This document shows, one piece after another, positions 1 to 64,000 of a stretch of DNA of 64,000 bases. The translations under genes and the position numbers were made by a program. Under the pieces are notes generated by a model. That model was not told where the DNA came from and searched no databases. It worked only from the letters and a program-made list of their open reading frames with translations. This DNA comes from Nakamurella sp. (GTDB taxonomy: Bacteria; Actinomycetota; Actinomycetes; Mycobacteriales; Nakamurellaceae). The stretch lies in NCBI RefSeq assembly GCF_048594475.1, contig NZ_JBMDXT010000162.1:2093-66092 (forward strand). Direction: 5' to 3'. Position 1 is the stretch's first letter. Each line of letters opens with the position of its first letter.

Positions 1-180
1 CTGGTCAGCCACGGTCCGATCGGCAGCGACATCCCGGGCGTCGACGTGGCCGGGGCTCGGGCGGCCCGGGCCATCGTGCGGTCGCTGTTCCGCGAGGACC
101 TGCCGGTGCTCCGCGACCGGCTGTCCGCGTTCGACGTGCACGAGCTGGCCGGCACCCCGTTCGACGCCGACCTGCCGTGA
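1..180 (+). CDS. C-terminal fragment of an unidentified CDS entering from the left edge
   Basis: Frame 1 is open from base 1 to TGA 178-180. Third codon positions are almost all G/C, as in confirmed neighbours. The stop overlaps GTG 177. No family motif is visible in the 59 residues. Confidence 0.4.
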   Translation: MVSHGPIGSDIPGVDVAGARAARAIVRSLFREDLPVLRDRLSAFDVHELAGTPFDADLP

Positions 181-212
181 TCCCCGGGTCGCCGACCCAT
201 ATCATTTCATCC

Positions 213-1373
213 ATGCAGAAAGTCGGCGTGGCGTTTCCGGCCCTGTCCGAGGCCACCCGGGCGATCCTGGTCGACCTGCTCGTGCACGGCCCGCAGTCCA
301 GGGCCGCGCTGGCCCGCCGGTCCGGCCTGTCCCCGGCCAGCCTCACCCGGATGATCAGGGCCTTCGTCGAGTCCGGCACGGTCACCGAATCCGAGGTCAC
401 CATCGCCCAGCGGATGGGCCGGCCGTCCCAGCCGATGGACGTCAACGTCGATCTCGCCCACCTCGTCGGCATCAAGCTGTCCGCCGACCAGTTCGACCTG
501 GTCACCACCGACCTGCGGGCCAGGGTGCTGACCCAGCAGCTCGTCCCCATCGACGACACCGCGCCGGACGCGGTCATCGGGGCGGTCGCCGCGCAGGTGG
601 CCGCCGCCACCGCGGCCGACCCGGCGATCGCGGCGATCGGCGTGAGCCTGGCCGGGCCGGTGTCCCCCCGGTCGATGGACGTGCACACCTCCCCGTTCCT
701 GGGCTGGACCGAGGTGCCGGTGGTGGCGATGCTCGAGGAGGCGACCGGGCTGCCGGTCGTCGTGGAGAACGACGTCCGGGCCCTCACCGCCGCCGAGCAC
801 TGGTTCGGTGCGGCCGCCGGTTGCGCCGACTTCGTCCTGGTGACGATCGGGGCCGGGGTCGGCTGCGGGGTGGTGGTCAACGACCGGCTGGTGGACGGGG
901 TGAACGGCGGCAGCGGGCAGATCGGCCATCTGCCGATCACCGCCGGCGGCCCGCTGTGCGAGCGGGGGCACCGCGGCTGCGCCCGCTCGTACCTGGCCTC
1001 CTCCTCCATCACCCGGCAGGTGTCGACGACCCTCGGGCGTCCGGTCGGCTATGCCGAGGTGCTGGAGCTGGCGGCCGCCGGCGAGGCCGTCGCCGACCGG
1101 GTCGTGACCGAGGCCGCCGAGGCCCTCGGCACCCTCATCGGGATGATCGCCAGCGTGACCGCACCGGCGAAGGTGATCCTGTCCGGCGAGGGGGTCCCGC
1201 TGGCCGCGGCCCGGTTGCCGCGGGTCCGCGAGTTCGCCCACCGGACCCAGCACTGGACTCTGGCCGACGTCCCGATCGAGGTCGCGCCGTTCGCGTTCAC
1301 CGAATGGGCCCGCGGGGCCGCGGTGATCGCGCTGCGGCAGCAGCTGGACCGGGCCGTGCGCCTCGAGGGCTGA
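213..1373 (+). CDS. ROK-family transcriptional regulator (winged-helix + ROK sugar-kinase-like domain)
   Basis: ORF 177-1373, ATG 213 preferred. N-terminal HTH (TRAILVDLLVHGPQSRAALARRSGLSPASLTRMIRAF). ROK core follows: VGIKLS, VVVENDVRALTAAEHWFG, GAGVGCGVV, and Zn motif GHLPI..LCERGHRGC. Confidence 0.85.
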   Translation: MQKVGVAFPALSEATRAILVDLLVHGPQSRAALARRSGLSPASLTRMIRAFVESGTVTESEVTIAQRMGRPSQPMDVNVDLAHLVGIKLSADQFDLVTTDLRARVLTQQLVPIDDTAPDAVIGAVAAQVAAATAADPAIAAIGVSLAGPVSPRSMDVHTSPFLGWTEVPVVAMLEEATGLPVVVENDVRALTAAEHWFGAAAGCADFVLVTIGAGVGCGVVVNDRLVDGVNGGSGQIGHLPITAGGPLCERGHRGCARSYLASSSITRQVSTTLGRPVGYAEVLELAAAGEAVADRVVTEAAEALGTLIGMIASVTAPAKVILSGEGVPLAAARLPRVREFAHRTQHWTLADVPIEVAPFAFTEWARGAAVIALRQQLDRAVRLEG

Positions 1374-1385
1374 CCCGGGCCGGGC

Positions 1386-2177
1386 TCAGCCGGCGCCGGT
1401 CACCCGCGCCCGTCCGGTGGTCGCCCGGTCGCTGGTCGCCCGGTCGGTCCCCTCCCGGTCCGCGTGCGCCCGCTCGGCCTGCCGGCGCAGGCCGTCGAGC
1501 AGCAGATCGAGGCCGGCGCGGAACTGCTCGACGTCGTCGTGCACCCGGAAGACGTCCAGGATCGTGTGCAGGAAGGGGAACTCGGCCGCGTCGAGGTCCC
1601 GCCAGCGGTCGACCACGACGTCCATGTACTGCTCCCGGGTCAGCCCGCCGACGGCGACCTCCTCGGGTGGCCCCTGGGCCATGTCGGCGGCCAGCCCGAT
1701 GACGAATCCGATCACGGCGGACGCCGCGTCGAAGGACTGCCGCGGGGTCAGCCGCAGCCGGAGCACCTGTCCGCCCACCCGCTCGAACAGGCGCAGCGAG
1801 TTCGGCTGGAAGCCGGTGTTGCGCAGGAAATAGGCGGCGAGCCAGGGCCGCTCGACGGCCGCGGCGAACAGCGCGAGCGCGATGCCCCGGATCGCGTCGA
1901 TCGGGTCGTCCTCGTGCACGAACCGTTCGGTCCCGTCCAGGACCGGCTCCAGGACGTGGTCGGCCGCGCGGTCCAGCAGCTCCTCCTTGTTCTGCACGTA
2001 CCAGTAGATGCTGCCGACGCCGCCGCCCAACCGGGCCGCGAGCGCGCGGAAGGTCAGCGCCTGTTCCCCCGCCTCGTCGAGCAGGCGGACCGCTTCCGCC
2101 AGCACCGCCTCCATCGAGTGCGAGGCACGCCGGCGGCCCGGTCCGGACGCGAGGCGGCGCTGCGGCTGCTGGATCAC
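1386..2177 (-). CDS. TetR/AcrR-family transcriptional regulator
   Basis: ORF 1386-2177 (GTG start). TetR HTH: EAVRLLDEAGEQALTFRALAARLGGGVGSIYWYVQNKEELL. Divergent from an MFS pump across a palindrome-rich spacer. Confidence 0.9.
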   Translation of the reverse strand: MIQQPQRRLASGPGRRRASHSMEAVLAEAVRLLDEAGEQALTFRALAARLGGGVGSIYWYVQNKEELLDRAADHVLEPVLDGTERFVHEDDPIDAIRGIALALFAAAVERPWLAAYFLRNTGFQPNSLRLFERVGGQVLRLRLTPRQSFDAASAVIGFVIGLAADMAQGPPEEVAVGGLTREQYMDVVVDRWRDLDAAEFPFLHTILDVFRVHDDVEQFRAGLDLLLDGLRRQAERAHADREGTDRATSDRATTGRARVTGAG

Positions 2178-2225
2178 CCTTGCATCGTATCGAACGCGGT
2201 TCTATAGTTCGAACGATGTTCGGTC

Positions 2226-2242
2226 ATCGAACGTCGTTCGAT
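2226..2242. promoter_or_regulatory. Perfect 17-bp palindrome ATCGAACGTCGTTCGAT, candidate TetR operator
   Basis: Read directly in the 78-bp spacer between the divergent TetR and MFS genes. Further TCGAAC/GTTCGA half-sites lie at about 2188-2222. Confidence 0.45.
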
Positions 2243-2255
2243 CTGAGAGGTTCCC

Positions 2256-3752
2256 ATGACCGCATCCGCCCCGCCGGCCGGCGAGACCGGGACGGCCCGC
2301 ACGTACCCGTCGCTGCGGGCCGCCTGGATCCCGTTGGCCGCGCTCTGCCTGGCCTTCTTCGTCGAGATGGTCGACAACACCCTGCTGACCATCGCCCTGC
2401 CCACCATCGGCCGGGACCTGCAGGGCACCACCACCTCGCTGCAATGGATCACCGGCGCCTACTCGCTCACCTTCGGTGGCCTGCTGCTGACCGCCGGATC
2501 GGTCGCCGACCGGTTCGGTCGCCGCCGCGTCCTGCTCGTCGGGCTGACCGCCTTCGGCCTGCTGAGCCTGGCGGTTCTGGCCGTGACGACCACCGGCGAG
2601 CTGATCGCCCTGCGCGCCGCGCTCGGGATCGCCGCGGCCGCCATGGCCCCGATCACGAACTCGCTGGTGTTCCGGCTGTTCGAGGACCAGGCGCTGCGCC
2701 GGCGGGCGATGACCGTGATGATCGTCGTCGGGATGAGCGGCTTCATCCTCGGGCCGGTGCTCGGAGGCACCGCGCTGGCCCACGTGAGCTGGCAGTGGCT
2801 GCTGCTGATCAACGCGCCGATCGCCCTGCTCGCCGTCGTCGGGGTCCGCCTGGGCGTGGCCGCGGACCGGCCCGACGACCTGACCTCCGATGCGCTCGAC
2901 CTGCCCGGCGCCGCCCTGACCATCCTGGCGATCGGGCTCGGCTGTTACGCGCTGACCAGCGGCGTCGAGCACGGGTGGCTCGCCGGGCCGACCCTGCTCG
3001 TCGCCGCGGGCGCCCTGGCCGCCGCGATCGGTTTCGTGGTCCGCGAGCGGCGCGCCGCCCATCCCATGCTCGACCTGCGGCTGCTGCGGCTGCCCATCGT
3101 CCGCGGGGCGACCGTGGCCCAGCTCGGCACCTCGATCGCGATGGCCGGGGTGATGTTCAGCCTGGTCCTGCACTTCCAGTTCGCCTACGGGTGGAGCCCG
3201 GTGGTGGCCGGCCTGGCCAACCTGCCCTTCATCGTCACGATGCTCGCGGCCAACCCGCTGACCGAGCGTCTGGTCACCCGCTACGGCAGCCGGGTCGCGT
3301 GTCTGGTCGGCGCCGGCGCGCTGACCGTCGGGCTGGCCGGGCTGGCTTGGGCCGTCGACCACGGGTACCTGGCGATCGCCGCCGGCATCGTGGTGATGAC
3401 GTTCGGGCTGCGGACGGTCATGACGATCTGCGCCGTCGGCCTGGTCGACGCGATGCCGGAGAACCGGACGTCGCTCGGCGCCGCGCTCAACGACACCGCG
3501 CAGGAGGTCGGCAGCAGCATCGGCACCGCCCTGGTCGGCACCCTGATCGCCGCCCTGGTCGTCACCGTGCTGCCGCTCGGCGCCTGGAGCCCCGAGCTGA
3601 TCGACTCCTTCTACCGGGGTGAGCGGATCGCGTTCCTGGCGCTCACCGTCCTCGTCGGCGCCGTGGCCCTGGCCGGCGCGGCCACCCTGGACCGCCGCGA
3701 CCCCGGCGGGTCAGCCGGGCGTGACGTCGAGGGTGAAGCCGCGGTCGCGTAG
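2256..3752 (+). CDS. MFS drug:H+ antiporter, DHA2 (14-TMS EmrB/QacA-like)
   Basis: ORF 2256-3752, ATG preceded by GAGAGG. Many hydrophobic spans. DHA2 signatures: LPTIGRDLQ and GAYSLTFGGLLLTAGSVADRFGRRRVLL. Confidence 0.9.
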   Translation: MTASAPPAGETGTARTYPSLRAAWIPLAALCLAFFVEMVDNTLLTIALPTIGRDLQGTTTSLQWITGAYSLTFGGLLLTAGSVADRFGRRRVLLVGLTAFGLLSLAVLAVTTTGELIALRAALGIAAAAMAPITNSLVFRLFEDQALRRRAMTVMIVVGMSGFILGPVLGGTALAHVSWQWLLLINAPIALLAVVGVRLGVAADRPDDLTSDALDLPGAALTILAIGLGCYALTSGVEHGWLAGPTLLVAAGALAAAIGFVVRERRAAHPMLDLRLLRLPIVRGATVAQLGTSIAMAGVMFSLVLHFQFAYGWSPVVAGLANLPFIVTMLAANPLTERLVTRYGSRVACLVGAGALTVGLAGLAWAVDHGYLAIAAGIVVMTFGLRTVMTICAVGLVDAMPENRTSLGAALNDTAQEVGSSIGTALVGTLIAALVVTVLPLGAWSPELIDSFYRGERIAFLALTVLVGAVALAGAATLDRRDPGGSAGRDVEGEAAVA

Positions 3753-4991
3753 CCGCCCGGCCAGGTTCTCCCCGAGTGCGACGGCCGGGGTCAGCACCCC
3801 GCCCCGGCCGGCGGCGGGCCGGCCGTCGGTGGACCGGGTGGCGGCGAGTTCCAGGGCGCTCTGCGCGAGCATGACCGAGGTCGCGGCGTAACCGGGATCG
3901 CCCGGCGCCGCGACCACCGCCCGGTAGCGGGCACCGGACGTGGTGGCCGCCCGCACCTCCAGCCGGAAGTGGCCATCGCGGCGCGCCTGTTCGCTCGGGC
4001 CCTCGCCGGGGGCCGGCAGCAGCCGGTCGACGACCGGGGACAGCCACGGCTGGCCGACCACGGCGCCGACGAGGGCCTGCCCCGCCGTCACCGCGGTCGC
4101 CAAGGCCGGCGACCACCAGGACCGGCCGGCGGCCACGAACTCCCGGTAGCGCAGGGCGGGGCCGTAGCGGTGGTCCAGCAGGGCGTTGCTGCGCCGCACG
4201 ATCCGGGTGTTGTACGGGGCCATGACGAACGGCGCCACCCACGTCCCGTCGGCCAGCCGCGCCGGCGGACCGGCGTCCGATTGCCGGCCGAGGTCGGGTT
4301 CGGCCGCCCGGTCCGGGCTCAGCGCGTACGGGTCGGCCACCACCCGGCGCAGCTCGGGGTGGTCGCGGACCTCCCGGAGCTGCTGGCGCAGCGAGTCGAT
4401 GGTGCCGCCGCTGAACCCACCCTTGGCCGACCGGACGAGCAGGTCCACGTCGGTCAGGTCGCCGGCCCCGTCGGCGGCGGCCCGGTCGGCCAGCAGCAGC
4501 ACGGCCAGGTCGCTGGGCACCGAGTCGAACCCGCAGGAGTGCACGATCCGCGCGCCGGTGGCGACCGCCCGTTCGTGCGCGGCGGCCATGCTCCGGCGGA
4601 CGAACAGCACCTCGCCGGTCAGGTCGGCGTAGTCCGTGCCGGCATCGGCGCACGCCCGGACCAGCGGCAGGCCGTACCGCAGGTACGGGCCCACGGTGCT
4701 GACGACCACGGCGGCGGAGCCGGCCAACGCCCGCACCGACGCCTCGTCCGCGCTGTCCGCCGTCCGGACCGGCCAGTCCGTCCCGAGCCCGTCGCGCACC
4801 GCCTCGACCCGCGCCCGGGTCCGGCCGGCCAGCGCGATCCGCACCCCGGGGTCCGCCGACCGCGCCAGTTGCTCGGCCACCAGCCGCCCGACGAAGCCGC
4901 TCGCTCCGAACAGGACGACATCGAATTCCCGCTCAGCCGCACCCCGCTCGGGGCCACCCCGCTCGGTCATGTCCTGCTCGGCCATCCCCAT
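3711..4991 (-). CDS. Saccharopine-dehydrogenase-like NAD(P)-binding oxidoreductase
   Basis: ORF 3711-4991; the second ATG at 4985 has better GGGAGG spacing. Rossmann motif FDVVLFGASGFVGRLVAEQL. The 3' end overlaps the convergent MFS gene by about 40 nt. Confidence 0.8.
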   Translation of the reverse strand: MGMAEQDMTERGGPERGAAEREFDVVLFGASGFVGRLVAEQLARSADPGVRIALAGRTRARVEAVRDGLGTDWPVRTADSADEASVRALAGSAAVVVSTVGPYLRYGLPLVRACADAGTDYADLTGEVLFVRRSMAAAHERAVATGARIVHSCGFDSVPSDLAVLLLADRAAADGAGDLTDVDLLVRSAKGGFSGGTIDSLRQQLREVRDHPELRRVVADPYALSPDRAAEPDLGRQSDAGPPARLADGTWVAPFVMAPYNTRIVRRSNALLDHRYGPALRYREFVAAGRSWWSPALATAVTAGQALVGAVVGQPWLSPVVDRLLPAPGEGPSEQARRDGHFRLEVRAATTSGARYRAVVAAPGDPGYAATSVMLAQSALELAATRSTDGRPAAGRGGVLTPAVALGENLAGRLRDRGFTLDVTPG

Positions 4992-5221
4992 TGCCTCCCG
5001 CTGCCTCCTGCTGCGTCGCCGGCCGGTCCGGGCCGGACCGTCCGCCGACGTGAAGTACCCATCCGCGAGCAGCTACCCGGCGGGACCCGGCCGCGGATGC
5101 CGACGGTCACCCCGGACCGGCCCTCGGCGCGGACCGGGGGCCGACACGACGACGACCTCCGGCGCGCCGCGGGCGGGCGGTCCGGAGGTCGTCGGGGGTG
5201 GGCCGGAAGCGGCCCGCCGGT

Positions 5222-6919
5222 TCAGGCCTGGGCGGGCAGGACGTGGTCGCCGACCTTGTCCGTGGACAGGTCGAGCGAGCAGATGTAGGCGTCGTGGGTC
5301 TCGCACCGGACCATGTCCGGTCGCTCGTAGTCGATCCGGCAGACGTGGCAGGTCAGCCGCTCGGCGGACGGGTTGCCGTCGGCGTCGAACATCGGCAGGG
5401 CGATGCCGTCGTCGGTGCGCCGCAGGTAGTACTTGCCCTTGGTGACCACCGCCAGCAGCGGGGTCAGCACGATGGCCAGGCCGACCGCGACCAGCGGTGA
5501 ATAGGGCTGGATGGCCGACCCGAAGCCGCCGAAGAAGACCACGATGGACAGCCCGCCGGCGATGACGACCGACCCGAACCCGACCGGGTTGACCGCGTCG
5601 AGCATGCCGCGGCGGAACTCCGGCACGGTCGGCGAGATCTTCAGCAGGTGCTTGTTGACGACGATGTCGGTGGCCACCGTGGTGACCCAGACGATGGCGC
5701 AGTTGGCGTAGAAGCCCAGGATCGTGTTGAGGAAGCTGAACATGTTCAGCTCCATCAGCAGCAGCGCGACGGCCAGGTTGAAGATCACGAAGACCATCCG
5801 GCCGGGGTAGCGCTTGGTGACCCGGGTGAACGAGTTCGTCCACGCCAGCGAGCCCGAGTAGGCGTTGGTGACGTTGATCTTGATCTGGCTGATCACCACC
5901 AGGATCACCGCCAGGCTCATCGCCAGCCAGGGCGGCATCATCTCCTTGTAGACGGTGAGGAACTGGTGGACCGGCTCGTTCGCCGTCGCCGCCTCCGCCG
6001 GGGTCAGGTTGGCGATGATGTAGACCGTCACGAACAGGCCGACGATCTGCTTGATCGCCCCGAAGAGCACCCAGCCCGGGCCGGCCAGCACGACGGCGCG
6101 CCACCAGCGCTTGCGGTTGGCCTCGGTCCGCGGCGGCATGAACCGCAGGTAGTCGATCTGCTCGGCGATCTGGGCCATCAGCGACAGGCAGACGCCGGCG
6201 GCCAGCATCATCGCCGCGAAGCTGGTGCCCTGGTTGCCGTCGGCCCCCTTGAACGCGAAGAACGTCGAGATCGAATCCGGATGGCTGATGACCAGGTAGG
6301 CCATCGGGATCACCATCAGCACCAGCCACAGCGGTGTCGTCCAGACCTGCAGCTTGGCCAGCGCCTTCATGCCGTAGATGACCAGCGGGATCACCATCAG
6401 GGTGGAGATCAGGTAGCCCAGCCACAGCGGGATGCCCAACCCCAGCTGGAGGCCCTGGGCCATGATCGAGCCCTCGAGCGCGAAGAAGATGAACGTGAAC
6501 GTCGCGAAGATGACGTTCGTCAGCACCGAGCCGTAGTAGCCGAAGCCCGACCCGCGGGTGATCAGGTCCAGGTCGATGTTGTACCGGGCCGCGTAGTACG
6601 CCAGCGGGAAGCCGGTCACGAAGATGATGACGGCGGCGATCAGGATGCCCCACAGCGCGTTGACGGTGCCGTGGGCGATGCCGATGTTGGCGCCGATGGC
6701 GAAATCGGCGAGGTAGGCGATGCCGCCCAGCGCCGAGGTCGCGACCACGCCGGTTCCCCATCGGCGGTAGGACCGCGGGGCGAACCGGAGGGTGTAATCC
6801 TCCAGGGTCTCCTTGGCCGCGTCCATCCCATGGAAGTCCTCATGGGTAGGCGGGACGGCCGGCGGAGCGTCCGGCTCGGCCGAGTCCACGGGCAACGGCT
6901 TGCGTTCGATGTCGGTCAC
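5222..6919 (-). CDS. NCS1-family (purine-cytosine/allantoin-type) permease with Cys/His-rich C-terminal tail
   Basis: Inside ORF 5222-7255. Start set at GTG 6919, preceded by GGAGG-N7. Polytopic permease core (LEDYTLRFAPRSYRRW, ITRGSGFGYYGS). About 70-residue soluble tail with CHVC..CETH..C. Confidence 0.8.
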   Translation of the reverse strand: MTDIERKPLPVDSAEPDAPPAVPPTHEDFHGMDAAKETLEDYTLRFAPRSYRRWGTGVVATSALGGIAYLADFAIGANIGIAHGTVNALWGILIAAVIIFVTGFPLAYYAARYNIDLDLITRGSGFGYYGSVLTNVIFATFTFIFFALEGSIMAQGLQLGLGIPLWLGYLISTLMVIPLVIYGMKALAKLQVWTTPLWLVLMVIPMAYLVISHPDSISTFFAFKGADGNQGTSFAAMMLAAGVCLSLMAQIAEQIDYLRFMPPRTEANRKRWWRAVVLAGPGWVLFGAIKQIVGLFVTVYIIANLTPAEAATANEPVHQFLTVYKEMMPPWLAMSLAVILVVISQIKINVTNAYSGSLAWTNSFTRVTKRYPGRMVFVIFNLAVALLLMELNMFSFLNTILGFYANCAIVWVTTVATDIVVNKHLLKISPTVPEFRRGMLDAVNPVGFGSVVIAGGLSIVVFFGGFGSAIQPYSPLVAVGLAIVLTPLLAVVTKGKYYLRRTDDGIALPMFDADGNPSAERLTCHVCRIDYERPDMVRCETHDAYICSLDLSTDKVGDHVLPAQA

Positions 6920-7157
6920 CTGGGAGCCTCCCGGCGGTCGGTGGGGCCGACCGATCAGGCGGGAGACGTCGACGTTGGCGTGGGCTCCGATGGCCGGGGG
7001 AGCGCGGCCCGATGGCCGGGCGCTCGACGGGAGAACGGTAGGCGCGCAGCGTGACGGTGAGATTTCGCTACGTAAACATCCCGCGGCGGACGCCGCACCG
7101 TGCCCGGGGCCGGCCGTGCGCGGCCCCCGGCCCGGGGCGCGTGCGACACTGCCGCGC

Positions 7158-8018
7158 ATGCTGGTCGGTCTGACGCTCGCCGTGCTGGCCGCGGTCGGCT
7201 CGGGCGCGGGTTCGGCGATCGAGGCCCTGGGGGTCCGCCGGGCCGCCCGCCGCACCCGGCACCCCGGTGACGTCGGTGCCCTGCTGCGCGAGCCGGTCTA
7301 TTTCGCCGGCCTGGGCGTCGACCTGCTGGGCTTCGCGTTCACCGTGCTGGCCCTGCAGGTCCTGCCGCTCTACCTGGTCCAGGCGGTGGTCGCGTCCAGC
7401 GTGGCGGTCACGGCGGTGATCTTCGCCCTGATCGGCCGCCCGCTGGACCGGGCCGGGTGGGTGGCGCTGGGTGGGTCGCTGGGCGGCCTGAGCCTGCTCG
7501 GCCTGTCGTCGGAGCCGCACGACGTGCCCCCGCTGGACCCCGTCTGGTACTGGCTGCTGCTCGCGACGGCGCTCCCGCTGGCCGGTCTCGGGCGGGCGGC
7601 GACCCGGCTGCCGCGCACCGCGGCGGCCGTCGTGCTGGCCCTGGGTGCGGGCCTGTCGTTCAGCTGCGTGGCGGTCTCGGCCCGCAGCCTGGACGTGCCG
7701 TCGCCGCTGTGGCAGGTGCTGATCGACCCGGCGATCTGGGCGATCGTGGCGAACGGCGTCGTCGGCACCGCGCTGTTCGCGCTGGCCCTGCAACGCGGCC
7801 GGGCGACGGTCGTGGCCGCGGTCTCCTACACCACCAGCACCGTGGTCCCGTCGGTGATCGGCCTGCTGTTCCTCGGCGACGAGGTGCGCAGCGGCTACGC
7901 CCTCGTCGCCACGGCCGGGTTCCTCATCGCGGTCAGCGGCGCGATCGCCCTCGCCCGGTTCGCCGAGCCGCTGCCCGCACCGCCCGTGGAGCCGGCCCGT
8001 CCCGCCCCGGCCGCCTGA
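7158..8018 (+). CDS. Polytopic membrane protein, DMT-superfamily-like
   Basis: ATG 7158 within ORF 6813-8018; the upstream part of the ORF is Arg/Gly/Pro-rich. About 9-10 hydrophobic helices and a Pro/Ala-rich tail. Family assignment is tentative. Confidence 0.6.
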   Translation: MLVGLTLAVLAAVGSGAGSAIEALGVRRAARRTRHPGDVGALLREPVYFAGLGVDLLGFAFTVLALQVLPLYLVQAVVASSVAVTAVIFALIGRPLDRAGWVALGGSLGGLSLLGLSSEPHDVPPLDPVWYWLLLATALPLAGLGRAATRLPRTAAAVVLALGAGLSFSCVAVSARSLDVPSPLWQVLIDPAIWAIVANGVVGTALFALALQRGRATVVAAVSYTTSTVVPSVIGLLFLGDEVRSGYALVATAGFLIAVSGAIALARFAEPLPAPPVEPARPAPAA

Positions 8019-8100
8019 GCCGGGGCCGGGCCGACCCGAGGCGCACCGACGCCGAACCAACCCAGCCGCGGGACCAAGGCCGGTCCCGGGCCGGGCGGGG

Positions 8101-8790
8101 TCAGCCGCGGCGGGCGGGAATCGGATCGTCGGGCCGGAGCAATCCGCTCTTGTAGGCCACGGCCACCGCCTGGGCCCGGTCCCGGAGCCCGAGTTTGGCG
8201 AAGATCCGCCCGACGTGGGTCTTGGTGGTGCCTTCGCCGACGACCAGATGGTCGGCGATCTCGGCGTTGGACAGCCCGTGCGCGATGAGCACGAGCACCT
8301 CGCGTTCGCGCGGGGTCAGCACGCGGACCTCCTCCGGTCCGGGCAACTCCGACGGCGGGTGCGAGGCGAACTCGTCGATCAGTTGCCGGGCGACGGCCGG
8401 ATCGAGCCAGGCCTCCCCGCCGGCGACCGCGCGGACCGCCGCCACCAGTTCGGTGGGCGCGGCGTCCTTGAGCACGAACCCGCGCGCGCCGGCGCGCAGC
8501 GCCGCGTACACGGCCTCGTCGACGTGGAACGTGGTGAGCACCAGCACCTTGGGCGGATTGCCCGTCCGGTGCACGTCGCCCAGGATGCGGCGGGTGAGTT
8601 CGACGCCGTCCATCCGCGGCATCCGCACGTCGGCGATCACGACGTCGGGCCGGCGCCGGCGCACCAGGTCGACCACCTCGGGACCGCCGTCCAGATCGGC
8701 GATCACCTCGATGTCACATTCCCCGGCCAGCAGCAGCGCGATCCCGGACCGGACGATGGGCTCGTCGTCGACCACGAACACGGTGATCAC
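8101..8790 (-). CDS. NarL/LuxR-family response regulator
   Basis: Receiver domain (VFVVDDEPIV, PDVVIADVRMPRMDG, VLVLTT) plus LuxR HTH (LTPREREVLVLIAHGLSNAEIADHLVVGEGTTKTHVGRIF). 4-nt overlap with the upstream kinase gene. Confidence 0.95.
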   Translation of the reverse strand: MITVFVVDDEPIVRSGIALLLAGECDIEVIADLDGGPEVVDLVRRRRPDVVIADVRMPRMDGVELTRRILGDVHRTGNPPKVLVLTTFHVDEAVYAALRAGARGFVLKDAAPTELVAAVRAVAGGEAWLDPAVARQLIDEFASHPPSELPGPEEVRVLTPREREVLVLIAHGLSNAEIADHLVVGEGTTKTHVGRIFAKLGLRDRAQAVAVAYKSGLLRPDDPIPARRG

Positions 8791-10112
8791 CGGCCGGCCC
8801 CCTCGACCGTCCCTCCGAGGATGCCGGTGACCGGCCCCAGGGGCGCGCCGGACGGCCCGGTGCCCGCCGGCAGCCGGGCGGCGACCCGGAAGCCGCCGGC
8901 GCCGGTCGGCCCGGCGGAGAAGTCACCGCCGGCGATGGCCACCCGTTCGCGCAGGCCGGCCAGCCCGTGCCCGCCCATCTCCGCGGGCGGCTGAGGTCCG
9001 CCGGCGGCCGATCGGACCCCAATGCCGTCGTCCTCGACGGCGACCGTGACCTTCTCCGGCTCCCACTCGATCGTCACGGCGACCCGGGCGCCGGACCCGA
9101 GATGCTTGGTCACGTTGGTCAGCGCCTCCTGGATCAGCCGGTAGGCGGCCAGGTCGACGCTGGCGTCCAGGCGGTGCGGCTCGCCGGTGATCTCCAGCGT
9201 CGCGGTGACCCCGGACGACCGCACCGCGGCGAGCATCGGATCCACCTGGGCCAGCCCGGGCGTGGTCGCCCCGCTGCTGGCCACCGCGTCGGACTCGCGC
9301 AGCAGCGCGAGCAGGCGGCGCAGCTCCCCCATCGCCCGCTGGCCGGAGTCCTCGATGAGCGAGAGCGATTCGACGGCGCGATCCGGATCGGACCGCACGA
9401 CGCGCTGGGCGCCGGCGGCGTGCAGGACCATGATCGTCACCGAGTGGGCGACGATGTCGTGCAGCTCCCGCGCGATGCGCAGTCGCTCGACCGAGACCGC
9501 CTGGTCGGCGATCTGCCGCTGCTCGGCGACCTCGTGCTGGTGCGCGGCCTCGATCTCGTCCAGCCGACGCTGGTGCCGGCCGGTCCACCAGCCGAACGTC
9601 CAGGCCAGGACGGCTCCGGACCCGTAGAAGACGGTCGCGCCGACCGCCGAGGTCAACCGGCCGGATGCCGACGCATGGACCACGGCGCCGCCGATCAGCA
9701 GCGCGACGGGCACCGCCGCGGCCACCAGGCACCAGAGCGAGACCCGCGGCGGGCGCAGCTGGGCGACCGCCGCCAACGCCACCATCGGGACCAAGTACGG
9801 GAAGTAGTACTCGGTGGCCAGCAGCGGCGGCACGGACAGCACCACGGCGGCGACGAACACCGGAACCGGCTGCCGCCAGCGCAGCGCCAGCAGGGCGATG
9901 CCGGCCGCCGCGTACACCAGGATGGCGATCCGGTCGGCGACGTCGACCCCGTCGACGCGCAGGAGGCGGGAGAACACCAGGACGTCGGCGAGGAAGACCA
10001 GCGGGAGCACGATCAGGTCGATACGGTGCGTGATTCCCCAGCGACCCGGTCGGGTCGCGGCCGGCCCCTCGCCCGACCCGGTCAGCACAGCCACCAGAAG
10101 ATAGTGCACCAA
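8787..10112 (-). CDS. HisKA_3-type sensor histidine kinase with multi-TM N-terminus and no large external loop
   Basis: H-box RIARELHDIVAHSVT. HATPase motifs QEALTNVTKH, VEDDGIG, GHGLAGLRERV. About 5 closely spaced TM helices. Start is TTG 10112 or GTG 10109, inside the end of the upstream gene. Confidence 0.9.
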   Translation of the reverse strand: MVHYLLVAVLTGSGEGPAATRPGRWGITHRIDLIVLPLVFLADVLVFSRLLRVDGVDVADRIAILVYAAAGIALLALRWRQPVPVFVAAVVLSVPPLLATEYYFPYLVPMVALAAVAQLRPPRVSLWCLVAAAVPVALLIGGAVVHASASGRLTSAVGATVFYGSGAVLAWTFGWWTGRHQRRLDEIEAAHQHEVAEQRQIADQAVSVERLRIARELHDIVAHSVTIMVLHAAGAQRVVRSDPDRAVESLSLIEDSGQRAMGELRRLLALLRESDAVASSGATTPGLAQVDPMLAAVRSSGVTATLEITGEPHRLDASVDLAAYRLIQEALTNVTKHLGSGARVAVTIEWEPEKVTVAVEDDGIGVRSAAGGPQPPAEMGGHGLAGLRERVAIAGGDFSAGPTGAGGFRVAARLPAGTGPSGAPLGPVTGILGGTVEGAGR

Positions 10113-10579
10113 TCGAAGGGATCGGCCGTCACGACCTTCACCGGAATGGCGGCCGGTCGGTCGGGTCCGGTCGCCGGCGACGGGATCGGTGCCGGTTCAC
10201 CCCCGGCGTGCACGCCCAGCTCCCGCAGGGTCGACCACATGGACCGACCCTCGCGCCAGGCCCGCTCGAGGGCGGCCCGCGGAACGACGACCGACACGGC
10301 GGACGGGACCGGCTCGGCCAGCCGGACCATGGCGACCTGCCCGGCCGGCGGCACCGACCGGTCGGCGGGCTCCGCGATCCGTTCCTCGATCAGCAGGATT
10401 TCCGCGACCGGCCACGCCGCGCCGTCGACGACGACCACGAGGTCGCCCGGCGGTTCCAGCAACCGGCCCGGCTCGACGTGGGCGACGAACGCGTCCCGGT
10501 GCAGCAGCACACCGGGCCAGCGGGCATCCGCCGCGGCCGAGAGCAGCCAGCCGCGCGGCGCTGCACCGTGGTTCGACAA
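10082..10579 (-). CDS. Hypothetical 165-aa protein, first gene of the kinase/regulator unit; ends in Trp/Cys-rich DWCTIFWWLC
   Basis: TTG start preceded by GGGAGG-N6. GC3-rich throughout. No known family recognised. By hand alignment it resembles the C-terminal about 200 residues of the 885-aa protein at 38501-41158. Confidence 0.65.
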   Translation of the reverse strand: MSNHGAAPRGWLLSAAADARWPGVLLHRDAFVAHVEPGRLLEPPGDLVVVVDGAAWPVAEILLIEERIAEPADRSVPPAGQVAMVRLAEPVPSAVSVVVPRAALERAWREGRSMWSTLRELGVHAGGEPAPIPSPATGPDRPAAIPVKVVTADPFDWCTIFWWLC

Positions 10580-11055
10580 TTCTGACCTCCCACCATCAGG
10601 CGTTCACCCCTCCCCGTCACGACGCGACCACCCCAATCGCGCACCCCTCGCCCGCGACTGGCGTTGATGACCGCTGCCCGGGGCGACGCACCGACCCTGC
10701 TGGCACTGCGGGGCCAGTGTGGTCGGCGGGACGGTCGGGACACATCAGGCTGCGCGGGGACTTGCGACGGGGTACCGGGGACACAGCCGCACCGGGCGGG
10801 TATGCCTGAGGTCATACGCCGAACGGGTGGCCGGCCCCGGCGCGAGCCGATCCGGGCCGCGGCCGGCGCCCACGGCCCCTGGCCGGGAGACGTGCCGGAT
10901 CCCCGCGGGGACAGCGGCCGCCCCGAGACCGGGCGGTGGCAGAACGGCGGGTGGCAGAACGGCCGTCACCCGACCCGGCCCCCGGGTCGGCGGCGGGCCG
11001 CCCGGATCCGCCGGGCGAGAGCGCCCAGGGCGTCAGCCTGCGGAAAGCGGGTGAC

Positions 11056-11099
11056 GAGCAGGCGGTCCCGAGCGCGCCGAGCAGGCGGTCCCGAGCGCG
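11056..11099. repeat. Direct duplication of a 21-nt unit GAGCAGGCGGTCCCGAGCGCG (period 23)
   Basis: Two identical copies at 11056-11076 and 11079-11099, in the non-coding gap. Confidence 0.8.
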
Positions 11100-11114
11100 G
11101 GACACCGGCCGGCG

Positions 11115-11159
11115 GTCGGACCGTCAGCTCGTCGGACCGTCAGCCGGTCGGACCGAACC
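11115..11159. repeat. Tandem GTCGGACCGTCAGC units spanning the stop codon of the reductase gene
   Basis: Copies at 11115-11128 and 11131-11144, plus a partial copy at 11147-11159. The second copy contains the TGA (11140-11142, minus strand) of the CDS 11140-11910. Confidence 0.75.
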
Positions 11160-11910
11160 GTTCGACCCGGACGTCGGGCGACGGGCAGCCCAACTCCACA
11201 AGCAACTGGCTGGCGAACTCGGCAAAACCGGCCGACCCGCAGACGAAGGTGGTCTCGTGGCAGGTGGCCAGCGGGCGCAGCTCGTCCACGGTCAACCGGC
11301 CGGCCGGACGGTCGCCGTGCGGCTCCCGGCTGAGCGCGATGAGGGCGCCGGCCGCCGCGAGCTCGTCCGGGAACGGCAGGTCGGCCAGCGTGCGGGCGGA
11401 CACGGCCAGTTGCAGCAACCCCGGCCGGCCCAGCGCCTGCGCGTGCCGCAGCATCGCGATCAGCGGGACCGCGCCGCTGCCGCCGGCGACCCCGATCGCG
11501 GGCATCGCGCCATCCCAGACGAACCAGCCGCCGATGGGCCCGCGGACCTCCAGTTCGTCGCCCGGCGCGACCTCGTCCGCCAGGAAGGGCGAGACCTCGC
11601 CGTCGGGAATGCGCTCGATCCACAGCTCGACCAACGGATCGGACGGCGGGGATGCCACCGAGTACGAGCGTTGCGCGGTGTACCCGTCGGGTGCGCGCAG
11701 GCGCACGACGTAGTGCTGGCCGGGCAGGTGATCGATGCGGTCCCGTACGTCGAGCCGGAGGATCACCGCGTGCGGCGTCGGGTGCATCACCTCGCGGACG
11801 GTGGCCGTGGTCCACCGTCCGGTGGGCGCGGGCGCGAACGCCGGCACCACCCCACCCGGAGCCATCGCCGAGCCGGCCGGCTCCCCGGCCGCCGAACCGG
11901 TCTCAGTCAC
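11140..11910 (-). CDS. FAD/NAD(P)-binding ferredoxin-reductase-type oxidoreductase
   Basis: ORF 11140-11910 (GTG). FNR-like motifs: RSYSVAS (RxYS), GGSGAVP, FVCGSAGF. 8-nt overlap with the upstream Moco-enzyme gene. Confidence 0.85.
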   Translation of the reverse strand: MTETGSAAGEPAGSAMAPGGVVPAFAPAPTGRWTTATVREVMHPTPHAVILRLDVRDRIDHLPGQHYVVRLRAPDGYTAQRSYSVASPPSDPLVELWIERIPDGEVSPFLADEVAPGDELEVRGPIGGWFVWDGAMPAIGVAGGSGAVPLIAMLRHAQALGRPGLLQLAVSARTLADLPFPDELAAAGALIALSREPHGDRPAGRLTVDELRPLATCHETTFVCGSAGFAEFASQLLVELGCPSPDVRVERFGPTG

Positions 11911-12508
11911 CCTGGTACCGCTGTTCCAGCCAGGGGTCGCCGCGGTCGTGGTAGCCGTTCCGTTCCCAGAAGCCCTGCTGATCGTGGTCCAGCAGGGTGA
12001 TCCGGGAGATCCACTTGGCCGACTTCCAGAAGTACAGGTGCGGCACCAGCAGCCGGACCGGACCGCCGTGATCGCGGGGCAGCGGCCGGCCCTCGTGGGT
12101 CCAGACCACCCAGGCCTTGCCGCCGGTGACGTCGGCCAGCGGCAGGTTCGTGGTGTACCCGGTCGACGAGGTGGCCAGCACGAACTGCGCGTCCGGCCTG
12201 GGTCCGGCGGCCGCCAGCAGCGTGTCGACGCTGACCCCGTCGAAGCTGGTGGCCAGCTTCGACCAGGTCGTCACGCAGTGGATGTCGCCCTCGTACCGGG
12301 AGGCGGGCAGCTCGTGGGCCTGCGCCCAGGTCCACGTGGTGGGGGTGTCGACCAGCCCGTCGACGGTGATCGTCCAGCGCTCGGGCTCGATGCGCGGGGT
12401 GACCTCGGCGGTCAGCACCGGCCAATCGGCGCCGACGTCGTACTGGCCCGGGGGCAGGCGCGGATCGCGCTGCCGCCGGCCGGTGAAGCCACGGGTGATT
12501 CCGGCCAA
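11903..12508 (-). CDS. Sulfite-oxidase-family molybdopterin-binding oxidoreductase
   Basis: Last 201 codons of ORF 11903-13813. TTG 12508 is preceded by AGGAGG-N5. Motifs: GDIHCVTTWS (Mo-ligand Cys context) and GGPVRLLVPHLYFWKSAKW. Confidence 0.85.
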   Translation of the reverse strand: MAGITRGFTGRRQRDPRLPPGQYDVGADWPVLTAEVTPRIEPERWTITVDGLVDTPTTWTWAQAHELPASRYEGDIHCVTTWSKLATSFDGVSVDTLLAAAGPRPDAQFVLATSSTGYTTNLPLADVTGGKAWVVWTHEGRPLPRDHGGPVRLLVPHLYFWKSAKWISRITLLDHDQQGFWERNGYHDRGDPWLEQRYQGD

Positions 12509-12576
12509 CGCACCTCCTGGAGCTTGCTCGGCGCGTCCATCATCCCCGACGCCGCCGGCGCCCCGGCAGGCGGTGA

Positions 12577-14106
12577 TCAGCGCGGCTTGATGTGCGGCGT
12601 CAGGACCGGGCAGGCGGCGCAGCGCAGCGCCGGGTCCTCGTGCTCGTGCGGTTCCTCGGCGGCCTCGCCGGTCGCCACCGGGGCCGGGTTGCGGATGGTG
12701 AGCAGCGCGAGCAGTCCGCCGGCCGCGCAGACCGCCCCGGCGATCAGCACCGCCCGGTGGAACCCGGCCGAGATCGACGCGGGGTCGCCGTACGCGGCCG
12801 GGCTCAGGCCGGCCAGGGCGGGCAGCACCGCGACCGCGATCAGGCCGGCGACCCGGGCCACGTCGTTGTTGATCGCCGACGCGACGCCGGCCTGGTGGTC
12901 CGGCGCGGCGGCCAGCACGGTGGAGGTCAGGGGGGCCACGGTGATGGACAGGCCGAGACCGAACAGCAGCATCGGTCCGACGACCGCGCCCAGGTAGGTG
13001 GCTCCGGCGTCCACCCGGGACAGCCAGACCATGGCCAGCGCGGCGACCAGCGGGCCGACCGTCATCGGCAGCCGGGGTCCGATCCGGGCCGACAGCCGGC
13101 CCATCCGGGCCGACAGCAGCAGCATCACCACGGTGATGGGCAGGCTCGCCGCGCCGGCCGCGACCGGGCTGAACCCGGCGACCAGCTGCAGCTGCACGGG
13201 CAGCAGGAACAGGGCGCCGGCCAGCGCGGCGTAGACCGCGAACGTGACCAGATTGGCCGCCGTGAACTGCCGGGACCGGAACAGCCCGAGCGGCAGCAGC
13301 GGCTCCGCGGTCCGGCTCTCGACCAGCACGAACACGCCCAGCAGGAGGGCTCCCGCCACGGTGATCGCGACGGTGACCGCCGGCCAGCCGGTGGCCGGTC
13401 CCTCGGTCAGGCCGTACACCAGGCCACCCAGCCCGACCGACGCCAGCACCGCGCCGGGCACGTCCAGCCGGCCGGTCGCCTGCTCGTCGCGCGACTCCGG
13501 GACGAACCGGCGCGCCAGCACGATCACCACCACGGCGATCGGAACGTTGATCAGGAAGACCAGCCGCCAGCCCCACGGCGCCAGACCCACCAGCACCCCG
13601 CCGACGATGGGACCGAGGGCGGTGGCCACCCCGCCCAGCCCGGACCAGGCGCCCACGGCGGTGGACCGGTCCTCGCGGCGGAACGAGGCCTGGAGGATCG
13701 CCAGCGACCCCGGCGTCAGCAGCGCGGCCCCGGCGCCCTGCAGGGCGCGCATGGCGATCAGCGCGCCGGTCGTCGGGGCGACCGCGCACCCGACCGAGGC
13801 CAGGGTGAACCACAGGACGCCGGCGATGTAGACGCGCCGCCGGCCCATCCGGTCACCCAGCGAGCCGCCGAGCAGCAGCAGCCCGGACAGGGTCAGCGTG
13901 TAGGCGTTGAGCGTCCACTGCAGCGCGGTCAGCCCGCCGCCCAGATCCTCGCCGATCCGGGGCAGCGCGACGTTGACCACCGTCCCGTCGAGCATGGCCA
14001 GCCCGCTGCCCAGCACCGTCGCGGTCAGCACCCACTTGCCCCGGGCCGACGCGTAGACCAGCGCCACGGGCGGGTCCGCCCGGCTCCCGGTGTCCTGACC
14101 CGCCAC
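12577..14106 (-). CDS. MFS transporter, DHA2 family
   Basis: Within ORF 12577-14361. GTG 14106 (GGAGGG-N6) chosen; ATG 14217 is possible. Signatures: LPRIGEDLGG and NAYTLTLSGLLLLGGSLGDRMGRRRVY. Confidence 0.85.
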   Translation of the reverse strand: MAGQDTGSRADPPVALVYASARGKWVLTATVLGSGLAMLDGTVVNVALPRIGEDLGGGLTALQWTLNAYTLTLSGLLLLGGSLGDRMGRRRVYIAGVLWFTLASVGCAVAPTTGALIAMRALQGAGAALLTPGSLAILQASFRREDRSTAVGAWSGLGGVATALGPIVGGVLVGLAPWGWRLVFLINVPIAVVVIVLARRFVPESRDEQATGRLDVPGAVLASVGLGGLVYGLTEGPATGWPAVTVAITVAGALLLGVFVLVESRTAEPLLPLGLFRSRQFTAANLVTFAVYAALAGALFLLPVQLQLVAGFSPVAAGAASLPITVVMLLLSARMGRLSARIGPRLPMTVGPLVAALAMVWLSRVDAGATYLGAVVGPMLLFGLGLSITVAPLTSTVLAAAPDHQAGVASAINNDVARVAGLIAVAVLPALAGLSPAAYGDPASISAGFHRAVLIAGAVCAAGGLLALLTIRNPAPVATGEAAEEPHEHEDPALRCAACPVLTPHIKPR

Positions 14107-14348
14107 GGCCGGCCCTCCGCTCCCCGATCGGCCGGCCCGACCGGCCGACGGCCCCAGTGTGCGCCGCCCGGCCCCGCACGGATCATCGTCGGCGGCGCGG
14201 ATCAAACGCCTCACCATGTGACGGGCGGGGCGCGCGTCGCCGGGTTCGTCCGCGCGGGAGCGCCGAAGCGCGAGACCGGCGACGCCACGGACGGCGTCCG
14301 CGACGATCACGCCCGGCCGAGCGGCCCGACCGATCAATGCCCGGCCGA

Positions 14349-14425
14349 CGTGCCGGGCCAATTTGCCGGGCCGACTTGCCGGGCCGATGTCGCCGGGCCG
14401 ACTTGCCGGGCCGATTTCGCCGGGG
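14349..14425. repeat. About six tandem copies of a ~13-nt unit (TTGCCGGGCCGAY)
   Basis: Read directly between the divergent MFS and lon genes: gtgccgggccaat ttgccgggccgac ttgccgggccgatg tcgccgggccgac ttgccgggccgatt tcgccggg. Confidence 0.75.
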
Positions 14426-14468
14426 GCGAACCGCGGACCAGCGGCGGAACAAACCCACGCGCAAGAGC

Positions 14469-14489
14469 CTTGAGTGCTTCAGACTCAAC
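14469..14489. promoter_or_regulatory. HAIR-type inverted repeat (HspR operator) CTTGAGT-N7-ACTCAAC
   Basis: Matches 13 of 14 positions of the HAIR consensus CTTGAGT-N7-ACTCAAG. Lies 18 nt upstream of the lon ATG. Confidence 0.6.
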
Positions 14490-14506
14490 TCTTGAAGGGT
14501 GTTTCC

Positions 14507-16885
14507 ATGACCGATATCCGTCGCCTGCCGGTGCTGTCCCTGTCCGACGTCGTCGTACTGCCCGGCATGGTGGTGCCGATCGAGCTGGACGAGCCGGCGC
14601 AGGCCGCCCTGGACGCGGCCCAGGCCGCCGCCCAGGAATCCGGCGAGAAGGCCGAGCTGCTGCTGGCGCCCCGGTTGGCCGACCGCTACGCCACCTTCGG
14701 CGTCGTCGCCACCATCGAGCAGGTCGGCCGGCTGGCCGGCGGCGCTCCGGCGGCGGTGCTGCGCGCCGGGCAGCGGGCCCGCATCGGGACCGGCGTGTCC
14801 GGGCCGGGCGCCGCCCTGTGGGTGGAAGCCGAGCTGGTCGGTAACTCCGAGGTCACCGACCGGGCCAAGGAGCTGGCCGCCGAATACAAGTCGCTGGTGA
14901 TCGCCAACCTGCAGAAGCGCGACGCCTGGCAGGTCATCGACACCGTCGAGAAGATGACCGACCCGTCGGAGCTGGCCGACGCCGCCGGCTGGGCGCCCTA
15001 CCTGACCGCCGAGCAGAAGCGGCAGATCCTCGAGACTCCGGACGTCATCGCCCGTCTCGAGCTGCTCATCGAGTGGACGCGGGCGCACCTGAACGAGATG
15101 GACGTGGCCGAGAAGATTCGGGACGACGTCCGCGAGGGCATGGAGAAGTCCCAGCGCGAATTCCTGCTGCGGCAGCAGCTCGCGGCGATCCGCAAGGAGC
15201 TCGGCGAGGGTGAGCCCGAAGGGGCCGAGGACTACCGCGGTCGCGTGGAGCAGGCCGACCTCCCGGAGAAGGTCCGGGAGTCGGCGCTGCGCGAGGTCGG
15301 CCGGCTGGAGCGGGCCAGCGACCAGAGCCCCGAGTCCGGCTGGATCCGCACCTGGCTGGACACCGTGCTGGAGCTGCCCTGGCAGAGCCGGACCGAGGAC
15401 AAGACCGATGTGACGGCGGCCCGCGCCGTGCTCGATGCAGACCACCACGGCCTGGACGACGTGAAGGACCGGATCACCGAGTACCTGGCGGTCCGCAGCC
15501 GGCGGGCCGAACGCGGCCTGCAGGTGGTGGGAGGTCGCGGTTCCGGTGCGGTGCTGGTGCTGGTCGGGCCGCCCGGCGTCGGTAAGACGTCATTGGGCGA
15601 GTCGGTGGCCCGGGCCCTCGGGCGGACGTTCGTCCGGGTCGCCCTGGGCGGCGTGCGGGACGAGGCCGAGATCCGTGGCCACCGGCGCACCTACGTCGGC
15701 GCGCTGCCCGGCCGGATCGTCCGGGCCGTCACCGAGGCCGGGTCGATGAACCCGGTGATGCTGCTGGACGAGATCGACAAGGTCGGCAGCGACTACCGGG
15801 GGGACCCGGCGGCCGCACTGCTCGAGGTGCTGGATCCGGCGCAGAACCACACGTTCCGCGACCACTACCTGGACCTGGATCTCGACCTGTCCGACGTGCT
15901 GTTCCTGGCCACCGCCAACGTGCTGGAGACCATCCCGTCCGCGCTGCTGGACCGGATGGAGCTGATCACGATGGACGGCTACACCGAGGACGACAAGGTG
16001 GCGATCGCCCGCACGCACCTGCTGCCCCGGCAGCTGGAGCGGGCCGCGCTCGCCCCGTCCGAGGTCACGGTGTCCGACGCGGCCCTGCGCAAGCTGGCCG
16101 CCGACTACACCCGGGAGGCCGGGGTCCGGCAGCTGGAGCGGTTGATCGCCAAGGTGTTCCGCAAGGTGGCCACGCAGCTCTCGGCCGGCACGGCGCAGGC
16201 GCCGGTGACGGTCGACGAGGCCGACCTTCGCGGGCTGATCGGCCGGCCCCGGTTCACCTCGGAGACCGCCGAGCGCACCTCGGTGCCGGGCGTGGCGACC
16301 GGACTGGCGGTCACCGGGATGGGGGGCGACGTGCTGTTCATCGAGGCGTCCGCCGAGCCGGTGGCGGACGGAACCGAGCCGGGCAAGGGCTCGAGCCTGA
16401 CCCTGACCGGGCAGTTGGGCGACGTGATGAAGGAGTCGGCGCACATCGCCCTGTCCTTCATCCGGTCCCACCCGGAGGAGGTCGGCATCGCGCCCGGCGC
16501 ACTGAACCGGACCATCCACCTGCACGTGCCGGCCGGTGCGGTCCCGAAGGACGGCCCGTCGGCGGGCGTCACCATGGTGACCGCGCTGACGTCACTGGCC
16601 ACCGGCCGGCCGGTTCGCTCGGATGTCGCGATGACCGGCGAGGTCACGCTCAACGGCAAGGTGCTACCGATCGGCGGGGTGAAGCAGAAGCTGCTCGCCG
16701 CCCAACGGGCCGGGGTGAGCACCGTGTTCATCCCGCTGCGCAACGAGCCCGACCTCGACGACGTGCCCGCCGAGATCCTGGCGAGCCTGACGGTCGTGCC
16801 GGTCGGTGACGTGCGGCAGATCCTCGCCCAGGCGCTGGAGCCGGCGGCCGGGACGACCGGGTCCGAGGTGACCCGGGCGGCCTGA
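14507..16885 (+). CDS. lon: ATP-dependent Lon protease (endopeptidase La)
   Basis: ATG 14507 in ORF 14474-16885. LON N-domain LPVLSLSDVVVLPGMVVPIELD. Walker A GPPGVGKTS. Catalytic Ser context PKDGPSAGVTM. Lys context VLPIGGVKQK. Confidence 0.97.
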   Translation: MTDIRRLPVLSLSDVVVLPGMVVPIELDEPAQAALDAAQAAAQESGEKAELLLAPRLADRYATFGVVATIEQVGRLAGGAPAAVLRAGQRARIGTGVSGPGAALWVEAELVGNSEVTDRAKELAAEYKSLVIANLQKRDAWQVIDTVEKMTDPSELADAAGWAPYLTAEQKRQILETPDVIARLELLIEWTRAHLNEMDVAEKIRDDVREGMEKSQREFLLRQQLAAIRKELGEGEPEGAEDYRGRVEQADLPEKVRESALREVGRLERASDQSPESGWIRTWLDTVLELPWQSRTEDKTDVTAARAVLDADHHGLDDVKDRITEYLAVRSRRAERGLQVVGGRGSGAVLVLVGPPGVGKTSLGESVARALGRTFVRVALGGVRDEAEIRGHRRTYVGALPGRIVRAVTEAGSMNPVMLLDEIDKVGSDYRGDPAAALLEVLDPAQNHTFRDHYLDLDLDLSDVLFLATANVLETIPSALLDRMELITMDGYTEDDKVAIARTHLLPRQLERAALAPSEVTVSDAALRKLAADYTREAGVRQLERLIAKVFRKVATQLSAGTAQAPVTVDEADLRGLIGRPRFTSETAERTSVPGVATGLAVTGMGGDVLFIEASAEPVADGTEPGKGSSLTLTGQLGDVMKESAHIALSFIRSHPEEVGIAPGALNRTIHLHVPAGAVPKDGPSAGVTMVTALTSLATGRPVRSDVAMTGEVTLNGKVLPIGGVKQKLLAAQRAGVSTVFIPLRNEPDLDDVPAEILASLTVVPVGDVRQILAQALEPAAGTTGSEVTRAA

Positions 16886-16921
16886 CCGGCGCCCGCCGAC
16901 GAACGCGGACGGCGGTCCGGC

Positions 16922-16941
16922 CCGGGGATTCATCTCCCCGG
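16922..16941. terminator. Hairpin CCGGGGA-ttcatc-TCCCCGG between convergent genes
   Basis: 7-bp stem read directly, midway between the lon stop and the stop of the acidic-protein gene. No U-tract, so weak evidence. Confidence 0.3.
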
Positions 16942-17012
16942 CCGGGCCGCGGTTCGCCGTCCGGGCCCGCCCCCGGCCCGCTCTGTGCCGGTGGCCGCTT
17001 GCGGACCTCGGA

Positions 17013-17306
17013 TCAGGACGGCTCGGCCGGCGCCGGGTCGTCCGCCGGCACCTCCGGTCGGGTCGGGCCCGCCCCGGCCGCGTCGGCGCCGTCCGATGCC
17101 GATCCCGAATCCGGATCGGACGCCGAATCCGGATCCGATGCCGATGCCGATGCCGCATCCGGCGCCGGGTCGGAGTCCCCGTCGCCGGTGGTCCAGACCT
17201 CGGCCAGTTCCTGCTCGCTGATCGGCACGCCGCCGTAGTCCTCGGTGGCGCCGGCCCGTTCCCGGGCGCCGGCGGAGCCGTCCGGCACTCGCTGCGAATC
17301 GCTCAT
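17013..17306 (-). CDS. Small acidic low-complexity protein (97 aa)
   Basis: Last 97 codons of ORF 17013-18944. ATG 17306 is preceded by GGGAAGGA. The Asp/Ser/Pro-rich tail has DPDS(A/G)S repeats. No family recognised. Confidence 0.55.
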   Translation of the reverse strand: MSDSQRVPDGSAGARERAGATEDYGGVPISEQELAEVWTTGDGDSDPAPDAASASASDPDSASDPDSGSASDGADAAGAGPTRPEVPADDPAPAEPS

Positions 17307-17392
17307 GGCACGTCCTTCCCGTTCCCGGCCGGGCGGGCGAACCGGCCCGCCCCATCGCCGGTCGCTGCCTGAAGTACCCGGCGGGCGCGGGC

Positions 17393-18505
17393 TCAGACGG
17401 CGAGCCGGGCCAGGATCTCGGCGGTCGGACCGGACCGGGCGGACCGGTGGCCTGCGCCGGCCCACAGATGCACCCACTCCCGATCGCCGGCGGCCGCCGC
17501 CGCCCGGCGTAGCGGCCCGGTCAGGTGATGGACCGCCGGGTAGCCCAGCGGCGCCGACGCCTCGAAGCGGGTCACGAACTCGTTGACCAGCGCCCGCGCG
17601 GGCCGGCCGGTGAAGGCACGGGTGACCCGGGTCGGACCGGAGTGCTCGGCGATGGCCCGGCGGTGCCCCTCCGAGGTCCCGGCCTCGTCGGCCAGCAGCA
17701 GGGCCGTGCCGACGGCAACCGCGGTCGCCCCGGCCCGCCGGACCGCGGCGACGTCCGCCGCCGTGGCCAGCCCCCCGGCGGCGACCAGCGGCAGGCGGGT
17801 CGCCGCCCGCACCGCGCGGACGGTGTCGACCAGGGTGTGCGGGGGCGCAGCGGCCGGCACCGGGTCGAACACCGCCGAGTGGCCACCGGCGCCGGCGCCC
17901 TGGACGACGAGCAGGTCGACGCCCGCGTCCTGGGCCAGGCGGGCCTCCGCCGGCGTCGTCACGGTCTGCGCCACCGCACTGCCGGCGCGGTGCAGGTCGC
18001 GGACGGCGCCGGCCGGCGGCAGCCCGAAGGTGACGCCGACCAGGGGAACCGGCTCCGAGCACAGCAGCGCGATCTTGTCCGGCCAGCCGTCGTCGTCCTC
18101 GACCGGCCGGGCCGGCAGGGTCACGCCGAACCGGCCGGCGACCGGGGCGAGGTCGCGCGCGTACCCGGCGTAGGCCGCTGGGTCGACCCGCACCGGGTGT
18201 GGCGCAAAGAGATTCACCCCGAAGGCCGCCGTGCCGGCACGGACGGTCCGGATCTGCTCGGCCAACTGCGCCGGGGTGCGGTACCCGCCGGCCAGGAAGC
18301 CGAGGCCACCGGCCCCGGCGGCGGCCACGACCAGATCGGGAGTCGTCGGGCCACCGGCCATCGGGGCCGCGAGCACCGGCAGGTCCAGCGCCAGGTCTCC
18401 GATCCGGATCACCGGCCGATCCAACCACCCCGACGACCCGGCTCCGCGCCGCGCCCGGCCCGCCGGTGACGCGGCGTCCGCGCCTGAGCACCCTGGGCCA
18501 CTCAT
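17393..18505 (-). CDS. Nitronate monooxygenase (NMO/2-nitropropane dioxygenase-like, FMN-dependent)
   Basis: ORF 17393-18595. ATG 18505 chosen, but the start is uncertain. Motifs: PVLAAPMAGGPTTPDLVVAAAGAGGLGFLAGG and VVQGAGAGGH. Confidence 0.85.
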   Translation of the reverse strand: MSGPGCSGADAASPAGRARRGAGSSGWLDRPVIRIGDLALDLPVLAAPMAGGPTTPDLVVAAAGAGGLGFLAGGYRTPAQLAEQIRTVRAGTAAFGVNLFAPHPVRVDPAAYAGYARDLAPVAGRFGVTLPARPVEDDDGWPDKIALLCSEPVPLVGVTFGLPPAGAVRDLHRAGSAVAQTVTTPAEARLAQDAGVDLLVVQGAGAGGHSAVFDPVPAAAPPHTLVDTVRAVRAATRLPLVAAGGLATAADVAAVRRAGATAVAVGTALLLADEAGTSEGHRRAIAEHSGPTRVTRAFTGRPARALVNEFVTRFEASAPLGYPAVHHLTGPLRRAAAAAGDREWVHLWAGAGHRSARSGPTAEILARLAV

Positions 18506-18624
18506 CACCCTGTGTACTCGCAATCGCCCGATCGTGGCGCACGATCGGCCTAACCTGGGAGGTCGAGCCACCTTCGAGGCGTCCTGGGTACGCACGGTGA
18601 TCGAGACGGAGATCCGGGGGGAGC

Positions 18625-19560
18625 ATGCGGATGAGACGCGGTCCGGCCGCCGGTGCCCTCGTGGCGGTCCTGACGATGCTCACGACCGCGTGCGCATCGG
18701 TGACCGGCGGCACCGCGTCGCCCGTGGTGCCCGCCGCCGGCGCCGCCGCGATGGCCCCGGCGGCGGTCACCTCGCCGTCCACCGCGACCGTCGACCCGTC
18801 CGGGCCGGCGGAGACCCCGGTGGCGACCCCGGTGGCGACCCCGGTGGCGCAGCCCACCCCGGCCGGCTCCCCGGCCGTCCCCGAGCCCGCCACCGACCCC
18901 GGTCCTGCGCCCGACCCGGCGCCCGCGAACTGGGCCGACGCCACCGACGACGAGATCCGCGCCGCGGCCGGCGCGGCGACCGGCGCGACCGACCGCTTCT
19001 GGTCCGAGTCGTTCGCGGCCGGCGCCTCGTCCTGGGCGTCCGCCGGCCCGTGGTCACCCCCCGAGCTGTGGGGCGGCGACGGCTTCTACGACTCGGACAC
19101 CGGATCGGTCGCCGACTGCGGGGACGGCAAGAACTACGTCGGCAACGCGTTCTTCTGCGGCAACACGACCTCCGGCACCGGCTTCCTGGCCTGGGACCTG
19201 CAGTTCTTCCACCGGCACCTGGACCTGGGCCGGACGATGGTCGACATGGTCATCGCGCACGAGACCGGCCATGCCGTGCAGGCCCGGCTCGTGCACGACG
19301 GGGTGGCGGGCGCGCTGTTCGACGGCAGCCGCCGCTACGAGCTGCAGGCGGACTGCCTGGGCGGGGCCGCCCTGGGCCGCGCGGTCCGGGACGGCTACCT
19401 GACCCTGCCGGCCGGTGCGCCGGACGAGATGCGGCGCGTCGCCTCCGCGTTCGGCGGCGATCCGGCCGGCCACGGCACGCCCGAGCAGCGCGACGCGTCG
19501 TTCCAGCGCGGGTTCGCGGCCGGCGACCCGGCCACCTGCCTGGCCGATCCCGGATCGTGA
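18625..19560 (+). CDS. Lipoprotein, putative neutral zinc metallopeptidase
   Basis: Signal peptide with lipobox LTTAC. Pro/Ala-rich linker. HExxH motif HETGHAVQ in a YpfJ-like context. RBS GGGGGGAG. Confidence 0.85.
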   Translation: MRMRRGPAAGALVAVLTMLTTACASVTGGTASPVVPAAGAAAMAPAAVTSPSTATVDPSGPAETPVATPVATPVAQPTPAGSPAVPEPATDPGPAPDPAPANWADATDDEIRAAAGAATGATDRFWSESFAAGASSWASAGPWSPPELWGGDGFYDSDTGSVADCGDGKNYVGNAFFCGNTTSGTGFLAWDLQFFHRHLDLGRTMVDMVIAHETGHAVQARLVHDGVAGALFDGSRRYELQADCLGGAALGRAVRDGYLTLPAGAPDEMRRVASAFGGDPAGHGTPEQRDASFQRGFAAGDPATCLADPGS

Positions 19561-19612
19561 GCGGGCCGCACCGCACCGCAGGGGCCGCGGACGCCGGCGG
19601 CATACTGCCGGG

Positions 19613-19900
19613 ATGAACGACCTCGCCCCCAGCCGCACCCGGGTCGGCTTCGCGCTCGCCGCCGTGGCCGCCACGATGATCGCGGTCGTCTTCCTGGTGC
19701 TGGGCGACGGTGCCGACTCGACCGCCGACGGGTGGCGGGGGCCGGTGCTCGAGTACGGCCACGCCGCGGTCTGGCTGCTGCTGGCCGCCGGCCTGGCCGT
19801 CGCGGCCGTGCGGCAGCGGTGGAGCCGGGCGTCGTCGGTGCTGTGCGGGGTCGCCGGCCTGGGCTACGTGGCCTTCCTGACCACGCTGTTCACCTCCTGA
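19613..19900 (+). CDS. Small membrane protein (95 aa, 3 hydrophobic helices)
   Basis: ATG 19613 within ORF 19415-19900. Helices: VGFALAAVAATMIAVVFLVL, AAVWLLLAAGLAVAAV, VLCGVAGLGYVAFLTTLF. Confidence 0.5.
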   Translation: MNDLAPSRTRVGFALAAVAATMIAVVFLVLGDGADSTADGWRGPVLEYGHAAVWLLLAAGLAVAAVRQRWSRASSVLCGVAGLGYVAFLTTLFTS

Positions 19901-19948
19901 GGACCGCACCCCGAGCGCCGATCGGGGCTGTCGGACCCCGCCGGCAGG

Positions 19949-20860
19949 ATGCCCGGCATGACGACATTCACGATCCGCCCGTCCACCATCTACTCCCTGC
20001 GGGAGTCCGCCGAGTTCGGCTTCGGTGGCCGCCCGGCGGACACCTTCGACGGGGTGATGCGGCTGGCGTTCTGCCTCGACGGCGACGGCGAGCAGGTCGG
20101 GGTCGAGCTGCGCCAGGACGCGGCGGGCACCGTGCACGGCACGGTCGACGGGGTCGGCGCGGACCGGGCGGACAGGGTGCGGGCCCAGGTCGCCCGGGTG
20201 CTCTCGCTCGATCAGGACGGCAGCGGATTCACCGACGTCGGCCTCCGCGACCCTGTGATCGGACGGCTCCAGGAGGCGGCGCCGGGCCTGCTGCCACCGC
20301 TGTTCTACTCCCCGTACGAGGCGGCCGTCTGGTCCGTGCTGTCCGCGCGGCGGCCGGCCCACCAGATGGCCCGGGTGCGCACCGAGCTGTCCGAACGGCA
20401 CGGCCGGGTCTTCGACCTGGCCGGTCGCCGGGTGGCGGCCCTGCCCACGCCCGAGCAGCTGCTCCGGGTGGCCGAGTTCCCCGGCCTGACCACCGAGAAG
20501 ATCGAACGGATGCACTCGATCGCCCGGGCGGCGCTACGCGGGACGCTGGACGCCGACCGGCTGCGCCACATCGGGCCCGAGGCCTGCGACGACGACATGC
20601 GGCGGCTCAAGGGGATCGGCCCGTTCTACGCCTCGCTCATCACCATCCGGGCGGTGGGCTTCACCGACGTCCTCCCGGCCGACGAGCCCATGCTGCTGGA
20701 GCTGATCGGCCTGCATTACCGCGTCGACGGCCCGGTCACCCGCGCGCAGTTCGAGTCCATCGCGGAACCCTGGCGGCCCTACCGCACGTGGACGTCCGTG
20801 CTGATCCGTGCGGCCTCGTCGCGGATCGGGGTGGTCGGCGCCCGACGGCGGGCCGGGTGA
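19949..20860 (+). CDS. AlkA-like DNA-3-methyladenine glycosylase (HhH-GPD superfamily)
   Basis: ORF 19949-20860. Helix-hairpin-helix LKGIGPFYASLITIRAVG, followed by an Asp-containing loop. AlkA-type N-terminal domain. Confidence 0.8.
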   Translation: MPGMTTFTIRPSTIYSLRESAEFGFGGRPADTFDGVMRLAFCLDGDGEQVGVELRQDAAGTVHGTVDGVGADRADRVRAQVARVLSLDQDGSGFTDVGLRDPVIGRLQEAAPGLLPPLFYSPYEAAVWSVLSARRPAHQMARVRTELSERHGRVFDLAGRRVAALPTPEQLLRVAEFPGLTTEKIERMHSIARAALRGTLDADRLRHIGPEACDDDMRRLKGIGPFYASLITIRAVGFTDVLPADEPMLLELIGLHYRVDGPVTRAQFESIAEPWRPYRTWTSVLIRAASSRIGVVGARRRAG

Positions 20861-20916
20861 CGTCCGCCGGTGCGTCGGCCCCGGCCGGCGCGGCCCGACC
20901 GGATAGTCTCGCACGC

Positions 20917-22953
20917 ATGTTCGAGTCGGGGTGGGACGCCGGGCTGGACGACGCCCAGCTGGCGGCGGTGGTGCACGGCGACGGCCCGCTGGTCATCCTG
21001 GCCGGCGCCGGGACCGGCAAGACCCGCACGCTCACCGCGCGGGTGGCCGCCCTGCTCGACCGGGGCGTCCCGGCCGAGCGGGTCCTGCTGCTGACGTTCA
21101 CCCGGCGGGCCGCCGACGAGATGGTGGCCCGGGCCGCGGCCCTGTGCACCCGCCCGGACGCCGGGCAACGGCTGCAGGGCGGCACCTTCCACGCGGTCGC
21201 GCACGCCGTCGTCGGCCGGCACACCGACGCGCTCGGCCTGCCGCCGGTGGTCAGCGTCCTCGACCGGGCCGACGCGACGGACGTGATGGACCTGCTGCGG
21301 CACGACCACGGCCTGGACGGCACCGACCGGCGGTTCCCCCGGGCCGGCACCCTGGTCGACATCTACTCCCGCGCGGTCAACACCGGGGTTCCGGCCCGGG
21401 CCCTGATCGCGACCGAGTTCGGCTGGGTGCGGCCGCACACCGATGCCGTGATGGAGCTGTTCCGGGCGTACGTCGGCCGCAAACGCGAGCGCGGGCTGCT
21501 CGACTTCGACGACCTGCTGCTGGCCTGGCGGACCCTGCTGGCCGATCCGGTCGTCGGCCCGCAGATCGCCGGCCGGTGGGACCACGTCCTGGTCGACGAG
21601 TATCAGGACGTCAACGCGACGCAGGTCGACATCGTGCGCGCGCTGCGACCGGACGGCTCCGGCCTGACCGTGGTCGGCGACGACGCCCAGGCCATCTACG
21701 GTTTCCGCGGCTCCGACCACGCCCACCTGCGCTCGCTCGTCCAGGACCTGCCGGACGTCACCGTGGTGCGGCTCGAACGCAACTTCCGCTCCCACCAGCC
21801 GCTGCTGGACCTGGCCAACGTCGTGCGGCCCGACCCGGCCGGCTCGGCCCACCGGATCCGGCTGCACTCGGACCGCACCGCCGGCCGGCCGGCCCGGCTG
21901 GTCCGCTGCCACGACGCGCCGGCCGAGGCCCGCACGATCGTGGACACCGTGCTCGCCGACCATCAGTCCGGGCGCCGGTTGCGCGACCAGGCGGTGCTGA
22001 TGCGGGCGGCCGCCCACAGCGACCTGCTGGAGGTCGAGCTGACCGCCCGTGGGGTGCCGTTCGTCAAGTACGGCGGCCTGAAATTCCTGGAGTCCGCGCA
22101 CGTCAAGGACTTCGTGGCGACCGTGCGGCTGCTGGACAACCCGCTCGACGAGGTCGCCTGGTACCGCCTGCTGCGGCTGCACGACGGCATCGGCCCGGCC
22201 CGGGCCCGCGCCCTGCTGGCGGTGCTCGCCGACCCCGACCGTCCGGTGGACGAGGACCGCCAGGCCGAGGCGGTGGCCGCCGCGCCGGCGATCGGCCGGG
22301 TCGCCCTGGCCGGCTCGCTGAGCCGGCTGGCGCAGGCCCGCGCCGCCGGCCGGATCGGCGACCGCGCCGCCGGGTGCCTGGAGGTGCTTCGCCCGCTGGT
22401 CACCGCGCGGTACCGCGACTGGTCGGCCCGGCTGGGCGACCTGGAACGGCTGGTCGGGGCGGCCGACCAGTCCCCCGACCTGGCCGCGTTCGTCGCCGAG
22501 CTGACCCTGGATCCGCCCGCCTCGACCAGTGATCTGGCCGGCCCGCCGAGCCAGGACGACGACTACCTGGTGCTGTCCACGGTGCACTCGGCCAAAGGGC
22601 TGGAGTGGCCGGTGGTGCACGTCCTGCACCTGGTCGACGGGTCGTTCCCGTCCGACATGGCGCTGGCCAAGGCGGACGGGATCGAGGAGGAGGCCCGCCT
22701 GTTCTACGTCGCGGTGACCCGGGCGGCCGACGAGCTGCACCTGTACGCGCCCCTGCGCATGCCGCACCACCGGCACGCCCGCGACGACCGGCACTCGCTG
22801 GCGCCGATCAGCCGCTTCCTCGACGCGGACGCGCTGGCCACCGTCGAGGTGGTCGATCTGACCCCGCCGCGGCCGGCCGCCGGCGCCGGTCCGGCCGGGC
22901 GGAACGCCGCCACCAGGGTGGCGCTGCCGGACCTGGCCGACCTGTGGGCCTGA
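20917..22953 (+). CDS. UvrD/Rep-type SF1 DNA helicase
   Basis: ATG 20917 within ORF 19732-22953. Walker A AGAGTGKT. Motif [12 protein letters not shown]. Also [14 protein letters not shown] and [12 protein letters not shown]. Confidence 0.9.
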
Positions 22954-22993
22954 CCGGTCCGGCCGGCGGCGCCGGGATCAGGCCCCTCCTGGA

Positions 22994-23428
22994 TCAGGTG
23001 CCGCGGCGCCGCACGTAGGCCTCGACGGTGGTCTGCAGGACGGGAACCCCGTCCGGACCGGCGAGCCGTCCGCGGGTCAGGATCATCGACCGGTCCGGCC
23101 GGGTCGTGGTGATCCGGTCGATCCACAGCGTTCCGGCCACCGTCAGGCCCGGGGTCAGCGGCGCGGGCAGCTCGGCGGCGACCCGCCGGCCGGCGATCAC
23201 GGCCCAATGCCGGTAGGCGCCGAGCACCGCCAACCGCTGGTAGATCGCGATCGTGTGCACACCGCTGGCGATGACCTCGCCGAAGAAGCCCTCCGCGGCG
23301 GCGGCCTCGTCGATGTGGAAGACCTGCGGATCCCACTGCCGGGCGAACTCGAGGATCTCGTCCAGACCGACCCGGTAGGTCCCCAGGTCGAACTCGTCAC
23401 CCTCGGTCAGATCCTCGGCGTACAGCAT
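22994..23428 (-). CDS. MaoC-like (hot-dog fold) dehydratase
   Basis: ATG 23428 within ORF 22994-23551. [29 protein letters not shown] is typical of the MaoC dehydratase motif. Confidence 0.8.
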
Positions 23429-23611
23429 CGACCCACCCGTCTCCGGCCGGCCCGGGATGGCCGGACGGGCCGACGATACCGAGTCCCGGTTCCCCCGCCG
23501 GCGACCGCTCGCCCCCCGGCCGGTTCGCCCGGGCGTCCCCGAATGGCGCAACGGCGCGCGGGTAGCCTCACAGTCCTTCCAGCAGAGCGTTCAACGGCGA
23601 AGGCGGCACGC

Positions 23612-24970
23612 ATGGCCATCCGGCAGCACAAGTACCTGCTCGACGAATCAGAAATGCCCACCAGCTGGTACAACATCGTCCCCGACCTGCCCGCACCGCC
23701 CCCGCTGCCGCTGCACCCGGGCACGCACGAGCCGGTCGGCCCGGCCGACCTGGCCCCGCTGTTCCCGACGGACCTGATCCTGCAGGAGGTCTCGGCCGAG
23801 CGGTACATCCCGATCCCGGACGAGGTGCAGGACGTCTACCGGCTCTGGCGGCCGTCGCCGCTGTTCCGGGCGCACCGGCTGGAGCAGGCGCTGGGCACCC
23901 CCGCCCGCATCTACTACAAGTACGAGGGCGTCTCGCCGGCCGGCTCGCACAAGCCGAACACCGCCGTGCCGCAGGTGTACTACAACGCCAAGGCCGGCGT
24001 GAAGAAGCTGACCACCGAGACCGGGGCGGGCCAGTGGGGCACCGCGCTGGCGTTCGCCTGCTCGCTGTTCGACGTCGAGTGCGAGGTCTGGCAGGTCGGC
24101 GCGTCCTACGACGCCAAGCCGTACCGGCGGACCGTCATCGAGACGTTCGGCGGCACCGTGCACCGTTCGCCCTCGCCGCTGACGAGCGCCGGCCGGGCCT
24201 TCCCGGAGGGGCATCCGGGATCGCTGGGCATCGCCATTTCCGAGGCCGTGGAGGTCGCTGCGGGGGCGTCCGATACGAAGTACGCGCTCGGGTCCGTGCT
24301 CAACCACGTGCTGCTGCACCAGACGGTGATCGGCGAGGAGGCGCTGCTGCAGCTGGCCAAGGCCGGCGAGAGCGGGGCCGACCTGGTCATCGGCTGCACC
24401 GGCGGCGGCTCCAACTTCGGCGGGCTGGCCTTCCCGTTCATCCGGGAGAAGCTGGCCGGGCGGCAGAACCCGGTGATCCGCGCGGTCGAGCCGGCGTCCT
24501 GCCCGTCGCTCACCCGGGGCGAGTACCGCTACGACTTCGGCGACACCGCCGGGCTCACCCCGCTGATGAAGATGCACACCCTGGGCCACGATTTCGTCCC
24601 GGATCCGATCCATGCCGGCGGCCTGCGGTACCACGGGATGGCGCCGCTGATCTCGCACATCTATGAGCTCGGGCTGATGGAGGCGATCTCCATCGAGCAG
24701 ACGGAGTGCTTCGCCGCGGCGATCCGCTTCGCCCGGACCGAGGGCATCGTGCCGGCCCCCGAGCCGACCCACGCCCTGGCCGCCACCATCCGGGAGGCGC
24801 TGGCCTGCAAGGAGTCCGGGGAGGAGAAGGTCATCGTCACCGCCCTGTGCGGGCACGGCCTGCTCGACCTGGCCGCCTACGACGCCTACCTGACCGACCG
24901 GATGGTCGACTCCGGGCTCTCGGACGGCGATCTGGCGGCCGCGCTGGCGTCCGTCCCCGTGCTGACGTGA
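23612..24970 (+). CDS. trpB2: TrpB2-type tryptophan synthase beta-like PLP enzyme
   Basis: ATG 23612 within ORF 23207-24970. Motifs: [31 protein letters not shown] (PLP Lys), [11 protein letters not shown]. Confidence 0.9.
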
Positions 24971-25458
24971 GTGGACCGGTGGCCGTCCCGGACGCCGCCG
25001 CGGAGGGGCGCGCCGTCGCCGCCGCGCTGGGCCTGGAGCCGCTGCCTTTGGAGGGCGGGCTGTTCCGCCGATCCTTCACCGGCAGCGGGGCCACCGCCAT
25101 CCTCTTCATGCTCATCGGCGCGGACTTCTCGGCGCTGCACCGGCTGCACAGCGACGAGGTGTACTTCCACCACGGCGGGGCGCCGCTGCGCATGCTGCTG
25201 ATCGAGCCGGACGGGACCCATCACGAGGTGCTGGCCGGCGCCGACGTCGTCGCCGGTCAGCACCCGCAGGTGCACGTCCCGGCGGGCTGGTGGCAGGGCT
25301 CGTCCACCGTGGGCGCGTGGAGCCTGGTGTCGACCGTGGTCTCCCCCGGCTTCGACTGGCACGACTTCGCGCTGGGCGACCGGGCCGAGCTGACCGCGCT
25401 CGCCCCGGCCGCGGCCGCCCCCATCGCCGAGCTCACCCGGGACGAACCGCCCGGGTGA
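24967..25458 (+). CDS. Cupin-fold protein (DUF985-like)
   Basis: GTG 24967 overlaps the trpB2 stop (GTGA). Motifs: [42 protein letters not shown]. Confidence 0.7.
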
Positions 25459-25503
25459 GCCCCGCCGGCCGGCCAGCCCGATGCCCGGGCCGGCGCCGTG
25501 GGA

Positions 25504-25947
25504 TCAGCGCTTGATCAGGGCGTCGACCGCGTAGCGGCCGCCGCCGGTCAGGGCCAGGGTCACCCCGACGCCGGCCAGCAGCAGGACGAACTCGTAGCCG
25601 CCGCCGGTGGCCAGGAAACCGTTGGCGCCGTGCACGAACACGATGGCGCCAATCATGGCCGCGGCGAAAAGGGCACCGACGACACGGGTACCGAGCCCGG
25701 CGATCAGCAGCAGACCGCCGGCGAGTTCGATCGTCGCCACCGCGGCCGCGCCGAACCCGGCCGCCGGGATGCCCATGGCAGCGAAGAACGCGCTGACGCC
25801 GTCGATCCCGTCGACGAAGAACTTCTGCCAGCCGTGCACGATCATGATCACGCCGGTGACGACGCGCAGCACCAGCAGGCCGGCCGCGGTGCCGGCGGCG
25901 CCGCGGGCCGAGGTCACGACGGGGGCGGACGTGGTCGAGGTGGCCAT
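25504..25947 (-). CDS. DoxX-family membrane protein
   Basis: ATG 25947 preceded by AAGGAG-N7. LRVVTGVIMIVHGWQKF and four TM helices, typical of DoxX. Confidence 0.85.
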   Translation of the reverse strand: MATSTTSAPVVTSARGAAGTAAGLLVLRVVTGVIMIVHGWQKFFVDGIDGVSAFFAAMGIPAAGFGAAAVATIELAGGLLLIAGLGTRVVGALFAAAMIGAIVFVHGANGFLATGGGYEFVLLLAGVGVTLALTGGGRYAVDALIKR

Positions 25948-26143
25948 TCGAGAGCTCCTTGAAGGTCGGACGCGACCGCCGTTGGTCGACGCAGTGAATA
26001 CTTGAACGTTCATCGATTCTGCGCGACGCGCCCACCTGACCGCAACCGTCCGACCGCATTCAGTGACTCTTGTCGCACCCAGCGTCACCCATCCCCGCCC
26101 CTCCCCCACCTCCTCGCTCCGCCCACCCCGGCTCACCCCGCCC

Positions 26144-26226
26144 GCGCGGATCAACAAGCCCTGCGCGGATCAACAAGCCCCGTGTGTGCCCCGTGGGACT
26201 GGAGTCGACGACTTCGTCCGTGCGGG
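26144..26226 (-). repeat. Dispersed intergenic repeat: 61-bp core plus a duplicated 19-bp terminus
   Basis: GCGCGGATCAACAAGCCC occurs twice in tandem (26144 and 26163). The core gtgggactggagtcgacgacttcgtccg follows. It aligns with the reverse complement of the copy at 62444-62504. Confidence 0.8.
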
Positions 26227-26301
26227 GGCCTATCCTGAACCTAGCGTTCTCTTGACGTTCGTCACGCAGGCGCGATACGGTCAGGATCAGGAGGCGAGCA
26301 C

Positions 26302-27171
26302 ATGACGACGGCGCAGCAGAACATCCGCCCGCTCGAGGACGGCATCGAACGCGACCTGGCGGGCCTGAACTACGGCAGCTACCTGCACCTGGACGAGCTG
26401 CTGCACGCCCAGCAGCCGGTGTCCGACCATCACGACGAGATGCTGTTCATCGTCGTGCACCACGTCACCGAACTGTGGATCAAGCTGGTCATCCACGAGA
26501 TCCGGTCCGCGATCGTCCTGCTGCGGCAGGACGAGCTCGGCCCCGCGCTCAAGCGGCTGGCCCGGGTCAAGCACGTGCAGCGGCAGATGATCGAGCAGTG
26601 GGCCGTGCTGGCCACGCTCACCCCGTCCGAGTACGCCCAGTTCCGCGGCGTCCTGGGCAAGTCCTCCGGCTTCCAGTCGGCGCAGTACCGCACGCTGGAG
26701 TTCCTGCTGGGCAACAAGAACCCGGCCATGGTCGCGGTGTTCCGGCACGATCCGGAGACGGCCGCGCAGCTCGACCGCGACCTGCACGCGCCCAGCCTCT
26801 ACGACGAGTTCCTGGCCTACCTGGCCCGCCGGGGCTACCCGATCCCGGCCCGCCTGCTGGAGCGGGACGTGACCGCGCCGCACACCCGCGACGACGAGCT
26901 GGTGCGGATCTTCACCGCCGTCTACGCCGACCCCGAGCCGCAGTGGGACGTCTACGAGACCTGCGAGGAGCTCGTCGACATCGAGGACACCTTCCAGACC
27001 TGGCGGTTCCGGCACCTCAAGACCGTCGAGCGCATCATCGGCTACAAGCGCGGCACCGGCGGCTCGTCCGGGGTCGCCTTCCTGAACCGGGCCCTGTCCC
27101 TCACCTTCTTCCCCGAGCTGTTCGCCGTTCGTACCGAGATCGGCACCGACGACGTCAAGGACCTGCCGTGA
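26302..27171 (+). CDS. kynA: Tryptophan 2,3-dioxygenase
   Basis: ORF 26302-27171, RBS GGAGG. Motifs: [46 protein letters not shown]. Confidence 0.95.
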
Positions 27172-28391
27172 CCCAGATCGCCGCCTCCACCCGCGCCGCC
27201 GCCCAGGCCCTGGACGCCGCCGACCCGCTGGCCGCCTTCCGCGACCGGTACCTGCCGATGACCGACGACGTGGTCGCCTATCTCGACGGCAACTCCCTCG
27301 GCCGGCCGCTGGCGGCGATCGCCCACAGCTGGCAATCGTTCACCGAGCAGCAGTGGGCCGGCCGGCTGATCCGCGGCTGGTCCGAGGGCTGGATGGACCT
27401 GCCGGAGAAGGTCGGCGACGAGCTCGCCGCGGCCGCCCTCGGCGCGGCCCCGGGCACGACGGTCATCGCCGACTCGACTACGGTCAACTTCTACAAGGCG
27501 ATGCGGGCCGCGCTGAACCTGCGCCCCGGCCGCCGGAAGGTCGTCCTGGACCGGCACAACTTCCCGACGAACCGCTACGTCGCCGAATCGCTGGCCCGGG
27601 ATCTGGACCTCGACCTGGTCTGGCTCGACCCGCCGATCGAGGGCGGCGTCACCGCCGACGACGTCGCCGCGGTGGTCGACGACCAGACCGCGGTGGTCAC
27701 GTTGAGCCAGATCGCTTACCAATCGGCCTATCTCGCCGACGTCCCGGCGATCACCCGGATCGCTCACCAGGCCGGCGCGCTGGTCGTCTGGGACCTGTGC
27801 CACTCCGTCGGATCGACCGAGATCGAGCTCGACGCCTGGGATGTCGACTTCGCGGTGGGCTGCACCTACAAGTTCGTCGGGGCCGGTCCGGGCGCCCCGG
27901 CGCTGCTGTACGCCAACCGCACCCATCACCACGAGCTCGACCAGCCGATCTGGGGCTGGCTGGGCCGGCGCGACTCGTTCGAGATGGAGCAGGGGTACGA
28001 GCCGGCGGTCGGCATCCGGGCGATGCTGTCCGGCACGCCCCCGCTGCTCGGCCTGCTGGCCGTCCGCGAGGGTGCGGCGGTCATCGCCGAGGCCGGCATC
28101 GGCGCGATCCGGGCCAAGGCCGTCGCGCTGACCGAGTTCACCCTGGCCTACGCCCACGAACACCTTGTCCCGCTAGGCTTCTCGATCGCCAGCCCGGCCG
28201 ACCCGGAGCGTCGGGGCGGGCACGTCACCATCGCCCGGGCCGACGCCCGGGAGCTGTCGGCCCGGCTGATCGACGCCGGCGTGCTCATCGACTTCCGCGC
28301 GCCGCAGGGCATCCGGATCGGCCTGTCGCCGCTGCCCACCTCGTTCACCGAGGTGTGGGACGCGCTCGACGTCATCCGCCGGCTGGCCTGA
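27168..28391 (+). CDS. kynU: Kynureninase
   Basis: GTG 27168 overlaps the kynA stop (GTGA). Motifs: [30 protein letters not shown] (PLP Lys context). Confidence 0.9.
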
Positions 28392-28400
28392 GCCGCCGGC

Positions 28401-29270
28401 GTGACCGGACCGACCGGCTCGGCCGTCCTGCCGCCCGACCGGCAGGGCAGCCCGGGGTCGCTGATCGTGTCGTTCGCCGGGTCGTACCTGCGGCAGATCG
28501 GCGGCGAGATCGCCGTCGCCGACCTGATCCGGTGCCTGGCCGGGGTCGGCCTCGGTGATGCGGCCACCCGGCAGGCGCTCAGCCGGCTCAAGGCCCGCGG
28601 CTTCCTGACGCCGGCCCGGGTCGGCGGGCGGGCCGGGTACCGGCTGACCGAGGCCGGGCTGGCCGACCTGCGCAGCGGCGACCGGCGGATCTTCCACCGG
28701 CCCGTGGCCCGGGAGGACGACGGCTGGGTGCTGGCCGTCTTCTCGGTACCCGAATCCGAACGGGCCCAGCGGCACCGGCTGCGCAGCGAACTGAGCTGGC
28801 TGGGGTTCGGCACGGTCGCCGCCGGGGTCTGGGCGGCACCACGGCCGCTGGCCGACCCGACCCGGGCCACCCTGACCGCCGCCGGTCTGGACCGCTACGT
28901 CACCTGGTTCGAGGCCCGCCACCTGAGCCCGGTCGACGTCGGGCAGTGGTGGGACCTGCCGGCCCTGCGCGCCGCCTACGACGGGTTCCTGGCCGCGCAC
29001 CGGGACGACCTCGCACAGACCGACCTGACCGACGAGGCCGCGTTCGCGACGTACCTGCGGGTCATCGACGCCTGGCGGGTCTTCCCGCGGATCGACCCCG
29101 GGCTGCCGGCCGCGCTGCTGCCCGCCGGCTGGCCCGCGGCCGACGCCTGGACGACGTTCTCGGGCCTGCACGACCGGTGGGCCGACCGCGGTCTGGTGTT
29201 CGTCCGGTCCGTCATCGGTGCCCCCGGCCGGTCGCACACGGCCGCACTGCGGCCCGGTCGTTCTCGGTGA
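28401..29270 (+). CDS. PaaX-family transcriptional regulator
   Basis: ORF 28401-29270 (GTG), 9 nt after kynU. Motifs: LIVSFAGSYL, TRQALSRLKARGFL, WVLAVFSVPESERAQRHRLRSELSWLGFG. Confidence 0.85.
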   Translation: MTGPTGSAVLPPDRQGSPGSLIVSFAGSYLRQIGGEIAVADLIRCLAGVGLGDAATRQALSRLKARGFLTPARVGGRAGYRLTEAGLADLRSGDRRIFHRPVAREDDGWVLAVFSVPESERAQRHRLRSELSWLGFGTVAAGVWAAPRPLADPTRATLTAAGLDRYVTWFEARHLSPVDVGQWWDLPALRAAYDGFLAAHRDDLAQTDLTDEAAFATYLRVIDAWRVFPRIDPGLPAALLPAGWPAADAWTTFSGLHDRWADRGLVFVRSVIGAPGRSHTAALRPGRSR

Positions 29271-29316
29271 CAGCGGGCCCGGTCACGCCACCGGGGTAGG
29301 GCGAGATCGCCGTCGG

Positions 29317-29916
29317 TCATTCCCTCGGGAGCTGGAGGTCGGCCGTCGCCGAACCGGTCTCCGGCACTGAGATCTCGACCGATCTCTGCTGATACCCGTT
29401 GGCGGTGACGGTCAGGCGGTATCGCCCCATCGGCAGGACCCAGCTGTAGCGCCCCTGGTCGTCGGTGAACACGGCGACTTCGGGTATCGCCGTCGATGGG
29501 GTATCGAGCGACGTGGGAGTGACCAACGCTCCCGTCACCGGGCGCCCGTCCTGGTCGGTGACTGCGCCGTCCACACTCCGAGCCTGCGCCGTTCCCAACG
29601 CACCGACCGCGCCATCAGTCGACACCGGAGCGTCCTCACCGCCCGTCGGCCGCACGCTTCCCGCGGCGGCACTCGATGCCGCGCGATCACCGGAGGAGCC
29701 GATGCCGGACGCCGAGCCGGGCGGCTGTCCCACCGGATCGCGTCCCTCCCCGTCGCTCGACCCGGTCGCCCCGCTCGACGCGGCGCCACGTGCGGTCGAC
29801 TGCCGGGTGTCCCCACCGGCCCCGGGGCTCACGGTCTGCGCGCATCCGCTCGCCAGGACACCGGTCATGACGCCCAGCCCGATCCACAGAACCATTCGAT
29901 TTCTTCGCATCATCAT
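29317..29916 (-). CDS. Lipoprotein with C-terminal carboxypeptidase-regulatory-like beta-sandwich
   Basis: Three ATGs at 29916/29913/29910 after GAAAGG. Lipobox LASGC. Ser/Gly-rich linker. GAVTDQDGRPVTGALV...DDQGRYSWVLPMGRYRLTVTANGY. Confidence 0.75.
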   Translation of the reverse strand: MMMRRNRMVLWIGLGVMTGVLASGCAQTVSPGAGGDTRQSTARGAASSGATGSSDGEGRDPVGQPPGSASGIGSSGDRAASSAAAGSVRPTGGEDAPVSTDGAVGALGTAQARSVDGAVTDQDGRPVTGALVTPTSLDTPSTAIPEVAVFTDDQGRYSWVLPMGRYRLTVTANGYQQRSVEISVPETGSATADLQLPRE

Positions 29917-30168
29917 CCTTTCTGCAGAACCCGGACCTTTTGACCTCAGGACGGTTGACGACCGATTGACGGTTGCACGAACCGGGGACGGACTCCGCTT
30001 GGATCGCCGGTCACCCGGGTGGGCATCAAGGGTCCGCACGGTCCGAATCCCGCGGGAGGTCGACGCCTCCCTGAACCGACATCGCGCTCCGTGGGCGACC
30101 ACAGCACAGCGGACGGAGGCCTGCGCCCCCCGGGGCCGGCCTCCGTCCGTCCTGACTCCCCCATCCGT

Positions 30169-31143
30169 TCAGGCGGCGTTGCGCCAGCTGATGAGGTTGT
30201 TGAACACCGGCTCGGTGATGCGCGTGCCGTGATTGTTGGTACTGTGCGGCGAGCTCCCGTGGACGCCATAGGCGTGGATGGCCATCGAGCATTGGCCGAC
30301 GCAGAACGACGATCCGGCCGCCCGGTTCTGGTACACCGGCGATCCACTCATCCCACCGATGGTGTCGTTCTGGTAGAAGATCTGCCGATCCTGCGTGACC
30401 CGGACCTGATCGGTCGAACGCCACAGGGTGCCGAATGCCTTGTCACCGGGGTAGCCGGAAATCGTCGTCGGCAGGCCGGTCAGCGAGGCCGACTGCCACC
30501 AGAAGCCGAACCAGCCGGTCGAGTTGCCGACGGTGCAGTTCAGCTTGAGAGCACCGTAATCGTAGCGCTCGTCACCACTGCTGACCCACCCGCTGACGCT
30601 GTGCAGACGCCTCGCGGTGCAGGAACCGTAAGGAATCGATGCGCCGTTCCGTCCGGGGTACACCCGGAATGTCCCGCCGTAGAAGGCACCGGTGCCGCCC
30701 GGCGCCACGCAGTGACCGGCGGTGGCGACGGTGTTGGAATTGATCATCCAGCCCGTGCACCAACCGTTTCCGTCCCGGGTGATATGGACGATCGCCCGGT
30801 ACGGAAAGCTCGTCGTGGCCGTGATCTGCACCCGGTTGTCCGCCCCGATGACGGATTCCTGGCCATTCTCGGCATGCTCGACGGTGGTGCCGCTTTCGGC
30901 CGGCGGAGCACTCTCCGTGCCCTTCACGGTCACTCCCGTACCGGCGAAGGAGTTGACGCCACGGAGATTGGTGCTGAATTCGGGTGCGGTCGAGGTGGAG
31001 CCGTCACTCGCGACGGCCGTGTTCGGGTCGTTGCTCGGCTTCGGCTTCGAGCCGGCCGATGCCGGGCTCACCGTCATGACCAAGGCGGCACAGACGGTGA
31101 TCGCGGCGGTGGCCGCCGCGGTGATCGTGCGCAATCGCTTCAT
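30169..31143 (-). CDS. Secreted trypsin-fold serine protease (S1, Glu-endopeptidase-like)
   Basis: Signal peptide ending PASA. Catalytic triad contexts: TAGHC, DYGALKL, GGMSGSP. Confidence 0.9.
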   Translation of the reverse strand: MKRLRTITAAATAAITVCAALVMTVSPASAGSKPKPSNDPNTAVASDGSTSTAPEFSTNLRGVNSFAGTGVTVKGTESAPPAESGTTVEHAENGQESVIGADNRVQITATTSFPYRAIVHITRDGNGWCTGWMINSNTVATAGHCVAPGGTGAFYGGTFRVYPGRNGASIPYGSCTARRLHSVSGWVSSGDERYDYGALKLNCTVGNSTGWFGFWWQSASLTGLPTTISGYPGDKAFGTLWRSTDQVRVTQDRQIFYQNDTIGGMSGSPVYQNRAAGSSFCVGQCSMAIHAYGVHGSSPHSTNNHGTRITEPVFNNLISWRNAA

Positions 31144-31377
31144 CGCTCGTCAACTCCGATAGTAGGTTTCTGCACAGATTGGGAGATCATCGGACCTGGC
31201 GGTGCGCCGGTCCGGGGCACCGAGCCCGGCCCGGCGGTGACGTTCACCGGGCTGCGCCTGTCCCGCGAAGGGGCGCGGCGGCCCACGGGACGCCACCACG
31301 GGGCGGTGAGACTTCGTCATCTGGTGTCCGATCCATCAGTTCAGTGCCGGTCATCGACCGGCCACCCCTCACTCGTC

Positions 31378-31416
31378 GGCCTGCGCCGGTCGTCCGTCGC
31401 GCCCTGGGCGCAGGCC
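31378..31416 (-). terminator. 10-bp perfect inverted repeat GGCCTGCGCC-N19-GGCGCAGGCC
   Basis: Read directly about 65-105 nt downstream of the stop of the 357-aa gene (minus strand). A second hairpin, CCGGGCC/GGCCCGG, lies closer to the stop. Confidence 0.35.
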
Positions 31417-31481
31417 GGTTCGGGGCAGGTCGTCTCACCGATGCGCCGGGCCGAAGGGCGCAGGCCCGGGACCGGAATTCC

Positions 31482-32555
31482 CTATGCCTGGCTCGTCCCG
31501 GCCGAGTCGTCGCTCGGCAAGGTGGCGTACTGCATGTCCGGAACGTCGGCGACCTTCGCCATGGTGTTGATGCTGACGTGCGGCCACTTGATGCGACCCG
31601 GTCCACCGTCGAACCGCGGGAAGAAGTCGAGTTGGACGACCTGGGCGTACTGCAACAGGAACGTCGGGCCTCCGTGCTCGTCCCGCTCGGCAAGCTCATG
31701 GATGAAGAAGGTCGCCTTCATCTCGGATGCGTTGGCCTGCTTCACGATGAACGGAATGTTCTGGATGCCGGCGGCCGGCAGCGTGGTGTCGAACTCCAGG
31801 ACGGTCGTTCGAATGATGGTGCGCCCTTGGATGGCGTCCTTCAGGAGTGCGGTCGGGTCCGTGGGGTCGAACAGACCTTTGAACGGATTGTCGTGGAAGT
31901 GCCGGTAAGGGGCGAGGTACGGGTTGGTGGGACTCTGGTCCACGCCCATGGGCAGTGCATTGATGAACGGGATGGTGGCCGCGCCGTCAACGGTGGACGC
32001 CGTCCCCAGGCCCAGAGCGGCGTCCCCGTGCGGAATCGTGGCCAGTCGCGCGATGTCGGGACCACCCTCGCCATTGGGATCGGACATGTTGAGGAACAGG
32101 CCGGGTTCATGGTGGATCGCCAGTCCCGGGCCGCCGGCCAGGCCGCTGTCCGGGAAGTCTTCAGCGGCGATCTGCGAGATCGACTGCTCGTAGTCGAGAG
32201 TGACGACGACCTGATCGCTGTTGACGGTGCTCGGCGAGGTTCCACGGACGCCGCGGTTGGGCACGGCCTTGTCGACGAGATTGAACTTCAGCTCCTCGTT
32301 GAACTGGTTCAGCAGCAGCCGGAACCCCGGCCGTGAACCTGTCGATGGGTCGGCGCCCGGACCGGCCTCGGGCACGGCGACCGGCAAGGCGACCGGCAAG
32401 GCGATCATGTTCCATCCGCGGCCCGGCAGCCCGGGAAGGTTCGCCCAGACGCCCGGAAGCTCCTTGAACGGGCCAAGGTCCCTGTCCCCGGTGACGGCGG
32501 GACCGATGGTCCGGCCGCGGAGCTCGAGTTGACGTGCGAGGCTGGCGGTCAGCAT
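31482..32555 (-). CDS. Hypothetical 357-aa protein, possibly nitrobindin/lipocalin-like beta-barrel
   Basis: ATG 32555 preceded by AAGGAG-N6. LPGVWAN..GRGWNMIALP...NEELKF...LDYEQ...IHHEPGLF recalls the nitrobindin/THAP4 heme-binding barrel pattern. Assignment is tentative. Confidence 0.75.
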   Translation of the reverse strand: MLTASLARQLELRGRTIGPAVTGDRDLGPFKELPGVWANLPGLPGRGWNMIALPVALPVAVPEAGPGADPSTGSRPGFRLLLNQFNEELKFNLVDKAVPNRGVRGTSPSTVNSDQVVVTLDYEQSISQIAAEDFPDSGLAGGPGLAIHHEPGLFLNMSDPNGEGGPDIARLATIPHGDAALGLGTASTVDGAATIPFINALPMGVDQSPTNPYLAPYRHFHDNPFKGLFDPTDPTALLKDAIQGRTIIRTTVLEFDTTLPAAGIQNIPFIVKQANASEMKATFFIHELAERDEHGGPTFLLQYAQVVQLDFFPRFDGGPGRIKWPHVSINTMAKVADVPDMQYATLPSDDSAGTSQA

Positions 32556-32729
32556 GATCGACTCCTTGACGGATAAGGGATCTCGTCCCGACCGGGAATC
32601 GCTCGGCGGCTCGTCCAAGCGGCTCGATCATGGTTGGTCGAGGTGATGAATGCCGGCGACGCTCCCGGTTGCCTCATCGAGATTCGTCCTTTGGCTAGTC
32701 GGGACTCTCCAAAGATGTCGGCTTTTCGC

Positions 32730-32735
32730 TATAAT
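32730..32735 (+). promoter_or_regulatory. TATAAT -10-like hexamer upstream of the LysR gene
   Basis: Perfect TATAAT 40 nt upstream of ATG 32775, in an A+T-rich divergent spacer. No convincing -35 box seen. Confidence 0.3.
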
Positions 32736-32774
32736 GTCCAATAAAGTCCGACCAGCCTTGCGATCAGGATTCTG

Positions 32775-33701
32775 ATGGACCACTCGATCGATCTGGACCT
32801 CGTCAGGACCCTGGTCGAGGTCCACCGGACGGGGAGCATGACGGCCGCGGCGGTCCGGCTGGGGATGTCCCAGCCGGCGGTGACCGCACATGTGAGAGCG
32901 CTCGAGAAACAACTCGGTCGAGTGCTTTTCGTCCGCCAACCGCGCGGTGTGACGGCCACTCCCTTTGCGGAGATGATCGCTGGTGAGGCCACGCCGCACG
33001 TCGACGCGCTCGACCGTCTGATCTCGGCGCCGCCGCCTGACCGGGACCCGGTGGCCGGGCATGCGATCGCGATAGGCGGGCCCGCAGAGTTCTCGACGGC
33101 GTATGTCGTGCCTGCCCTTGCGCCATTGGTGGCGCGGGGTCTGAGTGTGCGCTTCACCCTCGGCCTGCCAGAGGATCTGGTGGAGTCGCTGATCGCCGGG
33201 CATATCGACCTGGCGATCCTGACGGTACCGGTGCGACGGCGGGGGGTCACGCTGACGCCGCTGTGCGACGAGGAGTTGATCTTGATCGGGGCACCGCCGA
33301 GGGCGGCGAGATTGGCGCCCCGGCTGGCGAGCAATCCCTCGGACGAGGAACTCACCGCGGAGCCGCTGATCGCCTACGGCGAGCACATGCCGTTGATCCG
33401 ACGCTATTGGAACCTGGTGTTCGGATCGCGTCCCACCGGACGCCCGGCGATGGTCGTGCCGGACTTGCGGGGCGTCCTGACCGCCGTGTCAGCCGACGCC
33501 GGAATCGCAGTTGTGCCAGCCTATCTCGGTCGGCCGGCGGTCGAGCGCGGGGAGGTCGCGCGGCTGATGTCGCCGGCGTTGGCTCCGATCAACACGCTGT
33601 CGTTGGCGGCGTCCGGCCGGGCGATGGTTCAGGCGCACACCGCGGTTGTTCATTCGTTCCTGACCCAGGCAGGGCGCACGTGGGGAACGGCGACCGACTG
33701 A
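32775..33701 (+). CDS. LysR-family transcriptional regulator
   Basis: HTH LVRTLVEVHRTGSMTAAAVRLGMSQPAVTAHVRALEKQLG plus a LysR substrate-binding domain. Divergent from the 357-aa gene. Confidence 0.9.
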   Translation: MDHSIDLDLVRTLVEVHRTGSMTAAAVRLGMSQPAVTAHVRALEKQLGRVLFVRQPRGVTATPFAEMIAGEATPHVDALDRLISAPPPDRDPVAGHAIAIGGPAEFSTAYVVPALAPLVARGLSVRFTLGLPEDLVESLIAGHIDLAILTVPVRRRGVTLTPLCDEELILIGAPPRAARLAPRLASNPSDEELTAEPLIAYGEHMPLIRRYWNLVFGSRPTGRPAMVVPDLRGVLTAVSADAGIAVVPAYLGRPAVERGEVARLMSPALAPINTLSLAASGRAMVQAHTAVVHSFLTQAGRTWGTATD

Positions 33702-33713
33702 GCCTCGCCGCGC

Positions 33714-34289
33714 TCAGCTCAGCGGCAGACTGCCTCGGGAACGGGCGTCCGGATCGTCCGCCCGGTCGTCGAGAACGGCGAGGATCGCGTCGGCGAACAC
33801 GTCCGAGTCATCCGGCCGACGGCTCGTCACGATGGGTCCGTCCCTGACCACCGGCGCATCGACCCACACCCCGCCCGCGTTGCGGACATCGGTCCGAACT
33901 GACGCCCATCCGGTGAGGCGGCGGCCGCGAACGGCGTCGGCTTCGACGAGCAGCCACGGACCGTGGCAGATCGCCGCCACCGGACGATCCGCGGCGATCA
34001 TCGCGCGAAGGAATGCCATGACCCCGCGATCGATGCGGAGGCGGTCCGGCGAGTGACCGCCCGGGATCACCACCGCGTCGAAATCCGCCACCGTGGCCTG
34101 GGCGGCGCCGAGCGCCACCGGTACGACGTCGGCTCCATGCTTGCCGACGATCGACGAGTCCGCGACCGGGCCGACGATCACCGGCTCGTGCCCGGCGCGC
34201 CGGAGACGGTCGTAGGGGACGCCGAACTCCGTCTCGTCGAATCCGTCGGTCATGAGGAATGCCACGCGCCTGGCCCTGCGTCCGGTCAT
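33714..34289 (-). CDS. DJ-1/PfpI-family protein (Cys-His nucleophile elbow present)
   Basis: VAFLMTDGFDETE, VVIPGGHSPD, nucleophile elbow AAICHGPWLL. ATGA overlap with the upstream HAD gene. Confidence 0.9.
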   Translation of the reverse strand: MTGRRARRVAFLMTDGFDETEFGVPYDRLRRAGHEPVIVGPVADSSIVGKHGADVVPVALGAAQATVADFDAVVIPGGHSPDRLRIDRGVMAFLRAMIAADRPVAAICHGPWLLVEADAVRGRRLTGWASVRTDVRNAGGVWVDAPVVRDGPIVTSRRPDDSDVFADAILAVLDDRADDPDARSRGSLPLS

Positions 34290-35044
34290 GTCCGGCTCCC
34301 GAGGTCCAGCCGGCGGGCGGCCTGCTCGATCGACAGCGGTGTCACGCCCATCGTCCGGGCCTGGATCCGATGCTCCGTCGTTGAATATCCCCAGCCCGCC
34401 CAGGAGGATCCGTAGCCGGCCCCCCGCGCGTCGAACACGTTGTCCAGGCTGTCGTCCACGAGGTGGACGCGATCGCGTTCGACCTCTTCACGGGTGGCGA
34501 TGGCGGCCAAAGCGCCCAGCTTTTCGGTCCGGTCGCCGAAGACGCGGTCGGGGTCAATCTCGACGTCGAATGATCCGATCAGGTCCACCACCGACCTGAC
34601 ATCGCGGGCGGTCACGATGTAGCCGCTCCGGGCGACGGTTTCGACAAGAGGTCGAACACCGCGGTACACCTGGTGCAGGGCGAGCCACGACTCCGGTCGA
34701 TTCCGCCTGATCTGTCCTCGATAGTCGGTGACGCGGCCGATGAAGCCGGCGATCTCGCGTTCCGGGATCGTCCGGTAGACCGCGTCGAAATCCCGCCGGC
34801 TGGTGATGGTCCCGGAGGATCGGACGGCGACGAGAAAGTGCCCGAGGCTGCGGGCGTAGCCTCGAAGCTCCCGGAATCGGCGGCGGAACGGCTCGGGGAT
34901 CGACCGGAAGGTCGACGCGTCGAAATCGAGCGGGGACCACCCGTGCTGGCCCGCCCAGCTCACGGTCGCGCACTCCCGCCGGCTGTCGCAGATCACGCCG
35001 TCGAAGTCGAGGGCCAGAACGGCATCCCTGGTCACCGGCGCCAT
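34286..35044 (-). CDS. HAD-superfamily hydrolase
   Basis: ATG 35044 within ORF 34286-35281. HAD motif I LALDFDGVICDS. Late Asp motif HLVDDSLDNV. TGATG 1-nt overlap with the upstream gene. Confidence 0.8.
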   Translation of the reverse strand: MAPVTRDAVLALDFDGVICDSRRECATVSWAGQHGWSPLDFDASTFRSIPEPFRRRFRELRGYARSLGHFLVAVRSSGTITSRRDFDAVYRTIPEREIAGFIGRVTDYRGQIRRNRPESWLALHQVYRGVRPLVETVARSGYIVTARDVRSVVDLIGSFDVEIDPDRVFGDRTEKLGALAAIATREEVERDRVHLVDDSLDNVFDARGAGYGSSWAGWGYSTTEHRIQARTMGVTPLSIEQAARRLDLGSRT

Positions 35045-35601
35045 CACGATGCGATTCTGCGGGGGGCCGTCGCGACGCGTTCCGTTTCGTGCAGGACTGC
35101 CCGCATGAACGTGCCGACGTGACCGTAGTAGGAGCACGTGATGATGTTCCCGTCCACCACCACCTCGGCGTCCTCGACCAGCGCTCCGGAATTCACCATG
35201 TCGTCGCGCAAGCCCGGGTAGGCGCACGCCCGGCGGCCCTTCATCACCCCGGCCGAGATCATGATCCACGGACCGTGGCACAGGCCGGCGACGATCTTGC
35301 CCTGCTCAGCCATCGCCCGCACGAAGGCCAGGACGGTTCGGTCCTGGCGAACGCGGTCCGGGGCCTCGTGTCCCCCGGTGAGGACGACCAGGTCGTACGT
35401 CGCCGGATCGAGGTCGTCGAACGAGATCAGTGGCGCCGCCGTCTTGTCCATGGGCAGCGGGACCCCGTACTTGCCGGCCACGGCGCCCGCGGCTTTGGTG
35501 GCCACGTCCACGTGATGGTGCGCCTCGCGCAGACGGTAGTAGGTGTAGACCACGTCGTGGTCCTGGAAACCCGGGCCGGTGATGATGACCGATCGAGTCA
35601 T
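35044..35601 (-). CDS. DJ-1/PfpI-family protein (Cys-His nucleophile elbow present)
   Basis: ATG 35601 preceded by GGAGG-N6. VVLTGGHEAPD, AGLCHGPWIM. ATGA overlap with the upstream cupin gene. Confidence 0.9.
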   Translation of the reverse strand: MTRSVIITGPGFQDHDVVYTYYRLREAHHHVDVATKAAGAVAGKYGVPLPMDKTAAPLISFDDLDPATYDLVVLTGGHEAPDRVRQDRTVLAFVRAMAEQGKIVAGLCHGPWIMISAGVMKGRRACAYPGLRDDMVNSGALVEDAEVVVDGNIITCSYYGHVGTFMRAVLHETERVATAPRRIAS

Positions 35602-36395
35602 GGGTTGCCTCCGATGGCAGATGAGGTGGACAGGTCCCGGTGTCCCGGCGCCTGGTCGGCACGGGAGCGGGTGATGGTGAGATACAGGCCGTCGTGCTCG
35701 GCCGCGGTGGGCACGAGCCACCCCGGCAGGACCACGACCGTGTGGTTCAGTGCGGTGGCGATGTCGAGCGACACGGCGAACGCCAGCTCGAGGCAGGGAC
35801 GGCTGACCAGGTCGAGGCCGGCTCTGATGGTGAACTCGAAACCGTCCAGCGATGCGTTCTTGCGCAGACGCCCGCCCGGAATGAGCGCGGACGCCTGCAG
35901 CTCCGGAATGGAGGCGAGGCGTTCGGTCTCGTACTGAGTTCCGGTGCGACCGTAGCGGTCGTGCGATCGGACGAGATCGAGTTTGTTCCTGGGCACTTCC
36001 ACCTCGATCAGGTCCAGGGCCCCGTCCCCGGCGTTCCGCGTGCCGTGGAAGACACCCGGCTCGAGAATCACGAGGTCTCCGGCCGACACCGTCTGCGCAC
36101 CCTGCAGCGTCCCGAGGTGGGCCGAGCCGGCCAGGCAGAGCAATGCGGTCAGTTTGCGCGGATGGCAATGGGTCGAGGTTGCCTCGCCCGGATCAAGGCG
36201 CAGCTTCCAGACGTCGTAGAGGTCGTCAGAATACACCCGGAACTCGTGGCCCCACGGCTTCGGGATCAAGTCGTTGAGGTAGCGGTGGTCCGGTAGGTCC
36301 ACCTGCTCGGCCCGCAGGGCCGTCGATGCGGTCCGCAGAGACGTTTGCAGAGTATCGAGGTCGCGCGGTGAGCGCGAATACCGGGTCGATCCCAT
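35598..36395 (-). CDS. Cupin-domain protein (type II mannose-6-phosphate-isomerase-like cupin)
   Basis: Last 265 codons of ORF 35598-37946. ATG 36395 follows GAAGGA. KPWGHEFRVY. Cupin motif 1 STHCHPRKLTALLCLAG. Motif 2 GDLVILEPGVFHGTRN. Confidence 0.8.
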   Translation of the reverse strand: MGSTRYSRSPRDLDTLQTSLRTASTALRAEQVDLPDHRYLNDLIPKPWGHEFRVYSDDLYDVWKLRLDPGEATSTHCHPRKLTALLCLAGSAHLGTLQGAQTVSAGDLVILEPGVFHGTRNAGDGALDLIEVEVPRNKLDLVRSHDRYGRTGTQYETERLASIPELQASALIPGGRLRKNASLDGFEFTIRAGLDLVSRPCLELAFAVSLDIATALNHTVVVLPGWLVPTAAEHDGLYLTITRSRADQAPGHRDLSTSSAIGGNP

Positions 36396-36436
36396 GTCGT
36401 TCCTTCGTGAGCGTCGGGTTTGCAACGAGCTCCGGT

Positions 36437-37105
36437 TCAGGCGGCCGCCAACCGCTCTCGGGTGTCGATGAGCAGGGACATGGCGTGTGGCACGGAAGCC
36501 GTGTTCTGCGCCGTGATGACCCCGGCGTCGGACATCACGTGCGAGAGCCAGTTCGGCCCGGCACTGTAGTGAGCGCCCGCTGCCCTGAGACGATGCTCCG
36601 TGGAATCGATCCCGATGCAGTGGTGGCCGAGGGCTCGATCCTCCGCGGAGCTGCGCCCGGTCATTCGCAGACCGGCGATCCGCGGAATGCCGTCGGGTCC
36701 GACGACCTGTGCCAATGCGGCGGCGCCTTGGTCGATGGCGACGACCGTTCGGCCGGCGGACAGGGCCCGGTCGAGCATTCGCACGAGCCGCTCGTCGGTA
36801 CGAAGGTCGACCAGAACCCCGGCACCGCCCAGGAGGACGTACGCCTCGAAGTCGCGATCGAGGTCGGGGAGCCCGACGCCGGTGGCAGCGATGTCGCGGG
36901 CACCCGACCATTCCTCCGACAAGCTCCCGGAATGCACCGGGACGGGGCCGCCCGACGGCGACGCCAGCGTCATCTCCAGCCCGGCTTCGACGAGTGATCG
37001 GTGCACCATGCCGAGTTGGGTCGCAGAGACGCCGGTGGACCCGTCGAGGTCGTGGTCGTCGCCGACGATCGAGCACGACGTCGCGACGACAAGCGTTGTC
37101 ATCAT
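36437..37105 (-). CDS. DJ-1/class-I glutamine-amidotransferase-like protein lacking the nucleophile Cys
   Basis: ATG 37105 preceded by AGGAAGG-N9. Hsp31/DJ-1-like layout (TTLVVATS.., YVLLGGAG). The elbow reads VAIDQGAAAL instead of xxxCHGP. Confidence 0.7.
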   Translation of the reverse strand: MMTTLVVATSCSIVGDDHDLDGSTGVSATQLGMVHRSLVEAGLEMTLASPSGGPVPVHSGSLSEEWSGARDIAATGVGLPDLDRDFEAYVLLGGAGVLVDLRTDERLVRMLDRALSAGRTVVAIDQGAAALAQVVGPDGIPRIAGLRMTGRSSAEDRALGHHCIGIDSTEHRLRAAGAHYSAGPNWLSHVMSDAGVITAQNTASVPHAMSLLIDTRERLAAA

Positions 37106-37165
37106 CAGCAGTTGCCTTCCTGATCGCATTCTGGTTCGGATGAACGCCCGGACCTCGTCCGAGGG

Positions 37166-37831
37166 TCAGGCAGCGGCCTGGTCCGCCGCTTCCTTCCGCT
37201 TCTCGATGAGAGTGATCAGGTCGTGAAGCGGCTTGGTGCCCGCACCGATGATCAAGGCCGTCCCCAGGACCTCCATCCAGAAGTACGGAACCGGGATCCC
37301 GACGGTGGACAGCAGGTAGAAGCCGAACGAACCGCTCGCCAGCGCGGCCAGGCCGGTGGCCAGACCCCAGAAGAGGATGGTCTTCTCGGCGGTTCGACGG
37401 GCGTCCTTGGCCTTGGCCCCGGCAGCGGACTTGACCGCCTCGGCGACCTCCGCCTCGCCGATCGACGGGTCGGCGGCGGCCATGCGGGCAGCCTGCATCG
37501 TCGTGAGTGCCGCGCTCCTTTCCTCGTCCCCGATCCCGAGGAACAGGGCGACCGGCTCGAGGAGCCGCTCCAGGGCCTGAGCGCCGACGAAGAAGACAGC
37601 GAAAATGGTCAGTCCCTCGACGAGGGCCGGAGTGGTGGCGGGTGGAAAGGTGGTGTGCGGCAGGAACTCCGACGCGACGAACACGCAGGCAGCGACGAAA
37701 GCGCCCGCGATGAGCACGACGGCCCATGTCGGACTCGTTGGCTCGGTCGAGCTTTCGCTGAACGGGGCCGCGACGATGCTCTTGTCGTACGGGTCGGTGG
37801 TCCGGTTGATGACGGAAACGGTGGCGACCAT
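37166..37831 (-). CDS. Membrane protein (4 TM helices with a central Ala/Lys-rich segment), first gene of the DJ-1 operon
   Basis: ATG 37831 preceded by GGAGG-N6. Helices: WAVVLIAGAFVAACVFVASEF, GLTIFAVFFVGAQAL, ILFWGLATGLAALASGSFGFYLL, MEVLGTALIIGAG. Confidence 0.7.
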   Translation of the reverse strand: MVATVSVINRTTDPYDKSIVAAPFSESSTEPTSPTWAVVLIAGAFVAACVFVASEFLPHTTFPPATTPALVEGLTIFAVFFVGAQALERLLEPVALFLGIGDEERSAALTTMQAARMAAADPSIGEAEVAEAVKSAAGAKAKDARRTAEKTILFWGLATGLAALASGSFGFYLLSTVGIPVPYFWMEVLGTALIIGAGTKPLHDLITLIEKRKEAADQAAA

Positions 37832-38500
37832 GTGATTCCTCCAGGGGCCGTCGAGGTGGCTGGTGCATGGGTGCGGGACGGGGAGCCCGGCCGGACGGCG
37901 TGTCCGTCGGGGCCCCGGGGTCAGCGGGAAATTGGATTCCGCCCATTCCGGGGGCGGTACCGAGTTCCGGGCCGGCGTAGCCCGGAGGTGCTGGTCGTAC
38001 CGAAAAGCAGATGCTCGAGCGGGCCGATTTCCGCTCGGACGGGAAACGGCCCGGCCGGGTGCGCTCAGAGAGCAGCCCGAATGTTTCCGGGGCCGGCCCG
38101 GGCGGTCATCACCGGTGGTGGCTCAGCTGTCCATCGCGTGCCTCCAGTAAGAACCCGACGCAGCCGGTCGGCTCACTCGATCGTGTCGAACCATCCGGTC
38201 GAGGTCATCATTTGTCCGGATGATCCCTTCCGTCCGACCCCGGGAGGACGGAGCGCATCACCCTCGCCGCGCGATCGGTGGTCCTCACCGATCACACAGT
38301 TCGTTCCGCATCGATTCCCAGCTCCAACGGCGCGCCGTGCGCCCGCCGTCCTACCGGAGCACGACGGACAGGTCCTTCCTGCGGACGACGCGCTCGCGGC
38401 CCGACCTCGCGAGTATTGGTCCGATCGACGAGCGTGGATCGCCCTGCGAATCCAATGAGCCTTGTGCGACGATTAATCCTTGGTGTCCGATTGGGGGTTC

Positions 38501-41158
38501 ATGATGAGCAATGCGATGAACTGCGTCCCGAAGGCCAATCAGCCGGACGACCGCGGTGAATGGGTCACGGGCCGGTACCTGGCCGACAACGGACGCTGGT
38601 TCGTCCAGCTGCGGATCGGCGCCGGCCGACGTCCGACGGTCAGCGCCGACCTTCAGGTCCGTGACGGGTCGAGCCTGATCGAGCTGTCGATGCTCGCTCG
38701 ATCGCCGGACGCGGCCCCTGCTCGGCCGGGCGGCACCCAGGACATCGAAAGCGACGCTCCCGAGGAGGCGTGGCCGCAGCCTGAACGGGAAGCCGTCTTC
38801 GCCGACGGACGGGGCGCGCTGTCGTCCGGGAAGGTCCGCGTCGACATCGTCGACCACGGGCTTGTCGACGTGACCTTCACTCTCGGACGGGGCCTGGCCG
38901 GGCTTGTCTCCGGGTATTCGGTGACCCTCAGAGCCGCCCGGGTGAGCACGGCACTGCGCGACGTCGGGCTGGAGGTCGAGTACGAGTCGGGCGTGGAGAG
39001 GTATTTCACCGATGAACTGCACGACGCCAAGTCAGCTCTCGAGAAGGTTTTGCATCAAGCGGGTCTGGACATCCACGAGGTCGGTCGGCGCACCGTCATC
39101 GACAGTCCCCCCGGCGGGGCATGGTCGGCGTCGGACGTCTTCACCGCCCTGAACAATCAGCTGCGAGCCGCGGCCCAATCCCCACTGACATCGCCGGTGT
39201 GGGAACTGCACCTGCTGCTGCTGTCCAAGAGCAGCCGGGACGGCCTGCTGGGCATGATGTTCGATTTCGCCGATGATCTGCCTCGACAGGGCGCCGCGGT
39301 ATTCGTCGAAGCGGTCCACGACAGTTGCCCGGACAAGAAGGATTCACCGACGCGAATCCTGGCCACGGCGGTGCACGAACTCGGACACTGCCTCAATCTC
39401 ACCCACCGCTTCACCCGCGACGTGGGGCGGGCGGACTCCCTGTCGTTCATGAACTACGACTGGGTCTATCGGGGTGGGCGGCACGCCGACCAGTACTGGC
39501 GGGATCGGCGCGACCCACTGTCGGAGGATCCCGGTCCGAACGCTCCCCGGAGACGGACGTTCGACGACGACGAGCTCGAGTTTCTGCGCCACGGACCTCG
39601 CTTCGAGGTCATCCCGGGTGGTGCTCCATTCGGATCGGCCCGCTACTGGATCACCGCCGATGGGGGGTCGGCCGATCTACCGGTCCATCCCGATCCAGGT
39701 CTTCACCTGTGGCTGACTCCACCGGTCACCGGCACCCGGTTCAACTATCTGGACCCCGTCTTCCTCCAGGTCTCACTGCGGAACAAGGGTGGATCAGCTC
39801 GCCGCATGCCCCGGTATGCGCTCGACACGAAGGCGGGCCTGCTCGACATCGTCATCCGACGGCGCGCGGCGCCGGGACGGGGTGCCGCTTCGGACGGTGA
39901 CCTCTTCGTGCCGTTCATGCGCCGCTGTTTCAGCGTCACCGGCTCCCAGGAGATCGTGCTCCAACCGCGGGAGTCCCTGCACAACAACGTGAATCTGACG
40001 TTCGGCTCGGCCGGCTTCCCGCTGGCGGAGCCGGGGGAATACCTGATCACGCCCTTGCTGACATTGTTCGACGTTGATCCGAGCGTCGAGGGGCGACCGA
40101 GCCTGACGGTGGTTCAGGGTCCGGAACTCGCCATCACCATCGACCCCCCGGACACCCGGGCCCGCGAACGCGATGCCGACCTCGTCCTGCGCAATGACGT
40201 GGGCGCCAGCTTCGCGCTCGGCGGCGCGGACTGTCTGCTGGCGGCGACCGAGACGCTGCAGATGCTCGTCGAGCGACGCGATCGTGACGATCGGGGCGGT
40301 CGCCCGGACGGGCTGCGGGCCGCCGCCGCCCGCGTGGTGGGGCTGAACGCACTTCGCCACGATCGGGGCGGCGAGGCGGCCCGATGGCTGAGAGTCGCCA
40401 CCGAGCCGACGTCGCTGGCGACGTTCGACCCGCACACCGCCGAGCACACGAGACGGATGGCCGCGAAGCGAACGGCCGCGCGGAGAACCGACACGGCCTA
40501 CCTGGACCTGACGGTGCAGGTCACCGAGGAGACCCGCCAGCGCAAGCGTCCGGTACCGGGCGTTCTCGTGTCGCAGGACGTCAAGATGTCCAGCGGTCGC
40601 CCGGGGAGCCTTCTGGTGGTCGACGCCACCACATTCGCCGGCGATCCGGTGGTCCGCGCCCAGGCCGTCGTCTCGACCGACGAGGGCAGCACCGAGACGG
40701 TCACTGTGCGGCAGATCGACGTCTTCGGCGCCGTCGGCGACAGCGGTCGGACCACCTCCGGTGACGGGGGACCCGGCCCGGTGGCCGTCGCCTATCTGGA
40801 CCGGGTCCTGACCGGCGGCGGGTCGGCCGCGAAGGTCGATCTCGGGGTCCTTCGCTCCGATGTGGGACGGACGGCGGACGGTGTGCGAGGCGTCCTGACC
40901 CGGGCCGGCCTGGAAATCCCATCTGCGGATGACGATCTCGACGCCGGCCCGTTGCGCGTGGTCGCCGCCGCGGGCCACGCAGCACCCTGGGACGGCAATG
41001 ACGACGGGTCCGCCCCGGCCCAGGAGGTGCGCAGCGAGTCCTACATCTGGCACAAGGCGGCCTGGAAGTGGTGCTGGTTTCTCAACATCTGTCACGAGGG
41101 GCCGCCCGACCCGTACGCCAGCGGTGAGTCCGGCCCGGACCGCCCCCCGGACGCATGA
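38501..41158 (+). CDS. 885-aa multidomain protein with metzincin-type HExxHxxxxxH motif and no signal peptide
   Basis: ORF 38480-41158; ATG 38501/38504 follow GGGGG. HELGHCLNLTH at 39374-39406, then SFMNYD. Hydrophilic N-terminus. C-terminal WKWCWFLNIC at 41066-41095. GC3-rich throughout. Confidence 0.85.
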   Translation: MMSNAMNCVPKANQPDDRGEWVTGRYLADNGRWFVQLRIGAGRRPTVSADLQVRDGSSLIELSMLARSPDAAPARPGGTQDIESDAPEEAWPQPEREAVFADGRGALSSGKVRVDIVDHGLVDVTFTLGRGLAGLVSGYSVTLRAARVSTALRDVGLEVEYESGVERYFTDELHDAKSALEKVLHQAGLDIHEVGRRTVIDSPPGGAWSASDVFTALNNQLRAAAQSPLTSPVWELHLLLLSKSSRDGLLGMMFDFADDLPRQGAAVFVEAVHDSCPDKKDSPTRILATAVHELGHCLNLTHRFTRDVGRADSLSFMNYDWVYRGGRHADQYWRDRRDPLSEDPGPNAPRRRTFDDDELEFLRHGPRFEVIPGGAPFGSARYWITADGGSADLPVHPDPGLHLWLTPPVTGTRFNYLDPVFLQVSLRNKGGSARRMPRYALDTKAGLLDIVIRRRAAPGRGAASDGDLFVPFMRRCFSVTGSQEIVLQPRESLHNNVNLTFGSAGFPLAEPGEYLITPLLTLFDVDPSVEGRPSLTVVQGPELAITIDPPDTRARERDADLVLRNDVGASFALGGADCLLAATETLQMLVERRDRDDRGGRPDGLRAAAARVVGLNALRHDRGGEAARWLRVATEPTSLATFDPHTAEHTRRMAAKRTAARRTDTAYLDLTVQVTEETRQRKRPVPGVLVSQDVKMSSGRPGSLLVVDATTFAGDPVVRAQAVVSTDEGSTETVTVRQIDVFGAVGDSGRTTSGDGGPGPVAVAYLDRVLTGGGSAAKVDLGVLRSDVGRTADGVRGVLTRAGLEIPSADDDLDAGPLRVVAAAGHAAPWDGNDDGSAPAQEVRSESYIWHKAAWKWCWFLNICHEGPPDPYASGESGPDRPPDA

Positions 41159-42372
41159 TGACCAGGCACCCGGGCGCCCCGTCACGGCTGCGGTCAGTCG
41201 GTCGGCCGCCGCCGTGGAGCGACATCGGGCTGGCGACCGTCCTGTTCGTGGTGGATACGCTGGTGTTCTCGTCGATCACCGTGGTCAGCCAGGGCGGCGT
41301 CCCGGCGCTTCTGCTGAGCATCGGGGTCTTCGCACCGCTCGCGTGGCGGACGATCGCACCCGTGCGGGTCTTCTTCGTCGTCTGGTTCTTCACGGTGTCC
41401 GCGGCGCTGGTCGTCCCGGAGCTGAGGCCGGTGCTCGCCCTCCTGGTCGCCACCTACACCATGTCGAGCAGGACGGACTTGCGGACATCACTGCTGGCAC
41501 CCGCGCTCGCCGTCCCGACCGGAGGTGTGATCGCGGTCAGCGCGGAGCTCGATCAGAACCCCGAGATGCAGGCGTGGACCATCGCCGTCAGCGTCGGCGT
41601 GCTCGTCGGCCTGCTCAATCTCGCGCCGTGGCTGCTCGGCCGATGGGTCTACGCAAGCCGATCCGCGGTGGCGGCTCTCGAACTGGCTCGACAACGCGAA
41701 GCCGAACAGGCCCGGGTGGAGGAACGCCGGCAGATCGCCCTGGAACTCCACGACATCATCTCGCACTCCGTCACCGTCATGGTGCGGCAGGCCGACGGCG
41801 CCCGCGCGGTCCTCGGAGGCGACCCCGCCGCGGTCGCCAATTCCCTCGAGCTGATCGCGAAGGTGGGTCGTGATTCCATCGGCGAGTTGCGACGTCTGCT
41901 CGGTGTGCTGACCGATGGAACGCTCGCGCCGGTCGCGAGTGAGGCCGCCGGACTCGCCGATCTGACCACGGTGATCGACGACGCCGAGCGGGATGGGCTG
42001 CGGGTACGCCTGCAGGTCAGTGGCCGCCAACCGCCCGTGCCCGACAGTTTCGAGCGCACCGTCTTCCGGATCGTTAAGGAAGGTCTGGTCAACGCCCGCA
42101 AGCACGGCGGGCATGGCAACCGGGTGACCGTGCAGATGTTCTGGAGCGACAGCGTTCTCGTCCTGACGATCGCCGACACCGGCGGGCAACCCGACTCCGA
42201 CGCCTCGTTGTCGACGGGGAACGGTCTGAACGGATTGCGGGAACGAGTCCGGGCGAGCAATGGTCGGCTCGACGCCGGGCCGGGCCCGGACGGGGGCTTC
42301 GCCGTGACCGCGACCCTTCCGATCCCGCCGACGGCCACGCCGGTGACGACGGCGGGAGGCAGCCAGCCGTGA
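41155..42372 (+). CDS. HisKA_3-type sensor histidine kinase with multi-TM N-terminus and no large external loop
   Basis: ATGA overlap with the upstream gene. H-box QIALELHDIISHSVT. HATPase motifs KEGLVNARKH, ADTGG, GNGLNGLRERV. About 5 closely spaced TM helices. Confidence 0.9.
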   Translation: MMTRHPGAPSRLRSVGRPPPWSDIGLATVLFVVDTLVFSSITVVSQGGVPALLLSIGVFAPLAWRTIAPVRVFFVVWFFTVSAALVVPELRPVLALLVATYTMSSRTDLRTSLLAPALAVPTGGVIAVSAELDQNPEMQAWTIAVSVGVLVGLLNLAPWLLGRWVYASRSAVAALELARQREAEQARVEERRQIALELHDIISHSVTVMVRQADGARAVLGGDPAAVANSLELIAKVGRDSIGELRRLLGVLTDGTLAPVASEAAGLADLTTVIDDAERDGLRVRLQVSGRQPPVPDSFERTVFRIVKEGLVNARKHGGHGNRVTVQMFWSDSVLVLTIADTGGQPDSDASLSTGNGLNGLRERVRASNGRLDAGPGPDGGFAVTATLPIPPTATPVTTAGGSQP

Positions 42373-43061
42373 CGGTGCGCGTGCTGGTGGTCGACGATCA
42401 CGCGCTGATCCGCACCGGCCTGGCGATGCTGTTGAACGCCCAGCCTGACATCCAGGTCGTCGCCGAGGCCCGGGACGGAGCCGAGGCGATCGCCATGGCC
42501 GCCGAGCATCAGCCCGACGTCGTCCTCATGGACGTCCGGATGCCCGGGACCGACGGGGTCACCGCCACGAGGCATCTTGTCCAGGAGCCCGACGATGTCG
42601 ACCACCTCGTCAAGGTGATCATCCTGACGACCTACAACGCCGACGACGCCGTCTACGCCGCGCTCCGCGCCGGGGCATCCGGGTTTCTGCTCAAGGACGC
42701 CGAGCCGGACGAGCTCATTCGCGCCGTCCGTGCGGTCGCCGCCGGCGACGGGTGGCTCGATCCGTCCGTCGCCCGGCGGTTGATCTCCGAGTTCCGTTCC
42801 CGCCCGGACACGAACCTGGCGCCGTCGGACGCACTCGCCCAGCTCACTGCGAGAGAGCGTCAGGTGCTCATTCTCATGGCCCACGGGCTGACAAACGACG
42901 ATCTCGTCGAACGTCTCACCGTCGAGATGACGACCGTCAAGACACATGTCGGACGAATCCTGATGAAACTGGCCGTCCACGATCGCGCGCAGGCGGTCGC
43001 AACCGCCTATCAGCACGGACTGGTCCGACCCGGTGATCCCCCGCCCCGCTATGGCGGGTAA
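42369..43061 (+). CDS. NarL/LuxR-family response regulator
   Basis: GTGA overlap with the kinase gene. Receiver motifs VLVVDDHALI, PDVVLMDVRMPGTDG. HTH LTARERQVLILMAHGLTNDDLVERLTVEMTTVKTHVGRIL. Confidence 0.95.
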   Translation: MTVRVLVVDDHALIRTGLAMLLNAQPDIQVVAEARDGAEAIAMAAEHQPDVVLMDVRMPGTDGVTATRHLVQEPDDVDHLVKVIILTTYNADDAVYAALRAGASGFLLKDAEPDELIRAVRAVAAGDGWLDPSVARRLISEFRSRPDTNLAPSDALAQLTARERQVLILMAHGLTNDDLVERLTVEMTTVKTHVGRILMKLAVHDRAQAVATAYQHGLVRPGDPPPRYGG

Positions 43062-43090
43062 CCCGACGGTCGACGACCCCGCCCGATCGG

Positions 43091-43567
43091 CTAGGCCCGG
43101 GCCTGCAGCACGACCACCCCGATGATGACGATGACGAAGGCGGCGACCGCCCAGATCGCCACGATCACCGTGCGGTCGGCCCCGCGGAGCGCCGGGGCGA
43201 CGTTCGCCAGCGAGTGCGGCGCGATGCACGCCAGGGTGGGGTTCTGCGGGTCGTGGTAGACGTCGACCAGGGTGCCGACCCGCGGGGTGCCGGCCGCCCG
43301 GATCCGCGAGGTGAAGGTGACCTCGCGCCCGTCGACCGTCCGGTAGGTGATGACGGGCCGGCGGATCCGCTGCATCGTGCCGTCTTTGGCCTTCGCCCGG
43401 CGGCCGTAGGACTGCTCGTCGACCACGACGCCGCTGGCCGGCAGCCACCCGGAGGGCACCTGCGGGATCGACCGCGACCGTGTGGAGTACCGGACCTGGC
43501 GGGTGGCGAACGACGCGGCGAGCAGGATGGGTACCGCCGCCAGGAGGAGGCTCAGCCAGTCGGGCAC
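43091..43567 (-). CDS. DUF3592-like membrane protein
   Basis: GTG 43567. N- and C-terminal TM helices flank a beta-rich domain (PVITYRTVDGREVTFTS...VGTLVDVYHDPQNP). Confidence 0.75.
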   Translation of the reverse strand: MPDWLSLLLAAVPILLAASFATRQVRYSTRSRSIPQVPSGWLPASGVVVDEQSYGRRAKAKDGTMQRIRRPVITYRTVDGREVTFTSRIRAAGTPRVGTLVDVYHDPQNPTLACIAPHSLANVAPALRGADRTVIVAIWAVAAFVIVIIGVVVLQARA

Positions 43568-43606
43568 CCGACGATGATGTCAGCAAATGTGCGTACGGTG
43601 GGCGGC

Positions 43607-44275
43607 ATGCGGGTCGTCATCGCGGGTGGACACGGCAAGATCGGGTTGCGGCTGGCCAGGCTGCTCGGCGAGCGGGAGGAACACGCGATCGCGTTGGTCC
43701 GCTCCGCGGAGCAGGAGGCCGACGTCGTCGCCCTCGGCGCCCATCCGGTGATCTTCGATCTGGAGGCCGGCTCGGCGCAGGATCTGGCGACCGTGCTGGC
43801 CGGCGCGGACGCGGTGGTGTTCGCCGCCGGCGCCGGTCCGGGCAGCGGGGCCGACCGCAAGGACACCGTCGACCGGGGCGCCGCCGTGCTGCTGGCCCAG
43901 GCCTGCGAGCTGGCCGGGGTGCGGCGCTACGTCATGGTCTCGTCGATGGGCGCGGACACCGGTGCCGCCGGCCTGCCGGCGGGGGCGGACGAGGTCTTCG
44001 CCGCCTACCTGGACGCGAAGAAGGCCGCCGACGACGATCTGCGCGCCCGCGACCTGGACTGGACGATCCTGCGCCCCGGCGCCCTGACCATGGCGTCCGG
44101 CACCGGCGAGGTGCGGCTGGCCGAGAAGACCGGCCGGGGCGAGGTGCCGCGGGAGGACGTCGCCGCGGTGCTGCTGGCGTTGCTCGACGAGCCCCGCACC
44201 GCCGGGCTGACCCTGGAGCTGATCGGCGGCGACACCCCGATTCCCGAGGCCGTGGCCGCCGTCCTGCCCGGCTGA
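43607..44275 (+). CDS. NAD(P)H-binding (NmrA/atypical SDR-like) protein
   Basis: ATG 43607 within ORF 43214-44275. Rossmann motif MRVVIAGGHGKIGLRL. Also YVMVSSMGA, YLDAKKAADDDL. Confidence 0.85.
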   Translation: MRVVIAGGHGKIGLRLARLLGEREEHAIALVRSAEQEADVVALGAHPVIFDLEAGSAQDLATVLAGADAVVFAAGAGPGSGADRKDTVDRGAAVLLAQACELAGVRRYVMVSSMGADTGAAGLPAGADEVFAAYLDAKKAADDDLRARDLDWTILRPGALTMASGTGEVRLAEKTGRGEVPREDVAAVLLALLDEPRTAGLTLELIGGDTPIPEAVAAVLPG

Positions 44276-44277
44276 CC

Positions 44278-44357
44278 GCGCGGATCAACGTCCCCGGCGC
44301 GGCTCAACTCGTCGACGTCCGCCCCACCCGTCCCAACCGGCGTCACTTCGTCCGCGC
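44278..44357 (+). repeat. Dispersed 80-bp intergenic repeat (copy A)
   Basis: gcgcggatcaacgtccccggcgcggctcaactcgtcgacgtccgccccacccgtcccaaccggcgtcacttcgtccgcgc. By hand, about 69 of 80 positions are identical to the reverse complement of 45420-45499. Confidence 0.85.
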
Positions 44358-44403
44358 GAGCGCGGTTCCGGCGTGGCCGGACGACGGTGGGTAGCGTGAC
44401 CGG

Positions 44404-45393
44404 ATGGCCCGCTCCAGCGACACCGGCGACCCGATCGAGCTGACGGTCGGCGAGCGCACCGTGCGCGTCACCAACCCGCTGCGCGTCTACTTCCCCGAGA
44501 CCGGCGCGACCAAGCTCGACCTGGCGCACTACTACCTGTCGGTCGGCGACGGCATCGTCAACGCCCTGCGCGAACGGCCGTGCATGATGCACCGGTTCCC
44601 CGAGGGTCTGGCCGGCGAGAAGGTGCACCAGAAGCGGCTTCCCCGCGGCGCACCCGACTGGGTGCAGACGGTGAAGGTCTTCTTCCCCCGGTACCGGCGG
44701 ACCGCCGACGAGCTGTGCGTCACCGAGCTGGGCAGCGTGGTCTGGGCGGTGCAGATGTCCACCGTCGAGTTCCACCCGTGGAACTCGCGGCGGGCCGACA
44801 CGGAGAAGCCCGACGAGTGGCGGATCGACCTGGACCCGATGCCCGACTGCGACTTCGGCCGGGTCCGGCGGGTCGCCGGCGTCGCCCACGAGGTGCTGGA
44901 CGAGCTCGGCGCGGTCGGCTGGCCCAAGACGTCCGGCGGCCGGGGCCTGCACATCTACGTCCGCATCCCGCCACTCTGGGGTTTCGCCGACGTGCGGCGG
45001 GCGGCGCTGGCCTTCGCCCGCGAGGTCGAGCGCCGCGCCCCGGCCGACGTCACCACCGCCTGGTGGCGCAAGGATCGGGACCCGGCGATGCTCTTCGTCG
45101 ACTACAACCAGAACGCCCGCGACCACACCATCGCCAGCGCGTACTCGGTGCGCGGGACGCCCCGCGGGACCGTCTCGACCCCGGTCCGCTGGGACGAGAT
45201 CGACGACGTGCTGCCCGACGACTTCACCATCGCCACCGTGCCGGCGCGGTACGCCGAGCTCGGCGACCTGCACGCCGGCATCGACGGCGCGCCGTTCGAC
45301 ATCACCCCGCTGCTGGAGTGGGCCGACCGCGACGAACGGCAGGGTGCCGCCGATCCGGGCGAACCGGACGCCGTCGACCTCGACGGCCGCTGA
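44404..45393 (+). CDS. Stand-alone LigD polymerase/primase (PolDom) protein of the NHEJ family
   Basis: ORF 44404-45393. Motifs: LTNPLRVYFPETGATKLDLAHYY, VEFHPW, WRIDLDP, KTSGGRGLHIYV, VDYNQNARDHTIASAYSVRG. Confidence 0.85.
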   Translation: MARSSDTGDPIELTVGERTVRVTNPLRVYFPETGATKLDLAHYYLSVGDGIVNALRERPCMMHRFPEGLAGEKVHQKRLPRGAPDWVQTVKVFFPRYRRTADELCVTELGSVVWAVQMSTVEFHPWNSRRADTEKPDEWRIDLDPMPDCDFGRVRRVAGVAHEVLDELGAVGWPKTSGGRGLHIYVRIPPLWGFADVRRAALAFAREVERRAPADVTTAWWRKDRDPAMLFVDYNQNARDHTIASAYSVRGTPRGTVSTPVRWDEIDDVLPDDFTIATVPARYAELGDLHAGIDGAPFDITPLLEWADRDERQGAADPGEPDAVDLDGR

Positions 45394-45419
45394 CCCGGCC
45401 GGCCGGCGTGTGGACACCT

Positions 45420-45499
45420 GCGCGGATCAAATCACGCCAGATGGGACGGGTGGGACGGAAGTCGACGAGTTGAGCCGCGCCGGGGTAGATGATCCGCGC
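45420..45499 (-). repeat. Dispersed 80-bp intergenic repeat (copy B, inverted relative to copy A)
   Basis: Perfect 10-bp termini GCGCGGATCA / TGATCCGCGC. Shares the core gtcgacg..ccgtcccacccgtccca with the other copies. Confidence 0.85.
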
Positions 45500-45501
45500 G
45501 G

Positions 45502-45954
45502 TCAGGGCACGACGGTGACGGGCCACTTGCCGGCCCGGACCAGCCGGACGCCGACGGAGCCGACGATGCGGTGCCCGGCGGAGGTCGAGGCCCCGACGAC
45601 GACCGCATCCGCGAGGACCTTCTCGCAGATCCGCGAGATCTCGGTGAACGGGTCACCCGTGGTCTCGATGAACCGGGCCCGCACACCGGCCCGGGCGGTC
45701 GCCTCCACGAACTGGGCCCGCAGCTCGTCGGCGACCTGACGCTCGGCCTGGTCGAACGCCGGCATCGCCGCCGGAGCCAGGCCGACCAGCGAGGACCCCG
45801 CGATCACCACCACCGCGACCAGCTCCGCGGCCTGACGCCGGGCCAGCCCGGCCGCGTACGCGGCGGCCCGCAGGGACGTCGTCGATCCGTCGACCGCGAC
45901 GACGATCACCCGGGGTCCGTCGGTCCCCCGCTCGAACTGCTCGGTCCCGCTCAC
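45502..45954 (-). CDS. Universal stress protein (UspA family)
   Basis: GTG 45954 within ORF 45502-47019. Motifs: [36 protein letters not shown]. Confidence 0.85.
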   Translation of the reverse strand: MSGTEQFERGTDGPRVIVVAVDGSTTSLRAAAYAAGLARRQAAELVAVVVIAGSSLVGLAPAAMPAFDQAERQVADELRAQFVEATARAGVRARFIETTGDPFTEISRICEKVLADAVVVGASTSAGHRIVGSVGVRLVRAGKWPVTVVP

Positions 45955-45984
45955 GTCGACGAGTCTGCTGACTATCCTGGGCCG

Positions 45985-47100
45985 GTGCCAGACCCGGTGT
46001 CCGATTCCACGGTGTCCGATCCTGCGGTGTCCGATCCTGCGGTGTCCGATCCCCGGGCGTCCGACGCGACGCCGGCGCGTCGGGCGGTGAACGGCCCGGA
46101 GTCCGACCCGGCGGCGCCGGGCGACGGACCGGCGGTGTTCACCGACCCGCAGCCGGACATCTTCGGCGCGCCGTACGAGGCGCTGACCCTCGTGCTGCCC
46201 GACGACCGGGAAGGACCGGTCGTCTCCACGCTCGTCCGGCGCCGGGCGGCCCGGCCCACGTCGAGCGCGGTGCTGTACCTGCACGGTTTCTCCGACTACT
46301 TCCACCAGCGGGAGCTGGCCGATTTCCACGCCGCCCGCGGCGACGACTTCTACGCCGTCGACCTGCGCAAGAACGGCCGGTCGCTGCTGGCCCACCAGAC
46401 TCCCGCGGACATGGCCGACGTCGCCGACTACTACCCCGAGCTGACCGCCGCGCTGGCCACGATCGTCGCCGACGGCCACGAGAGCGTCGTGCTCAACGCC
46501 CATTCCACCGGCGGGCTGATCGGCGTGCTGTGGCTGCACGACGCGCCGAAACTGGGCACCGACCTGTCCCCCGTGACGGCGGTCGTGCTGAACAGCCCGT
46601 TCCTGGACGTGCCGGCGAACTGGGCGCTGCGGGCCCTGGCCCCGCGGCCGTTCGCCGTGCTGGCCCGCAACCGGCCGCAGCTGGTGCTCCAGCAGCCCAC
46701 CCGCAGCCAGTACCAGATCAGCATCCACGCCACCGAGCGCGGCGAGTGGGAGTTCAACCCGGCGTGGAAGCCCGTCACCGGCGGAGTAGTACGGGCCCAA
46801 TGGCTCTCGGCCGCCCAGCGGGCCATCGCCCGGGCCCACGCCGGCCTGGGCCTGCCGATGCCGCTGCTGGCGATGAGCAGCAGCCGCACCGTCCGCGCCA
46901 AGCAGTGGACCGATGAGCTGCTGCGCGGCGACGCCGTGCTCAACGCCGACGCGATCGCCCGCTGGTCGACGATGCTCGGCCGGCACGTCACCTGCGTCCG
47001 GATCGCTGACGGCATGCACGACCTGCTGCTCTCCACCCCGCCGGTGCGGGCGGCGGTCTACGCCGAGATGGCCCGCTGGCTCGACGCCTACGGCCGCTGA
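45985..47100 (+). CDS. Alpha/beta hydrolase (lysophospholipase/monoglyceride-lipase-like)
   Basis: Within ORF 45571-47100. GTG 45985 is tentative. Motifs: YLHGFSDY, nucleophile elbow NAHSTGG, DGMHDLL. Confidence 0.8.
   Translation: MPDPVSDSTVSDPAVSDPAVSDPRASDATPARRAVNGPESDPAAPGDGPAVFTDPQPDIFGAPYEALTLVLPDDREGPVVSTLVRRRAARPTSSAVLYLHGFSDYFHQRELADFHAARGDDFYAVDLRKNGRSLLAHQTPADMADVADYYPELTAALATIVADGHESVVLNAHSTGGLIGVLWLHDAPKLGTDLSPVTAVVLNSPFLDVPANWALRALAPRPFAVLARNRPQLVLQQPTRSQYQISIHATERGEWEFNPAWKPVTGGVVRAQWLSAAQRAIARAHAGLGLPMPLLAMSSSRTVRAKQWTDELLRGDAVLNADAIARWSTMLGRHVTCVRIADGMHDLLLSTPPVRAAVYAEMARWLDAYGR
45997..46071. repeat. 15-nt tandem repeat GTGTCCGATCCTGCG (4 good + 1 degenerate unit)
   Basis: Units at 45997, 46012, 46027, 46042 and 46057. 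In frame they read VSDxx repeats at the putative N-terminus of the hydrolase, or they lie in the divergent promoter region. Confidence 0.8.
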
Positions 47101-47291
47101 CGCCGTCCGGCCGGCCGGCGACCCGGCACACGGCCGTGCCGGGGGACCCCGGTGCCAGGCTGATCAATTCCGCGCGTGTTGCCCGATTCGTCCGGCTTTG
47201 GTGCGGGTTTGATCAGCGAAGCAGGCGGGTCCGGAGGAGCGGCGGGCGGCGGTCAGGGCGGCGAGCCGGTGGTCAGGACGCGAGCCGGACG

Positions 47292-47356
47292 GCGGTCAGG
47301 ACAGACGGGCGGCCAGGACAGCAGGCGGTCAGGACAGCAGGCGGTCAGGACAGCAG
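47292..47356. repeat. Four tandem 16-nt units GCGGTCAGGACAGCAG; the last forms the stop and final codons of the AEC transporter gene
   Basis: Units at 47292-47307, 47309-47324, 47325-47340 and 47341-47356. More degenerate GGTCAGG-containing copies extend back to about 47247. Confidence 0.8.
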
Positions 47357-48268
47357 GCCGGCGATGGCGACCAGCACCGGGATGCAGAACAGGGTCGTGG
47401 TGGCGACGGCGTCCCGGGCCAGCGGCACCGCGGCCTGGTAGCGGACGGCGTAGACGAAGACGTTCTGCGCGGTCGGTAGCGCGGCGCACATGGTCGAGGC
47501 GAGCAGCGGCACCCCGCTCATCCCGAACACCCAGCGCCCGAGCACATAGGCGACGACCGGCATCACCATCAGCTTGAGCACCGCGACCACCGACAGGTCG
47601 GCGGCCCGGCCGCCCCGGCCCGGCAGGGGCGCCCCGCGCAGCGAGATGCCGAACGCGATGAGCGCGCCCGGCACGGCCATCCCGGCGATCAGCTTGAGCG
47701 GGGCGTCGATCAGCGCCGGGATGCTCGCCCCGGTCGCGGCCAGCGAGATGCCGATCACCGAGGCGATGATCACCGGGTTGCGCACCGGCTGGATCAGCAC
47801 CCGCCGCCAGGACGGCCGGCGTCCCGACTCGACCATGTCCAGCACCACGAACGCGATCGGCGCGAGCACCGTCAGCTGGTAGAGCATGACCGGCGCGACC
47901 AGGGCGGCGTCACCGAAGACGTAGACCGCCAGCGGGATGCCGAGATTGCCGGCGTTGACGTACGACGCCGCCAGGGACCCGACGACCACCGACCCGACGT
48001 CGCGGCGCCACCACACCCGCGCGATCAGCAGGAAGATCGCCCACGACACGGTGGTGGTCAGTGCGGTGACCGCCAGCCCGGCCGACAGCACCGCCGAGAT
48101 CGACGCCCCGGCCAGGGTTTCCAGCAGCAACGCCGGGGTGGCGACGAAGAAGACCAGCCGGGAGAGCACCGTCGGGGTGCCGGGCGGCAGCAGGGTGGTC
48201 CGGGCCAGCCCGTAGCCCACCCCGACGACGAGGCCGATCGTCGTCAGGCCCTGCAGGACCGCCAGCAC
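47345..48268 (-). CDS. AEC-family (auxin efflux carrier-like) transporter
   Basis: ORF 47345-48268. About 10 TM helices, with a typical AEC N-terminus (LTTIGLVVGVGYGLAR) and two-repeat topology. Confidence 0.85.
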   Translation of the reverse strand: MLAVLQGLTTIGLVVGVGYGLARTTLLPPGTPTVLSRLVFFVATPALLLETLAGASISAVLSAGLAVTALTTTVSWAIFLLIARVWWRRDVGSVVVGSLAASYVNAGNLGIPLAVYVFGDAALVAPVMLYQLTVLAPIAFVVLDMVESGRRPSWRRVLIQPVRNPVIIASVIGISLAATGASIPALIDAPLKLIAGMAVPGALIAFGISLRGAPLPGRGGRAADLSVVAVLKLMVMPVVAYVLGRWVFGMSGVPLLASTMCAALPTAQNVFVYAVRYQAAVPLARDAVATTTLFCIPVLVAIAGLLS

Positions 48269-48271
48269 CGG

Positions 48272-49471
48272 TCAGCGGACGAGCGCGAGGGTCGCGCGGG
48301 CGATCGCCAGCTCCTCGTTCGTCGGGACGACCATCACCGTGACGGGCGACCCGTCGGCCGAGATGACCCGCGGCTGCGGCGATCGCACCGCGTTCCGCTC
48401 GGGATCCAGGACCAGGCCGAGGCCCTCGAGCCCGGCCAGCACCCGGGCCCGCACGGTGGCGGCGTTCTCGCCGACCCCGGCGGTGAAGGTGACGACGTCG
48501 GCGCCGCCGAGCACCGCCAGGTACGCGCCGATGTACTTGCGCACCCGGTGGCAGTAGACGTCCAGGGCCAGGGCGGCGTCGGCGTCCCCGCCGTCGATCA
48601 AGGCGTCCAGATCACGGAAGTCGGAGACGCCGGACAGCCCGAGCATGCCGGAGCGCCGGTTGAGCAGATTGTCGATCTCGTCGATCGACAGCCCGCCGGT
48701 CCGGGCCAGGTGGAACACCACGCCGGGGTCGAGATCGCCGCTGCGGGTGCCCATCACCAGACCCTCCAGCGGGGTCAGGCCCATCGACGTCTCCACCGCC
48801 CGGCCACCGGCGACCGCGGACACCGACGCCCCGTTGCCCAGGTGCAGCACGATCTGCCGCAGGTCGGCCAGGTCCCGGCCGAGCGCCTGCGCGACCTGAC
48901 CGGCGACGTACTGGTGGGACGTGCCGTGGAAGCCGTAGCGCCGCACCTGGTACCGCTGCGCCACCGCGCGGTCGATCGCGTAGGTCGCGGCCGCGGCCGG
49001 CAGGTCCCGGAAGAACGCGGTGTCGAACACCGCCACCTGCGGCACGTCCGGGAACGCCAGCATCGCCTGCTCGATGCCGATGGCGTTCGCCGGATTGTGC
49101 AGCGGCGCCAGCACCGACAGGTCCTTGATCGCGGCGAGCACCGCGGCGTCGATCAGTGTCGGGTCGCCGAACCGCGACCCGCCGTGCACCACCCGGTGGC
49201 CGACGCCGGCCAGCCCGGACCGCGCGATCGGCCGGCCCGCCCGGTCGAACAGGTCCTTCATCACCTCGATGGCGGCGGCGTGGTCGGCGATCTCGCCGGT
49301 GAACTCGAACTCCTCGCCGTCCTGCCGGTGGGTCGCCCGGCCCGGCTCGGCGCCGGCGACGCCGATCCGTTCGATCAGGCCGACCGTCACCGCCTGGCCC
49401 TCGTCGGGATCGATCAGCTGGTACTTCATCGACGAGGAACCGGAGTTCACCACGAGGATCGGATACCGCAT
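48272..49471 (-). CDS. ackA: Acetate kinase
   Basis: ATG 49471 within ORF 48272-51316. Motifs: ILVVNSGSSSMKYQL, GHRVVHGG, FDTAFF, YGFHGTSH. 1-nt TGATG overlap with pta. Confidence 0.95.
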   Translation of the reverse strand: MRYPILVVNSGSSSMKYQLIDPDEGQAVTVGLIERIGVAGAEPGRATHRQDGEEFEFTGEIADHAAAIEVMKDLFDRAGRPIARSGLAGVGHRVVHGGSRFGDPTLIDAAVLAAIKDLSVLAPLHNPANAIGIEQAMLAFPDVPQVAVFDTAFFRDLPAAAATYAIDRAVAQRYQVRRYGFHGTSHQYVAGQVAQALGRDLADLRQIVLHLGNGASVSAVAGGRAVETSMGLTPLEGLVMGTRSGDLDPGVVFHLARTGGLSIDEIDNLLNRRSGMLGLSGVSDFRDLDALIDGGDADAALALDVYCHRVRKYIGAYLAVLGGADVVTFTAGVGENAATVRARVLAGLEGLGLVLDPERNAVRSPQPRVISADGSPVTVMVVPTNEELAIARATLALVR

Positions 49472-51537
49472 CAGGACGCGCCCCCCTGGGCCTGGATGGC
49501 CGTGATGGCCACGGTGTTGACGATGTCGGCGACCAGCGCCCCGCGGGACAGGTCGTTGACCGGCTTGTTCAGGCCCTGCAGGACCGGGCCGATGGCGACC
49601 GCCCCGGCGCTGCGCTGCACGGCCTTGTAGGTGTTGTTGCCGGTGTTCAGGTCCGGGAAGATCAGCACGGTCGCCCGGCCGGCGACCTTGGAGTCGGGCA
49701 GCTTGGTGACGGCGACGTCCGGGTCGACCGCCGCGTCGTACTGGATCGGTCCCTCCACCAGCAGGTCGGGCCGCTCCCGGTGCACGATCTCGGTGGCCGC
49801 GCGCACCTTCTCCACGTCCTCGCCCGAGCCGGAACTGCCGGTCGAGTACGACAGCATCGCCACCCGGGGATCGACCCCGAACTGGGCGGCCGTCTGCGCC
49901 GACGAGACGGCGATCTCGGCCAGCTGCGGGGCGGTCGGGTCGGGGTTGACCGCGCAGTCGCCGTAGACCAGCACCCGGTCGGCCAGGCACATCAGGAACA
50001 CGCTGGAGACCACGGTGGTGCCCGGCGCGGTCTTGATGATCTCGAACGACGGCCGGATCGTGTGCGCGGTGGTGTGCACGGCGCCGCTGACCATGCCGTC
50101 GGCCATCCCCAGGTGCACCATCATCGTGCCGAAATAGGAGACGTCGCTGACGATGTCGGTCGCCAGCTCGAGCGTGATGCCCTTGTGCGCGCGCAGCCGG
50201 GCGTACTCGGCGGCGAACCGAGCGACCAGCTCCGGATCGGTGGGCGACAGGATCCGGGCGGCCGAGATGTCCAGGCCCAGGGTGTCGGCCTTGGCCTTGA
50301 TCGCCATCTCGTCGCCGAGCAGGGTCAGGTCGGCCACGTCCAGCCGGAGCAGGATGGCCGCGGCCCGCAGGATGCGCTCCTCCTCGCCCTCGGGCAGCAC
50401 CACGTGCCGGCGGTCGGCCCGGGCCCGCTCGATCAGCCGGTACTGGAACATCATCGGGGTGACCACGCTGGGATCGGCCACGTCCAGCGCGCCGACGATC
50501 GCGTCGGCGTCGACCCCCTCGGCGAACGCCTGCAGCGCCTTCTCCAGCTTGATCGCCGAATCCGCGGTCAGCCGGCCGCGGACCCGGCCCAACCCGGTCG
50601 CCGTCTCGAACGTGCCCGAGTTGGCCAGCAGGATCGGCATGTCCGGCTTGATGCCGTCGATCAGCCGGGTGATGGCCGAGTCGGGGGTGTACCCGCCGGT
50701 CAGCACCATCGAGGCCAGCTCGGGGAACGTCGCCGACTGGTGGGCCAGGATCAACGCCGGCAGCATGTCCGAGCGATCGCCCGGGACGATGACGGTGGTG
50801 AACGGCCGCAGCCGCTTGAGCACGTTGGGCGGCGTCATCGCGGCGACCAGGAAGCCCATCGACTCCCGGGCCAGCAGCTCCTCGTCGCCGCGCCACAGCA
50901 CCGCCCCGCAGGCGTCGCGCAGGTCGGCGACGGTCGGCGCGCCCAGCAGCGGGACGTCGGCGATCGCGCCGGAGACCAGGCCGCCGCGGCCGAGCAGGTC
51001 GCGGACGGCCTCGATCGCTTCGGGGTCGACCCGGTTGGCGATCGCCGCCACCGGTTGCGCGTGCCAGGTGACCAGCTCCGACCTGGCCAGTTCGATGGTC
51101 GCCGCGATCACCGCGGGGGTCCGCCCGGACCCGTTGACGACGATGACCACCGGCGACCCGAGATTGGCCGCGATCCGCGCGTTGCTGGCCCACTCGTTGC
51201 CGGTGGTGACGTCGGTGTAGTCGCTGCCGACCACCACCACGGCGTCGTACTCGGCGCTCAGCTCGCCGAACCGGTCGACGATCCGCGACAGCGCGGCGTC
51301 CTGGTCGGCGTGCCACTGCGCATAGCTGACGCCGGTGGCGTCGGCGTGGTCCTGCCGCACGCCGGGATGCGCGATCAGCAGGTCCACGACCGTGTCGCGA
51401 TCATCCTCCGAGTCGATGATCGGCCGGAAGACGCCGACCCGGCCGACCCGACGGCTGAGCAGGTCGACCAGCCCCAGGGCCACCGCCGACTTCCCGGAAT
51501 GCGCCTCCGGCGCGGTGATGTACAGGCTGCGCGACAT
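49471..51537 (-). CDS. pta: Phosphate acetyltransferase (long form with N-terminal CobQ/DRTGG-type domain)
   Basis: ORF 49471-51537. N-terminal SLYITAPEAHSGKSAV. C-terminal PTA domain motifs: VLPEGEEERIL, SGAVHTTAHTIRP, GPVLQGLNKPVNDLSRG. Confidence 0.95.
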   Translation of the reverse strand: MSRSLYITAPEAHSGKSAVALGLVDLLSRRVGRVGVFRPIIDSEDDRDTVVDLLIAHPGVRQDHADATGVSYAQWHADQDAALSRIVDRFGELSAEYDAVVVVGSDYTDVTTGNEWASNARIAANLGSPVVIVVNGSGRTPAVIAATIELARSELVTWHAQPVAAIANRVDPEAIEAVRDLLGRGGLVSGAIADVPLLGAPTVADLRDACGAVLWRGDEELLARESMGFLVAAMTPPNVLKRLRPFTTVIVPGDRSDMLPALILAHQSATFPELASMVLTGGYTPDSAITRLIDGIKPDMPILLANSGTFETATGLGRVRGRLTADSAIKLEKALQAFAEGVDADAIVGALDVADPSVVTPMMFQYRLIERARADRRHVVLPEGEEERILRAAAILLRLDVADLTLLGDEMAIKAKADTLGLDISAARILSPTDPELVARFAAEYARLRAHKGITLELATDIVSDVSYFGTMMVHLGMADGMVSGAVHTTAHTIRPSFEIIKTAPGTTVVSSVFLMCLADRVLVYGDCAVNPDPTAPQLAEIAVSSAQTAAQFGVDPRVAMLSYSTGSSGSGEDVEKVRAATEIVHRERPDLLVEGPIQYDAAVDPDVAVTKLPDSKVAGRATVLIFPDLNTGNNTYKAVQRSAGAVAIGPVLQGLNKPVNDLSRGALVADIVNTVAITAIQAQGGAS

Positions 51538-51609
51538 GTGCTGAGGCTATCCGGGCCGGTGGACGCGGTCGTGCCGAACGACGCGCGTCACACCCGAATT
51601 CATCAGGCG

Positions 51610-51639
51610 TTGACATCCCGTCCGCACCGGGTCTACCGT
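51610..51639 (+). promoter_or_regulatory. Candidate promoter: TTGACA-N18-TACCGT
   Basis: Perfect -35 hexamer at 51610-51615 and a TANNNT-type -10 at 51634-51639, about 50 nt upstream of the ABC ATPase GTG. Flanked by direct GAATTCATC repeats. Confidence 0.3.
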
Positions 51640-51690
51640 CAGCTCGGAACGAGAATTCATCCTCCGTTGAGATATCGGGAGGTGGGAGCC

Positions 51691-52407
51691 GTGGCGAACG
51701 GCATCGTGGTGACCGATCTGGTCGTGCGGCGGGGTCGGGCGACCGTGCTGGACGGCCTGAGCTGCCGGGCCGGGGCCGGGCGGATCACCGGGCTGCTGGG
51801 ACCGTCCGGGGCCGGCAAGACCACGCTGATCCGGGCGATCGTCGGGGTGCAGATCGTGCGGTCCGGCACGGTCACCGTGCTCGGCGAACCGGCCGGGTCC
51901 GCCTCGCTGCGCCGCCGGATCGGCTACGTCAGCCAGGCGCCGTCGGTGTACCAGGACCTGTCGGTGATCGAGAACGCGCGCTACTTCGCCGCCATCGCCG
52001 GCGCCGGCGGCGCGGCGGCCCGGGCCGCGGTCGACCAGGTCGGACTGGCCGGGGCGGCCGGCCGGCTGGTCGGCACGCTGTCCGGCGGTCAACGGTCCCG
52101 GGCGTCGCTGGCCTGCGCGATCGTCGGCGACCCGCCCGTCCTGGTCCTCGACGAGCCGACCGTCGGGCAGGACCCGGTGCTGCGCGAGGAGCTGTGGGGC
52201 TTCTTCCACGAGCGGGCGGCGGCCGGGGCGACCGTGCTGGTCTCCTCGCACGTGATGGACGAGGCCACCCGCTGCGACGCGCTGCTGCTGATCCGCGACG
52301 GGGTGCTGCTGGCCGACGACACCCCCGCCGCGATCAAGCACCGGGCCGGCACCGACGACATGGACCGGGCGTTCCTGCAGCTGATCCGGGAAGGGGCCGG
52401 GCGATGA
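51691..52407 (+). CDS. ABC transporter ATP-binding protein (ABC-2/DrrA-like)
   Basis: GTG 51691 after GGGAGG. Walker A GPSGAGKTT, signature LSGGQRSR, Walker B VLVLDEP. Confidence 0.9.
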   Translation: MANGIVVTDLVVRRGRATVLDGLSCRAGAGRITGLLGPSGAGKTTLIRAIVGVQIVRSGTVTVLGEPAGSASLRRRIGYVSQAPSVYQDLSVIENARYFAAIAGAGGAAARAAVDQVGLAGAAGRLVGTLSGGQRSRASLACAIVGDPPVLVLDEPTVGQDPVLREELWGFFHERAAAGATVLVSSHVMDEATRCDALLLIRDGVLLADDTPAAIKHRAGTDDMDRAFLQLIREGAGR

Positions 52408-53150
52408 CCGCCGTGATCGATCCCCGCATCCTGGGCGCGACGACCGTGCGCATCCTGCGCCAGCTCCGGCACGACCCGCGCACCCTGGCGCTGCTGGTCG
52501 CGGTGCCGGTCGTGCTGATGGGCCTGGTCTACGCGATGTACGACGGGTCGCCCCAGGTCGGGCAGATCCTGCTGATCATGCTCGGCATCTTCCCGTTCGT
52601 GATCATGTTCCTGATCACCAGCATCGCCATGCTCCGGGAGCGCACCAGCGGCACCCTGGAACGCCTCATGACGACCCGTACCGGACCGGGCGACCTGCTG
52701 TTCGGCTATGGCATCGCCTTCGGCGCGACGGCCGCCGGGCAGGCCGTGGTCGCGGCGGCCTGCGCGTACTGGCTGTACGCGATGACGACCGCCGGCGCGG
52801 CCGGGCTGGTGGTGCTCATCGCCGTGCTCACCGCCCTGCTCGGGGTCGGGCTCGGGCTGGCCTGCTCGGCCCTGGCCCGCACCGAGTTCCAGGCCGTGCA
52901 GATGCTGCCGGTGGTCGTGATCCCGCAGATCCTGCTGTGCGGCCTGTTCGTGCCGCGGGACGCGATGGCCGGTTGGCTCTCGGCCCTGTCCGACGTCATG
53001 CCGCTGAGCTACGCGGTGCAGGCGCTGCAGGAGGTGGGCGGCAACGCCGAGCCGACGTCGACGTTCTGGACCGACCTCGCCGTCGTCGGCGGGTGTGTGA
53101 TCCTGGGTCTGGTCCTGGCCGCGGCGACCCTGCGCCGGCGGACCGTCTGA
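52404..53150 (+). CDS. ABC-2-type transporter permease
   Basis: ATGA overlap with the ATPase gene. Six TM helices. N-terminus ILRQLRHDPRTLALLV is typical of ABC-2 permeases. Confidence 0.85.
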   Translation: MTAVIDPRILGATTVRILRQLRHDPRTLALLVAVPVVLMGLVYAMYDGSPQVGQILLIMLGIFPFVIMFLITSIAMLRERTSGTLERLMTTRTGPGDLLFGYGIAFGATAAGQAVVAAACAYWLYAMTTAGAAGLVVLIAVLTALLGVGLGLACSALARTEFQAVQMLPVVVIPQILLCGLFVPRDAMAGWLSALSDVMPLSYAVQALQEVGGNAEPTSTFWTDLAVVGGCVILGLVLAAATLRRRTV

Positions 53151-53163
53151 CCCGAGGAGACGC

Positions 53164-53880
53164 ATGACCGCCGGACCCGACGCCCGCCGGCGCCCGGCCC
53201 GCACCGGACGCCGGCCCGGCAACCCGGACACCCGGCGGGCGATTCTCGACGCCGCCCGCGCGACCTTCGCCGAGTCCGGTCTGGACGGCTCGTCGATCCG
53301 GCGGATCGCCGGCCGGGCCGGCGTCGACCCGGCCCTGGTGCACCACTACTTCGGGACCAAGGACGACCTGTTCATGGCCACGATCGAGTTGCCGATCGAT
53401 CTGCCGGCCCTGCTGCAGCGGGTCGGTGCCGACGGTCCGGACGGCCTCGGCGAGCGGCTGGTCACCATGATCCTGACGGTCTGGGAGTCGCCGGCCGGCG
53501 CCGGCCTGGCCGGCTGGCTGCGCACCGCACTGGCCGACGAGGGGCGGGCCCGGCTGCTCCGGCAGTTCGTCGTCGCCTCGGTCGCCGCCCCGTTCGCCGC
53601 CGCCGTCGGCATCCCCGAGGCCGAGCGCGAGCGCCGGATCGGGCTCGTGATGACGCAGGTCGTCGGCCTGATCGTCGGCCGCTACCTGCTCGCCCTGGAG
53701 CCCGTGGCGGCCCTGCCGCCCGGTCAGGTGGTCGCGTCGGTGGGCGGCACCGTCCAGCGGTACCTGACCGGCCCGCTGCCCGTCCCGCCGGACCCGGCCC
53801 CCGGCCCCCGCCGGCCGGCCGCCCCGCACGTCGCGCCCGACCCGGCCAGCGCCCCGGACCCCGCGGACGCCGCCGGATGA
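53164..53880 (+). CDS. TetR-family transcriptional regulator
   Basis: HTH: RRAILDAARATFAESGLDGSSIRRIAGRAGVDPALVHHYFGTKDDLF. Confidence 0.85.
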   Translation: MTAGPDARRRPARTGRRPGNPDTRRAILDAARATFAESGLDGSSIRRIAGRAGVDPALVHHYFGTKDDLFMATIELPIDLPALLQRVGADGPDGLGERLVTMILTVWESPAGAGLAGWLRTALADEGRARLLRQFVVASVAAPFAAAVGIPEAERERRIGLVMTQVVGLIVGRYLLALEPVAALPPGQVVASVGGTVQRYLTGPLPVPPDPAPGPRRPAAPHVAPDPASAPDPADAAG

Positions 53881-55214
53881 CCGGACCCGGCGGTCTGCTC
53901 CTCGGGGTGGCCTCCGGCGCCCCGCACGTCGAGGGCTCGGCGGGCCGCGGCCGGTCGGTGTGGGACGCGTTCGCCGCGGCGCCCGGCCGGATCGCCGACG
54001 GCACGGTCCCCGACCCGGCCGCCCGACCCGGGCACGCCGACCCCGATCTCGCCCTGCAGGCCGCGCTGGGCGGGGACGCCTACCGGATCTCGGTGTCCTG
54101 GCCGCGGGTCCAGCCGGGCGGGTCCGGGCCGGCCGCTCCGGCCGGCCTGGATGCCTACGACGCCCGGGTCGACGGCCTGCTGGCCCGCGGCATCCGGCCC
54201 TGGGTCGCGCTCTACCGCTGGGACCTGCCGCTGGAGCTGATGCTCGACGGCGGCTGGCTGGTGCGGGACACCGCGGAGCGGTTCGGCGACTACGCGGCCC
54301 TGGTCGCCGGCCGCCTGGCCGATCGGGTCGACGGGTGGGCGACGCTGGACGACCCGTTCGCGCACATGGCCCTGGGCCACGCGGTCGGGGTCGATGCCCC
54401 CGGTCTGACCCTGCTCGGCGGCGCCTTCGCCGTCACCCACCATCTGCTGCTGGGCCACGCCCGCGGGGTCGCCGCCCTCCGGGCCGCCGGAGCCGGCCGG
54501 GTGGGGCTGGTGAACAACCACACCGCCGTGCGCCCGGCCGGGCCGGGCGGCGCCGACCGGTGGGCCGCCGGGTTCTACGACCGCTACCACAATCGCCAGT
54601 TCGCCGACCCGGTGCTGCTCGGCGCCTACCCCGAGCGGCTGATCACCCTGCCCGGCGTGCCCGACGACCTCGTCGCCGACGCCGACCCGGCCGCGATCGC
54701 CGCCCCGCTGGACTTCTACGGGGTCACCTACGAGCACCCGGTGACGGTCGCCGCGGCCCCGGAGAACCGGTCGGTCCCGCTGAGCCTGGTGCCGATGGCC
54801 GGCGTCCCCCGGTCGGCGACCGACCTGCCGCTGCACCCGCCGTCGCTGGAGCGGGCGCTGCTGGACCTGCGGGACCGGTATCCCCGGCTGCCGCCGGTGT
54901 ACGTCACCGCCACCGCCGGTGCCTTCGACGACGAGGGCGGCGCCCCCGACGTCGGGGGCCCCGCCCGGATCGACTTCCTGGACGGCCACCTCGCCGCCCT
55001 CCGGCGGGCCGCCGCCGCCGGCGTACCGGTGGCCGGGTACTTCCACTGGACCCTGCTGGACGGGTGGGAGGGGTCGGCCGGCCGGCGGCCGCGGACCGGG
55101 CTGGTGCACGTCGACCCCGACTCCGGGGTGCGCACCCCCCGCCCGGCGTTCACCCACTACCGGGACCTCATCCGGGGTGACCGGCCGACGGCCGGGCCGG
55201 CCGCAGGCCCCTGA
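53877..55214 (+). CDS. Glycoside-hydrolase family 1-like protein with both catalytic Glu motifs altered
   Basis: ATGA overlap with the TetR gene. GH1 scaffold: AYRISVSWPRVQP, LYRWDLPLEL..GGW, FHWTLLDGWE. TLDDP replaces TxNEP (54348-54356). VTATAG replaces (I/V)TENG (54903-54920). Confidence 0.85.
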   Translation: MTGPGGLLLGVASGAPHVEGSAGRGRSVWDAFAAAPGRIADGTVPDPAARPGHADPDLALQAALGGDAYRISVSWPRVQPGGSGPAAPAGLDAYDARVDGLLARGIRPWVALYRWDLPLELMLDGGWLVRDTAERFGDYAALVAGRLADRVDGWATLDDPFAHMALGHAVGVDAPGLTLLGGAFAVTHHLLLGHARGVAALRAAGAGRVGLVNNHTAVRPAGPGGADRWAAGFYDRYHNRQFADPVLLGAYPERLITLPGVPDDLVADADPAAIAAPLDFYGVTYEHPVTVAAAPENRSVPLSLVPMAGVPRSATDLPLHPPSLERALLDLRDRYPRLPPVYVTATAGAFDDEGGAPDVGGPARIDFLDGHLAALRRAAAAGVPVAGYFHWTLLDGWEGSAGRRPRTGLVHVDPDSGVRTPRPAFTHYRDLIRGDRPTAGPAAGP

Positions 55215-55287
55215 GCGAGCGCGACGCGGCCCGGTCCCGGTGCGGGTCGAGGTGCCGGACCCGCCGGGCAGGCCATACATTCCCCCG

Positions 55288-56631
55288 GTGAGCACCGCCT
55301 CCATCGAACCGGGCAGCTACGGCCGCCCGGTGCCGGCCGGCCGCGTCATCGCCTGGGGTCTGTGGGACTGGGGATCGGCCGCCTACAACGCGGTCATCCT
55401 CACCTTCGTCTTCTCCGTCTACCTGACCGACGCGGTCGGCGACGACCTGCCCGGGTCGATCTCGGCCAACACCTGGCTCGGCTGGTCGCTGGGCATCGCC
55501 GGCTTCCTGGTCGCGATCCTCGCGCCGATCACCGGCCAGCGGGCCGACGCCGGCGGCCGGCGCAAGCTGTCGCTGGGGGTGTGGACCGCCCTGACCGTCG
55601 CCTCGATGGCGGGCCTGTTCTTCGTCAAGAACGACTACCACTACCTGTGGTTGGGCCTGCTCCTGCTGAGCCTGGGCTCGATCTTCTTCGAGTTCGCGTC
55701 CGTCTCCTACAACGCGATGCTGCACCAGGTCTCGACGCCGCGGACGATCGGCCGGGTCTCGGCGTTCGGCTGGTCGATGGGCTACTTCGGCGGCATCGTG
55801 CTGCTGCTGGTCTGCTACGTCGGCTTCATCGCGCCGGACGTCGGCTGGTTCGGGGTGACCTCGGCCGACGGCCTGAACATCCGCATGGTCGCCCTCTTCG
55901 CCACCGCCTGGTTCCTGCTGTTCGCGATCCCGGTGCTGATCGCGGTGCCGGAGATCCACGGCGCCCCGGCCGCGAAACGGGTCGGCTTCCTCGCCTCCTA
56001 CCGGCTGCTGTTCCGCGACCTCACGGAGCTGTACCGCACCGCCCCGCACACCGTGTACTTCCTGGGCGCCAGCGCGCTGTTCCGGGACGGCCTGGCCGGG
56101 GTGTTCACCTTCGGCGCGGTGCTGGCCGTCACCGTCTACGGGATCGACAGCGCCGACGTGTTGATCTTCGGCGTGGTGGCCAACGTGGTGTCCGCGCTCG
56201 GCGCCCTGACCGCCGGCTTCTTCGACGACCGGCTGGGGCCCAAGTCGGTCATCGTCTTCTCCCTCTCCGGGATGCTGGTGGCCGGCGGCGTGCTGCTGTT
56301 CGTGTCCGGCCCGACCATGTTCTGGATCTTCGGGCTGATCCTGTGCCTGTTCGTGGGGCCCGCACAGTCCTCGTCCCGCACCTTCATGGCCCGGCTGGCC
56401 CCGCTGGGCCGGGAGGGCCAGATCTTCGGCCTGTACGCGACCACCGGACGGGCGGTGTCGTTCCTGGCGCCGACCCTGTTCGGCTTCTTCACGTTCCTGT
56501 TCGGCGCGGACCGGGCCGGCATCATCGGCATCCTGCTGGTGCTGGCGCTCGGGCTGGCCGCGCTGATCCCGGTCCGGTCGCCGGCCCCCGGGGCGCAGGC
56601 ACCCGCACTGCCGGGGCGGACCGCGGGGTAA
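55288..56631 (+). CDS. MFS transporter, UMF1/Atg22-like
   Basis: GTG 55288 within ORF 54919-56631. Motifs: WGLWDWGSAAYNAVILTFVFSVYL, GQRADAGGRRK. 12 TM helices. Confidence 0.85.
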   Translation: MSTASIEPGSYGRPVPAGRVIAWGLWDWGSAAYNAVILTFVFSVYLTDAVGDDLPGSISANTWLGWSLGIAGFLVAILAPITGQRADAGGRRKLSLGVWTALTVASMAGLFFVKNDYHYLWLGLLLLSLGSIFFEFASVSYNAMLHQVSTPRTIGRVSAFGWSMGYFGGIVLLLVCYVGFIAPDVGWFGVTSADGLNIRMVALFATAWFLLFAIPVLIAVPEIHGAPAAKRVGFLASYRLLFRDLTELYRTAPHTVYFLGASALFRDGLAGVFTFGAVLAVTVYGIDSADVLIFGVVANVVSALGALTAGFFDDRLGPKSVIVFSLSGMLVAGGVLLFVSGPTMFWIFGLILCLFVGPAQSSSRTFMARLAPLGREGQIFGLYATTGRAVSFLAPTLFGFFTFLFGADRAGIIGILLVLALGLAALIPVRSPAPGAQAPALPGRTAG

Positions 56632-56759
56632 GCGCGGCCGGTCCGGGGAACCACCCAGACGGTGACGCTTCGCCCATCGGGCGCCGTCGGAACGAACGGT
56701 GAGCCCCCGGCCCCGGCTCATCCGGGCGAGGCGCTCCCCCGGCGGACCAGCCGGCCGTC

Positions 56760-58652
56760 ATGCTGACCCACATGGCGAAGAGGACGGCAGCTCCGGCGAG
56801 CGCCGGGGCGGTGATCGGGGCGCTGGGCGTGGTCTTCGGCGACATCGGGACGAGCCCGCTGTACACGTACCAGACGGTCGTCAACACCCCGCACCGCACG
56901 CTCGACCGCGACCTGATCATGGGCACCACCTCCATGATCATCTGGGCACTGCTGCTGGTGGTGACCGTCCTCTACACCCGGCTGCTGATGCGGGCCGACA
57001 ACGCCGGCGAGGGCGGCCTGCTCGCGCTGTTCGGCCTGCTGCGGCTGCGCAGCCGCAGCACCCGGGTCGTGGCGGTCTGCGCCGCGCTGGCCATGGTCGG
57101 CGCGGCCACCTTCCTCGGTGACGCGGTCATCACCCCGGCGGTCTCGGTGCTCTCGGCGGTGGAGGGCCTGGAATCGGCCGACACCGGCCTGGCGCCGGCC
57201 GTGGTGCCGATCGCGGTGGTGATCCTGGCCGCACTGTTCCTGCTGCAACGGTTCGGCACGGACCGGATCGGCCGGCTGTTCGGCCCGATCATGATCATCT
57301 GGTTCCTGGTCGCCGCCGGGCTCGGCCTGTCCTCGCTGATCCGCACGCCCGAGGTGCTGCAGGCGCTGTCCCCGCACTGGATCGTGTTCCTGGTCGTGCA
57401 CCAGCCGTGGGTCGCGTTCGTCGCGCTCGGCGGGGTCGTGCTGGCCATCACCGGGGCCGAGGCGCTGTACGCCGACATGGGCCACTTCGGGCGGCGGCCG
57501 ATCGTGCTGGCCTGGCTGGCCGTCGTCTTCCCGGCCCTGGTCATCAACTACCTGGGTCAGGGCGCCGAGGTCCTGCGCACCCCGAACGACGCGGCCAACC
57601 CGTTCTGGACGCTGGTGCCCGACCGGGCGACGATCCCGATGGTCGTCCTCGCCACCCTGGCCACCATCATCGCGTCCCAGGCGGTGATCTCCGGCAGCTT
57701 CAGCGTCGTCCACCAGGCCGGCCGGCTCGGGCTGCTCCCCCACCTGCTGGTCAAGCACACCTCGACCCACAACTCCCGGCAGATCTTCCTACCCGCGGTC
57801 AACACCATGGTCGCCGTCGCGGTGCTGACGCTGGTGCTGACGTTCCGCAGTTCGGCGGCGCTGACCGACGCCTACGGGCTGGCCGTGACCATCACCATCG
57901 TCATCACCACGGTGATCTACCTGGTGCTGCGGCAGACCGAGCGGCGCTGGTCCCCCGGCTTCTTCGTGGCCGCCGGCATCCTGCTGGTGATGCTGCTCTT
58001 CCTGGCCGCCAACCTGCTCAAGATCCCCACCGGCGGCTGGCTGCCACTGGGCATCGCCGTCGTCCTGGTGACGATCATGGGCATCTGGACGTGGGGCGAC
58101 CGCCGGATGCACGCCGCCCTGCAGAGCGACGCCAGCACCGCCGAGCACAGCATCGACGCCGCCCTGGCCGACCTGCGCAAGGGGCACCGGGTCCCCGGCA
58201 CCGCCGTCTACCTCACCCAGAGCGCGGGCGTCGCCCCGCTCGGGCTCCGGGCGATGATCGACTTCACCCGGGCCCTGCACCGGGTGGTGCTGATCCTGCG
58301 GGTCAGCGTCTCCGACCAGGCCCTGCTGCCGCCCACCGGCCGGACCACCGTGGTGACCCACGGGCCGGGGGTGTTCGAGATCGAGTGCCGGGTCGGCTAC
58401 TACGAACGGTTCACGGTGCCCGAGCTCATCGCCGCCGTCCGCGACGCCCATCCCGAACTCGCCGGCACCGACCCCCGCACGACCCACTTCGTGCTGTCGC
58501 ACGTCTCGCCCCGGCACCGCTCGTCGGCCCTGGTGCTGTCGTGGCGGCAGCGGATCTTCGCCGCTTTGCACCGCCTCGGCCCGCCCCGCGCCGACGTGCT
58601 CGGCCTGCCCACCGACCGGACCATCTCGGTCGGTCGGGACGTCTCCTTCTGA
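56760..58652 (+). CDS. kup: KUP/HAK/KT potassium uptake transporter
   Basis: ORF 56760-58652. Hallmark GVVFGDIGTSPLYTY, GGLLAL, ITGAEALYADMGHFG. Cytoplasmic C-terminal domain. Confidence 0.95.
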   Translation: MLTHMAKRTAAPASAGAVIGALGVVFGDIGTSPLYTYQTVVNTPHRTLDRDLIMGTTSMIIWALLLVVTVLYTRLLMRADNAGEGGLLALFGLLRLRSRSTRVVAVCAALAMVGAATFLGDAVITPAVSVLSAVEGLESADTGLAPAVVPIAVVILAALFLLQRFGTDRIGRLFGPIMIIWFLVAAGLGLSSLIRTPEVLQALSPHWIVFLVVHQPWVAFVALGGVVLAITGAEALYADMGHFGRRPIVLAWLAVVFPALVINYLGQGAEVLRTPNDAANPFWTLVPDRATIPMVVLATLATIIASQAVISGSFSVVHQAGRLGLLPHLLVKHTSTHNSRQIFLPAVNTMVAVAVLTLVLTFRSSAALTDAYGLAVTITIVITTVIYLVLRQTERRWSPGFFVAAGILLVMLLFLAANLLKIPTGGWLPLGIAVVLVTIMGIWTWGDRRMHAALQSDASTAEHSIDAALADLRKGHRVPGTAVYLTQSAGVAPLGLRAMIDFTRALHRVVLILRVSVSDQALLPPTGRTTVVTHGPGVFEIECRVGYYERFTVPELIAAVRDAHPELAGTDPRTTHFVLSHVSPRHRSSALVLSWRQRIFAALHRLGPPRADVLGLPTDRTISVGRDVSF

Positions 58653-58716
58653 GCGCGGGCCCCGCCCGCCCGGTCGCGGGACCGGGGCCGATCCGGGTGC
58701 CCGCCGACCCGCCCGG

Positions 58717-59436
58717 TCAGGCGGCCGCCCGGGCGGCATCGTGCAGGACGGGACGGGCGAGCTCGGCCGCCTCGATCAGGGCCTGCCACCGGCGGGCGCC
58801 GCGGCGCGGCCCGGCGGTGAGCCGCCACAGGGCGCACCGGCCGTCGAGGGTGTCCAGGCGGGCCCCGCCGCGGTCCTCGTCGAGCAGCGCGGCGATGGCC
58901 CCCAGGTTCCGGTGGCCGGCCAACGCCCGGGCGGCCGGCGGCGCGCAGTCCCGCCGCACGCGAAGTCCCAGCCCGGCCACCGGCACGGGCACCGTCGTCG
59001 AACCCCAGGGGTCGAAACGGCTCGCCAGGCGGTGATGCTGCCGGCCGTGGCCGTGCAGGGCCAGCTCGGTCTGGGGCAGCGGCACCGCGGTGCTCGGATC
59101 GTCCCAGCTGACCATGTCGAAGCTGGACGTGTCGTACTCGTCGTGGAACACCGACAGGTGGGAGGCCAGCATCCCGTCCGGCGCGGCCGCCGCCCAGTAC
59201 TCGCACGGCGTCGGGCGCCGGCCGGCCAGCTCCTCGACGTCGGCGCGGGCCAGGACGGGCGGCTGCAGACCCACCAGGGACGGTGGCGCGACCTGCCGCC
59301 AGCCCCGGGCGGCGGCCGCGTCCAGCATCGCGGCCGGGGCGGTCGGGCCGCGCCGCAGGAACGTCACAGCGGTGTTGTACCGGTCCCGGGCGGGCCGGGT
59401 CCAGCGTCGCCGTCCCGCCGCCGCGGAACCACCCAT
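58717..59436 (-). CDS. Hypothetical protein (start uncertain)
   Basis: GC3-rich ORF convergent with kup. Possible starts at 59436, GTG 59367 or ATG 59328. No family recognised. Confidence 0.5.
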   Translation of the reverse strand: MGGSAAAGRRRWTRPARDRYNTAVTFLRRGPTAPAAMLDAAAARGWRQVAPPSLVGLQPPVLARADVEELAGRRPTPCEYWAAAAPDGMLASHLSVFHDEYDTSSFDMVSWDDPSTAVPLPQTELALHGHGRQHHRLASRFDPWGSTTVPVPVAGLGLRVRRDCAPPAARALAGHRNLGAIAALLDEDRGGARLDTLDGRCALWRLTAGPRRGARRWQALIEAAELARPVLHDAARAAA

Positions 59437-59468
59437 CCGGTGACGCTCCCGGCACCTACGATTCGGCC

Positions 59469-60326
59469 ATGGGCCAGTGGTGGGACGAGAACATCATCGA
59501 GCCGGGCAAGCTGCCCCTGCTCCTGTGTTTCGCCGCGTTCATCGTCACGTTCCTGTCGACCCGGATCATCACCCGCCTGATCCGGGCCGGGATCGGACCG
59601 TTCAAGAACAACGTGTCCTCGTCCGGAGTGCACATCCATCACGCCGTGCCGGGCATCATCCTGCTGATCCTGGGCTCGATCATGGCGCTGCGCGGACCGG
59701 ACTCGCCGTGGATCGAGATCGCCGGCGTGCTGTCCGGCATCGGCATCTCGCTGATCCTGGACGAGTTCGCGCTGATCCTGCACCTGCAGGACGTGTACTG
59801 GGCGAACGAGGGCCGCATCTCGGTGGAGATGATCGGGCTGGCCACCGCCGTCTTCGGGTTCGTCCTGCTCGGGTTCAGCCCGCTCGGGGTCGACGAGGTG
59901 ACCACCGGTGGGCTCGAGGTCCGGTTGACCTTCCTGACCGCGGCCACGCTGCACTTCGGCCTGCTCCTGATCTGCGTGTTGAAGGGCAAGTACCGCTCCG
60001 CCCTGGTCGGCTGCTTCATCGGGCCGGTCGCGTGGTGGGCGTCCTGCCGGCTGGCCCGGCCGAACTCCTGGTGGGCGCGGCACCGGTACCGCAAGCCGCG
60101 CAAGATCGAGCGGGCGCGCCGTCGCGAGGCGAAGTTCCAGGCCAAGTGGGATCCCCGCTGGCGCTGGGTGTCCGACCTGATCGCCGGCGCCCCCTCGATG
60201 CCCGACCCCGCGCCGGTTCCGGCCGTCGCGGCCGCCGCCGTCCCGGGCACCGTCCCGGGCACCGCGGCCGGTCCGGCGTCCGACGCCGTCGCCACGCCCG
60301 ACCGGGAAGGGTCCGGCCGGCTCTGA
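59469..60326 (+). CDS. Integral membrane protein with basic C-terminal tail
   Basis: ATG 59469 within ORF 59283-60326. Helices: LPLLLCFAAFIVTFL, VPGIILLILGSIMAL, IAGVLSGIGISLILDEF, plus two more. RHRYRKPRKIERARRREAKFQAKW tail. Confidence 0.75.
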   Translation: MGQWWDENIIEPGKLPLLLCFAAFIVTFLSTRIITRLIRAGIGPFKNNVSSSGVHIHHAVPGIILLILGSIMALRGPDSPWIEIAGVLSGIGISLILDEFALILHLQDVYWANEGRISVEMIGLATAVFGFVLLGFSPLGVDEVTTGGLEVRLTFLTAATLHFGLLLICVLKGKYRSALVGCFIGPVAWWASCRLARPNSWWARHRYRKPRKIERARRREAKFQAKWDPRWRWVSDLIAGAPSMPDPAPVPAVAAAAVPGTVPGTAAGPASDAVATPDREGSGRL

Positions 60327-60402
60327 CCGGCTCCGGCTGCGCTCGACGGCCGAGATCGCGCGGCCAGGGGGTCGCGGCCGGCCGGGTGCGGCCCGGGTCC
60401 GA

Positions 60403-61164
60403 TCAGCCCTCGATCAGGCGCAGCACGTCCCGCTGGAACCGCCGGACCGCGGCGACGTCCGGCGGCGGGCCACCGTCCCGGGCCCGGAACGCGGCCCGGA
60501 TGATCCCCGTGTCCAGCGTCCCGGGCTGGGCCCGCACCGCGGCCCCGGCGACGGGCTTGGCCAGCCAGCGACCGCTGCGGACCCGGCACAGCGCGCGGCA
60601 GGCGTTGAGCACGGCGTCGTCGGACGCCGCGGCCGGCGCCTGCAGATGCCAACGCAGCGACTCGGCGAGCAGCCCGCGCAGCTCCCAGTCGCCCGGCCCG
60701 GCGAAGACGGTGGCCGCGGGCGGACCGACGATCGCGCGCCCGTGGTCGGCCAGGATGCCCCGGTCGATCGCGTACCAGAACTGCCCGTCCGCGGCCGGCC
60801 GGTCCGCCGGATCCTGCGTCGCGCGGAAATCCATCCGGGCGCCGCTGTTCAGTTCGACCTCGAAGCCGGGGTCGATGCCGCCGGCCGCGGCGACCTCGGC
60901 CCGGTAGACGACGAGCTCAAGGCCACGGGCCGGGCACGGCAGGTTCTCGTGGCGCAGGGCGGCGACCAGCGCGCACTTGGCCTCGCCGTCGAGCCGACCG
61001 GCGACCACGACGGCCACGTCGATGTCGCTGCGGCCCGGCCGGTAGCCGTCCAGGGCGAGTGAGCCGCCCGCATAGACGCCGACCAGATCGGCACCGACGA
61101 CGTCACGGCACCGGCGGGCGAGCTCGGTGAGGTAGTCGCGGACGGCGGGATCCGGCGGGTTCAT
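60403..61164 (-). CDS. Nucleotidyltransferase (aminoglycoside adenylyltransferase-like, NTP_transf + DUF4111-type)
   Basis: ATG 61164 within ORF 60403-62181. GVYAGGSLALDGYRPGRSDIDVAVVV (GS...DxD). The C-terminal helical domain ends LRLIEG. Confidence 0.8.
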   Translation of the reverse strand: MNPPDPAVRDYLTELARRCRDVVGADLVGVYAGGSLALDGYRPGRSDIDVAVVVAGRLDGEAKCALVAALRHENLPCPARGLELVVYRAEVAAAGGIDPGFEVELNSGARMDFRATQDPADRPAADGQFWYAIDRGILADHGRAIVGPPAATVFAGPGDWELRGLLAESLRWHLQAPAAASDDAVLNACRALCRVRSGRWLAKPVAGAAVRAQPGTLDTGIIRAAFRARDGGPPPDVAAVRRFQRDVLRLIEG

Positions 61165-61166
61165 CG

Positions 61167-61211
61167 CGGCAGTCCCGGCAGTCCCGGCAGTCCCGGCCGT
61201 ACCGGCCGGCG
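61167..61211. repeat. 9-nt tandem repeat CGGCAGTCC (3 exact + 2 degenerate units)
   Basis: Read directly, immediately upstream of the nucleotidyltransferase ATG in the divergent spacer to gluQ. Confidence 0.75.
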
Positions 61212-61302
61212 CGCGCTTCGGCATGATGGCGGCGATGAGCGGCGCCCGGGTGTGTGCGGAAGGTCGGCAGGTCTCACGCCTGCTGATGCTCCGCGGTCGC
61301 GC

Positions 61303-62274
61303 ATGGCCGGCGGCGCACCGACGCGCCCGGCCGCGACGATGACCGCGGGCCGGTTCGCCCCGAGCCCGTCGGGCGACCTGCACGTGGGCAACCTGCGCAC
61401 CGCGCTGCTGGCCTGGCTGTTCGCCCGCTCGACCGGCCGGCGGTTCCTGGTGCGGATGGAGGATCTGGACCGGGTCCGGCCCGGCGCCGCGGACCGGCAA
61501 CTGGCCGACCTGGCCGCGCTCGGTCTGGACTGGGACGGGCCCGTGGTGCACCAGTCGGACCGCACGGACCGGTACGACGCGGCGATCGCCACACTGGTCG
61601 GCCGCGACCTGGCCTACGAGTGCTTCTGCACCCGGCGGGAGATCCGGGAGGCGGCGTCCGCGCCGCACCCCGACCCGTCGTTCCCGCAACGGATCGGCGC
61701 CGACGGCGCCTACCCGGGGACCTGCCGGTCGCTGACCGCGGAGCAGGTACGGCACCGGCGGGCGACCGGCCGGCCCAGCGCGCTGCGGCTGCGCGCCGCG
61801 GTCGACCGGTGGACCGCCGACGACATGCTGACCGGCCCCTTCACCGGCGCCGTCGACGATCTGGTGCTGCGGCGCAACGACGGGGTCGCGGCGTACAACC
61901 TGGCCGTGGTGGTGGACGACGCCGCGCAGGGCGTCGACCAGGTGGTCCGCGGCGACGACCTGCTCACCTCCGCCCCCCGGCAGGCCTACCTCGCCGGCCT
62001 GCTCGACCTGCCGCCGGTGCGGTACGCGCACGTGCCGCTGGCGCTGAACCGGCAACGGCAGCGCCTGGCCAAGCGGGACGGCGCCGTCACCCTGGCCGAC
62101 CTGGCCGCCGCCGGCCGCTCCGCCGTCGACGTGCTGGCCCTGCTCGCCCGCTCGGCGGGCCTGGCCGGCCCCGACGAGCACCCCACCCCGGCCGACCTGC
62201 TGCCCCGCTTCGACCCGTCCGCCCTGCCGCGCGACCCCTGGATCGTCGACCCCGCCGCCCTCGTCACCACCTGA
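61303..62274 (+). CDS. gluQ: Glutamyl-Q tRNA(Asp) synthetase
   Basis: ATG 61303 (or 61339). Motifs: GRFAPSPSGDLHVGNLRTALLAW, LVRMEDLD, Cys cluster YECFCTRRE..YPGTC, VVRGDDLL. Truncated GluRS-like length. Confidence 0.85.
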   Translation: MAGGAPTRPAATMTAGRFAPSPSGDLHVGNLRTALLAWLFARSTGRRFLVRMEDLDRVRPGAADRQLADLAALGLDWDGPVVHQSDRTDRYDAAIATLVGRDLAYECFCTRREIREAASAPHPDPSFPQRIGADGAYPGTCRSLTAEQVRHRRATGRPSALRLRAAVDRWTADDMLTGPFTGAVDDLVLRRNDGVAAYNLAVVVDDAAQGVDQVVRGDDLLTSAPRQAYLAGLLDLPPVRYAHVPLALNRQRQRLAKRDGAVTLADLAAAGRSAVDVLALLARSAGLAGPDEHPTPADLLPRFDPSALPRDPWIVDPAALVTT

Positions 62275-62333
62275 TCCCGCCCCGGCCGGCCCCCGCTCTG
62301 CCCCGCCCCGCCCGGCCCCCCGCCCCCTTCGCC

Positions 62334-62413
62334 GCGCGGATCAACAACGCCGGCGCGGATCAAATGATCGACGTCCGTCCCACCCGCCACATTCCGGGCT
62401 ATTTGATCCGCGC
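62334..62413 (+). repeat. Dispersed 80-bp intergenic repeat (copy C1)
   Basis: gcgcggatcaacaacgccggcgcggatcaaatgatcgacgtccgtcccacccgccacattccgggctatttgatccgcgc. Perfect 10-bp inverted termini. By hand, about 64 of 80 positions match copy B. Confidence 0.85.
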
Positions 62414-62443
62414 AGCGGTCCACACCGGTGGGTGTGGATGGGC

Positions 62444-62504
62444 GCGCGGACGAAATCGTCGACTCCAGTCCCACCAGCCACATTCGGGCCCGGATGATCC
62501 GCGC
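62444..62504 (+). repeat. Dispersed repeat, 61-bp core version (copy C2)
   Basis: gcgcggacgaaatcgtcgactccagtcccaccagccacattcgggcccggatgatccgcgc. Aligns with positions 20-80 of copy A and with the reverse complement of 26163-26223. Confidence 0.8.
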
Positions 62505-62626
62505 GGCGGTAGATGATCCGCGCGGGGTGAGGCGGCGGTAGATGATCCGCGCGGGGTGAGGCGGCGGTCGATGATCCGCGCGGGGCAGGGTACGCGGCGG
62601 TCGATGATCCGCGCGGGGCAGGGTGA
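62493..62626. repeat. Tandem array of five copies of the repeat terminus GATGATCCGCGC (periods 19, 29, 29, 33 nt)
   Basis: Terminus copies begin at 62493, 62512, 62541, 62570 and 62603. Units read gcggcggt(a/c)gatgatccgcgcgggg(tgag/cagggtac). No unique spacers. Confidence 0.85.
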
Positions 62627-62658
62627 GCGGGGGCGGGGCGGGCTGCTTGGATGGCGCG

Positions 62659-63342
62659 GTGACCGAATTGCCGCCGGACCCGGCGACCGCCAAGCCGCGC
62701 TCCGGCAATTACGACCTGATCGTCGTGCTGTTCTGCGGGCTGCTGCTCATCTCCAACATCGGGGCCACGAAGCTGATCCAGTTCGGCCCGATCATCACCG
62801 ACGGCGGGGCGATCCTGTTCCCGATGACCTACATCCTCGGCGACGTGCTGAGCGAGGTGTACGGCTTCAAGCGGGCCAAGCGGGCCATCCTGATGGGCTT
62901 CGGGCTGTCCGTCCTGGCGTCGCTGACGTTCTACCTGGTGCAGATCGCGCCCGCGGCCGACGCCTACGAGAACCAGGCCGCGTTCGAGGCGGTGCTCGGG
63001 TTCGTCCCGCGGATCGTGCTGGCCAGCATCCTGGGCTACCTGGCCGGGCAGCTGCTCAACGCCTACGTGCTGGTCAAGATCAAGGAGCGCACCCAGGAGC
63101 GCAAGCTCTGGCTCCGGCTCATCGGCTCCACGGTGGTCGGCGAGCTGGCCGACACCCTGGTCTTCTGCACGGTGGCGTTCTACGGGGTCATCACCGGGGG
63201 CGAGTTCGTCAGCTACGTCGTCACCGGCTACGTCTACAAGGTGCTCATCGAGGTCGTCTTCCTGCCGGTCACCTATCCGGTGATCGCGCTGGTCAAGCGG
63301 CACGAACCGAATTACGTGCCGGGCGCGGCCGTCCGCGTGTGA
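62659..63342 (+). CDS. yhhQ: Queuosine-precursor transporter (YhhQ/VUT family)
   Basis: Within ORF 62623-63342. GTG 62659 is tentative. Motifs: LLISNIGATKL, GGAILFPMTYILGDVLSEVYGF, LRLIGSTVVGELADTLVF. Confidence 0.85.
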   Translation: MTELPPDPATAKPRSGNYDLIVVLFCGLLLISNIGATKLIQFGPIITDGGAILFPMTYILGDVLSEVYGFKRAKRAILMGFGLSVLASLTFYLVQIAPAADAYENQAAFEAVLGFVPRIVLASILGYLAGQLLNAYVLVKIKERTQERKLWLRLIGSTVVGELADTLVFCTVAFYGVITGGEFVSYVVTGYVYKVLIEVVFLPVTYPVIALVKRHEPNYVPGAAVRV

Positions 63343-63503
63343 CCGCCCGGCGCCCCCGCGCAGCCGGCCACGGCCCACCCGGTGACGCCCCCCCAGCCGG
63401 CCCGGGGGCGGGACCGGCGATGCGTCCCGACCCGGTCCGGGGAATCGGGTCGTCGCCGCGAACTCCCGGGTTTGACCGGGCGCCGGGGGGAAACCTGTCC
63501 GTG

Positions 63504-64000
63504 ATGCGGTCGGAACGCGGGACGGGCGAGCAGCCGTCCGTCCGCCACCCCGGGCCCACCCGGGAGATCACCCGCCCCGATCCCGCGGTGGCGACGGCGG
63601 CCGCGCCGGCTCCCTTCGCCGCCGACCGGCCGGTGGTCGGGCCGGGGACCGTGCTGGACGGCCGGTACCGGCTGGACGAGGCGGCCGGCCGGGGCGGCAG
63701 CGCCACCGTCTACCGGGCGACCGACACGGTCCTGGGCCGGCGGGTCGCGGTCAAGGTCTTCCACCCCGACCAGCCGGGCACCGAGGTCTCCGAACGCCGC
63801 GCGCGGGAGATGCGGCTGGCCGCCGCGGTCAGCGATCCGCACCTGCTGGCCGTGTACGACGCGCACCTGGGCCGGCCGGACGGGACGGACGACCGCGAGG
63901 TCCCGTGCTACCTGGTGACCGAGTTCGTCGACGGTCCGAACCTGGCCGACCTCGTCACGCCCGGCGGGCTGCCGCCCGATCAGGTCCGGCAGGTCGGCGC
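63504..64000 (+). CDS. Ser/Thr protein kinase, N-terminal part (runs off the right edge)
   Basis: Open frame from ATG 63504 to the window end; not in the ORF track because it has no stop. LDGRYRLDEAAGRGGSATVYRATD, RRVAVKVF (ATP Lys), YLVTEFVDGPNLADL. Confidence 0.8.
   Translation, partial: MRSERGTGEQPSVRHPGPTREITRPDPAVATAAAPAPFAADRPVVGPGTVLDGRYRLDEAAGRGGSATVYRATDTVLGRRVAVKVFHPDQPGTEVSERRAREMRLAAAVSDPHLLAVYDAHLGRPDGTDDREVPCYLVTEFVDGPNLADLVTPGGLPPDQVRQVG

Follow-up and report, generated by a model that had tools for sequence, protein, structure and literature searches.

The genes on the minus strand at 33714–37831 include a gene cassette that is rare, mobile, and distributed over distant bacterial phyla, and the window (the whole 64,000-nucleotide stretch of Nakamurella sp. 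DNA analyzed here) carries one lineage's version of it. The fixed core of this cassette is a cupin, a PfpI-type DJ-1 protein, and a HAD phosphatase, encoded in that order, with an Hsp31-like DJ-1 protein and a LysR regulator as its usual companions. We tentatively propose, with slightly less than even confidence, that it is a LysR-linked module, spread horizontally, whose enzymes process a reactive α-dicarbonyl or α-hydroxycarbonyl compound, the substrate or an intermediate being phosphorylated. Literature searches and public annotations yielded only generic names for the cassette genes, and the cassette is apparently unstudied.

Organization of the locus

Six open reading frames fill the region (Table 1), and an ORF check recovered each one in the order and at the positions listed by the first-pass annotation. 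The start/stop overlaps described there are also present: ATGA at 35598–35601 joins the cupin gene to DJ1b, ATGA at 34286–34289 joins HAD to DJ1c, and TGATG at 35044 gives a 1-nt overlap between DJ1b and HAD, which becomes a 4-nt GTGA overlap if HAD starts at GTG 35047. Of the two gaps reported, the 41 nt between DJ1a and the cupin gene are correct, whereas the 60 nt between the 4-TM gene and DJ1a apply only from ATG 37105; from the first ATG (37129), the gap is 36 nt. ATG 37105 has GGAAGG upstream and agrees in position with the starts of relatives.

Table 1. Coordinates of the operon genes and the adjacent regulator
Feature	Positions	Strand	Remarks
4-TM membrane protein	37166–37831	−	221 aa; no Pfam match
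DJ1a, Hsp31-like DJ-1	36437–37129 (probable true start 37105)	−	DJ-1_PfpI, E 1.1e-7
Two-domain cupin	35598–36395	−	265 aa; Cupin_2, E 3e-10; MannoseP_isomer, E 3.3e-5
DJ1b, PfpI-type	35044–35601	−	185 aa; DJ-1_PfpI, E 1.6e-41; AGLCHGPWIM
HAD-superfamily hydrolase, Gph-like C1-cap type	34286–35044	−	252 aa; DFDGV; no Pfam match
DJ1c, canonical PfpI/YhbO-type	33714–34289	−	191 aa; DJ-1_PfpI, E 9.3e-48; AAICHGPWLL
LysR-family regulator	32775–33701	+	HTH_1 and LysR_substrate domains

The LysR gene, absent from the first-pass description, is convergent to the operon, with its stop codon 12 nt from that of DJ1c; control of the operon is therefore not evident from its position. Its product is 53% identical to the LysR protein encoded beside HAD in the related genome G026 (loci L012 and L015, which are one and the same) and 52% identical to that of locus L013. 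At the other end, the 4-TM protein is one of a genuine family of hypothetical proteins from actinobacteria (best matches 59% and 57% identical). It had no match in Pfam or NCBIfam, in 60 related genomes, or, by tblastn, in L012 or the 80 loci compared below. We regard it as the upstream neighbor of DJ1a, and its membership in the operon is uncertain.

Conservation of the cassette

Comparison loci were found by cupin peptide patterns only, which yielded 127 relatives, and the best 80 were used. The cupin and PfpI genes are neighbors on one strand in all 80, and HAD follows within 400 nt in 75 of them and after an insert of 436–1206 nt in four more, so that 79 have HAD and one lacks it. The order cupin, PfpI, HAD thus recurs in 75–79 of these best 80 of 127 loci and in several phyla, which goes against the refuting case named at first pass, a gene order found nowhere else. 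With such counts, the arrangement is far beyond chance. The four-gene order that begins with the Hsp31-like gene occurs in 13 of the 80, an Hsp31-like DJ-1 gene lies within 7 kb in 75, and a cassette-type LysR gene, as judged by clustering, is present in 56. Most of the loci have a LysR protein related to that of the window. The six-gene unit as a whole is not conserved in this comparison; the 4-TM protein and DJ1c are local to the window. The presence of several DJ-1 paralogs, which had seemed unusual at first pass, is normal for the cassette: at least two DJ-1-superfamily genes are found in 75 and at least three in 50 of the best 80 loci, and 24 have a fourth DJ-1 type.

The best 80 of 127 loci come from six major groups (Actinomycetota, cyanobacteria, myxobacteria, and α-, β-, and γ-proteobacteria), with Streptomyces accounting for 35, and the cassette is also found on a Rouxiella plasmid. 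The cupin, the DJ1b subfamily, and HAD are each confined to two, G000 and G026, of the 61 related genomes compared (a set that includes G000). The distance matrices of the three core proteins are correlated (Spearman 0.86–0.90, with none of 500 permutations as high as observed), a correlation to which common organismal descent could contribute. Core proteins also occur as natural fusions: P0277 joins a cupin to a PfpI domain 50% identical to DJ1b, P0293 joins a PfpI domain (44% identical to DJ1b) to a cupin barrel, and a Kribbella HAD carries a fused DJ-1 domain. Cupin relatives are found fused to acetolactate-synthase (ALS)-like ThDP enzymes as well.

Around the core, the frequent extra genes encode MFS transporters (at least 41 of the best 80 loci; 19 + 13 + 9) and VOC/glyoxalase-fold, ferritin-like, and reductase or lactonase-like proteins; ABM-VOC, AKR, and SDR families are also found nearby. 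A fourth-type DJ-1 gene is paired with a Ferritin-like (PF12902) gene in 17 of the 80, and a polysaccharide-deacetylase-family gene follows HAD in six, all from Enterobacterales. These accessory genes vary strongly by lineage and may reflect local context instead of one pathway.

The DJ-1 superfamily proteins

DJ-1/PfpI proteins have also been named proteases, amidases, and deglycases. Of the cassette proteins, DJ1b is conserved best, with 63–78% identity in all of the best 80 of 127 loci, and the mean pairwise identity of DJ1b-type proteins is 76%. Its nearest structure is PH1704 (E 6e-38). Both DJ1b and DJ1c retain the Cys-His pair of the PfpI-type elbow, as the first-pass annotation had noted, and they match PH1704, Escherichia coli YhbO, and Pseudomonas aeruginosa PfpI in domain, length, and elbow. 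Their sequences place them in the PfpI/YhbO class, for which glyoxalase or α-oxoaldehyde hydratase activity has been shown; the available text of the respective reports describes glyoxalase activity for YhbO (PMC13449665) and for P. aeruginosa PfpI (PMC11987610), with the interaction partners of the latter given as not detectable.

Within this class, DJ1b represents a separate, highly conserved subfamily with the signature GFQDHD, PLPMDKTA (an inserted loop), and ITCSYY, and its gene always directly follows the specific cupin gene in the best 80 loci. DJ1b has Asp at the position of the Glu in the FEDVE motif of PH1704 and falls just below the PfpI subfamily cut-off (137.5 versus 139.05), and thus its chemistry may differ from that of YhbO. 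DJ1c passes TIGR01382 (152.1 bits against a cut-off of 139.05). No counterpart of DJ1c was found at the same position in the best 80 of 127 loci, and no relative above 47% identity, the best value, was found in 60 related genomes. DJ1c is a local addition at the operon's end, to which it is coupled.

DJ1a is Hsp31-like, with 1u9c (E 1.3e-16) and 4p5p as nearest structures, and it lacks the elbow Cys, as claimed at first pass. Its elbow reads AIDQGAA, with Cys replaced by Asp and His by Gln, and the conserved Glu of the active site is likewise replaced by Gln, whereas other loci have AVCHGPA and TGFxxxE. These losses are limited to the window's lineage: the Asp variant was seen only in the window and in L013–L015 among the best 80 of 127 loci, and the L013–L015 copies share Asp for Cys and Gln for Glu, with the His-to-Gln change being additional in the window copy. 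The Hsp31-like neighbors in 75 of these 80 loci match Glx3 (C. albicans, 4lru), yeast Hsp31, 4p5p, and 1u9c (E 1e-47 to 1e-30), with Glx3, Hsp31, and 4p5p nearest; those of other loci keep AVCHGPA and GQNPAS. DJ1a is thus a member of the Hsp31/Glx3-type glyoxalase III group by overall sequence, but its catalytic residues are replaced, so that the window copy is not expected to act as a glyoxalase.

The cupin and the HAD hydrolase

The cupin, which serves as the cassette's marker gene, has a PMI-type-II-like barrel. Its MannoseP_isomer match is marginal (24.5 bits; cut-off, 23.6), and it aligns with positions 360–466 of the 467-position GMP_PMI model. The first-pass annotation held that both metal-binding motifs are kept. 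The three His residues are (H76, H78, and H117, invariant with many Arg and Lys residues in an alignment of 27 sequences), but the Glu of motif 1 is replaced by Leu in the window cupin; across the 27 sequences, this position is Glu in 17, Asp in 3, Val in 3, Gln in 2, and Leu in 2. An AF2 model (pLDDT 85.7) matches many unrelated cupins with Z scores of 10–12; such matches are generic for metal cupins, and isomerase, dioxygenase, and lyase are not separated by them. Relatives of the cupin form 325 representative clusters at E ≤ 1e-30.

The window HAD misses Pfam thresholds, but an alignment of 29 sequences shows that it retains all four HAD motifs, including the DxDGV motif recognized earlier, with Asp at D+2 of motif I. 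Invariant residues are D13, D15, K175, D197, D198, the E24-C25 pair, and cap residues R61, R109, and R113. The protein matches COG0546 phosphatases and phosphoglycolate phosphatases (E 1.3e-8), and its AF2 model (pLDDT 93.4) has a HAD fold with 2hi0 and 2ah5 as best Foldseek matches. Compared with Gph-type phosphatases (COG0546; 2hi0, 2ah5, and 2hsz), the cassette HAD has the same fold, cap type, and four catalytic motifs, but its family has invariants of its own: the EC pair after motif I, the cap Arg residues, and WAxWGY.

Possible functions of the cassette

From the genes, their conservation and co-divergence, the fusions, the catalytic motifs, and the folds, we infer a possible chemistry, order of steps, and role for LysR. 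LysR would sense the compound, or the damage that it causes, and turn the operon on. The Cys-His DJ-1 enzymes (DJ1b and DJ1c in the window, Hsp31-like proteins in other loci) could then hydrate or isomerize an α-oxoaldehyde-type electrophile, as YhbO and P. aeruginosa PfpI do. The three invariant His residues, PMI-like barrel, and basic pocket of the cupin suggest that it might isomerize or cleave that compound in an α-hydroxycarbonyl or enediol form, working closely with PfpI and possibly in a complex with it, and the Gph-like HAD would remove phosphate from the substrate or the acid product. Detoxification of a compound that is phosphorylated or of aldehyde type, one of the options raised at first pass, is still the most plausible reading.

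An MFS gene and a LysR gene fit catabolism or export equally well as detoxification. It is possible, if unlikely, that the cassette instead serves to catabolize an imported compound that contains nitrogen or a sugar, such as an amino sugar, an Amadori (glycated) compound, or an amide, with PfpI as amidase or deglycase, the cupin as aldose-ketose isomerase on a phosphorylated sugar, HAD as phosphatase, an MFS importer, and LysR as substrate-responsive activator. Activation of catabolic operons is a common role of LysR regulators, the cupin shows a relationship to the PMI domain found in GMP/PMI enzymes and has sugar isomerase and epimerase cupins (CapF, Thermococcus kodakarensis PMI, and D-lyxose isomerase) among its top structural matches, and the MFS and polysaccharide-deacetylase-family genes would suit such a route. 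However, a kinase, dehydrogenase, or aldolase is not consistently found in the best 80 of 127 loci, which leaves no route into central metabolism, and the recurrent partners (Hsp31-like, VOC, AKR, and SDR proteins) are typical of detoxification. The protease and deglycase activities of the DJ-1/PfpI class have also been disputed recently, according to the available text of PMC11987610.

Appreciably less probable is a small biosynthetic cassette in which the cupin, PfpI, and HAD tailor a sugar-phosphate-derived, low-molecular-weight metabolite or signal that is exported by MFS. Conserved synthase, ligase, PKS/NRPS, or aminotransferase genes are lacking in the best 80 loci, and the triad occurs in contexts as different as enterobacterial islands and the vicinity of arsenic-resistance genes on a plasmid, despite a sporadic, actinomycete-rich distribution with its many Streptomyces loci, nearby MFS and ABM-domain genes, and a weak match of HAD to an AHBA-synthesis-associated phosphatase model (E 0.0075). 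We consider it very improbable that PfpI and Hsp31-like proteins act in protein quality control, as proteases or chaperones on damaged proteins with the cupin and HAD as unrelated passengers. Although PH1704/PfpI has historically been annotated as "protease I" and Hsp31 as a chaperone, the near-constant company of the cupin (80/80) and HAD (79/80 of the best 80 of 127 loci) and the natural cupin–PfpI fusions argue against passengers, as do the reports, in their available text, that YhbO (PMC13449665) and P. aeruginosa PfpI (PMC11987610) are glyoxalases.

Comparison with known systems

The cassette cupin shares a similar barrel with the type II PMI/CapF cupin domain (Z 12.3 for CapF and 11.9 for T. 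kodakarensis PMI). It scores far under the GMP/PMI equivalog cut-off, however (31.9 versus 372.95 bits), and has no nucleotidyltransferase domain. Unlike type II PMI, it has its own N-terminal helices and C-terminal α/β domain, carries HCHPRK and invariant PRNKxDLxR motifs, and is partnered by PfpI and HAD, not by mannose-pathway genes. DJ1b also matches PDB entry 3fse (E 3.2e-20), a two-domain protein with DJ-1/ThiJ/PfpI-like and ferritin-like parts that parallels the DJ-1 and Ferritin-like gene pair of other loci, a pair absent from the window; 3fse is a structural-genomics entry whose name gives no function.

In methionine salvage, MtnC (a HAD enolase-phosphatase) and then MtnD (acireductone dioxygenase, a cupin) act on a phosphorylated 1,2-dicarbonyl/enediol. 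By analogy, this pair may illustrate the kind of HAD phosphatase and metal cupin chemistry that we propose for the cassette, and the fold search with HAD lists UTR4 (2g80), the enolase-phosphatase of yeast, at rank 21. The cassette does not belong to this system at the sequence level. The cupin is PMI-like and not ARD-like, and other salvage genes are absent from the cassette; to our knowledge, DJ-1 proteins have no part in methionine salvage.

DJ-1 hydrolyzes cyclic 3-phosphoglyceric anhydride, a phosphorylated reactive by-product of glycolysis (PMC12135873, PMC13449665). This activity is one of the DJ-1 clade proper and not of PfpI, and a cupin or HAD partner is not described in the available text of these reports. 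By analogy, it may nevertheless serve as a precedent for DJ-1-family action on a phosphorylated electrophile, and action of this type would explain the presence of a phosphatase in the operon.

Organization of the operon

Six minus-strand ORFs run head-to-tail from 33714 to 37831, in a region in which G+C is 0.66–0.71 throughout, and the operon is real and tightly packed. The first-pass annotation had its last four genes joined by start/stop overlaps, and the sequence bears this out: ATGA overlaps are read at 35598–35601 and 34286–34289, and a TGATG junction at 35044. The gap between DJ1a, the Hsp31-like member of the three DJ-1-superfamily proteins, and the cupin is likewise 41 nt as proposed. 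The 60-nt gap proposed between the membrane (TM) protein and DJ1a holds if DJ1a starts at the ATG at 37105, which is preceded by GGAAGG and agrees with the start position of DJ1a relatives; counted to the first ATG, the gap is only 36 nt. A promoter and terminator scan returned 0 promoter-like and 4 terminator-like sites within genes, compared with 1.4 expected, and is uninformative at high GC. Among sequencing runs indexed as containing this stretch, no RNA run was listed, and the one strong match is a DNA run that may come from the source sample. Missing from the first-pass gene list is a convergent LysR gene, whose product has the LysR-type domain layout (HTH_1, E 1.2e-19; LysR_substrate, E 1.8e-20).

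Genes of the operon and its flanks in the window
Feature	Coordinates	Strand	Remarks
TM protein	37166–37831	-	221 aa; four hydrophobic stretches; no Pfam/NCBIfam match
DJ1a (Hsp31-like)	36437–37129	-	230 aa; DJ-1_PfpI E 1.1e-7
Cupin	35598–36395	-	265 aa; Cupin_2 E 3e-10; MannoseP_isomer 24.5 bits (cut-off 23.6)
DJ1b (PfpI-type)	35044–35601	-	185 aa; DJ-1_PfpI E 1.6e-41
HAD-like	34286–35044	-	252 aa; no Pfam match; HAD-IA 17.2 bits (cut-off 29.4)
DJ1c (second PfpI)	33714–34289	-	191 aa; DJ-1_PfpI E 9.3e-48; TIGR01382 152.1 bits (cut-off 139.05)
LysR	32775–33701	+	convergent with operon; stop 12 nt from DJ1c stop
FMP-type heme-binding protein	31482–32618	-	just past LysR; NF040572, E 1.1e-82
Secreted trypsin-like protease	30169–31143	-	about 2.5 kb from the cassette
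Possible three-gene operon opening with 892-aa protein	38480–43061	+	HExxH-type motif; no Pfam/NCBIfam match (892-aa protein)
HisKA_3 histidine kinase	41155–42372	+	start overlapped by stop of 892-aa gene
LuxR-type response regulator	42369–43061	+	overlaps kinase gene

The TM gene is probably a neighbor and not a member of the cassette. No counterpart was found in 80 cassette loci (described below) or 60 related genomes, and in G026, a related genome with its own cassette, the operon begins at the Hsp31-like gene, downstream of an intergenic region of ~190 nt, which places the TM gene probably outside. Its product falls in a family of actinobacteria, about 200 members strong, that has neither a name nor a Pfam domain and is annotated as "hypothetical proteins"; its nearest relatives share 59% and 57% identity with it, the second of these coming from a Microlunatus MAG. 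Read-through transcription from the TM gene into the operon is possible.

Several flanking genes deserve mention. Divergent from the TM gene, the 892-aa protein with an HExxH-type motif (AVHELGHCLNLTH) and the kinase and regulator genes that follow it resemble a three-gene operon. Beside the FMP-type heme-binding gene of the window may be set an animal-haem-peroxidase-like gene near the cassette of L013, a parallel that may be coincidence. The same probably applies to the window's protease and to the trypsin/alpha-lytic protease gene that lies upstream of the cupin gene in five loci from Streptomyces (L053, L055, L064, L065, and L067), with TetR beside it in four.

A conserved cupin–PfpI–HAD core across phyla

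The cupin has about 190 relatives in a large protein collection, with generic source names only, and 27 of these were aligned. Two cupin peptide patterns were scanned over one genome per prokaryotic species, yielding 149 candidate stretches, 127 of which encode a relative, and the best 80 of the 127 were kept as loci L013–L092. Because these loci were picked by the cupin alone, their neighboring genes constitute an unbiased sample. By tblastn with the window's proteins, a DJ1b-type gene directly follows the cupin on the same strand in all of these best 80 of 127. A HAD-type gene comes within the next 400 nt in 75; it follows an insert of 436–1206 nt in L018, L020, L021, and L025 and was looked for without success in L083 (1/80). 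Chance juxtaposition of the genes is ruled out by these counts.

A hmmsearch of the 80 loci with three DJ-1 profiles built in this analysis recovered DJ1b-type proteins in 80, Hsp31-like proteins in 75, and, in 24, a fourth type of DJ-1 protein that has the elbow AANCSGVG and is about 284 aa long. Within 7 kb on each side, DJ-1-superfamily ORFs number one in 5 loci, two in 25, three in 36, four in 11, and five in 3, tallies that are lower bounds, with some contigs short. The window's order, Hsp31-like, cupin, PfpI, and HAD, recurs in 13 of 80 loci (10 Actinomycetota, 2 Betaproteobacteria, and 1 Nostoc), and most of the 80 carry a LysR gene related to the window's by tblastn (56/80 by clustering).

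Counted from record titles, 62 of the 80 loci are from Actinomycetota (35 of them Streptomyces), 7 from Gammaproteobacteria (6 of them Enterobacterales), 3 each from Betaproteobacteria and Alphaproteobacteria, 2 each from cyanobacteria and Polyangiaceae, and 1 from unclassified Pseudomonadota. A further copy lies on the Rouxiella badensis plasmid NZ_CP060593.1 (6989–12408) beside recombinase and arsenic-resistance genes, under the generic names "cupin domain-containing protein," "DJ-1/PfpI family protein," and [quoted passage not shown] Its gene table has no entry at the expected HAD site (8316–9072), and only short fragments are annotated for its LysR and MFS genes. These signs suggest that the copy is decaying, with the caveat that the gene table of this plasmid is known to have gaps. 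In Brenneria the cassette adjoins a phage-type integrase gene, and in Nostoc a transposase gene. The cassette is thus cross-phylum and mobile, with a fixed cupin–PfpI–HAD core. A metagenome scan for close relatives returned two short contigs only (1755 and 1301 bases), too short for gene context.

Closer to home, the cassette is sparse. In a set of 61 related genomes that includes G000, 36 of them from the same genus, each of the three core families (cupin, DJ1b, and HAD) is confined to G000 and G026. The G026 cupin is 50% identical (E 2.5e-68), its HAD 44%, and its DJ1b 74%, every other PfpI match in the 61 genomes being at most 46% identical. Of 400 more genomes sampled evenly across the phylum, only 1 gave a cupin match, a partial one; the cassette is therefore rare and patchy. 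For 79 loci and the window, the distance matrices of cupin, DJ1b, and HAD correlate with Spearman coefficients of 0.86–0.90, values reached by 0 of 500 label permutations. This correlation is a measure of co-divergence, not of function, and common organismal descent contributes to it. Rates differ markedly, mean pairwise identity being 76% for DJ1b, 52% for the cupin, and 44% for HAD.

To count accessory genes, the ORFs of the 80 loci were crudely clustered and one representative of each cluster was scanned against Pfam; the counts are lower bounds, as the ORF caller overlooked even PfpI in some high-GC loci. MFS transporters in three clusters occur in at least 19, 13, and 9 loci, Ferritin-like proteins in 17, the fourth DJ-1 type in 17 by this route, an ABM-glyoxalase fusion in 14, an SDR in 13, a small VOC/glyoxalase in 8, an aldo-keto reductase (AKR) in 6, and a polysaccharide-deacetylase family in 6, from Enterobacterales; MRJP/SGL-type beta-propellers appear in a few proteobacterial and myxobacterial loci. 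L013 and L014, the two cassettes nearest to the window's, carry directly after HAD an ECF-type sigma factor gene and a 162–166-aa gene with no Pfam match (9104–10554 and 9056–10527, respectively). The stop and start codons of these genes overlap or abut, and both genes are absent from the window.

Features of the encoded proteins

The cupin exceeds the Cupin_2 cut-off (40.1 versus 27.2 bits). H76, H78, and H117 are invariant in 27 sequences, and the motif-1 Glu position, which is Leu in the window, varies across the family. Also invariant in the 27 sequences are the basic residues R53, R80, K81, R136, K138, R143, R150, and R178, a pattern that would fit an anionic substrate. In the AF2 model, a confident one (pLDDT 85.7), N-terminal helices precede a barrel at about residues 44–134 and a C-terminal alpha/beta domain. 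The protein is not a GMP-PMI equivalog (31.9 bits versus 372.95 for TIGR01479 and 32.9 versus 859 for NF012004): compared with type II PMI/GMP-PMI, it aligns to the last ~107 positions (360–466 of the 467-position GMP_PMI model) and has no nucleotidyltransferase domain. Structure matches at Z 10–12 include the Bacillus subtilis cysteine dioxygenase-like YubC, TM1459, germin, CapF, Thermococcus kodakarensis PMI, DddK, and KdgF; with respect to a specific function, Foldseek and VIA-align matched only generic metal cupins. A link to chlorine stress was dropped, the cupin in PMC9751292 being a different, 131-aa protein.

An alignment of 29 HAD-family sequences keeps motifs I–IV, with D13, D15, K175, D197, and D198 present throughout and the VTAKD..S region conserved; the E24–C25 pair and three cap arginines are likewise invariant. 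An acid at D+2, here D15, is typical of HAD phosphotransferases. The window's protein lies under the Pfam and NCBIfam HAD thresholds; relatives pass PF00702 (cut-off 26.4 bits), with 33.6 bits in L020 and 37.5 in a Kribbella fusion. The AF2 model, of very high confidence (pLDDT 93.4), has a Rossmann-like core and a helical C1 cap, and Foldseek returned 2hi0 (E 5e-7, TM 0.61/0.64) as well as 2ah5 and 2hsz. Fold and profile resemble COG0546/phosphoglycolate-phosphatase-type enzymes.

All three DJ-1 proteins are members of PF01965 (cut-off 26.6 bits), with 142.3 bits for DJ1b, 162.6 for DJ1c, and 32.2 for DJ1a. On TIGR01382, DJ1c is above the cut-off, DJ1b just under it at 137.5 bits, and DJ1a fails at 22.3. 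The Cys-His of the nucleophile elbow is kept in DJ1b (AGLCHGPW) and DJ1c (AAICHGPW), C108 and H109 being invariant in 28 of 28 aligned DJ1b-type sequences and shared by DJ1c in the same alignment. DJ1b is PfpI/PH1704-type (E 6e-38 to PH1704) and forms a separate subfamily with the signatures GFQDHD, PLPMDKTA, and ITCSYY. Its FQDHD aligns to FEDVE of PH1704, with Asp where PH1704 has Glu; the acid beside the DJ1b active site would therefore be an Asp, and this residue, D16, is nearly invariant within the subfamily. DJ1c reads GFDETE, with the N-terminal Glu present, and is a canonical PfpI/YhbO protein. We take E17 of YhbO to correspond to the second Glu of PH1704 FEDVE. As described in PMC13449665, Escherichia coli YhbO is a broad alpha-oxoaldehyde hydratase/glyoxalase that requires E17, G73, G74, C104, and H105; Pseudomonas aeruginosa PfpI, according to PMC11987610, is a methylglyoxalase that requires C112 and H113.

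Hsp31-like neighbors elsewhere are nearest to 4p5p, 1u9c, Candida albicans glyoxalase III (4lru), and yeast Hsp31, and retain TGFxxxE, AVCHGPA, and GQNPAS. DJ1a lacks the catalytic residues of Hsp31-like glyoxalase III, with Asp-Gln at the elbow and Gln instead of the conserved Glu. In L013, L014, and L015, the elbow of the corresponding copy reads Asp-His, and Gln again stands in for Glu. The 23 other aligned Hsp31-like sequences, outside this clade, have C-H or C-Q at the elbow, and a motif tally found elbow Asp in no further Hsp31-like ORF of the set. L013 and L014 have a second, canonical Hsp31-like gene upstream, whereas the window has DJ1c instead. DJ1c is a local addition, translationally coupled to HAD, and the window's lineage offers a natural experiment: a further PfpI has been gained, and none of the catalytic residues of the Hsp31-like partner is left. 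That DJ1c makes up for the dead copy is speculation; G026 also has a dead copy, yet no extra DJ-1 gene was found within 7 kb on either side of its cupin (L015).

Natural fusions

A search of 1.84 billion representative proteins with a profile of the cupin alignment gave 3063 matches at E ≤ 1e-3, 784 at E ≤ 1e-10, and 325 at E ≤ 1e-30, and 19 longer matches were put through Pfam. In P0277 (851 aa), a full-length family cupin is followed by a PfpI domain 50% identical to DJ1b, with a DJ1b-like insert, PLDMPAKP, in the same loop as PLPMDKTA of DJ1b; its C-terminal 250 aa were considered as a HAD and ruled out (hhalign probability 0.3). P0293 (387 aa) has the reverse arrangement, a PfpI domain 44% identical to DJ1b and then the cupin barrel.

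In Kribbella and a related MAG (L070, L073, L075, and L079, at about 8295–9869), HAD is fused to the fourth DJ-1 type, the fused domain in L079 being 66% identical to a free-standing 284-aa Streptomyces gene. In Kribbella, a Ferritin-like (PF12902) gene comes after the fusion gene, and the DJ-1/ferritin-like pairing recurs in 17 of the 80 loci; PDB entry 3fse has DJ-1 and ferritin-like domains in a single chain, to be compared with the adjacent gene pair of the cassette. When longer HAD fusions were searched for, the two that came back were unrelated, and the known Kribbella fusion was not among them.

More distant cupin relatives form the N terminus of ThDP enzymes (P0344, P0347, P0324, P0355, and P0352). 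In the three scanned against NCBIfam (P0344, P0355, and P0324), the ThDP part is acetolactate-synthase (ALS)-like and below every equivalog cut-off. An ESM Atlas structure search aligned the whole cupin (residues 2–263, TM 0.71) to the N terminus of a cluster of 853-aa ThDP enzymes with 69 members, a match that we treat as a lead only. The cupin–ThDP fusions may represent a sister pathway.

Discussion

Members of the DJ-1/PfpI superfamily are spread across all of life, Parkinson's disease has been linked to one of them, and their native substrates are disputed, with glyoxalase, deglycase, protease, and cPGA hydrolase activities proposed. Here, one sharply conserved PfpI subfamily is tied to a specific cupin and a specific phosphatase by strict order, co-divergence, and natural fusion, and the genomic context of this cassette can point to a real substrate and pathway.

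What that context indicates can be read in several ways. The cassette could serve the catabolism of an imported sugar or amine compound, which we consider unlikely; that it is a small biosynthetic cassette is less likely still, and a role in protein quality control strikes us as very improbable. The reading that we tentatively favor, at a confidence a little short of even, is that the cassette handles a reactive alpha-dicarbonyl or alpha-hydroxycarbonyl compound, with a phosphate on substrate or product. The DJ-1 enzymes would act as hydratases or isomerases, the cupin would be a metal-dependent isomerase or cleaving enzyme acting on an enediol-type form, and HAD would take phosphate off the substrate or the product. 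Carbonyl chemistry is proposed because it unites the activities established for the PfpI and Hsp31 classes, because the VOC, AKR, and SDR companions share this theme, and because the ThDP enzymes fused to cupin relatives act on 2-oxo compounds. A phosphate is proposed because HAD is a constant member with intact phosphotransferase motifs, because the cupin has a basic pocket, and because there are precedents for phosphate chemistry in the HAD/cupin pair of methionine salvage and in the action of DJ-1 on cyclic 3-phosphoglyceric anhydride. Hydrolysis of this anhydride by DJ-1 is described in PMC13449665 and PMC12135873.

A bolder extension of the reactive-carbonyl reading is that cupin and DJ1b are a dedicated two-enzyme machine, a suggestion prompted by their adjacency in 80 of 80 loci and fusion in some organisms, and that with HAD they constitute a DJ-1-dependent pathway, so far undescribed, for which a phosphorylated reactive carbonyl metabolite would be the native substrate. 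We regard this as doubtful. If true, the cassette would provide a first way, at the level of an operon, to approach the disputed question of what PfpI-class proteins act on physiologically, and the same cupin module on ALS-like ThDP enzymes would mark a sister pathway for the same compound class. If the cassette is merely another reactive-carbonyl defense island, its value will lie in the annotation of three uncharacterized protein families. Carriers of the cassette are culturable (Streptomyces, Nocardia, Kribbella, Serratia, Pantoea, Rahnella, and Brenneria) and a plasmid copy exists, so these possibilities are directly testable.

No publication on the cupin/PfpI/HAD cassette was found in full-text searches of the literature outside subscription-only journals, and source names and RefSeq annotation of its genes are generic. 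All of its parts belong to known superfamilies, and the cassette is thus an undescribed module of known enzyme types rather than something categorically new.

Follow-up and report, generated by a model that had tools for sequence, protein, structure and literature searches.

A module confined to one kinase subgroup suggests a metzincin-type protease built into a bacterial signaling switch

The window analyzed here (i.e., the whole stretch of DNA, 64 kb in length) encodes, on its forward strand at positions 38501..41158, an 885-residue metzincin-like protein, termed here MZ, which founds an unannotated metzincin family and whose C-terminal region constitutes a new kinase-associated module. That module occurs only beside one subgroup of membrane-bound histidine kinases, which suggests that a protease has been built into a bacterial signaling switch. 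The reading favored here, with somewhat better than even confidence, is that MZ is a catalytically competent cytoplasmic zinc endopeptidase of this new family and that it is coupled, through the module, to a sensor histidine kinase.

If this is true, the metzincin clan gains a widespread, four-domain family that lacks signal peptides and has its own signature; and, as metzincins are textbook extracellular proteases, the question arises of what their substrates might be inside the cells of many phyla. It would also be a natural case of a phosphorelay to which a protease is hard-wired. Actinobacteria possess large numbers of HisKA_3 kinases with membrane helices alone, and for most of these the input has yet to be established; the module, as a soluble partner that bears an invariant cysteine pair, is a testable candidate for such an input. 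Cultured hosts exist (e.g., Kineococcus xinjiangensis DSM 22857), which makes the proposal directly testable.

Zinc site and domain plan

The MZ gene has a coding-type frame pattern (GC3 = 0.83), and a GGGGG run lies 3 nt upstream of its ATG (5 nt when counted from the center of the run). An in-frame TAA at 38474-38476, eight codons 5' of the start, allows at most seven extra codons and therefore leaves no N-terminal signal peptide hidden upstream. The MZ stop codon overlaps the ATG of the kinase gene by 4 nt (ATGA) and the kinase stop overlaps the GTG of a response regulator gene by 4 nt (GTGA); the operon ends there because the next gene (DUF3592) is convergent. Neither PADLOC nor PHROGs models match MZ, so that a defense-system or phage origin was set aside, and a search of the 64-kb window for tRNA genes, as markers of mobile elements, found none. 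The sequencing runs that hold the locus are solely DNA runs from one straw metagenome.

A first-pass annotation of this DNA had pointed to HELGHCLNLTH as having metzincin spacing with Asn in place of Gly, and this is exactly what is found: the extended zinc-binding motif spans residues 292-302 (39374..39406; H292, E293, H296, N299 and H302), is followed by R303, and recurs as HExGHxxNLxH in 120/120 homologues among the matches listed. The extended zinc motif of the metzincin clan is HExxHxx(G/N)xx(H/D) (PMC11674741, PMC12237041), a form to which the putative zinc site of MZ conforms, as expected for a member of clan MA(M). The Met-containing box that the annotation placed 15 residues further on corresponds to the putative Met-turn motif SFMNY at residues 315-319 (39443..39457), with 15 residues from His302 to Met317. 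Within an alignment of 83 sequences, H292, E293, G295, H296, N299, L300, H302, S313, S315, M317 and Y319 are invariant; hence the three histidines and the glutamate, whose conservation had been proposed as a check, are indeed conserved. HELGHxLNLxH and S[WF]M[NQ]Y persist even in relatives that are just 26-30% identical, and the spacer between the third His and the Met is 15-24 residues in distant clades. The family signature is HExGHxLNLxH, a 15-residue spacer and an S-x-M-x-Y Met-turn, with Arg following the third His in the MZ clade. Distant phyla retain the general-base Glu, the three His, the Met and the Tyr without exception, which is the pattern expected of an active hydrolase. MZ contains seven cysteines, and family alignments revealed no conserved Cys in either the N-terminal or the catalytic domain (the latter in the 83-sequence alignment).

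The domain plan was read from a full-length AlphaFold model (pLDDT 84, pTM 0.87), with secondary structure assigned by DSSP. An all-beta N-terminal sandwich (residues 24-162; 38570..38986), which is possibly prodomain-like or regulatory and which matches no Pfam family, conserves G24, R38, S48, D50, G110 and R153; the invariant D50 may serve as an Asp-switch. It is followed by the metzincin-type catalytic domain (residues 163-395; 38987..39685), by a second beta-sandwich (residues 396-547; 39686..40141), in which N428, D442, K444, C476, N496, N498, P511 and G512 are invariant, and by an all-helical, TPR-like domain (residues 553-658; 40157..40474), to which two family members give weak TPR_4 matches and with which the core common to the family ends. 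Within the catalytic domain the DSSP order is: strand 189-193, helix 210-224, strands 235-241, 249-254 and 264-268, helix 279-297, and then helices up to residue 370. The segments WELHLLLL, LLGMMF and GAAVF, which the annotation took to fit the strand pattern preceding a metzincin active-site helix, are the strands 235-241, 249-254 and 264-268 of this model, directly before the active-site helix 279-297.

Comparison of the whole MZ model with the PDB using Foldseek returned just GH3 glycosidases at TM ~0.1 and one AsaP1 match, and comparison with BFVD returned nothing significant. As such a search is uninformative for a five-domain protein, the catalytic domain was modeled separately by AlphaFold (residues 160-395, pLDDT 84). 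The per-domain Foldseek check that had been proposed then gave a consistent answer: the top 18 matches are all metzincins, with modest scores (best E 3.7e-3, TM about 0.5), led by 1iag (adamalysin II, probability 0.99, TM 0.44-0.50), 4dd8, 2rjp, 1wni and 4j4m, with ulilysin, fragilysin and leishmanolysin further down the same list. The predicted fold of the catalytic domain is accordingly that of a metzincin, at the modest scores just given. In the clan, the upper subdomain comprises a sheet of four or five strands, a backing helix and the active-site helix, and the lower subdomain has a helix at its C-terminal end; the DSSP order agrees with this plan. A single-sequence search of PDB sequences with MZ gave no matches, and the family profile matched only zinc helices there, namely those of archaemetzincin, MMPs, ulilysin and pappalysin (E of at least 0.014). 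Scores of MZ against Pfam and NCBIfam models all fall below threshold. Sub-threshold Pfam matches to the catalytic domain are M43, M10 and Reprolysin_5; across 24 family members M43 is the most frequent sub-threshold match (20/24), Reprolysin_5 gives such matches in 10/24 and Astacin gives a match in 1/24. The roughly 290 residues before the zinc motif and 560 after it, reported earlier as matching nothing recognizable, are indeed covered by no Pfam, NCBIfam, PADLOC or PHROGs model.

The module and its kinase

A search for homologues of MZ found 230, spanning both Gram-positive and Gram-negative phyla. In many phyla the family is represented by a short form of ~620-690 aa, which consists of the core alone (~650 aa)--that is, in order, beta-sandwich, catalytic domain, beta-sandwich and helical repeat domain. 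MZ belongs instead to a single actinobacterial clade of long forms that carry an additional C-terminal module of ~220 aa. In a tree of the core all 19 long forms fall into one clade; the fusion of core and module arose once, in one actinobacterial clade. In GTDB representative genomes the short form was seen with no adjoining kinase at ~70 loci, and no convincing conserved neighbor of the short form was found. In 10 loci, drawn from several phyla, the gene immediately upstream of the short form encodes an ABC exporter. Because short forms act without a kinase, the protease may serve housekeeping functions apart from signaling.

The module (residues 660-870; 40478..41110), delimited by its restriction to the long-form clade, by profile search and by gene context, is modeled as a beta-sandwich (665-766) followed by helices (781-860); it contains neither a Pfam family nor a transmembrane segment. 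Near its end lies a W-C-x5-C motif (W857, C858 and C864; 41069..41092). Two module alignments show no variation at C858 or C864 and hardly any at W857, in fused and standalone modules alike, with a W-C-x5/6-C spacing across the module family. A search of 1.84 billion representatives with the module profile gave 34 matches, standalone proteins of ~187 aa among them; a word-indexed search with the same profile returned three proteins. As standalone modules, which have no protease, keep both cysteines, a Cys-switch is unlikely to be the main role of C858 and C864.

Directly 3' of MZ is a sensor histidine kinase (41155..42372, forward strand) in which Pfam identifies DUF7134 (~5 transmembrane helices; transmembrane segments within residues 21-165), HisKA_3 and HATPase_c; it lacks a sizeable extracytoplasmic loop and is 39-53% identical to the kinases at other long-form loci. 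It is followed, also on the forward strand, by a NarL/LuxR-type response regulator (42369..43061; Pfam Response_reg and GerE; NCBIfam NarL at 162 bits, which is below the model cutoff). The same order--a DUF7134-HisKA_3 kinase and then a NarL regulator directly 3' of the long form--was seen at 8/8 long-form loci examined (the window, P0006, P0007, P0011, P0057, P0033, P0039 and L091). Upstream of six long-form loci, DNA k-mers are shared no more than by chance, which leaves no motif that could define a regulator box; a search for sigma-70-like promoters found none, and terminator-like sites occur at the level of shuffled sequence (3 versus 1.7). An ECF sigma factor is encoded next door in several relatives.

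The first-pass annotation had spoken of a zinc protease fused to a kinase-coupling domain. The kinase itself is not fused, being a separate gene with a 4-nt overlap; the fused C-terminal module, however, does track the kinase, as had been guessed, for these ~220 residues occur only in proteins encoded directly upstream of one DUF7134/HisKA_3 subclade, whether fused or standalone. Thus a standalone module lies directly upstream of a DUF7134 N-terminus at locus L089 (phmmer 1.6e-9) and of kinase remnants at L090, and at P0136 it is followed by a 434-aa gene, a regulator and a sigma factor. (Contigs that carry a standalone module are short: one of the genes that follow is a mere 51-aa fragment, and the 434-aa gene has no Pfam match on record.) Conversely, among 31 DUF7134-like kinase loci whose upstream DNA extends for at least 700 nt, which came from a metagenome scan using the kinase, only the closest relative has the module and the other 30 do not. 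The genomic association of module and kinase is strict both ways. The locus also displays a three-component logic, in which a HisKA_3 kinase without an extracytoplasmic sensor and a NarL-type regulator are accompanied by a co-inherited upstream accessory gene. Literature searches found no paper that mentions DUF7134, that joins a metzincin to a two-component system, or that describes the fusion of a kinase-accessory module to a metalloprotease.

Proposed working and alternatives

In the favored reading, MZ would act as a zinc endopeptidase, with zinc binding and proteolysis predicted from the conserved site, and the module would be a cytoplasmic partner of the kinase, contacting it physically as an input or regulator. 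A standalone module would then correspond to an accessory gene just upstream of a loop-less, membrane-embedded DUF7134/HisKA_3 kinase subclade, and its fusion to the core would tie the protease to its kinase partner, such that the state of the peptidase and the state of the kinase could be coupled. Information might flow in either direction: kinase output may respond to substrate occupancy or to cleavage of the module by the protease itself or, alternatively, the kinase-bound module may gate the protease. Output would pass through the NarL-type regulator, with the adjoining ECF sigma factor of several relatives possibly involved as well, and the 4-nt overlaps would provide the three gene products in fixed proportion. 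Regulated proteolysis may in this way be wired into signaling, as the earlier annotation suggested; this remains an inference.

A more specific version, which is tentative and on the doubtful side, is a protease-gated two-component system: prompted by a cytoplasmic cue, the metzincin would cleave its own module, or a kinase or regulator held by the module, and thereby switch the sensor-less kinase. The invariant cysteine pair may sense a thiol, redox or metal cue. Such a system would be a cytoplasmic counterpart of regulated anti-sigma factor proteolysis, except that its output would enter a phosphorelay, joined in several relatives by an ECF sigma factor.

The remaining accounts sever one or another of these connections. 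The two-component system might merely regulate the protease gene, or the reverse, and adjacency together with co-inheritance is no proof of contact. It is common for an autoregulated operon to include a target gene, which lends plausibility to an account in which the kinase-regulator pair only controls, or is co-induced with, the protease, and in which the module serves the protease (in substrate binding or oligomerization) rather than the kinase. This is considered unlikely: the module also occurs standalone, in the absence of a protease, at the same place upstream of the same type of kinase, and because it keeps this position its partner is taken to be the kinase and not the protease; moreover, the short forms are never found with a kinase (~70 loci), and the stop/start overlaps argue for stoichiometric co-production. 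Nor does a non-protease scaffold fit well, in which the metzincin fold would only bind a ligand, as a peptide- or metal-binding sensor, or would act as a small-molecule amidase. Cytoplasmic zincins with mainly regulatory roles exist (e.g., MtfA), and MZ is unusual in having Arg behind the third His and a very short lower subdomain. Pseudo-enzymes, however, usually lose the Glu, whereas here the general base is retained with the same strict invariance as the three His, the Met and the Tyr across distant phyla, so that this alternative appears very improbable.

Location bears on a further alternative, namely that the metzincin is secreted or surface-bound by a non-classical route and that an envelope-type kinase senses extracellular products or envelope stress. 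Beta-sandwich accessory domains are commoner in secreted proteases, and the ABC exporter adjoining some short forms points the same way. Metzincins, moreover, are mostly extracellular (PMC9848320, PMC11674741). Yet the N-terminus, which the first-pass annotation described as lacking an export signal, stands up to closer inspection: none of the 120 listed homologues has a Sec, Tat or lipoprotein signal or a hydrophobic N-terminus (0/120), transmembrane segments are likewise absent from the homologues, the upstream TAA leaves no room for a signal in the window, and MZ has no transmembrane segment, as its highest 19-residue Kyte-Doolittle mean is only 1.16. Disulfides are unlikely, since the catalytic-domain cysteines are not conserved; no secretion tag is common to the Gram-positive and Gram-negative phyla; and the kinase lacks a sizeable extracytoplasmic loop. 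Non-classical export is therefore rated quite improbable, and MZ itself is probably cytoplasmic. Cytoplasmic metzincins are rare, yet there is a precedent in the archaemetzincins, for which no export signal has been reported.

Relation to known families and systems

The best structural matches of the catalytic domain are the adamalysins/reprolysins (MEROPS M12B; adamalysin II, 1iag, and ADAM8, 4dd8), at probabilities of 0.99-0.85 and TM 0.44-0.53. These proteins are characterized by HExxHxxGxxHD, a Cys-containing Met-turn, disulfides and secretion. The short spacer is a shared feature (15 residues in MZ versus ~14 in adamalysin II). In MZ, Asn takes the place of Gly, the third His is followed by Arg where adamalysins have Asp, and the Met-turn reads S-x-M-x-Y instead of C-I-M; MZ also lacks disulfides, a signal peptide and a Cys-switch prodomain, its accessory domains are different, and identity is 13-18%. 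Assignment to the adamalysins was rejected on account of R303, SFMNY and the lack of conserved Cys and of a signal peptide, the overall fold alone being similar.

The resemblance to M43/pappalysin-like enzymes proposed in the first-pass annotation was a reasonable lead, given the sub-threshold M43 matches in 20/24 members and a documented Asn variant, but membership does not follow: MZ scores 13.5 versus 23 bits against PF05572 and 24/24 members fall below threshold (best member E 0.0033). The Met spacer, too, is 15 residues versus 43-52, and MZ lacks a signal peptide, a Cys-switch prosegment and the conserved disulfide pair. In ulilysin the spacer between the third His and the Met is 52 residues. 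In the pappalysin CPL1 it is 43 (H241-M284; PMC11674741), and pappalysins possess a signal peptide, a prosegment whose Cys blocks the zinc, and a catalytic domain with two conserved disulfides (PMC11674741). What the lower pappalysins (M43B; ulilysin, mirolysin and cytophagalysin) do share with MZ is Asn at the Gly position, where it is a documented variant (PMC12237041), and Tyr two residues past the Met-turn Met (PMC11674741); ulilysin is among the matches of the Foldseek search as well as those of the PDB profile search.

With the astacins and serralysins (M12A and M10B) MZ has in common the S-x-M-x-Y Met-turn, whose Tyr is in those families a zinc ligand or 'tyrosine switch'. Astacin has SIMHY and HEXXHXXGXXHE followed by XXRXDRD (PMC9848320). 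In MZ, by contrast, the third His is not followed by the Glu of astacins or the Pro of serralysins, EXXRXDRD is missing, the spacer is much shorter and the protein is probably cytoplasmic. As R303 replaces the Glu, RXDRD is absent and just the S-x-M-x-Y form is shared, assignment to the astacins was rejected. Archaemetzincins (M54) give the best sequence-profile match in PDB and NCBIfam (E 0.014), over the zinc helix only. Their signature, HEXXHXXGXXHCX4CXMX17CXXC, includes a Cys4 zinc finger (PMC3427221) that is absent from MZ (0/4 signature Cys), and they are single-domain proteins of ~160-195 aa; with 15.3 bits against a cutoff of 145 (NF033823), this assignment was likewise rejected.

On the signaling side, the closest parallels are LiaFSR, VraTSR and the Streptomyces HbpS-SenS-SenR system, in each of which, as here, a HisKA_3-type kinase without a real extracytoplasmic sensor and a NarL-type regulator are accompanied by a co-varying upstream gene. 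For LiaF and VraT this upstream accessory gene controls kinase activity. HbpS controls the kinase SenS in Streptomyces (PMC4991794). The module was rejected as a homologue of LiaF or VraT (a membrane protein with a DUF2154-type domain), since it has no Pfam family and no transmembrane segment. Unlike LiaF, VraT and HbpS, the accessory part here would be soluble and cytoplasmic; it is unrelated to them in sequence, bears an invariant Cys pair, and is fused to a 650-aa putative metalloprotease.

Catalytic domain and family placement

A first-pass annotation had read the 885-residue protein (termed here MZ) encoded at 38501-41158 (+) as carrying a metzincin-type zinc site and no export signal, and its statements about the sequence were all correct. 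HELGHCLNLTH lies, as claimed, at residues 292-302 (nucleotides 39374-39406) and is followed by HRF and then by SFMNY (residues 315-319), while the segments WELHLLLL, LLGMMF and GAAVF, which had been proposed to form the strands preceding the active-site helix, are beta-strands directly preceding that helix (residues 279-297) in an AlphaFold model. HExGHxxNLxH recurs in all 120 listed homologues, so this HExxH is no coincidence. The three histidines and the glutamate of the zinc site are invariant in an alignment of 83 sequences, in which the full set of invariant residues in this region is H292, E293, G295, H296, N299, L300, H302, S313, S315, M317 and Y319; and HELGHxLNLxH and S[WF]M[NQ]Y are kept even at 26-30% identity (in Chloroflexota, Actinomadura, Acidobacteriota and others).

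The full-length model, built from the 83-sequence alignment, is confident (pLDDT 84, pTM 0.87) and consists of a beta-sandwich (residues 24-162), an alpha/beta catalytic domain (about 163-395), a second beta-sandwich (396-547), a helical repeat domain (553-658) and a C-terminal extension comprising a beta-sandwich (665-766) and helices (781-860). An insertion of about 17 residues private to MZ (RDPLSEDPGPNAPRR; residues 334-352, window 39500-39556) lies in the lower subdomain, past the Met-turn; it is absent from the aligned homologues and is modeled with lower confidence. A Foldseek search with the whole model was uninformative; when residues 160-395 were modeled alone (pLDDT 84), all of the top 18 matches were metzincins, the best being adamalysin II (1iag; E = 3.7e-3, probability 0.99, TM 0.44/0.50) and others including ADAM8, ADAMTS4, H2-proteinase, TM-1 and atrolysin C, with ulilysin, fragilysin and leishmanolysin further down the list.

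Sequence models likewise indicated metzincins, but no Pfam or NCBIfam model reached its threshold. Sub-threshold Pfam matches were to M43 (20/24 members, with E = 0.0033 at best), M10 (11/24) and Reprolysin_5 (10/24); the NCBIfam archaemetzincin model scored 15 bits, its cutoff being 145; and the family profile, searched against PDB sequences, matched zinc helices only (archaemetzincin, MMP-14, ulilysin and pappalysin). The asparagine within the motif is an accepted variant rather than an anomaly, inasmuch as the clan consensus is HExxHxx(G/N)xx(H/D) and asparagine is known in lower pappalysins (PMC12237041, PMC11674741). Astacins (SIMHY; PMC9848320) and lower pappalysins (PMC11674741) have a 'tyrosine switch', a tyrosine two residues past the Met-turn methionine, to which the invariant S-x-M-x-Y of the MZ family corresponds. 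The spacer between the third histidine and the methionine is 15 residues in MZ but 43-52 in pappalysins, and the Cys4 signature of archaemetzincins (PMC3427221) is absent. Membership in M43, to which the first-pass annotation had likened MZ, was rejected, given the sub-threshold model, the short spacer and the lack of a signal peptide and prosegment cysteine. No described family matches the MZ combination of an Asn-type motif, an arginine after the third histidine, a 15-residue spacer, a tyrosine-bearing Met-turn, a catalytic domain without conserved cysteines, and neither prosegment cysteine nor signal peptide; hence we conclude that MZ represents a new, unannotated family of the metzincin clan.

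Distribution and the short forms

An initial search for homologues yielded 230 proteins, all labeled 'hypothetical' except for a few whose names are evidently automatic; no precomputed Pfam domain is attached to any of them. A scan of one genome per species (92 loci, 80 kept) found members in Actinomycetota, Chloroflexota, Bacteroidota, Pseudomonadota, Nitrospinota, Planctomycetota, Acidobacteriota, Myxococcota, Desulfobacterota and one cyanobacterium. Most are short forms of 615-700 residues that end after the helical domain, and for these no conserved neighbor was found. The best candidate is an ABC exporter (ABC_membrane + ABC_tran, about 600 residues) directly upstream at 10 loci from several phyla (L015, L017, L019, L065, L045, L053, L055, L057, L072, L085); this may be coincidence, or it may point to a connection with peptide export. 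Short forms outside Actinomycetota (L020, L024, L043, L045; Chloroflexota P0056, P0059, P0074, P0083) have a hydrophilic, helix-prone N-terminal extension of 60-70 residues (e.g., ...QLEREQQMLQSLERPLTE...ALRFL), which is not a signal peptide. A distant clade (26-30% identity) from Actinomadura/Actinocorallia (L076, L077, L078, L084, L085, L087) and Chloroflexota (L064-L075) keeps the zinc motif and Met-turn. Its Actinomadura members have longest ORFs of 920-960 residues when counted from the first possible start codon (the true start being uncertain), and their surplus of about 250 residues over the other members, at the N-terminus, has no Pfam match; nor does a conserved 181-residue protein encoded after the Chloroflexota gene (L072, 4478-5023).

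The operon, the C-terminal module and its kinases

The window, from a straw metagenome, is of high GC (0.72-0.77). The MZ ORF shows coding-type GC by codon position (0.72/0.52/0.83); a GGGGG run lies 3 nt 5' of its ATG, and an in-frame TAA 8 codons upstream rules out a longer N-terminus. Its stop codon overlaps the ATG of a histidine kinase gene (ATGA, 4 nt; 41155-42372, +) encoding a DUF7134 membrane region (about five transmembrane helices within residues 21-165, without a large loop), HisKA_3 and HATPase_c; this in turn overlaps the GTG of a NarL/LuxR-type response regulator gene (GTGA, 4 nt; 42369-43061, +). Because the next gene, DUF3592 (43091-43567, -), is convergent, these constitute a three-gene operon. 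The operon lies inside a stretch (27000-43100) with GC 0.66-0.71 and GC3 0.82-0.85, below its flanks (0.73-0.77 and 0.94-0.97), and this stretch is a candidate acquired island, although neither a tRNA nor an integrase turned up. This stretch also encodes a trypsin-like protease (30169-31143, -), a LysR regulator (32775-33701), two DJ-1/PfpI proteins (33714-34289, -; 36437-37129, -) and a cupin fragment within an ORF at 35598-37946 (-). Ordinary core genes near the operon encode a LigD primase-polymerase domain protein and a phosphate acetyltransferase with PTA_PTB, AAA_26 and DRTGG domains (window 44404-45393; 49471-51537 (-)).

The C-terminal extension, about 220 residues ending in an invariant W-C-x5/6-C (C858 and C864 in MZ), occurs in 19 of the 83 aligned proteins, MZ included. 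In a neighbor-joining tree of the shared core all 19 of these long forms fall within one clade, whose sole other leaf is a protein cut off by a contig end, so that the extension was gained once and then retained while identity across the core fell to 34-48%. Against 1.84 billion representative proteins, the extension profile yielded only 34 matches, namely long-form C-termini and a handful of standalone proteins: P0138, P0142, P0143 and P0144 (about 187 residues), P0139 (240 residues) and P0136 (410 residues, a tandem duplicate). These align with the extension end to end and keep the W-C...C tail.

At all eight long-form loci examined (the window, P0006, P0007, P0011, P0057, P0033, P0039 and L091) a DUF7134-HisKA_3 kinase gene directly follows on the same strand, and then a NarL-type regulator; no adjacent kinase was found at about 70 scanned short-form loci or at two short forms checked individually. 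On the short contigs of the standalone modules, the contexts all agree with kinase association: the gene following P0142 overlaps it by 4 nt and aligns in register with the N-terminal membrane region of long-form kinases (E = 1.6e-9, 4.6e-8); N- and C-terminal kinase remnants alone follow P0143 (L090, 1073-1391); P0136 precedes a 434-residue gene, then a NarL-type regulator and then an ECF sigma; and a 51-residue fragment resembling a DUF7134 start follows P0138. Conversely, among 80 metagenome HisKA_3 kinase loci, 35 had a DUF7134-like membrane region, 31 of these with at least 700 nt upstream, and the module preceded just one, the closest relative (42% identity, membrane-region E = 2e-36; all others 1e-8 or weaker). 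Among themselves, the kinases of long-form loci share 39-53% identity. Taken together, the fused and standalone contexts and the reverse test indicate that the extension is an autonomous module tied evolutionarily to one kinase subclade.

An ECF sigma gene follows the regulator at three of the eight long-form loci, the window, with its convergent DUF3592, not being among them; ECF-type sigmas (Sigma70_r2/r4) in this position occur in the Kineococcus xinjiangensis locus L004 (12763-13395) and in the loci of P0033, P0039 and P0136. Some partner kinases are decayed: besides the remnants in L090, the kinase of L007 (8697-9662) carries a frameshift in its C-terminal half and has an ISL3 transposase nearby. 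The K. xinjiangensis long-form gene is preceded, at a distance of about 80-140 nt (L004, about 7860-7920), by five tandem copies of the 12-mer CATCACCCGCGA; these may form a binding array for a regulator or may simply be a repeat.

A possible role in signaling

MZ might instead be secreted by a non-classical route, but this is weakened by the finding that none of the 120 listed homologues, from Gram-positive and Gram-negative phyla, has a signal or hydrophobic N-terminus, and by the lack of conserved disulfide cysteines; MZ itself, as had been claimed, has no export signal (no transmembrane segment; top 19-residue hydropathy 1.16). Nor does a non-catalytic scaffold accord well with invariant catalytic residues: the invariant glutamate, three histidines, methionine and tyrosine argue for a putative active hydrolase. 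That the operon is purely regulatory is made less plausible by the existence of standalone modules. The first-pass interpretation is partly supported: MZ is a metzincin, it is predicted to be cytoplasmic, and its C-terminal module links it to a kinase, but it does not belong to M43, and its signaling role is a proposal from genomic association. MZ fuses a new metzincin family with a kinase-associated module that is likewise new.

The module may serve as a cytoplasmic partner of the kinase and, within the long-form clade, may tether the protease to it. Protease occupancy or activity might then be reported to the kinase; the protease might cut the module, the kinase or the regulator; or the kinase-bound module might gate the protease. 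All three fit the data, with module-kinase contact, cleavage and signaling each inferred from genomic association. Overlaps of 4 nt at both junctions are consistent with production of the three proteins at a fixed ratio. The invariant cysteine pair is kept in protease-free standalone modules and so probably serves signaling rather than protease latency; it may act as a thiol, redox or metal site.

The kinase has membrane helices and no sensor domain. In the HisKA_3 systems LiaFSR and VraTSR, the protein controlling the kinase is encoded by the gene just upstream. In the comparable HisKA_3 system HbpS-SenS-SenR, the kinase is likewise controlled by the product of the gene just upstream (PMC4991794). 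It is on this basis--a kinase without a sensor domain, and upstream-gene control in these three systems--that the module is proposed to be the kinase's partner.

Follow-up and report, generated by a model that had tools for sequence, protein, structure and literature searches.

A candidate accessory domain encoded upstream of intramembrane-type HisKA_3 kinases, alone or fused to a metzincin-like protein

The last ~200 residues of a large protein (880 or 892 aa, depending on the start; nt 40493-41092) and a complete 165-aa protein (10082-10579, minus strand) are homologous, as judged by profile-profile comparison, and both are encoded directly 5' of a HisKA_3 histidine kinase and a NarL-type response regulator in the same 64-kb stretch of DNA (the window, i.e., the whole stretch that was analyzed). 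The shared domain is previously undescribed and has no Pfam or NCBIfam model. On a slightly better than even estimate, it is a new cytoplasmic accessory subunit of intramembrane-type kinases, LiaF-like in logic only, with its action through the kinase suggested by gene arrangement.

Organization of the two modules

The features of the two modules, with the basis for each assignment, are as follows.

38480 (TTG, 892 aa) or 38516 (ATG, 880 aa, database call) to 41158, plus strand: large protein gene of module 1 (open reading frame, GC3)
39374-39406, plus strand: HELGHCLNLTH zinc-binding motif, within the metzincin-like domain at ~39026-39655 (translation)
40493-41092, plus strand: fused copy of the accessory domain, at residues 660-859 in 880-aa numbering (hhalign, AF2)
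41063-41092, plus strand: WKWCWFLNIC motif (W-x-C-x5-C) of the large protein (translation)
41155-42372, plus strand: histidine kinase 1, with DUF7134 membrane domain, HisKA_3, and HATPase_c (Pfam, hydropathy)
42369-43061, plus strand: response regulator 1, with receiver and GerE/LuxR helix-turn-helix (Pfam)
10082-10579, minus strand: stand-alone accessory protein of module 2, 165 aa (GC3 0.89, homologues, AF2)
10085-10114, minus strand: DWCTIFWWLC motif (W-C-x6-C) at the extreme C-terminus of the small protein (translation)
8787-10112, minus strand: histidine kinase 2, with multi-pass membrane N-terminus, HisKA_3, and HATPase_c (Pfam, hydropathy)
8101-8790, minus strand: response regulator 2, with receiver and GerE (Pfam; 52% identity to regulator 1)

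The three genes of each module form a translationally coupled operon. Direct reading of the sequence bears out the two modules, the overlaps, and the nested start described in the initial annotation: the start of kinase 1 shares an ATGA overlap with the stop of the large protein, both kinase/regulator junctions are GTGA overlaps, and the candidate starts of kinase 2 (TTG/GTG) fall within the final ten codons of the gene for the small protein. GC3 is of coding type (0.83-0.94) in all six open reading frames. Promoter and terminator scans were uninformative in this 73% GC DNA, and the window encodes no ECF sigma factor resembling those near other modules.

Both kinases belong to the HisKA_3 class (54.8 and 59.9 bits; Pfam cut-off 24) and carry HATPase_c (30 and 39 bits; cut-off 26.4), while DUF7134 is matched at 42 bits in kinase 1 and is undetected in kinase 2. 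Hydropathy places five to six hydrophobic segments in the first 165-185 residues of each, with the H-box within ~30 residues after them, and neither Pfam nor hydropathy reveals an extracytoplasmic or cytoplasmic sensor domain in either protein; their description as intramembrane-type kinases thus holds, the membrane helices being tightly packed. The regulators are of the NarL/FixJ type (Response_reg 102 and 86 bits; GerE 56 and 61 bits), and their paralogy, previously read by eye, is confirmed at 52% identity (E 2e-80). Kinases 1 and 2 share 36% identity over the catalytic core (E 3e-35). Kinase 1 is 40-50% identical to the kinases encoded with long forms of the large protein in other genomes versus 32% to kinase 2 of its own genome, and regulator 1 is 58-60% identical to long-form regulators versus 52% to regulator 2 and at most 55% to other small-type regulators, a marginal gap. 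Across genomes, kinases and, marginally, regulators group by type of accessory protein. Literature searches on DUF7134 and on accessory proteins of HisKA_3 kinases in Actinobacteria returned nothing relevant.

Homology and predicted fold of the accessory domain

Pairwise BLASTP gives no detectable link between the two window proteins (E 0.03), single-family HMMs searched against the window open reading frames do not connect them, and both regions are rich in Ala, Pro, Gly, and Val. These observations favor a convergent or compositional likeness, in which the common neighborhood reflects mere duplication of a kinase-regulator pair. Against this reading, hhalign of 26 small-family members with 17 C-terminal extensions gives a probability of 94.5%, E 7.4e-8, and a score of 54 over 139 columns, whereas the 41 controls, with the same composition as the real profiles, reach at most 15.6 (40 column-shuffled) and 13.5 (one reversed). 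One bridging protein, P0158, is matched by both family HMMs (A1, 1e-12; A2, 4e-11), the order of secondary-structure elements agrees between two independent AF2 models in register with the hhalign alignment, and in a superfamily alignment of 29 diverse sequences the first Cys is invariant and the second is present in at least 90%. Convergence is accordingly a very remote explanation. The profile-profile comparison had been proposed in the initial annotation, which named a lack of significant similarity as the result that would count against shared ancestry; the significant score, the clean controls, and the bridging protein instead uphold it. The underlying hand alignment stands in part: the pairs PGVLVSQD/PGVLLHRD, LTRAGLEIPSAD/LRELGVHAGGEP, and WKWCWFLNIC/DWCTIFWWLC are recovered, GSLLVV/GDLVVV is off by one strand, and LRVVAAAG/VKVVTAD is unsupported.

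In the Trp/Cys motif of the small family, W157, C158, F161, W162, W163, L164, and C165 show no variation across 26 sequences, which elsewhere share 33-79% identity. The 17 long forms conserve [VL]A.W.C.....C followed by a Pro-rich tail, which in the large protein is 21 residues long and runs to the stop at 41156-41158. Cys spacing is C-x5-C in the large protein and C-x6-C in the small protein, and bridging members have denser Cys motifs (e.g., CxxCxCC). On the modeled helix the Cys pair lies at i and i+6/7, a geometry unlike that of a simple intramolecular disulfide.

AF2 models are confident for the small protein (pLDDT 83, pTM 0.82) and the large protein (pLDDT 84.8, pTM 0.87). In the model of the fused copy, a beta-barrel is followed by two or three helices and a strand, with the Trp/Cys helix last (E680-687, E698-703, E712-720, E726-737, E756-761, H787-796, E839-842, H843-856), and these elements correspond to those of the small protein in the same order. 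The best 50 Foldseek matches of the small protein in the PDB are all chymotrypsin-fold proteases, including isolated N-terminal-barrel chains (TMt 0.44-0.48), at marginal scores (E ~1e-3, TM ~0.4). Strand motifs, read by eye, are reminiscent of the G-V-L-I..D-x-V-L-T and A-L-L-x-L of the PA clan. Serine peptidases of that clan have two barrels and a His/Asp/Ser triad, whereas the accessory domain has one barrel, no Pfam Trypsin match, and no invariant His, Asp, or Ser in the superfamily alignment, and so no conserved catalytic triad. The models are best explained by a chymotrypsin-like fold reduced to one beta-barrel, its catalytic residues and second barrel lost, with a predicted helical hairpin and the invariant Trp/Cys-rich helix (W-C-x5/6-C) downstream; the domain would then be a trypsin-barrel derivative recruited to signaling. 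Neither Pfam nor NCBIfam has a model that matches the accessory proteins or any of ten diverse relatives, in keeping with the earlier description of the domain as uncharacterized. The one sequence match of the superfamily profile in the PDB, to the CW_7 repeats of Cpl-7 lysozyme, sums three identical repeats at 8 bits each and is not significant.

Homologues, gene neighborhoods, and the metzincin-like body

Searches found 28 homologues of the small protein, whose family comprises 35 representative clusters in a set of 1.84 billion proteins; a protein search with the superfamily alignment gave, among the matches listed, 14 small-family members, all previously found. Two sequences from the representative search (P0162 and P0168) were rejected as repeat artefacts, being long and repetitive. 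A kinase gene begins 0-100 nt 3' on the same strand at loci L001-L008, L046-L048, L050-L052, L054-L055, L058, L060-L061, L063, P0060, and P0160, and the flanking genes differ among these loci. At P0160 the accessory domain is tandemly duplicated 5' of a kinase-sized gene and a regulator. The open reading frame preceding the L005 gene is unrelated to the domain. In several Nakamurella-like loci, Oxidored_molyb and FAD_binding_6 genes lie 5' of the small gene.

The question raised initially was whether homologues are always followed by a kinase and a regulator. Most lie directly 5' of such a pair, on the same strand and in many unrelated contexts, so a family occurring mostly without adjacent kinase/regulator genes was not what the neighborhoods revealed; "always" does not hold, since one clade of stand-alone homologues (L062, L064-L070) keeps the small protein and the invariant motif, with kinase and regulator genes absent over distances of up to 4 kb. 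This clade has lost the pair; in other respects its locus shows synteny with module 2. The small protein is thus able to persist where no kinase gene lies beside it.

The large protein is metzincin-like and apparently cytoplasmic, and it has several domains, of which the accessory domain is C-terminal; no signal peptide is visible in the sequence, and 109 homologues were found. Domain-bearing long forms are roughly 835-965 aa. A DUF7134/HisKA_3 kinase and then a NarL regulator follow the long forms at four of four loci, compared with none of 36 short-form loci, where a separate accessory gene is also absent (the open reading frame 3' of a Nonomuraea short form is unrelated to the domain). The association thus tracks the domain and not the protease-like body.

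That body resembles metzincins (M43 pappalysins, archaemetzincin) in an invariant HExxHxxNLxH motif followed by SxSxMNYDW, a possible Met-turn (SFMNYDW in the large protein, 3' of HELGHCLNLTH); H287, E288, H291, N294, H297, S308, S310, M312, N313, and Y314 are invariant in 50 homologues. It differs in having Asn in place of the usual Gly (HExxHxxGxxH) and in its ~640-aa, four-domain, cytoplasmic architecture, for which there is no Pfam model. Matches are all below cut-off (Peptidase_M43, 13.5 bits versus 23; archaemetzincin, 15 versus 145), and Foldseek matches to PAPP-A, fragilysin-like MP-II, and ADAMs are weak. Foldseek matches of the full protein to GH3 glucosidases are spurious multidomain alignments (rmsd ~20 Å). 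The body belongs to a widespread 620-700-aa metzincin-like family that, like the accessory domain, needs to be defined as a family.

Candidate roles of the accessory domain

No signal peptide or membrane helix is seen in the accessory proteins, which suggests a cytoplasmic location. In the preferred reading, the domain would serve as an input or accessory subunit for the downstream kinase, whose own contribution is a compact bundle of five to six membrane helices (DUF7134). It may dock on the cytoplasmic face of that bundle through its hydrophobic Trp/Cys helix, probably as a dimer, and modulate autophosphorylation or phosphatase activity of the kinase; the NarL-type regulator would then set transcription. 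Sensing would most likely fall to the conserved Cys pair, by thiol oxidation or by binding of an electrophile or metal. In module 1, the domain would tether a cytoplasmic metzincin-like protein to kinase 1, so that the state or a substrate of the protease feeds signaling, or the protease is held at the kinase. We infer the physical interaction, the dimerization, and the role of the Cys pair; the tandem duplication at P0160 is consistent with a dimeric working unit. AF2 packs the Trp/Cys helix on the domain (pLDDT ~85), and this helix may be structural core instead of a docking or membrane element. The earlier proposal that the domain couples to intramembrane-type HisKA_3 kinases, alone or fused to a protease-like body, is supported to the extent that genomic association suggests coupling.

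The analogy to LiaF-LiaSR drawn in the initial annotation, similar in logic and unrelated in sequence, may be kept as one of logic. As in LiaF-LiaS-LiaR and VraT-VraS-VraR of Firmicutes, an accessory gene lies directly 5' of an intramembrane HisKA_3 kinase and a NarL-family regulator, and LiaS and VraS likewise have no extracytoplasmic sensor domain, but the LiaS model matches weakly (37 bits versus a 450-bit cut-off) and in the catalytic core only. LiaF is a membrane protein and carries a family domain of its own, whereas the accessory proteins here have another fold, an actinobacterial distribution, no visible membrane helix, and no Pfam or NCBIfam match, and so do not belong with LiaF/VraT. 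In NreA-NreB-NreC of Staphylococcus, a soluble cytoplasmic accessory protein modulates HisKA_3 kinase signaling to a NarL-type regulator, an arrangement like that proposed here; however, NreA is a GAF domain and NreB a soluble PAS/Fe-S kinase, in contrast to a trypsin-like half-barrel and a membrane-embedded kinase.

Many actinobacterial HisKA_3 kinases consist of a membrane bundle only, and a conserved, translationally coupled Cys/Trp partner is a concrete and testable input candidate. A bolder and unlikely extension is that the half-barrel/WC-x5-6-C domain marks out a new class of thiol-based sensor subunit (redox, electrophile, or metal) in the cytoplasm, plugging into the DUF7134 bundle; if true, it would provide the input that at least one branch of these "sensor-less" kinases has long lacked, and the fused form would couple cytoplasmic metzincin activity directly to two-component signaling. 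The family is small, so the direct reach of these proposals is limited. The free, tandemly duplicated, and metalloprotease-fused forms permit paired comparison, and two diverged modules in one genome offer a natural test of partner specificity.

The accessory protein could instead be output or cargo, with the two-component system autoregulating its own operon, in which the first gene would specify an effector, either a Trp-rich protein that acts on membranes or a protease equipped with a localization domain; the domain would then function independently of the kinase. The clade that retains the protein after loss of the pair fits such a role, as do fusion to an apparently intact metallopeptidase and the small gene's association with the upstream Oxidored_molyb and FAD_binding_6 genes. 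It is nevertheless judged improbable: the kinase start is tightly coupled translationally, the first-gene position is conserved in unrelated contexts, short forms of the protease never recruited a kinase, and the kinase and, marginally, regulator lineages co-diverge with accessory type, which is expected more of interacting partners than of cargo.

More improbable still is that the Trp/Cys peptide is a ComX- or AgrD-like signal, released by cleavage (for the large form, by its fused metzincin), perhaps cyclized through Cys, exported, and sensed in the membrane by the polytopic kinase. In ComX-ComP-ComA of Bacillus, a small gene with an important C-terminal Trp-containing peptide lies 5' of a polytopic HisKA_3-type kinase and a NarL-type regulator; the gene order here mirrors it, the small-protein motif is at the extreme C-terminus, and the dense Cys motifs of bridging members would suit such a peptide. 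Precursors of this kind are short and have a dedicated processing or modification gene beside them (ComQ, AgrB). The modules have no ComQ-like gene, however, the neighborhoods share no further gene that could serve in processing, modification, or export, and there is no signal peptide. The long-form motif is internal, with a tail after it, and the "precursor" would be a folded domain of 150-200 aa, sometimes ending a protein of ~835-965 aa, with the motif modeled as an integral helix. The peptide does not vary, although identity in the remainder of the protein falls to ~30%, the opposite of the hypervariability of pheromone systems.

Organization of the two modules

Each module consists of an accessory-domain protein, a kinase, and a regulator, encoded by overlapping genes; the window as a whole is 72.6% GC:

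38480-41158, plus strand: large protein of module 1 (892 aa from TTG; 880 aa from ATG 38516, the call in the public collection, P0029)
41155-42372, plus strand: kinase 1 (Pfam HisKA_3, HATPase_c, and DUF7134)
42369-43061, plus strand: regulator 1 (Pfam Response_reg and GerE)
10579-10082, minus strand: small protein of module 2 (ORF of 165 aa)
10112-8787, minus strand: kinase 2 (Pfam HisKA_3 and HATPase_c)
8790-8101, minus strand: regulator 2 (Pfam Response_reg and GerE)

The overlapping or nested junctions described in the initial annotation are read directly from the sequence: ATGA (large protein/kinase 1) and GTGA (kinase 1/regulator 1) in module 1, and in module 2 a kinase start (TTG 10112 or GTG 10109) within the final ten codons of the small gene, followed by a GTGA overlap of kinase 2 and regulator 2. 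All six ORFs have coding-type GC3 (0.83-0.94), and no further kinase or regulator of the same type was found elsewhere in the 64-kb window.

Upstream of module 2, past a 560-nt gap, lies a minus-strand region (11140-13813) in which FAD_binding_6 is confirmed; Oxidored_molyb and MFS transporter genes are assigned there by synteny with L001 and L070. The Oxidored_molyb and FAD_binding_6 pair accompanies the small gene in the related loci L001-L004 and in L070; only the MFS gene remains upstream in L006, and none of the three is present in L005 or the large-protein modules.

The shared accessory domain

Pairwise BLASTP between the small and large first-gene products is not significant (E 0.03); homology therefore had to be tested at the family level. 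For the small protein 28 homologues were found, and its family alignment (A1) joins the window protein with 25 homologues that share 33-79% identity with it, giving 26 sequences in all. The C-terminal end, W-C-(T/D/N)-(I/V)-F-W-W-L-C, is essentially invariant in this alignment. The family is rare: a HMMER scan of 1.84 billion representative proteins yielded just 35 clusters. For the large protein 109 homologues were found, most of them 620-700 aa and ending after the helical domain (short forms); about 20, of 835-965 aa, carry a C-terminal extension (long forms) that closes with [VL]-A-x-W-x-C-x5-C and, after it, a tail that is Pro-rich or acidic.

Comparison of A1 with an alignment of 17 extensions (A2) by hhalign gives a probability of 94.5%, E 7.4e-8, and a score of 54.0 over 139 columns; 40 column-shuffled versions of A2 and a reversed alignment score at most 15.6, so the match is not explained by composition. 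P0158, a bridging protein absent from both HMMs, is matched by the A1 HMM at 1e-12 and by the A2 HMM at 4e-11. Intermediate small proteins were also recovered among the representative proteins: P0166 ends in PWCLIFPWKC-NPHDPG and P0159 in VFCKLCPWWC-MPHDPHGDPEPP. P0160 (410 aa, JGI 3300041965 contig) is a tandem duplication with two accessory domains in a single polypeptide, ending in NWICAVTPLCEDPEEPEDP and RWFCGATAACDGG, each with W-x-C-x5-C. All 29 sequences of a superfamily alignment have the first Cys, and at least 90% have the second. The accessory domain recognized in both modules by eye is thereby confirmed. In the original hand alignment, the pairs PGVLVSQD/PGVLLHRD and LTRAGLEIPSAD/LRELGVHAGGEP and the terminal Trp/Cys motifs stand; one block was strand-shifted and one is unsupported.

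In many long forms (P0030-P0060; A2 columns 300-330) the Pro-rich tail after C-x5-C contains a third Cys, frequently as part of 'GC'; the window protein has a shorter tail without it. The extension of the long-form homologue P0039 (898 aa, 512-kb contig) has an Arg-rich end and no Trp/Cys motif, and looks like a frameshift or pseudogene.

The AlphaFold2 model of the small protein, built from the family alignment, is confident (pLDDT 83, pTM 0.82), with six strands followed by two helices, a seventh strand, and a terminal helix bearing the Trp/Cys motif. The model of the large protein (pLDDT 84.8, pTM 0.87) comprises, in 880-aa numbering:

residues 19-157: N-terminal beta-sandwich
residues 171-380: metzincin-like domain
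residues 390-542: second beta-sandwich
residues 548-653: helical domain
residues 660-856: C-terminal unit (accessory domain)

In the C-terminal unit the elements come in the order seen in the small protein, and their register agrees with the hhalign alignment. Members of the accessory-domain family have no match in Pfam or NCBIfam. Foldseek comparison of the small model with the PDB gives chymotrypsin-fold serine proteases as all of the best 50 matches, at marginal E values (1e-3 to 1e-2); these include the isolated N-terminal-barrel chains 1kdq_A and 2cha_B (TMt 0.44-0.48). The modeled domain is one barrel, and the superfamily alignment contains no conserved His, Asp, or Ser. Our tentative reading, based on a marginal structural match and our interpretation of strand motifs, is that the domain derives from one half of a trypsin fold and is catalytically dead. 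Neither a signal peptide nor a membrane helix was seen in the small or large accessory proteins, so a cytoplasmic location is predicted. The helical hairpin DRAAV..AW..G...W..L..LGVVP of the small protein (residues ~98-125; 10220-10290, minus strand) weakly matches, at about 8 bits apiece, the peptidoglycan-binding CW_7 repeats that Cpl-7 lysozyme (PDB 5i8l) carries in three identical copies; taken singly, no repeat reaches significance, and there is no match to Pfam CW_7, leaving a lead at most.

The body of the large protein is metzincin-like, a candidate member of that group: HExxHxxNLxH and SxSxMNYDW are invariant among homologues, and all matches to M43 and archaemetzincin models and to metzincin structures fall below threshold. 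The short form (window equivalent 38516-40474; L009-L045) represents a widespread family without a Pfam model, found in Actinomycetota, Chloroflexota, Proteobacteria, Planctomycetota, Bacteroidales, and Myxococcales, which has both invariant motifs, with two beta-sandwiches and a helical domain in the AlphaFold2 model, and appears cytoplasmic and metzincin-like.

Genomic context and relatedness of the modules

Four long-form loci were examined: the window; L007, which shares its contig with L011; L008, a Kineococcus locus; and the P0060 locus. In each, the long form is followed on the same strand, 0-100 nt downstream, by a kinase of the DUF7134/HisKA_3 type and, after it, a regulator of the NarL type; the genes around these modules are unrelated to each other. 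None of 36 short-form loci (L009, L010, L012-L045) has such a kinase-regulator pair or a separate accessory gene. A stand-alone accessory gene is followed by the kinase and, wherever the contig extends far enough, by the regulator in L001-L006, L046, L050-L052, L054, L055, L058, L060, L061, and L063. At the P0160 locus a kinase-sized gene (434 aa) and a regulator lie downstream, and the fragment after the accessory gene in L047 and L048 is a membrane N-terminus resembling DUF7134. Going by the names of the sources of homologues, the domain is found in Nakamurella, Microlunatus, Kineococcus, and uncultured Actinomycetota.

At the level of gene order, the coupling to HisKA_3 kinases and NarL regulators proposed in the initial annotation holds for these four long forms and most stand-alone genes, but not for L062 and L064-L070, where the sequence around the small gene, up to 4 kb, encodes neither a kinase nor a regulator. 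The small proteins of L064-L070 share at least 73% identity among themselves and 47% with that of L062; this clade retains the invariant WCDIFWWLC end. L070 (L070:3812-4429 and flanks) is otherwise syntenic with module 2, with Oxidored_molyb and FAD_binding_6 upstream of the small gene and a convergent membrane protein downstream. The association is therefore strong and tracks the accessory domain, not the protease body, yet is not obligatory.

Kinase 1 shares 40-50% identity with its counterparts in other long-form modules, but only 32% with kinase 2 from the same genome; kinase 2 shares 55-74% with the other kinases of the small type. The regulators, at least 52% identical throughout, are paralogous, as had been noted by eye: regulator 1 is 52% identical to regulator 2, 58-60% to long-form regulators, and at most 55% to the remaining regulators of the small type, so that its grouping by module type is marginal. 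Regulator 2 clearly belongs with the small-type regulators (71-92%). Identities that are higher within a module type across genomes mark the two types as old lineages that evolve separately, each passing on its accessory type together with its kinase and regulator; a common origin of the entire triad is plausible.

Proposed role of the accessory domain

Both kinases have 5-6 hydrophobic segments within the first 165-185 residues, an H-box about 30 residues further on, and no additional domain that could be found; their input must come from the membrane or a partner. Our best-supported model, held with moderate confidence, takes the accessory domain to be this partner. It would be a cytoplasmic subunit kept stoichiometric by translational coupling and probably dimeric in action, as the P0160 duplication hints; its hydrophobic Trp/Cys helix may contact the membrane-proximal region of the kinase, with the invariant Cys pair as a candidate sensing element. 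The module 1 copy of the domain would connect the metzincin-like protein to the kinase. Each of these steps goes beyond a conserved neighbor and is inference.

An accessory protein that instead has a role of its own, as an output or cargo of the system, would fit the kinase-less clade; we consider this unlikely. A ComX/AgrD-like peptide precursor is highly improbable: the Trp/Cys motif is invariant and lies internally in long forms, the 'leader' is folded, and no processing gene is conserved in the neighborhoods examined. Least credible of all, given the hhalign controls, is a spurious similarity of the two accessory regions.

A partner role would resemble LiaFSR/VraTSR and NreABC, systems that likewise team an accessory protein with a kinase of the HisKA_3 type and a NarL regulator. 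The likeness to LiaF is one of logic and not of sequence, as first suggested: the accessory protein has no match to any family, no membrane helix, and a different fold. Among the papers searched, none mentions DUF7134 or such an accessory protein; the domain is a new family inside an already known kind of system.

An ECF-type sigma factor gene (Sigma70_r2) adjoins the accessory-kinase-regulator module at four otherwise unrelated loci (L008:11838-12476; L047:4297-4875; L048:1567-2145; the P0060 locus; and the P0160 locus, where it lies downstream); the window has no such gene. Sigma factors of this kind may repeatedly serve such systems as targets or partners. The L008 and L047 sigma factors are related (E 2e-23), and in L047 and L048 an 86-aa ORF precedes the sigma gene.
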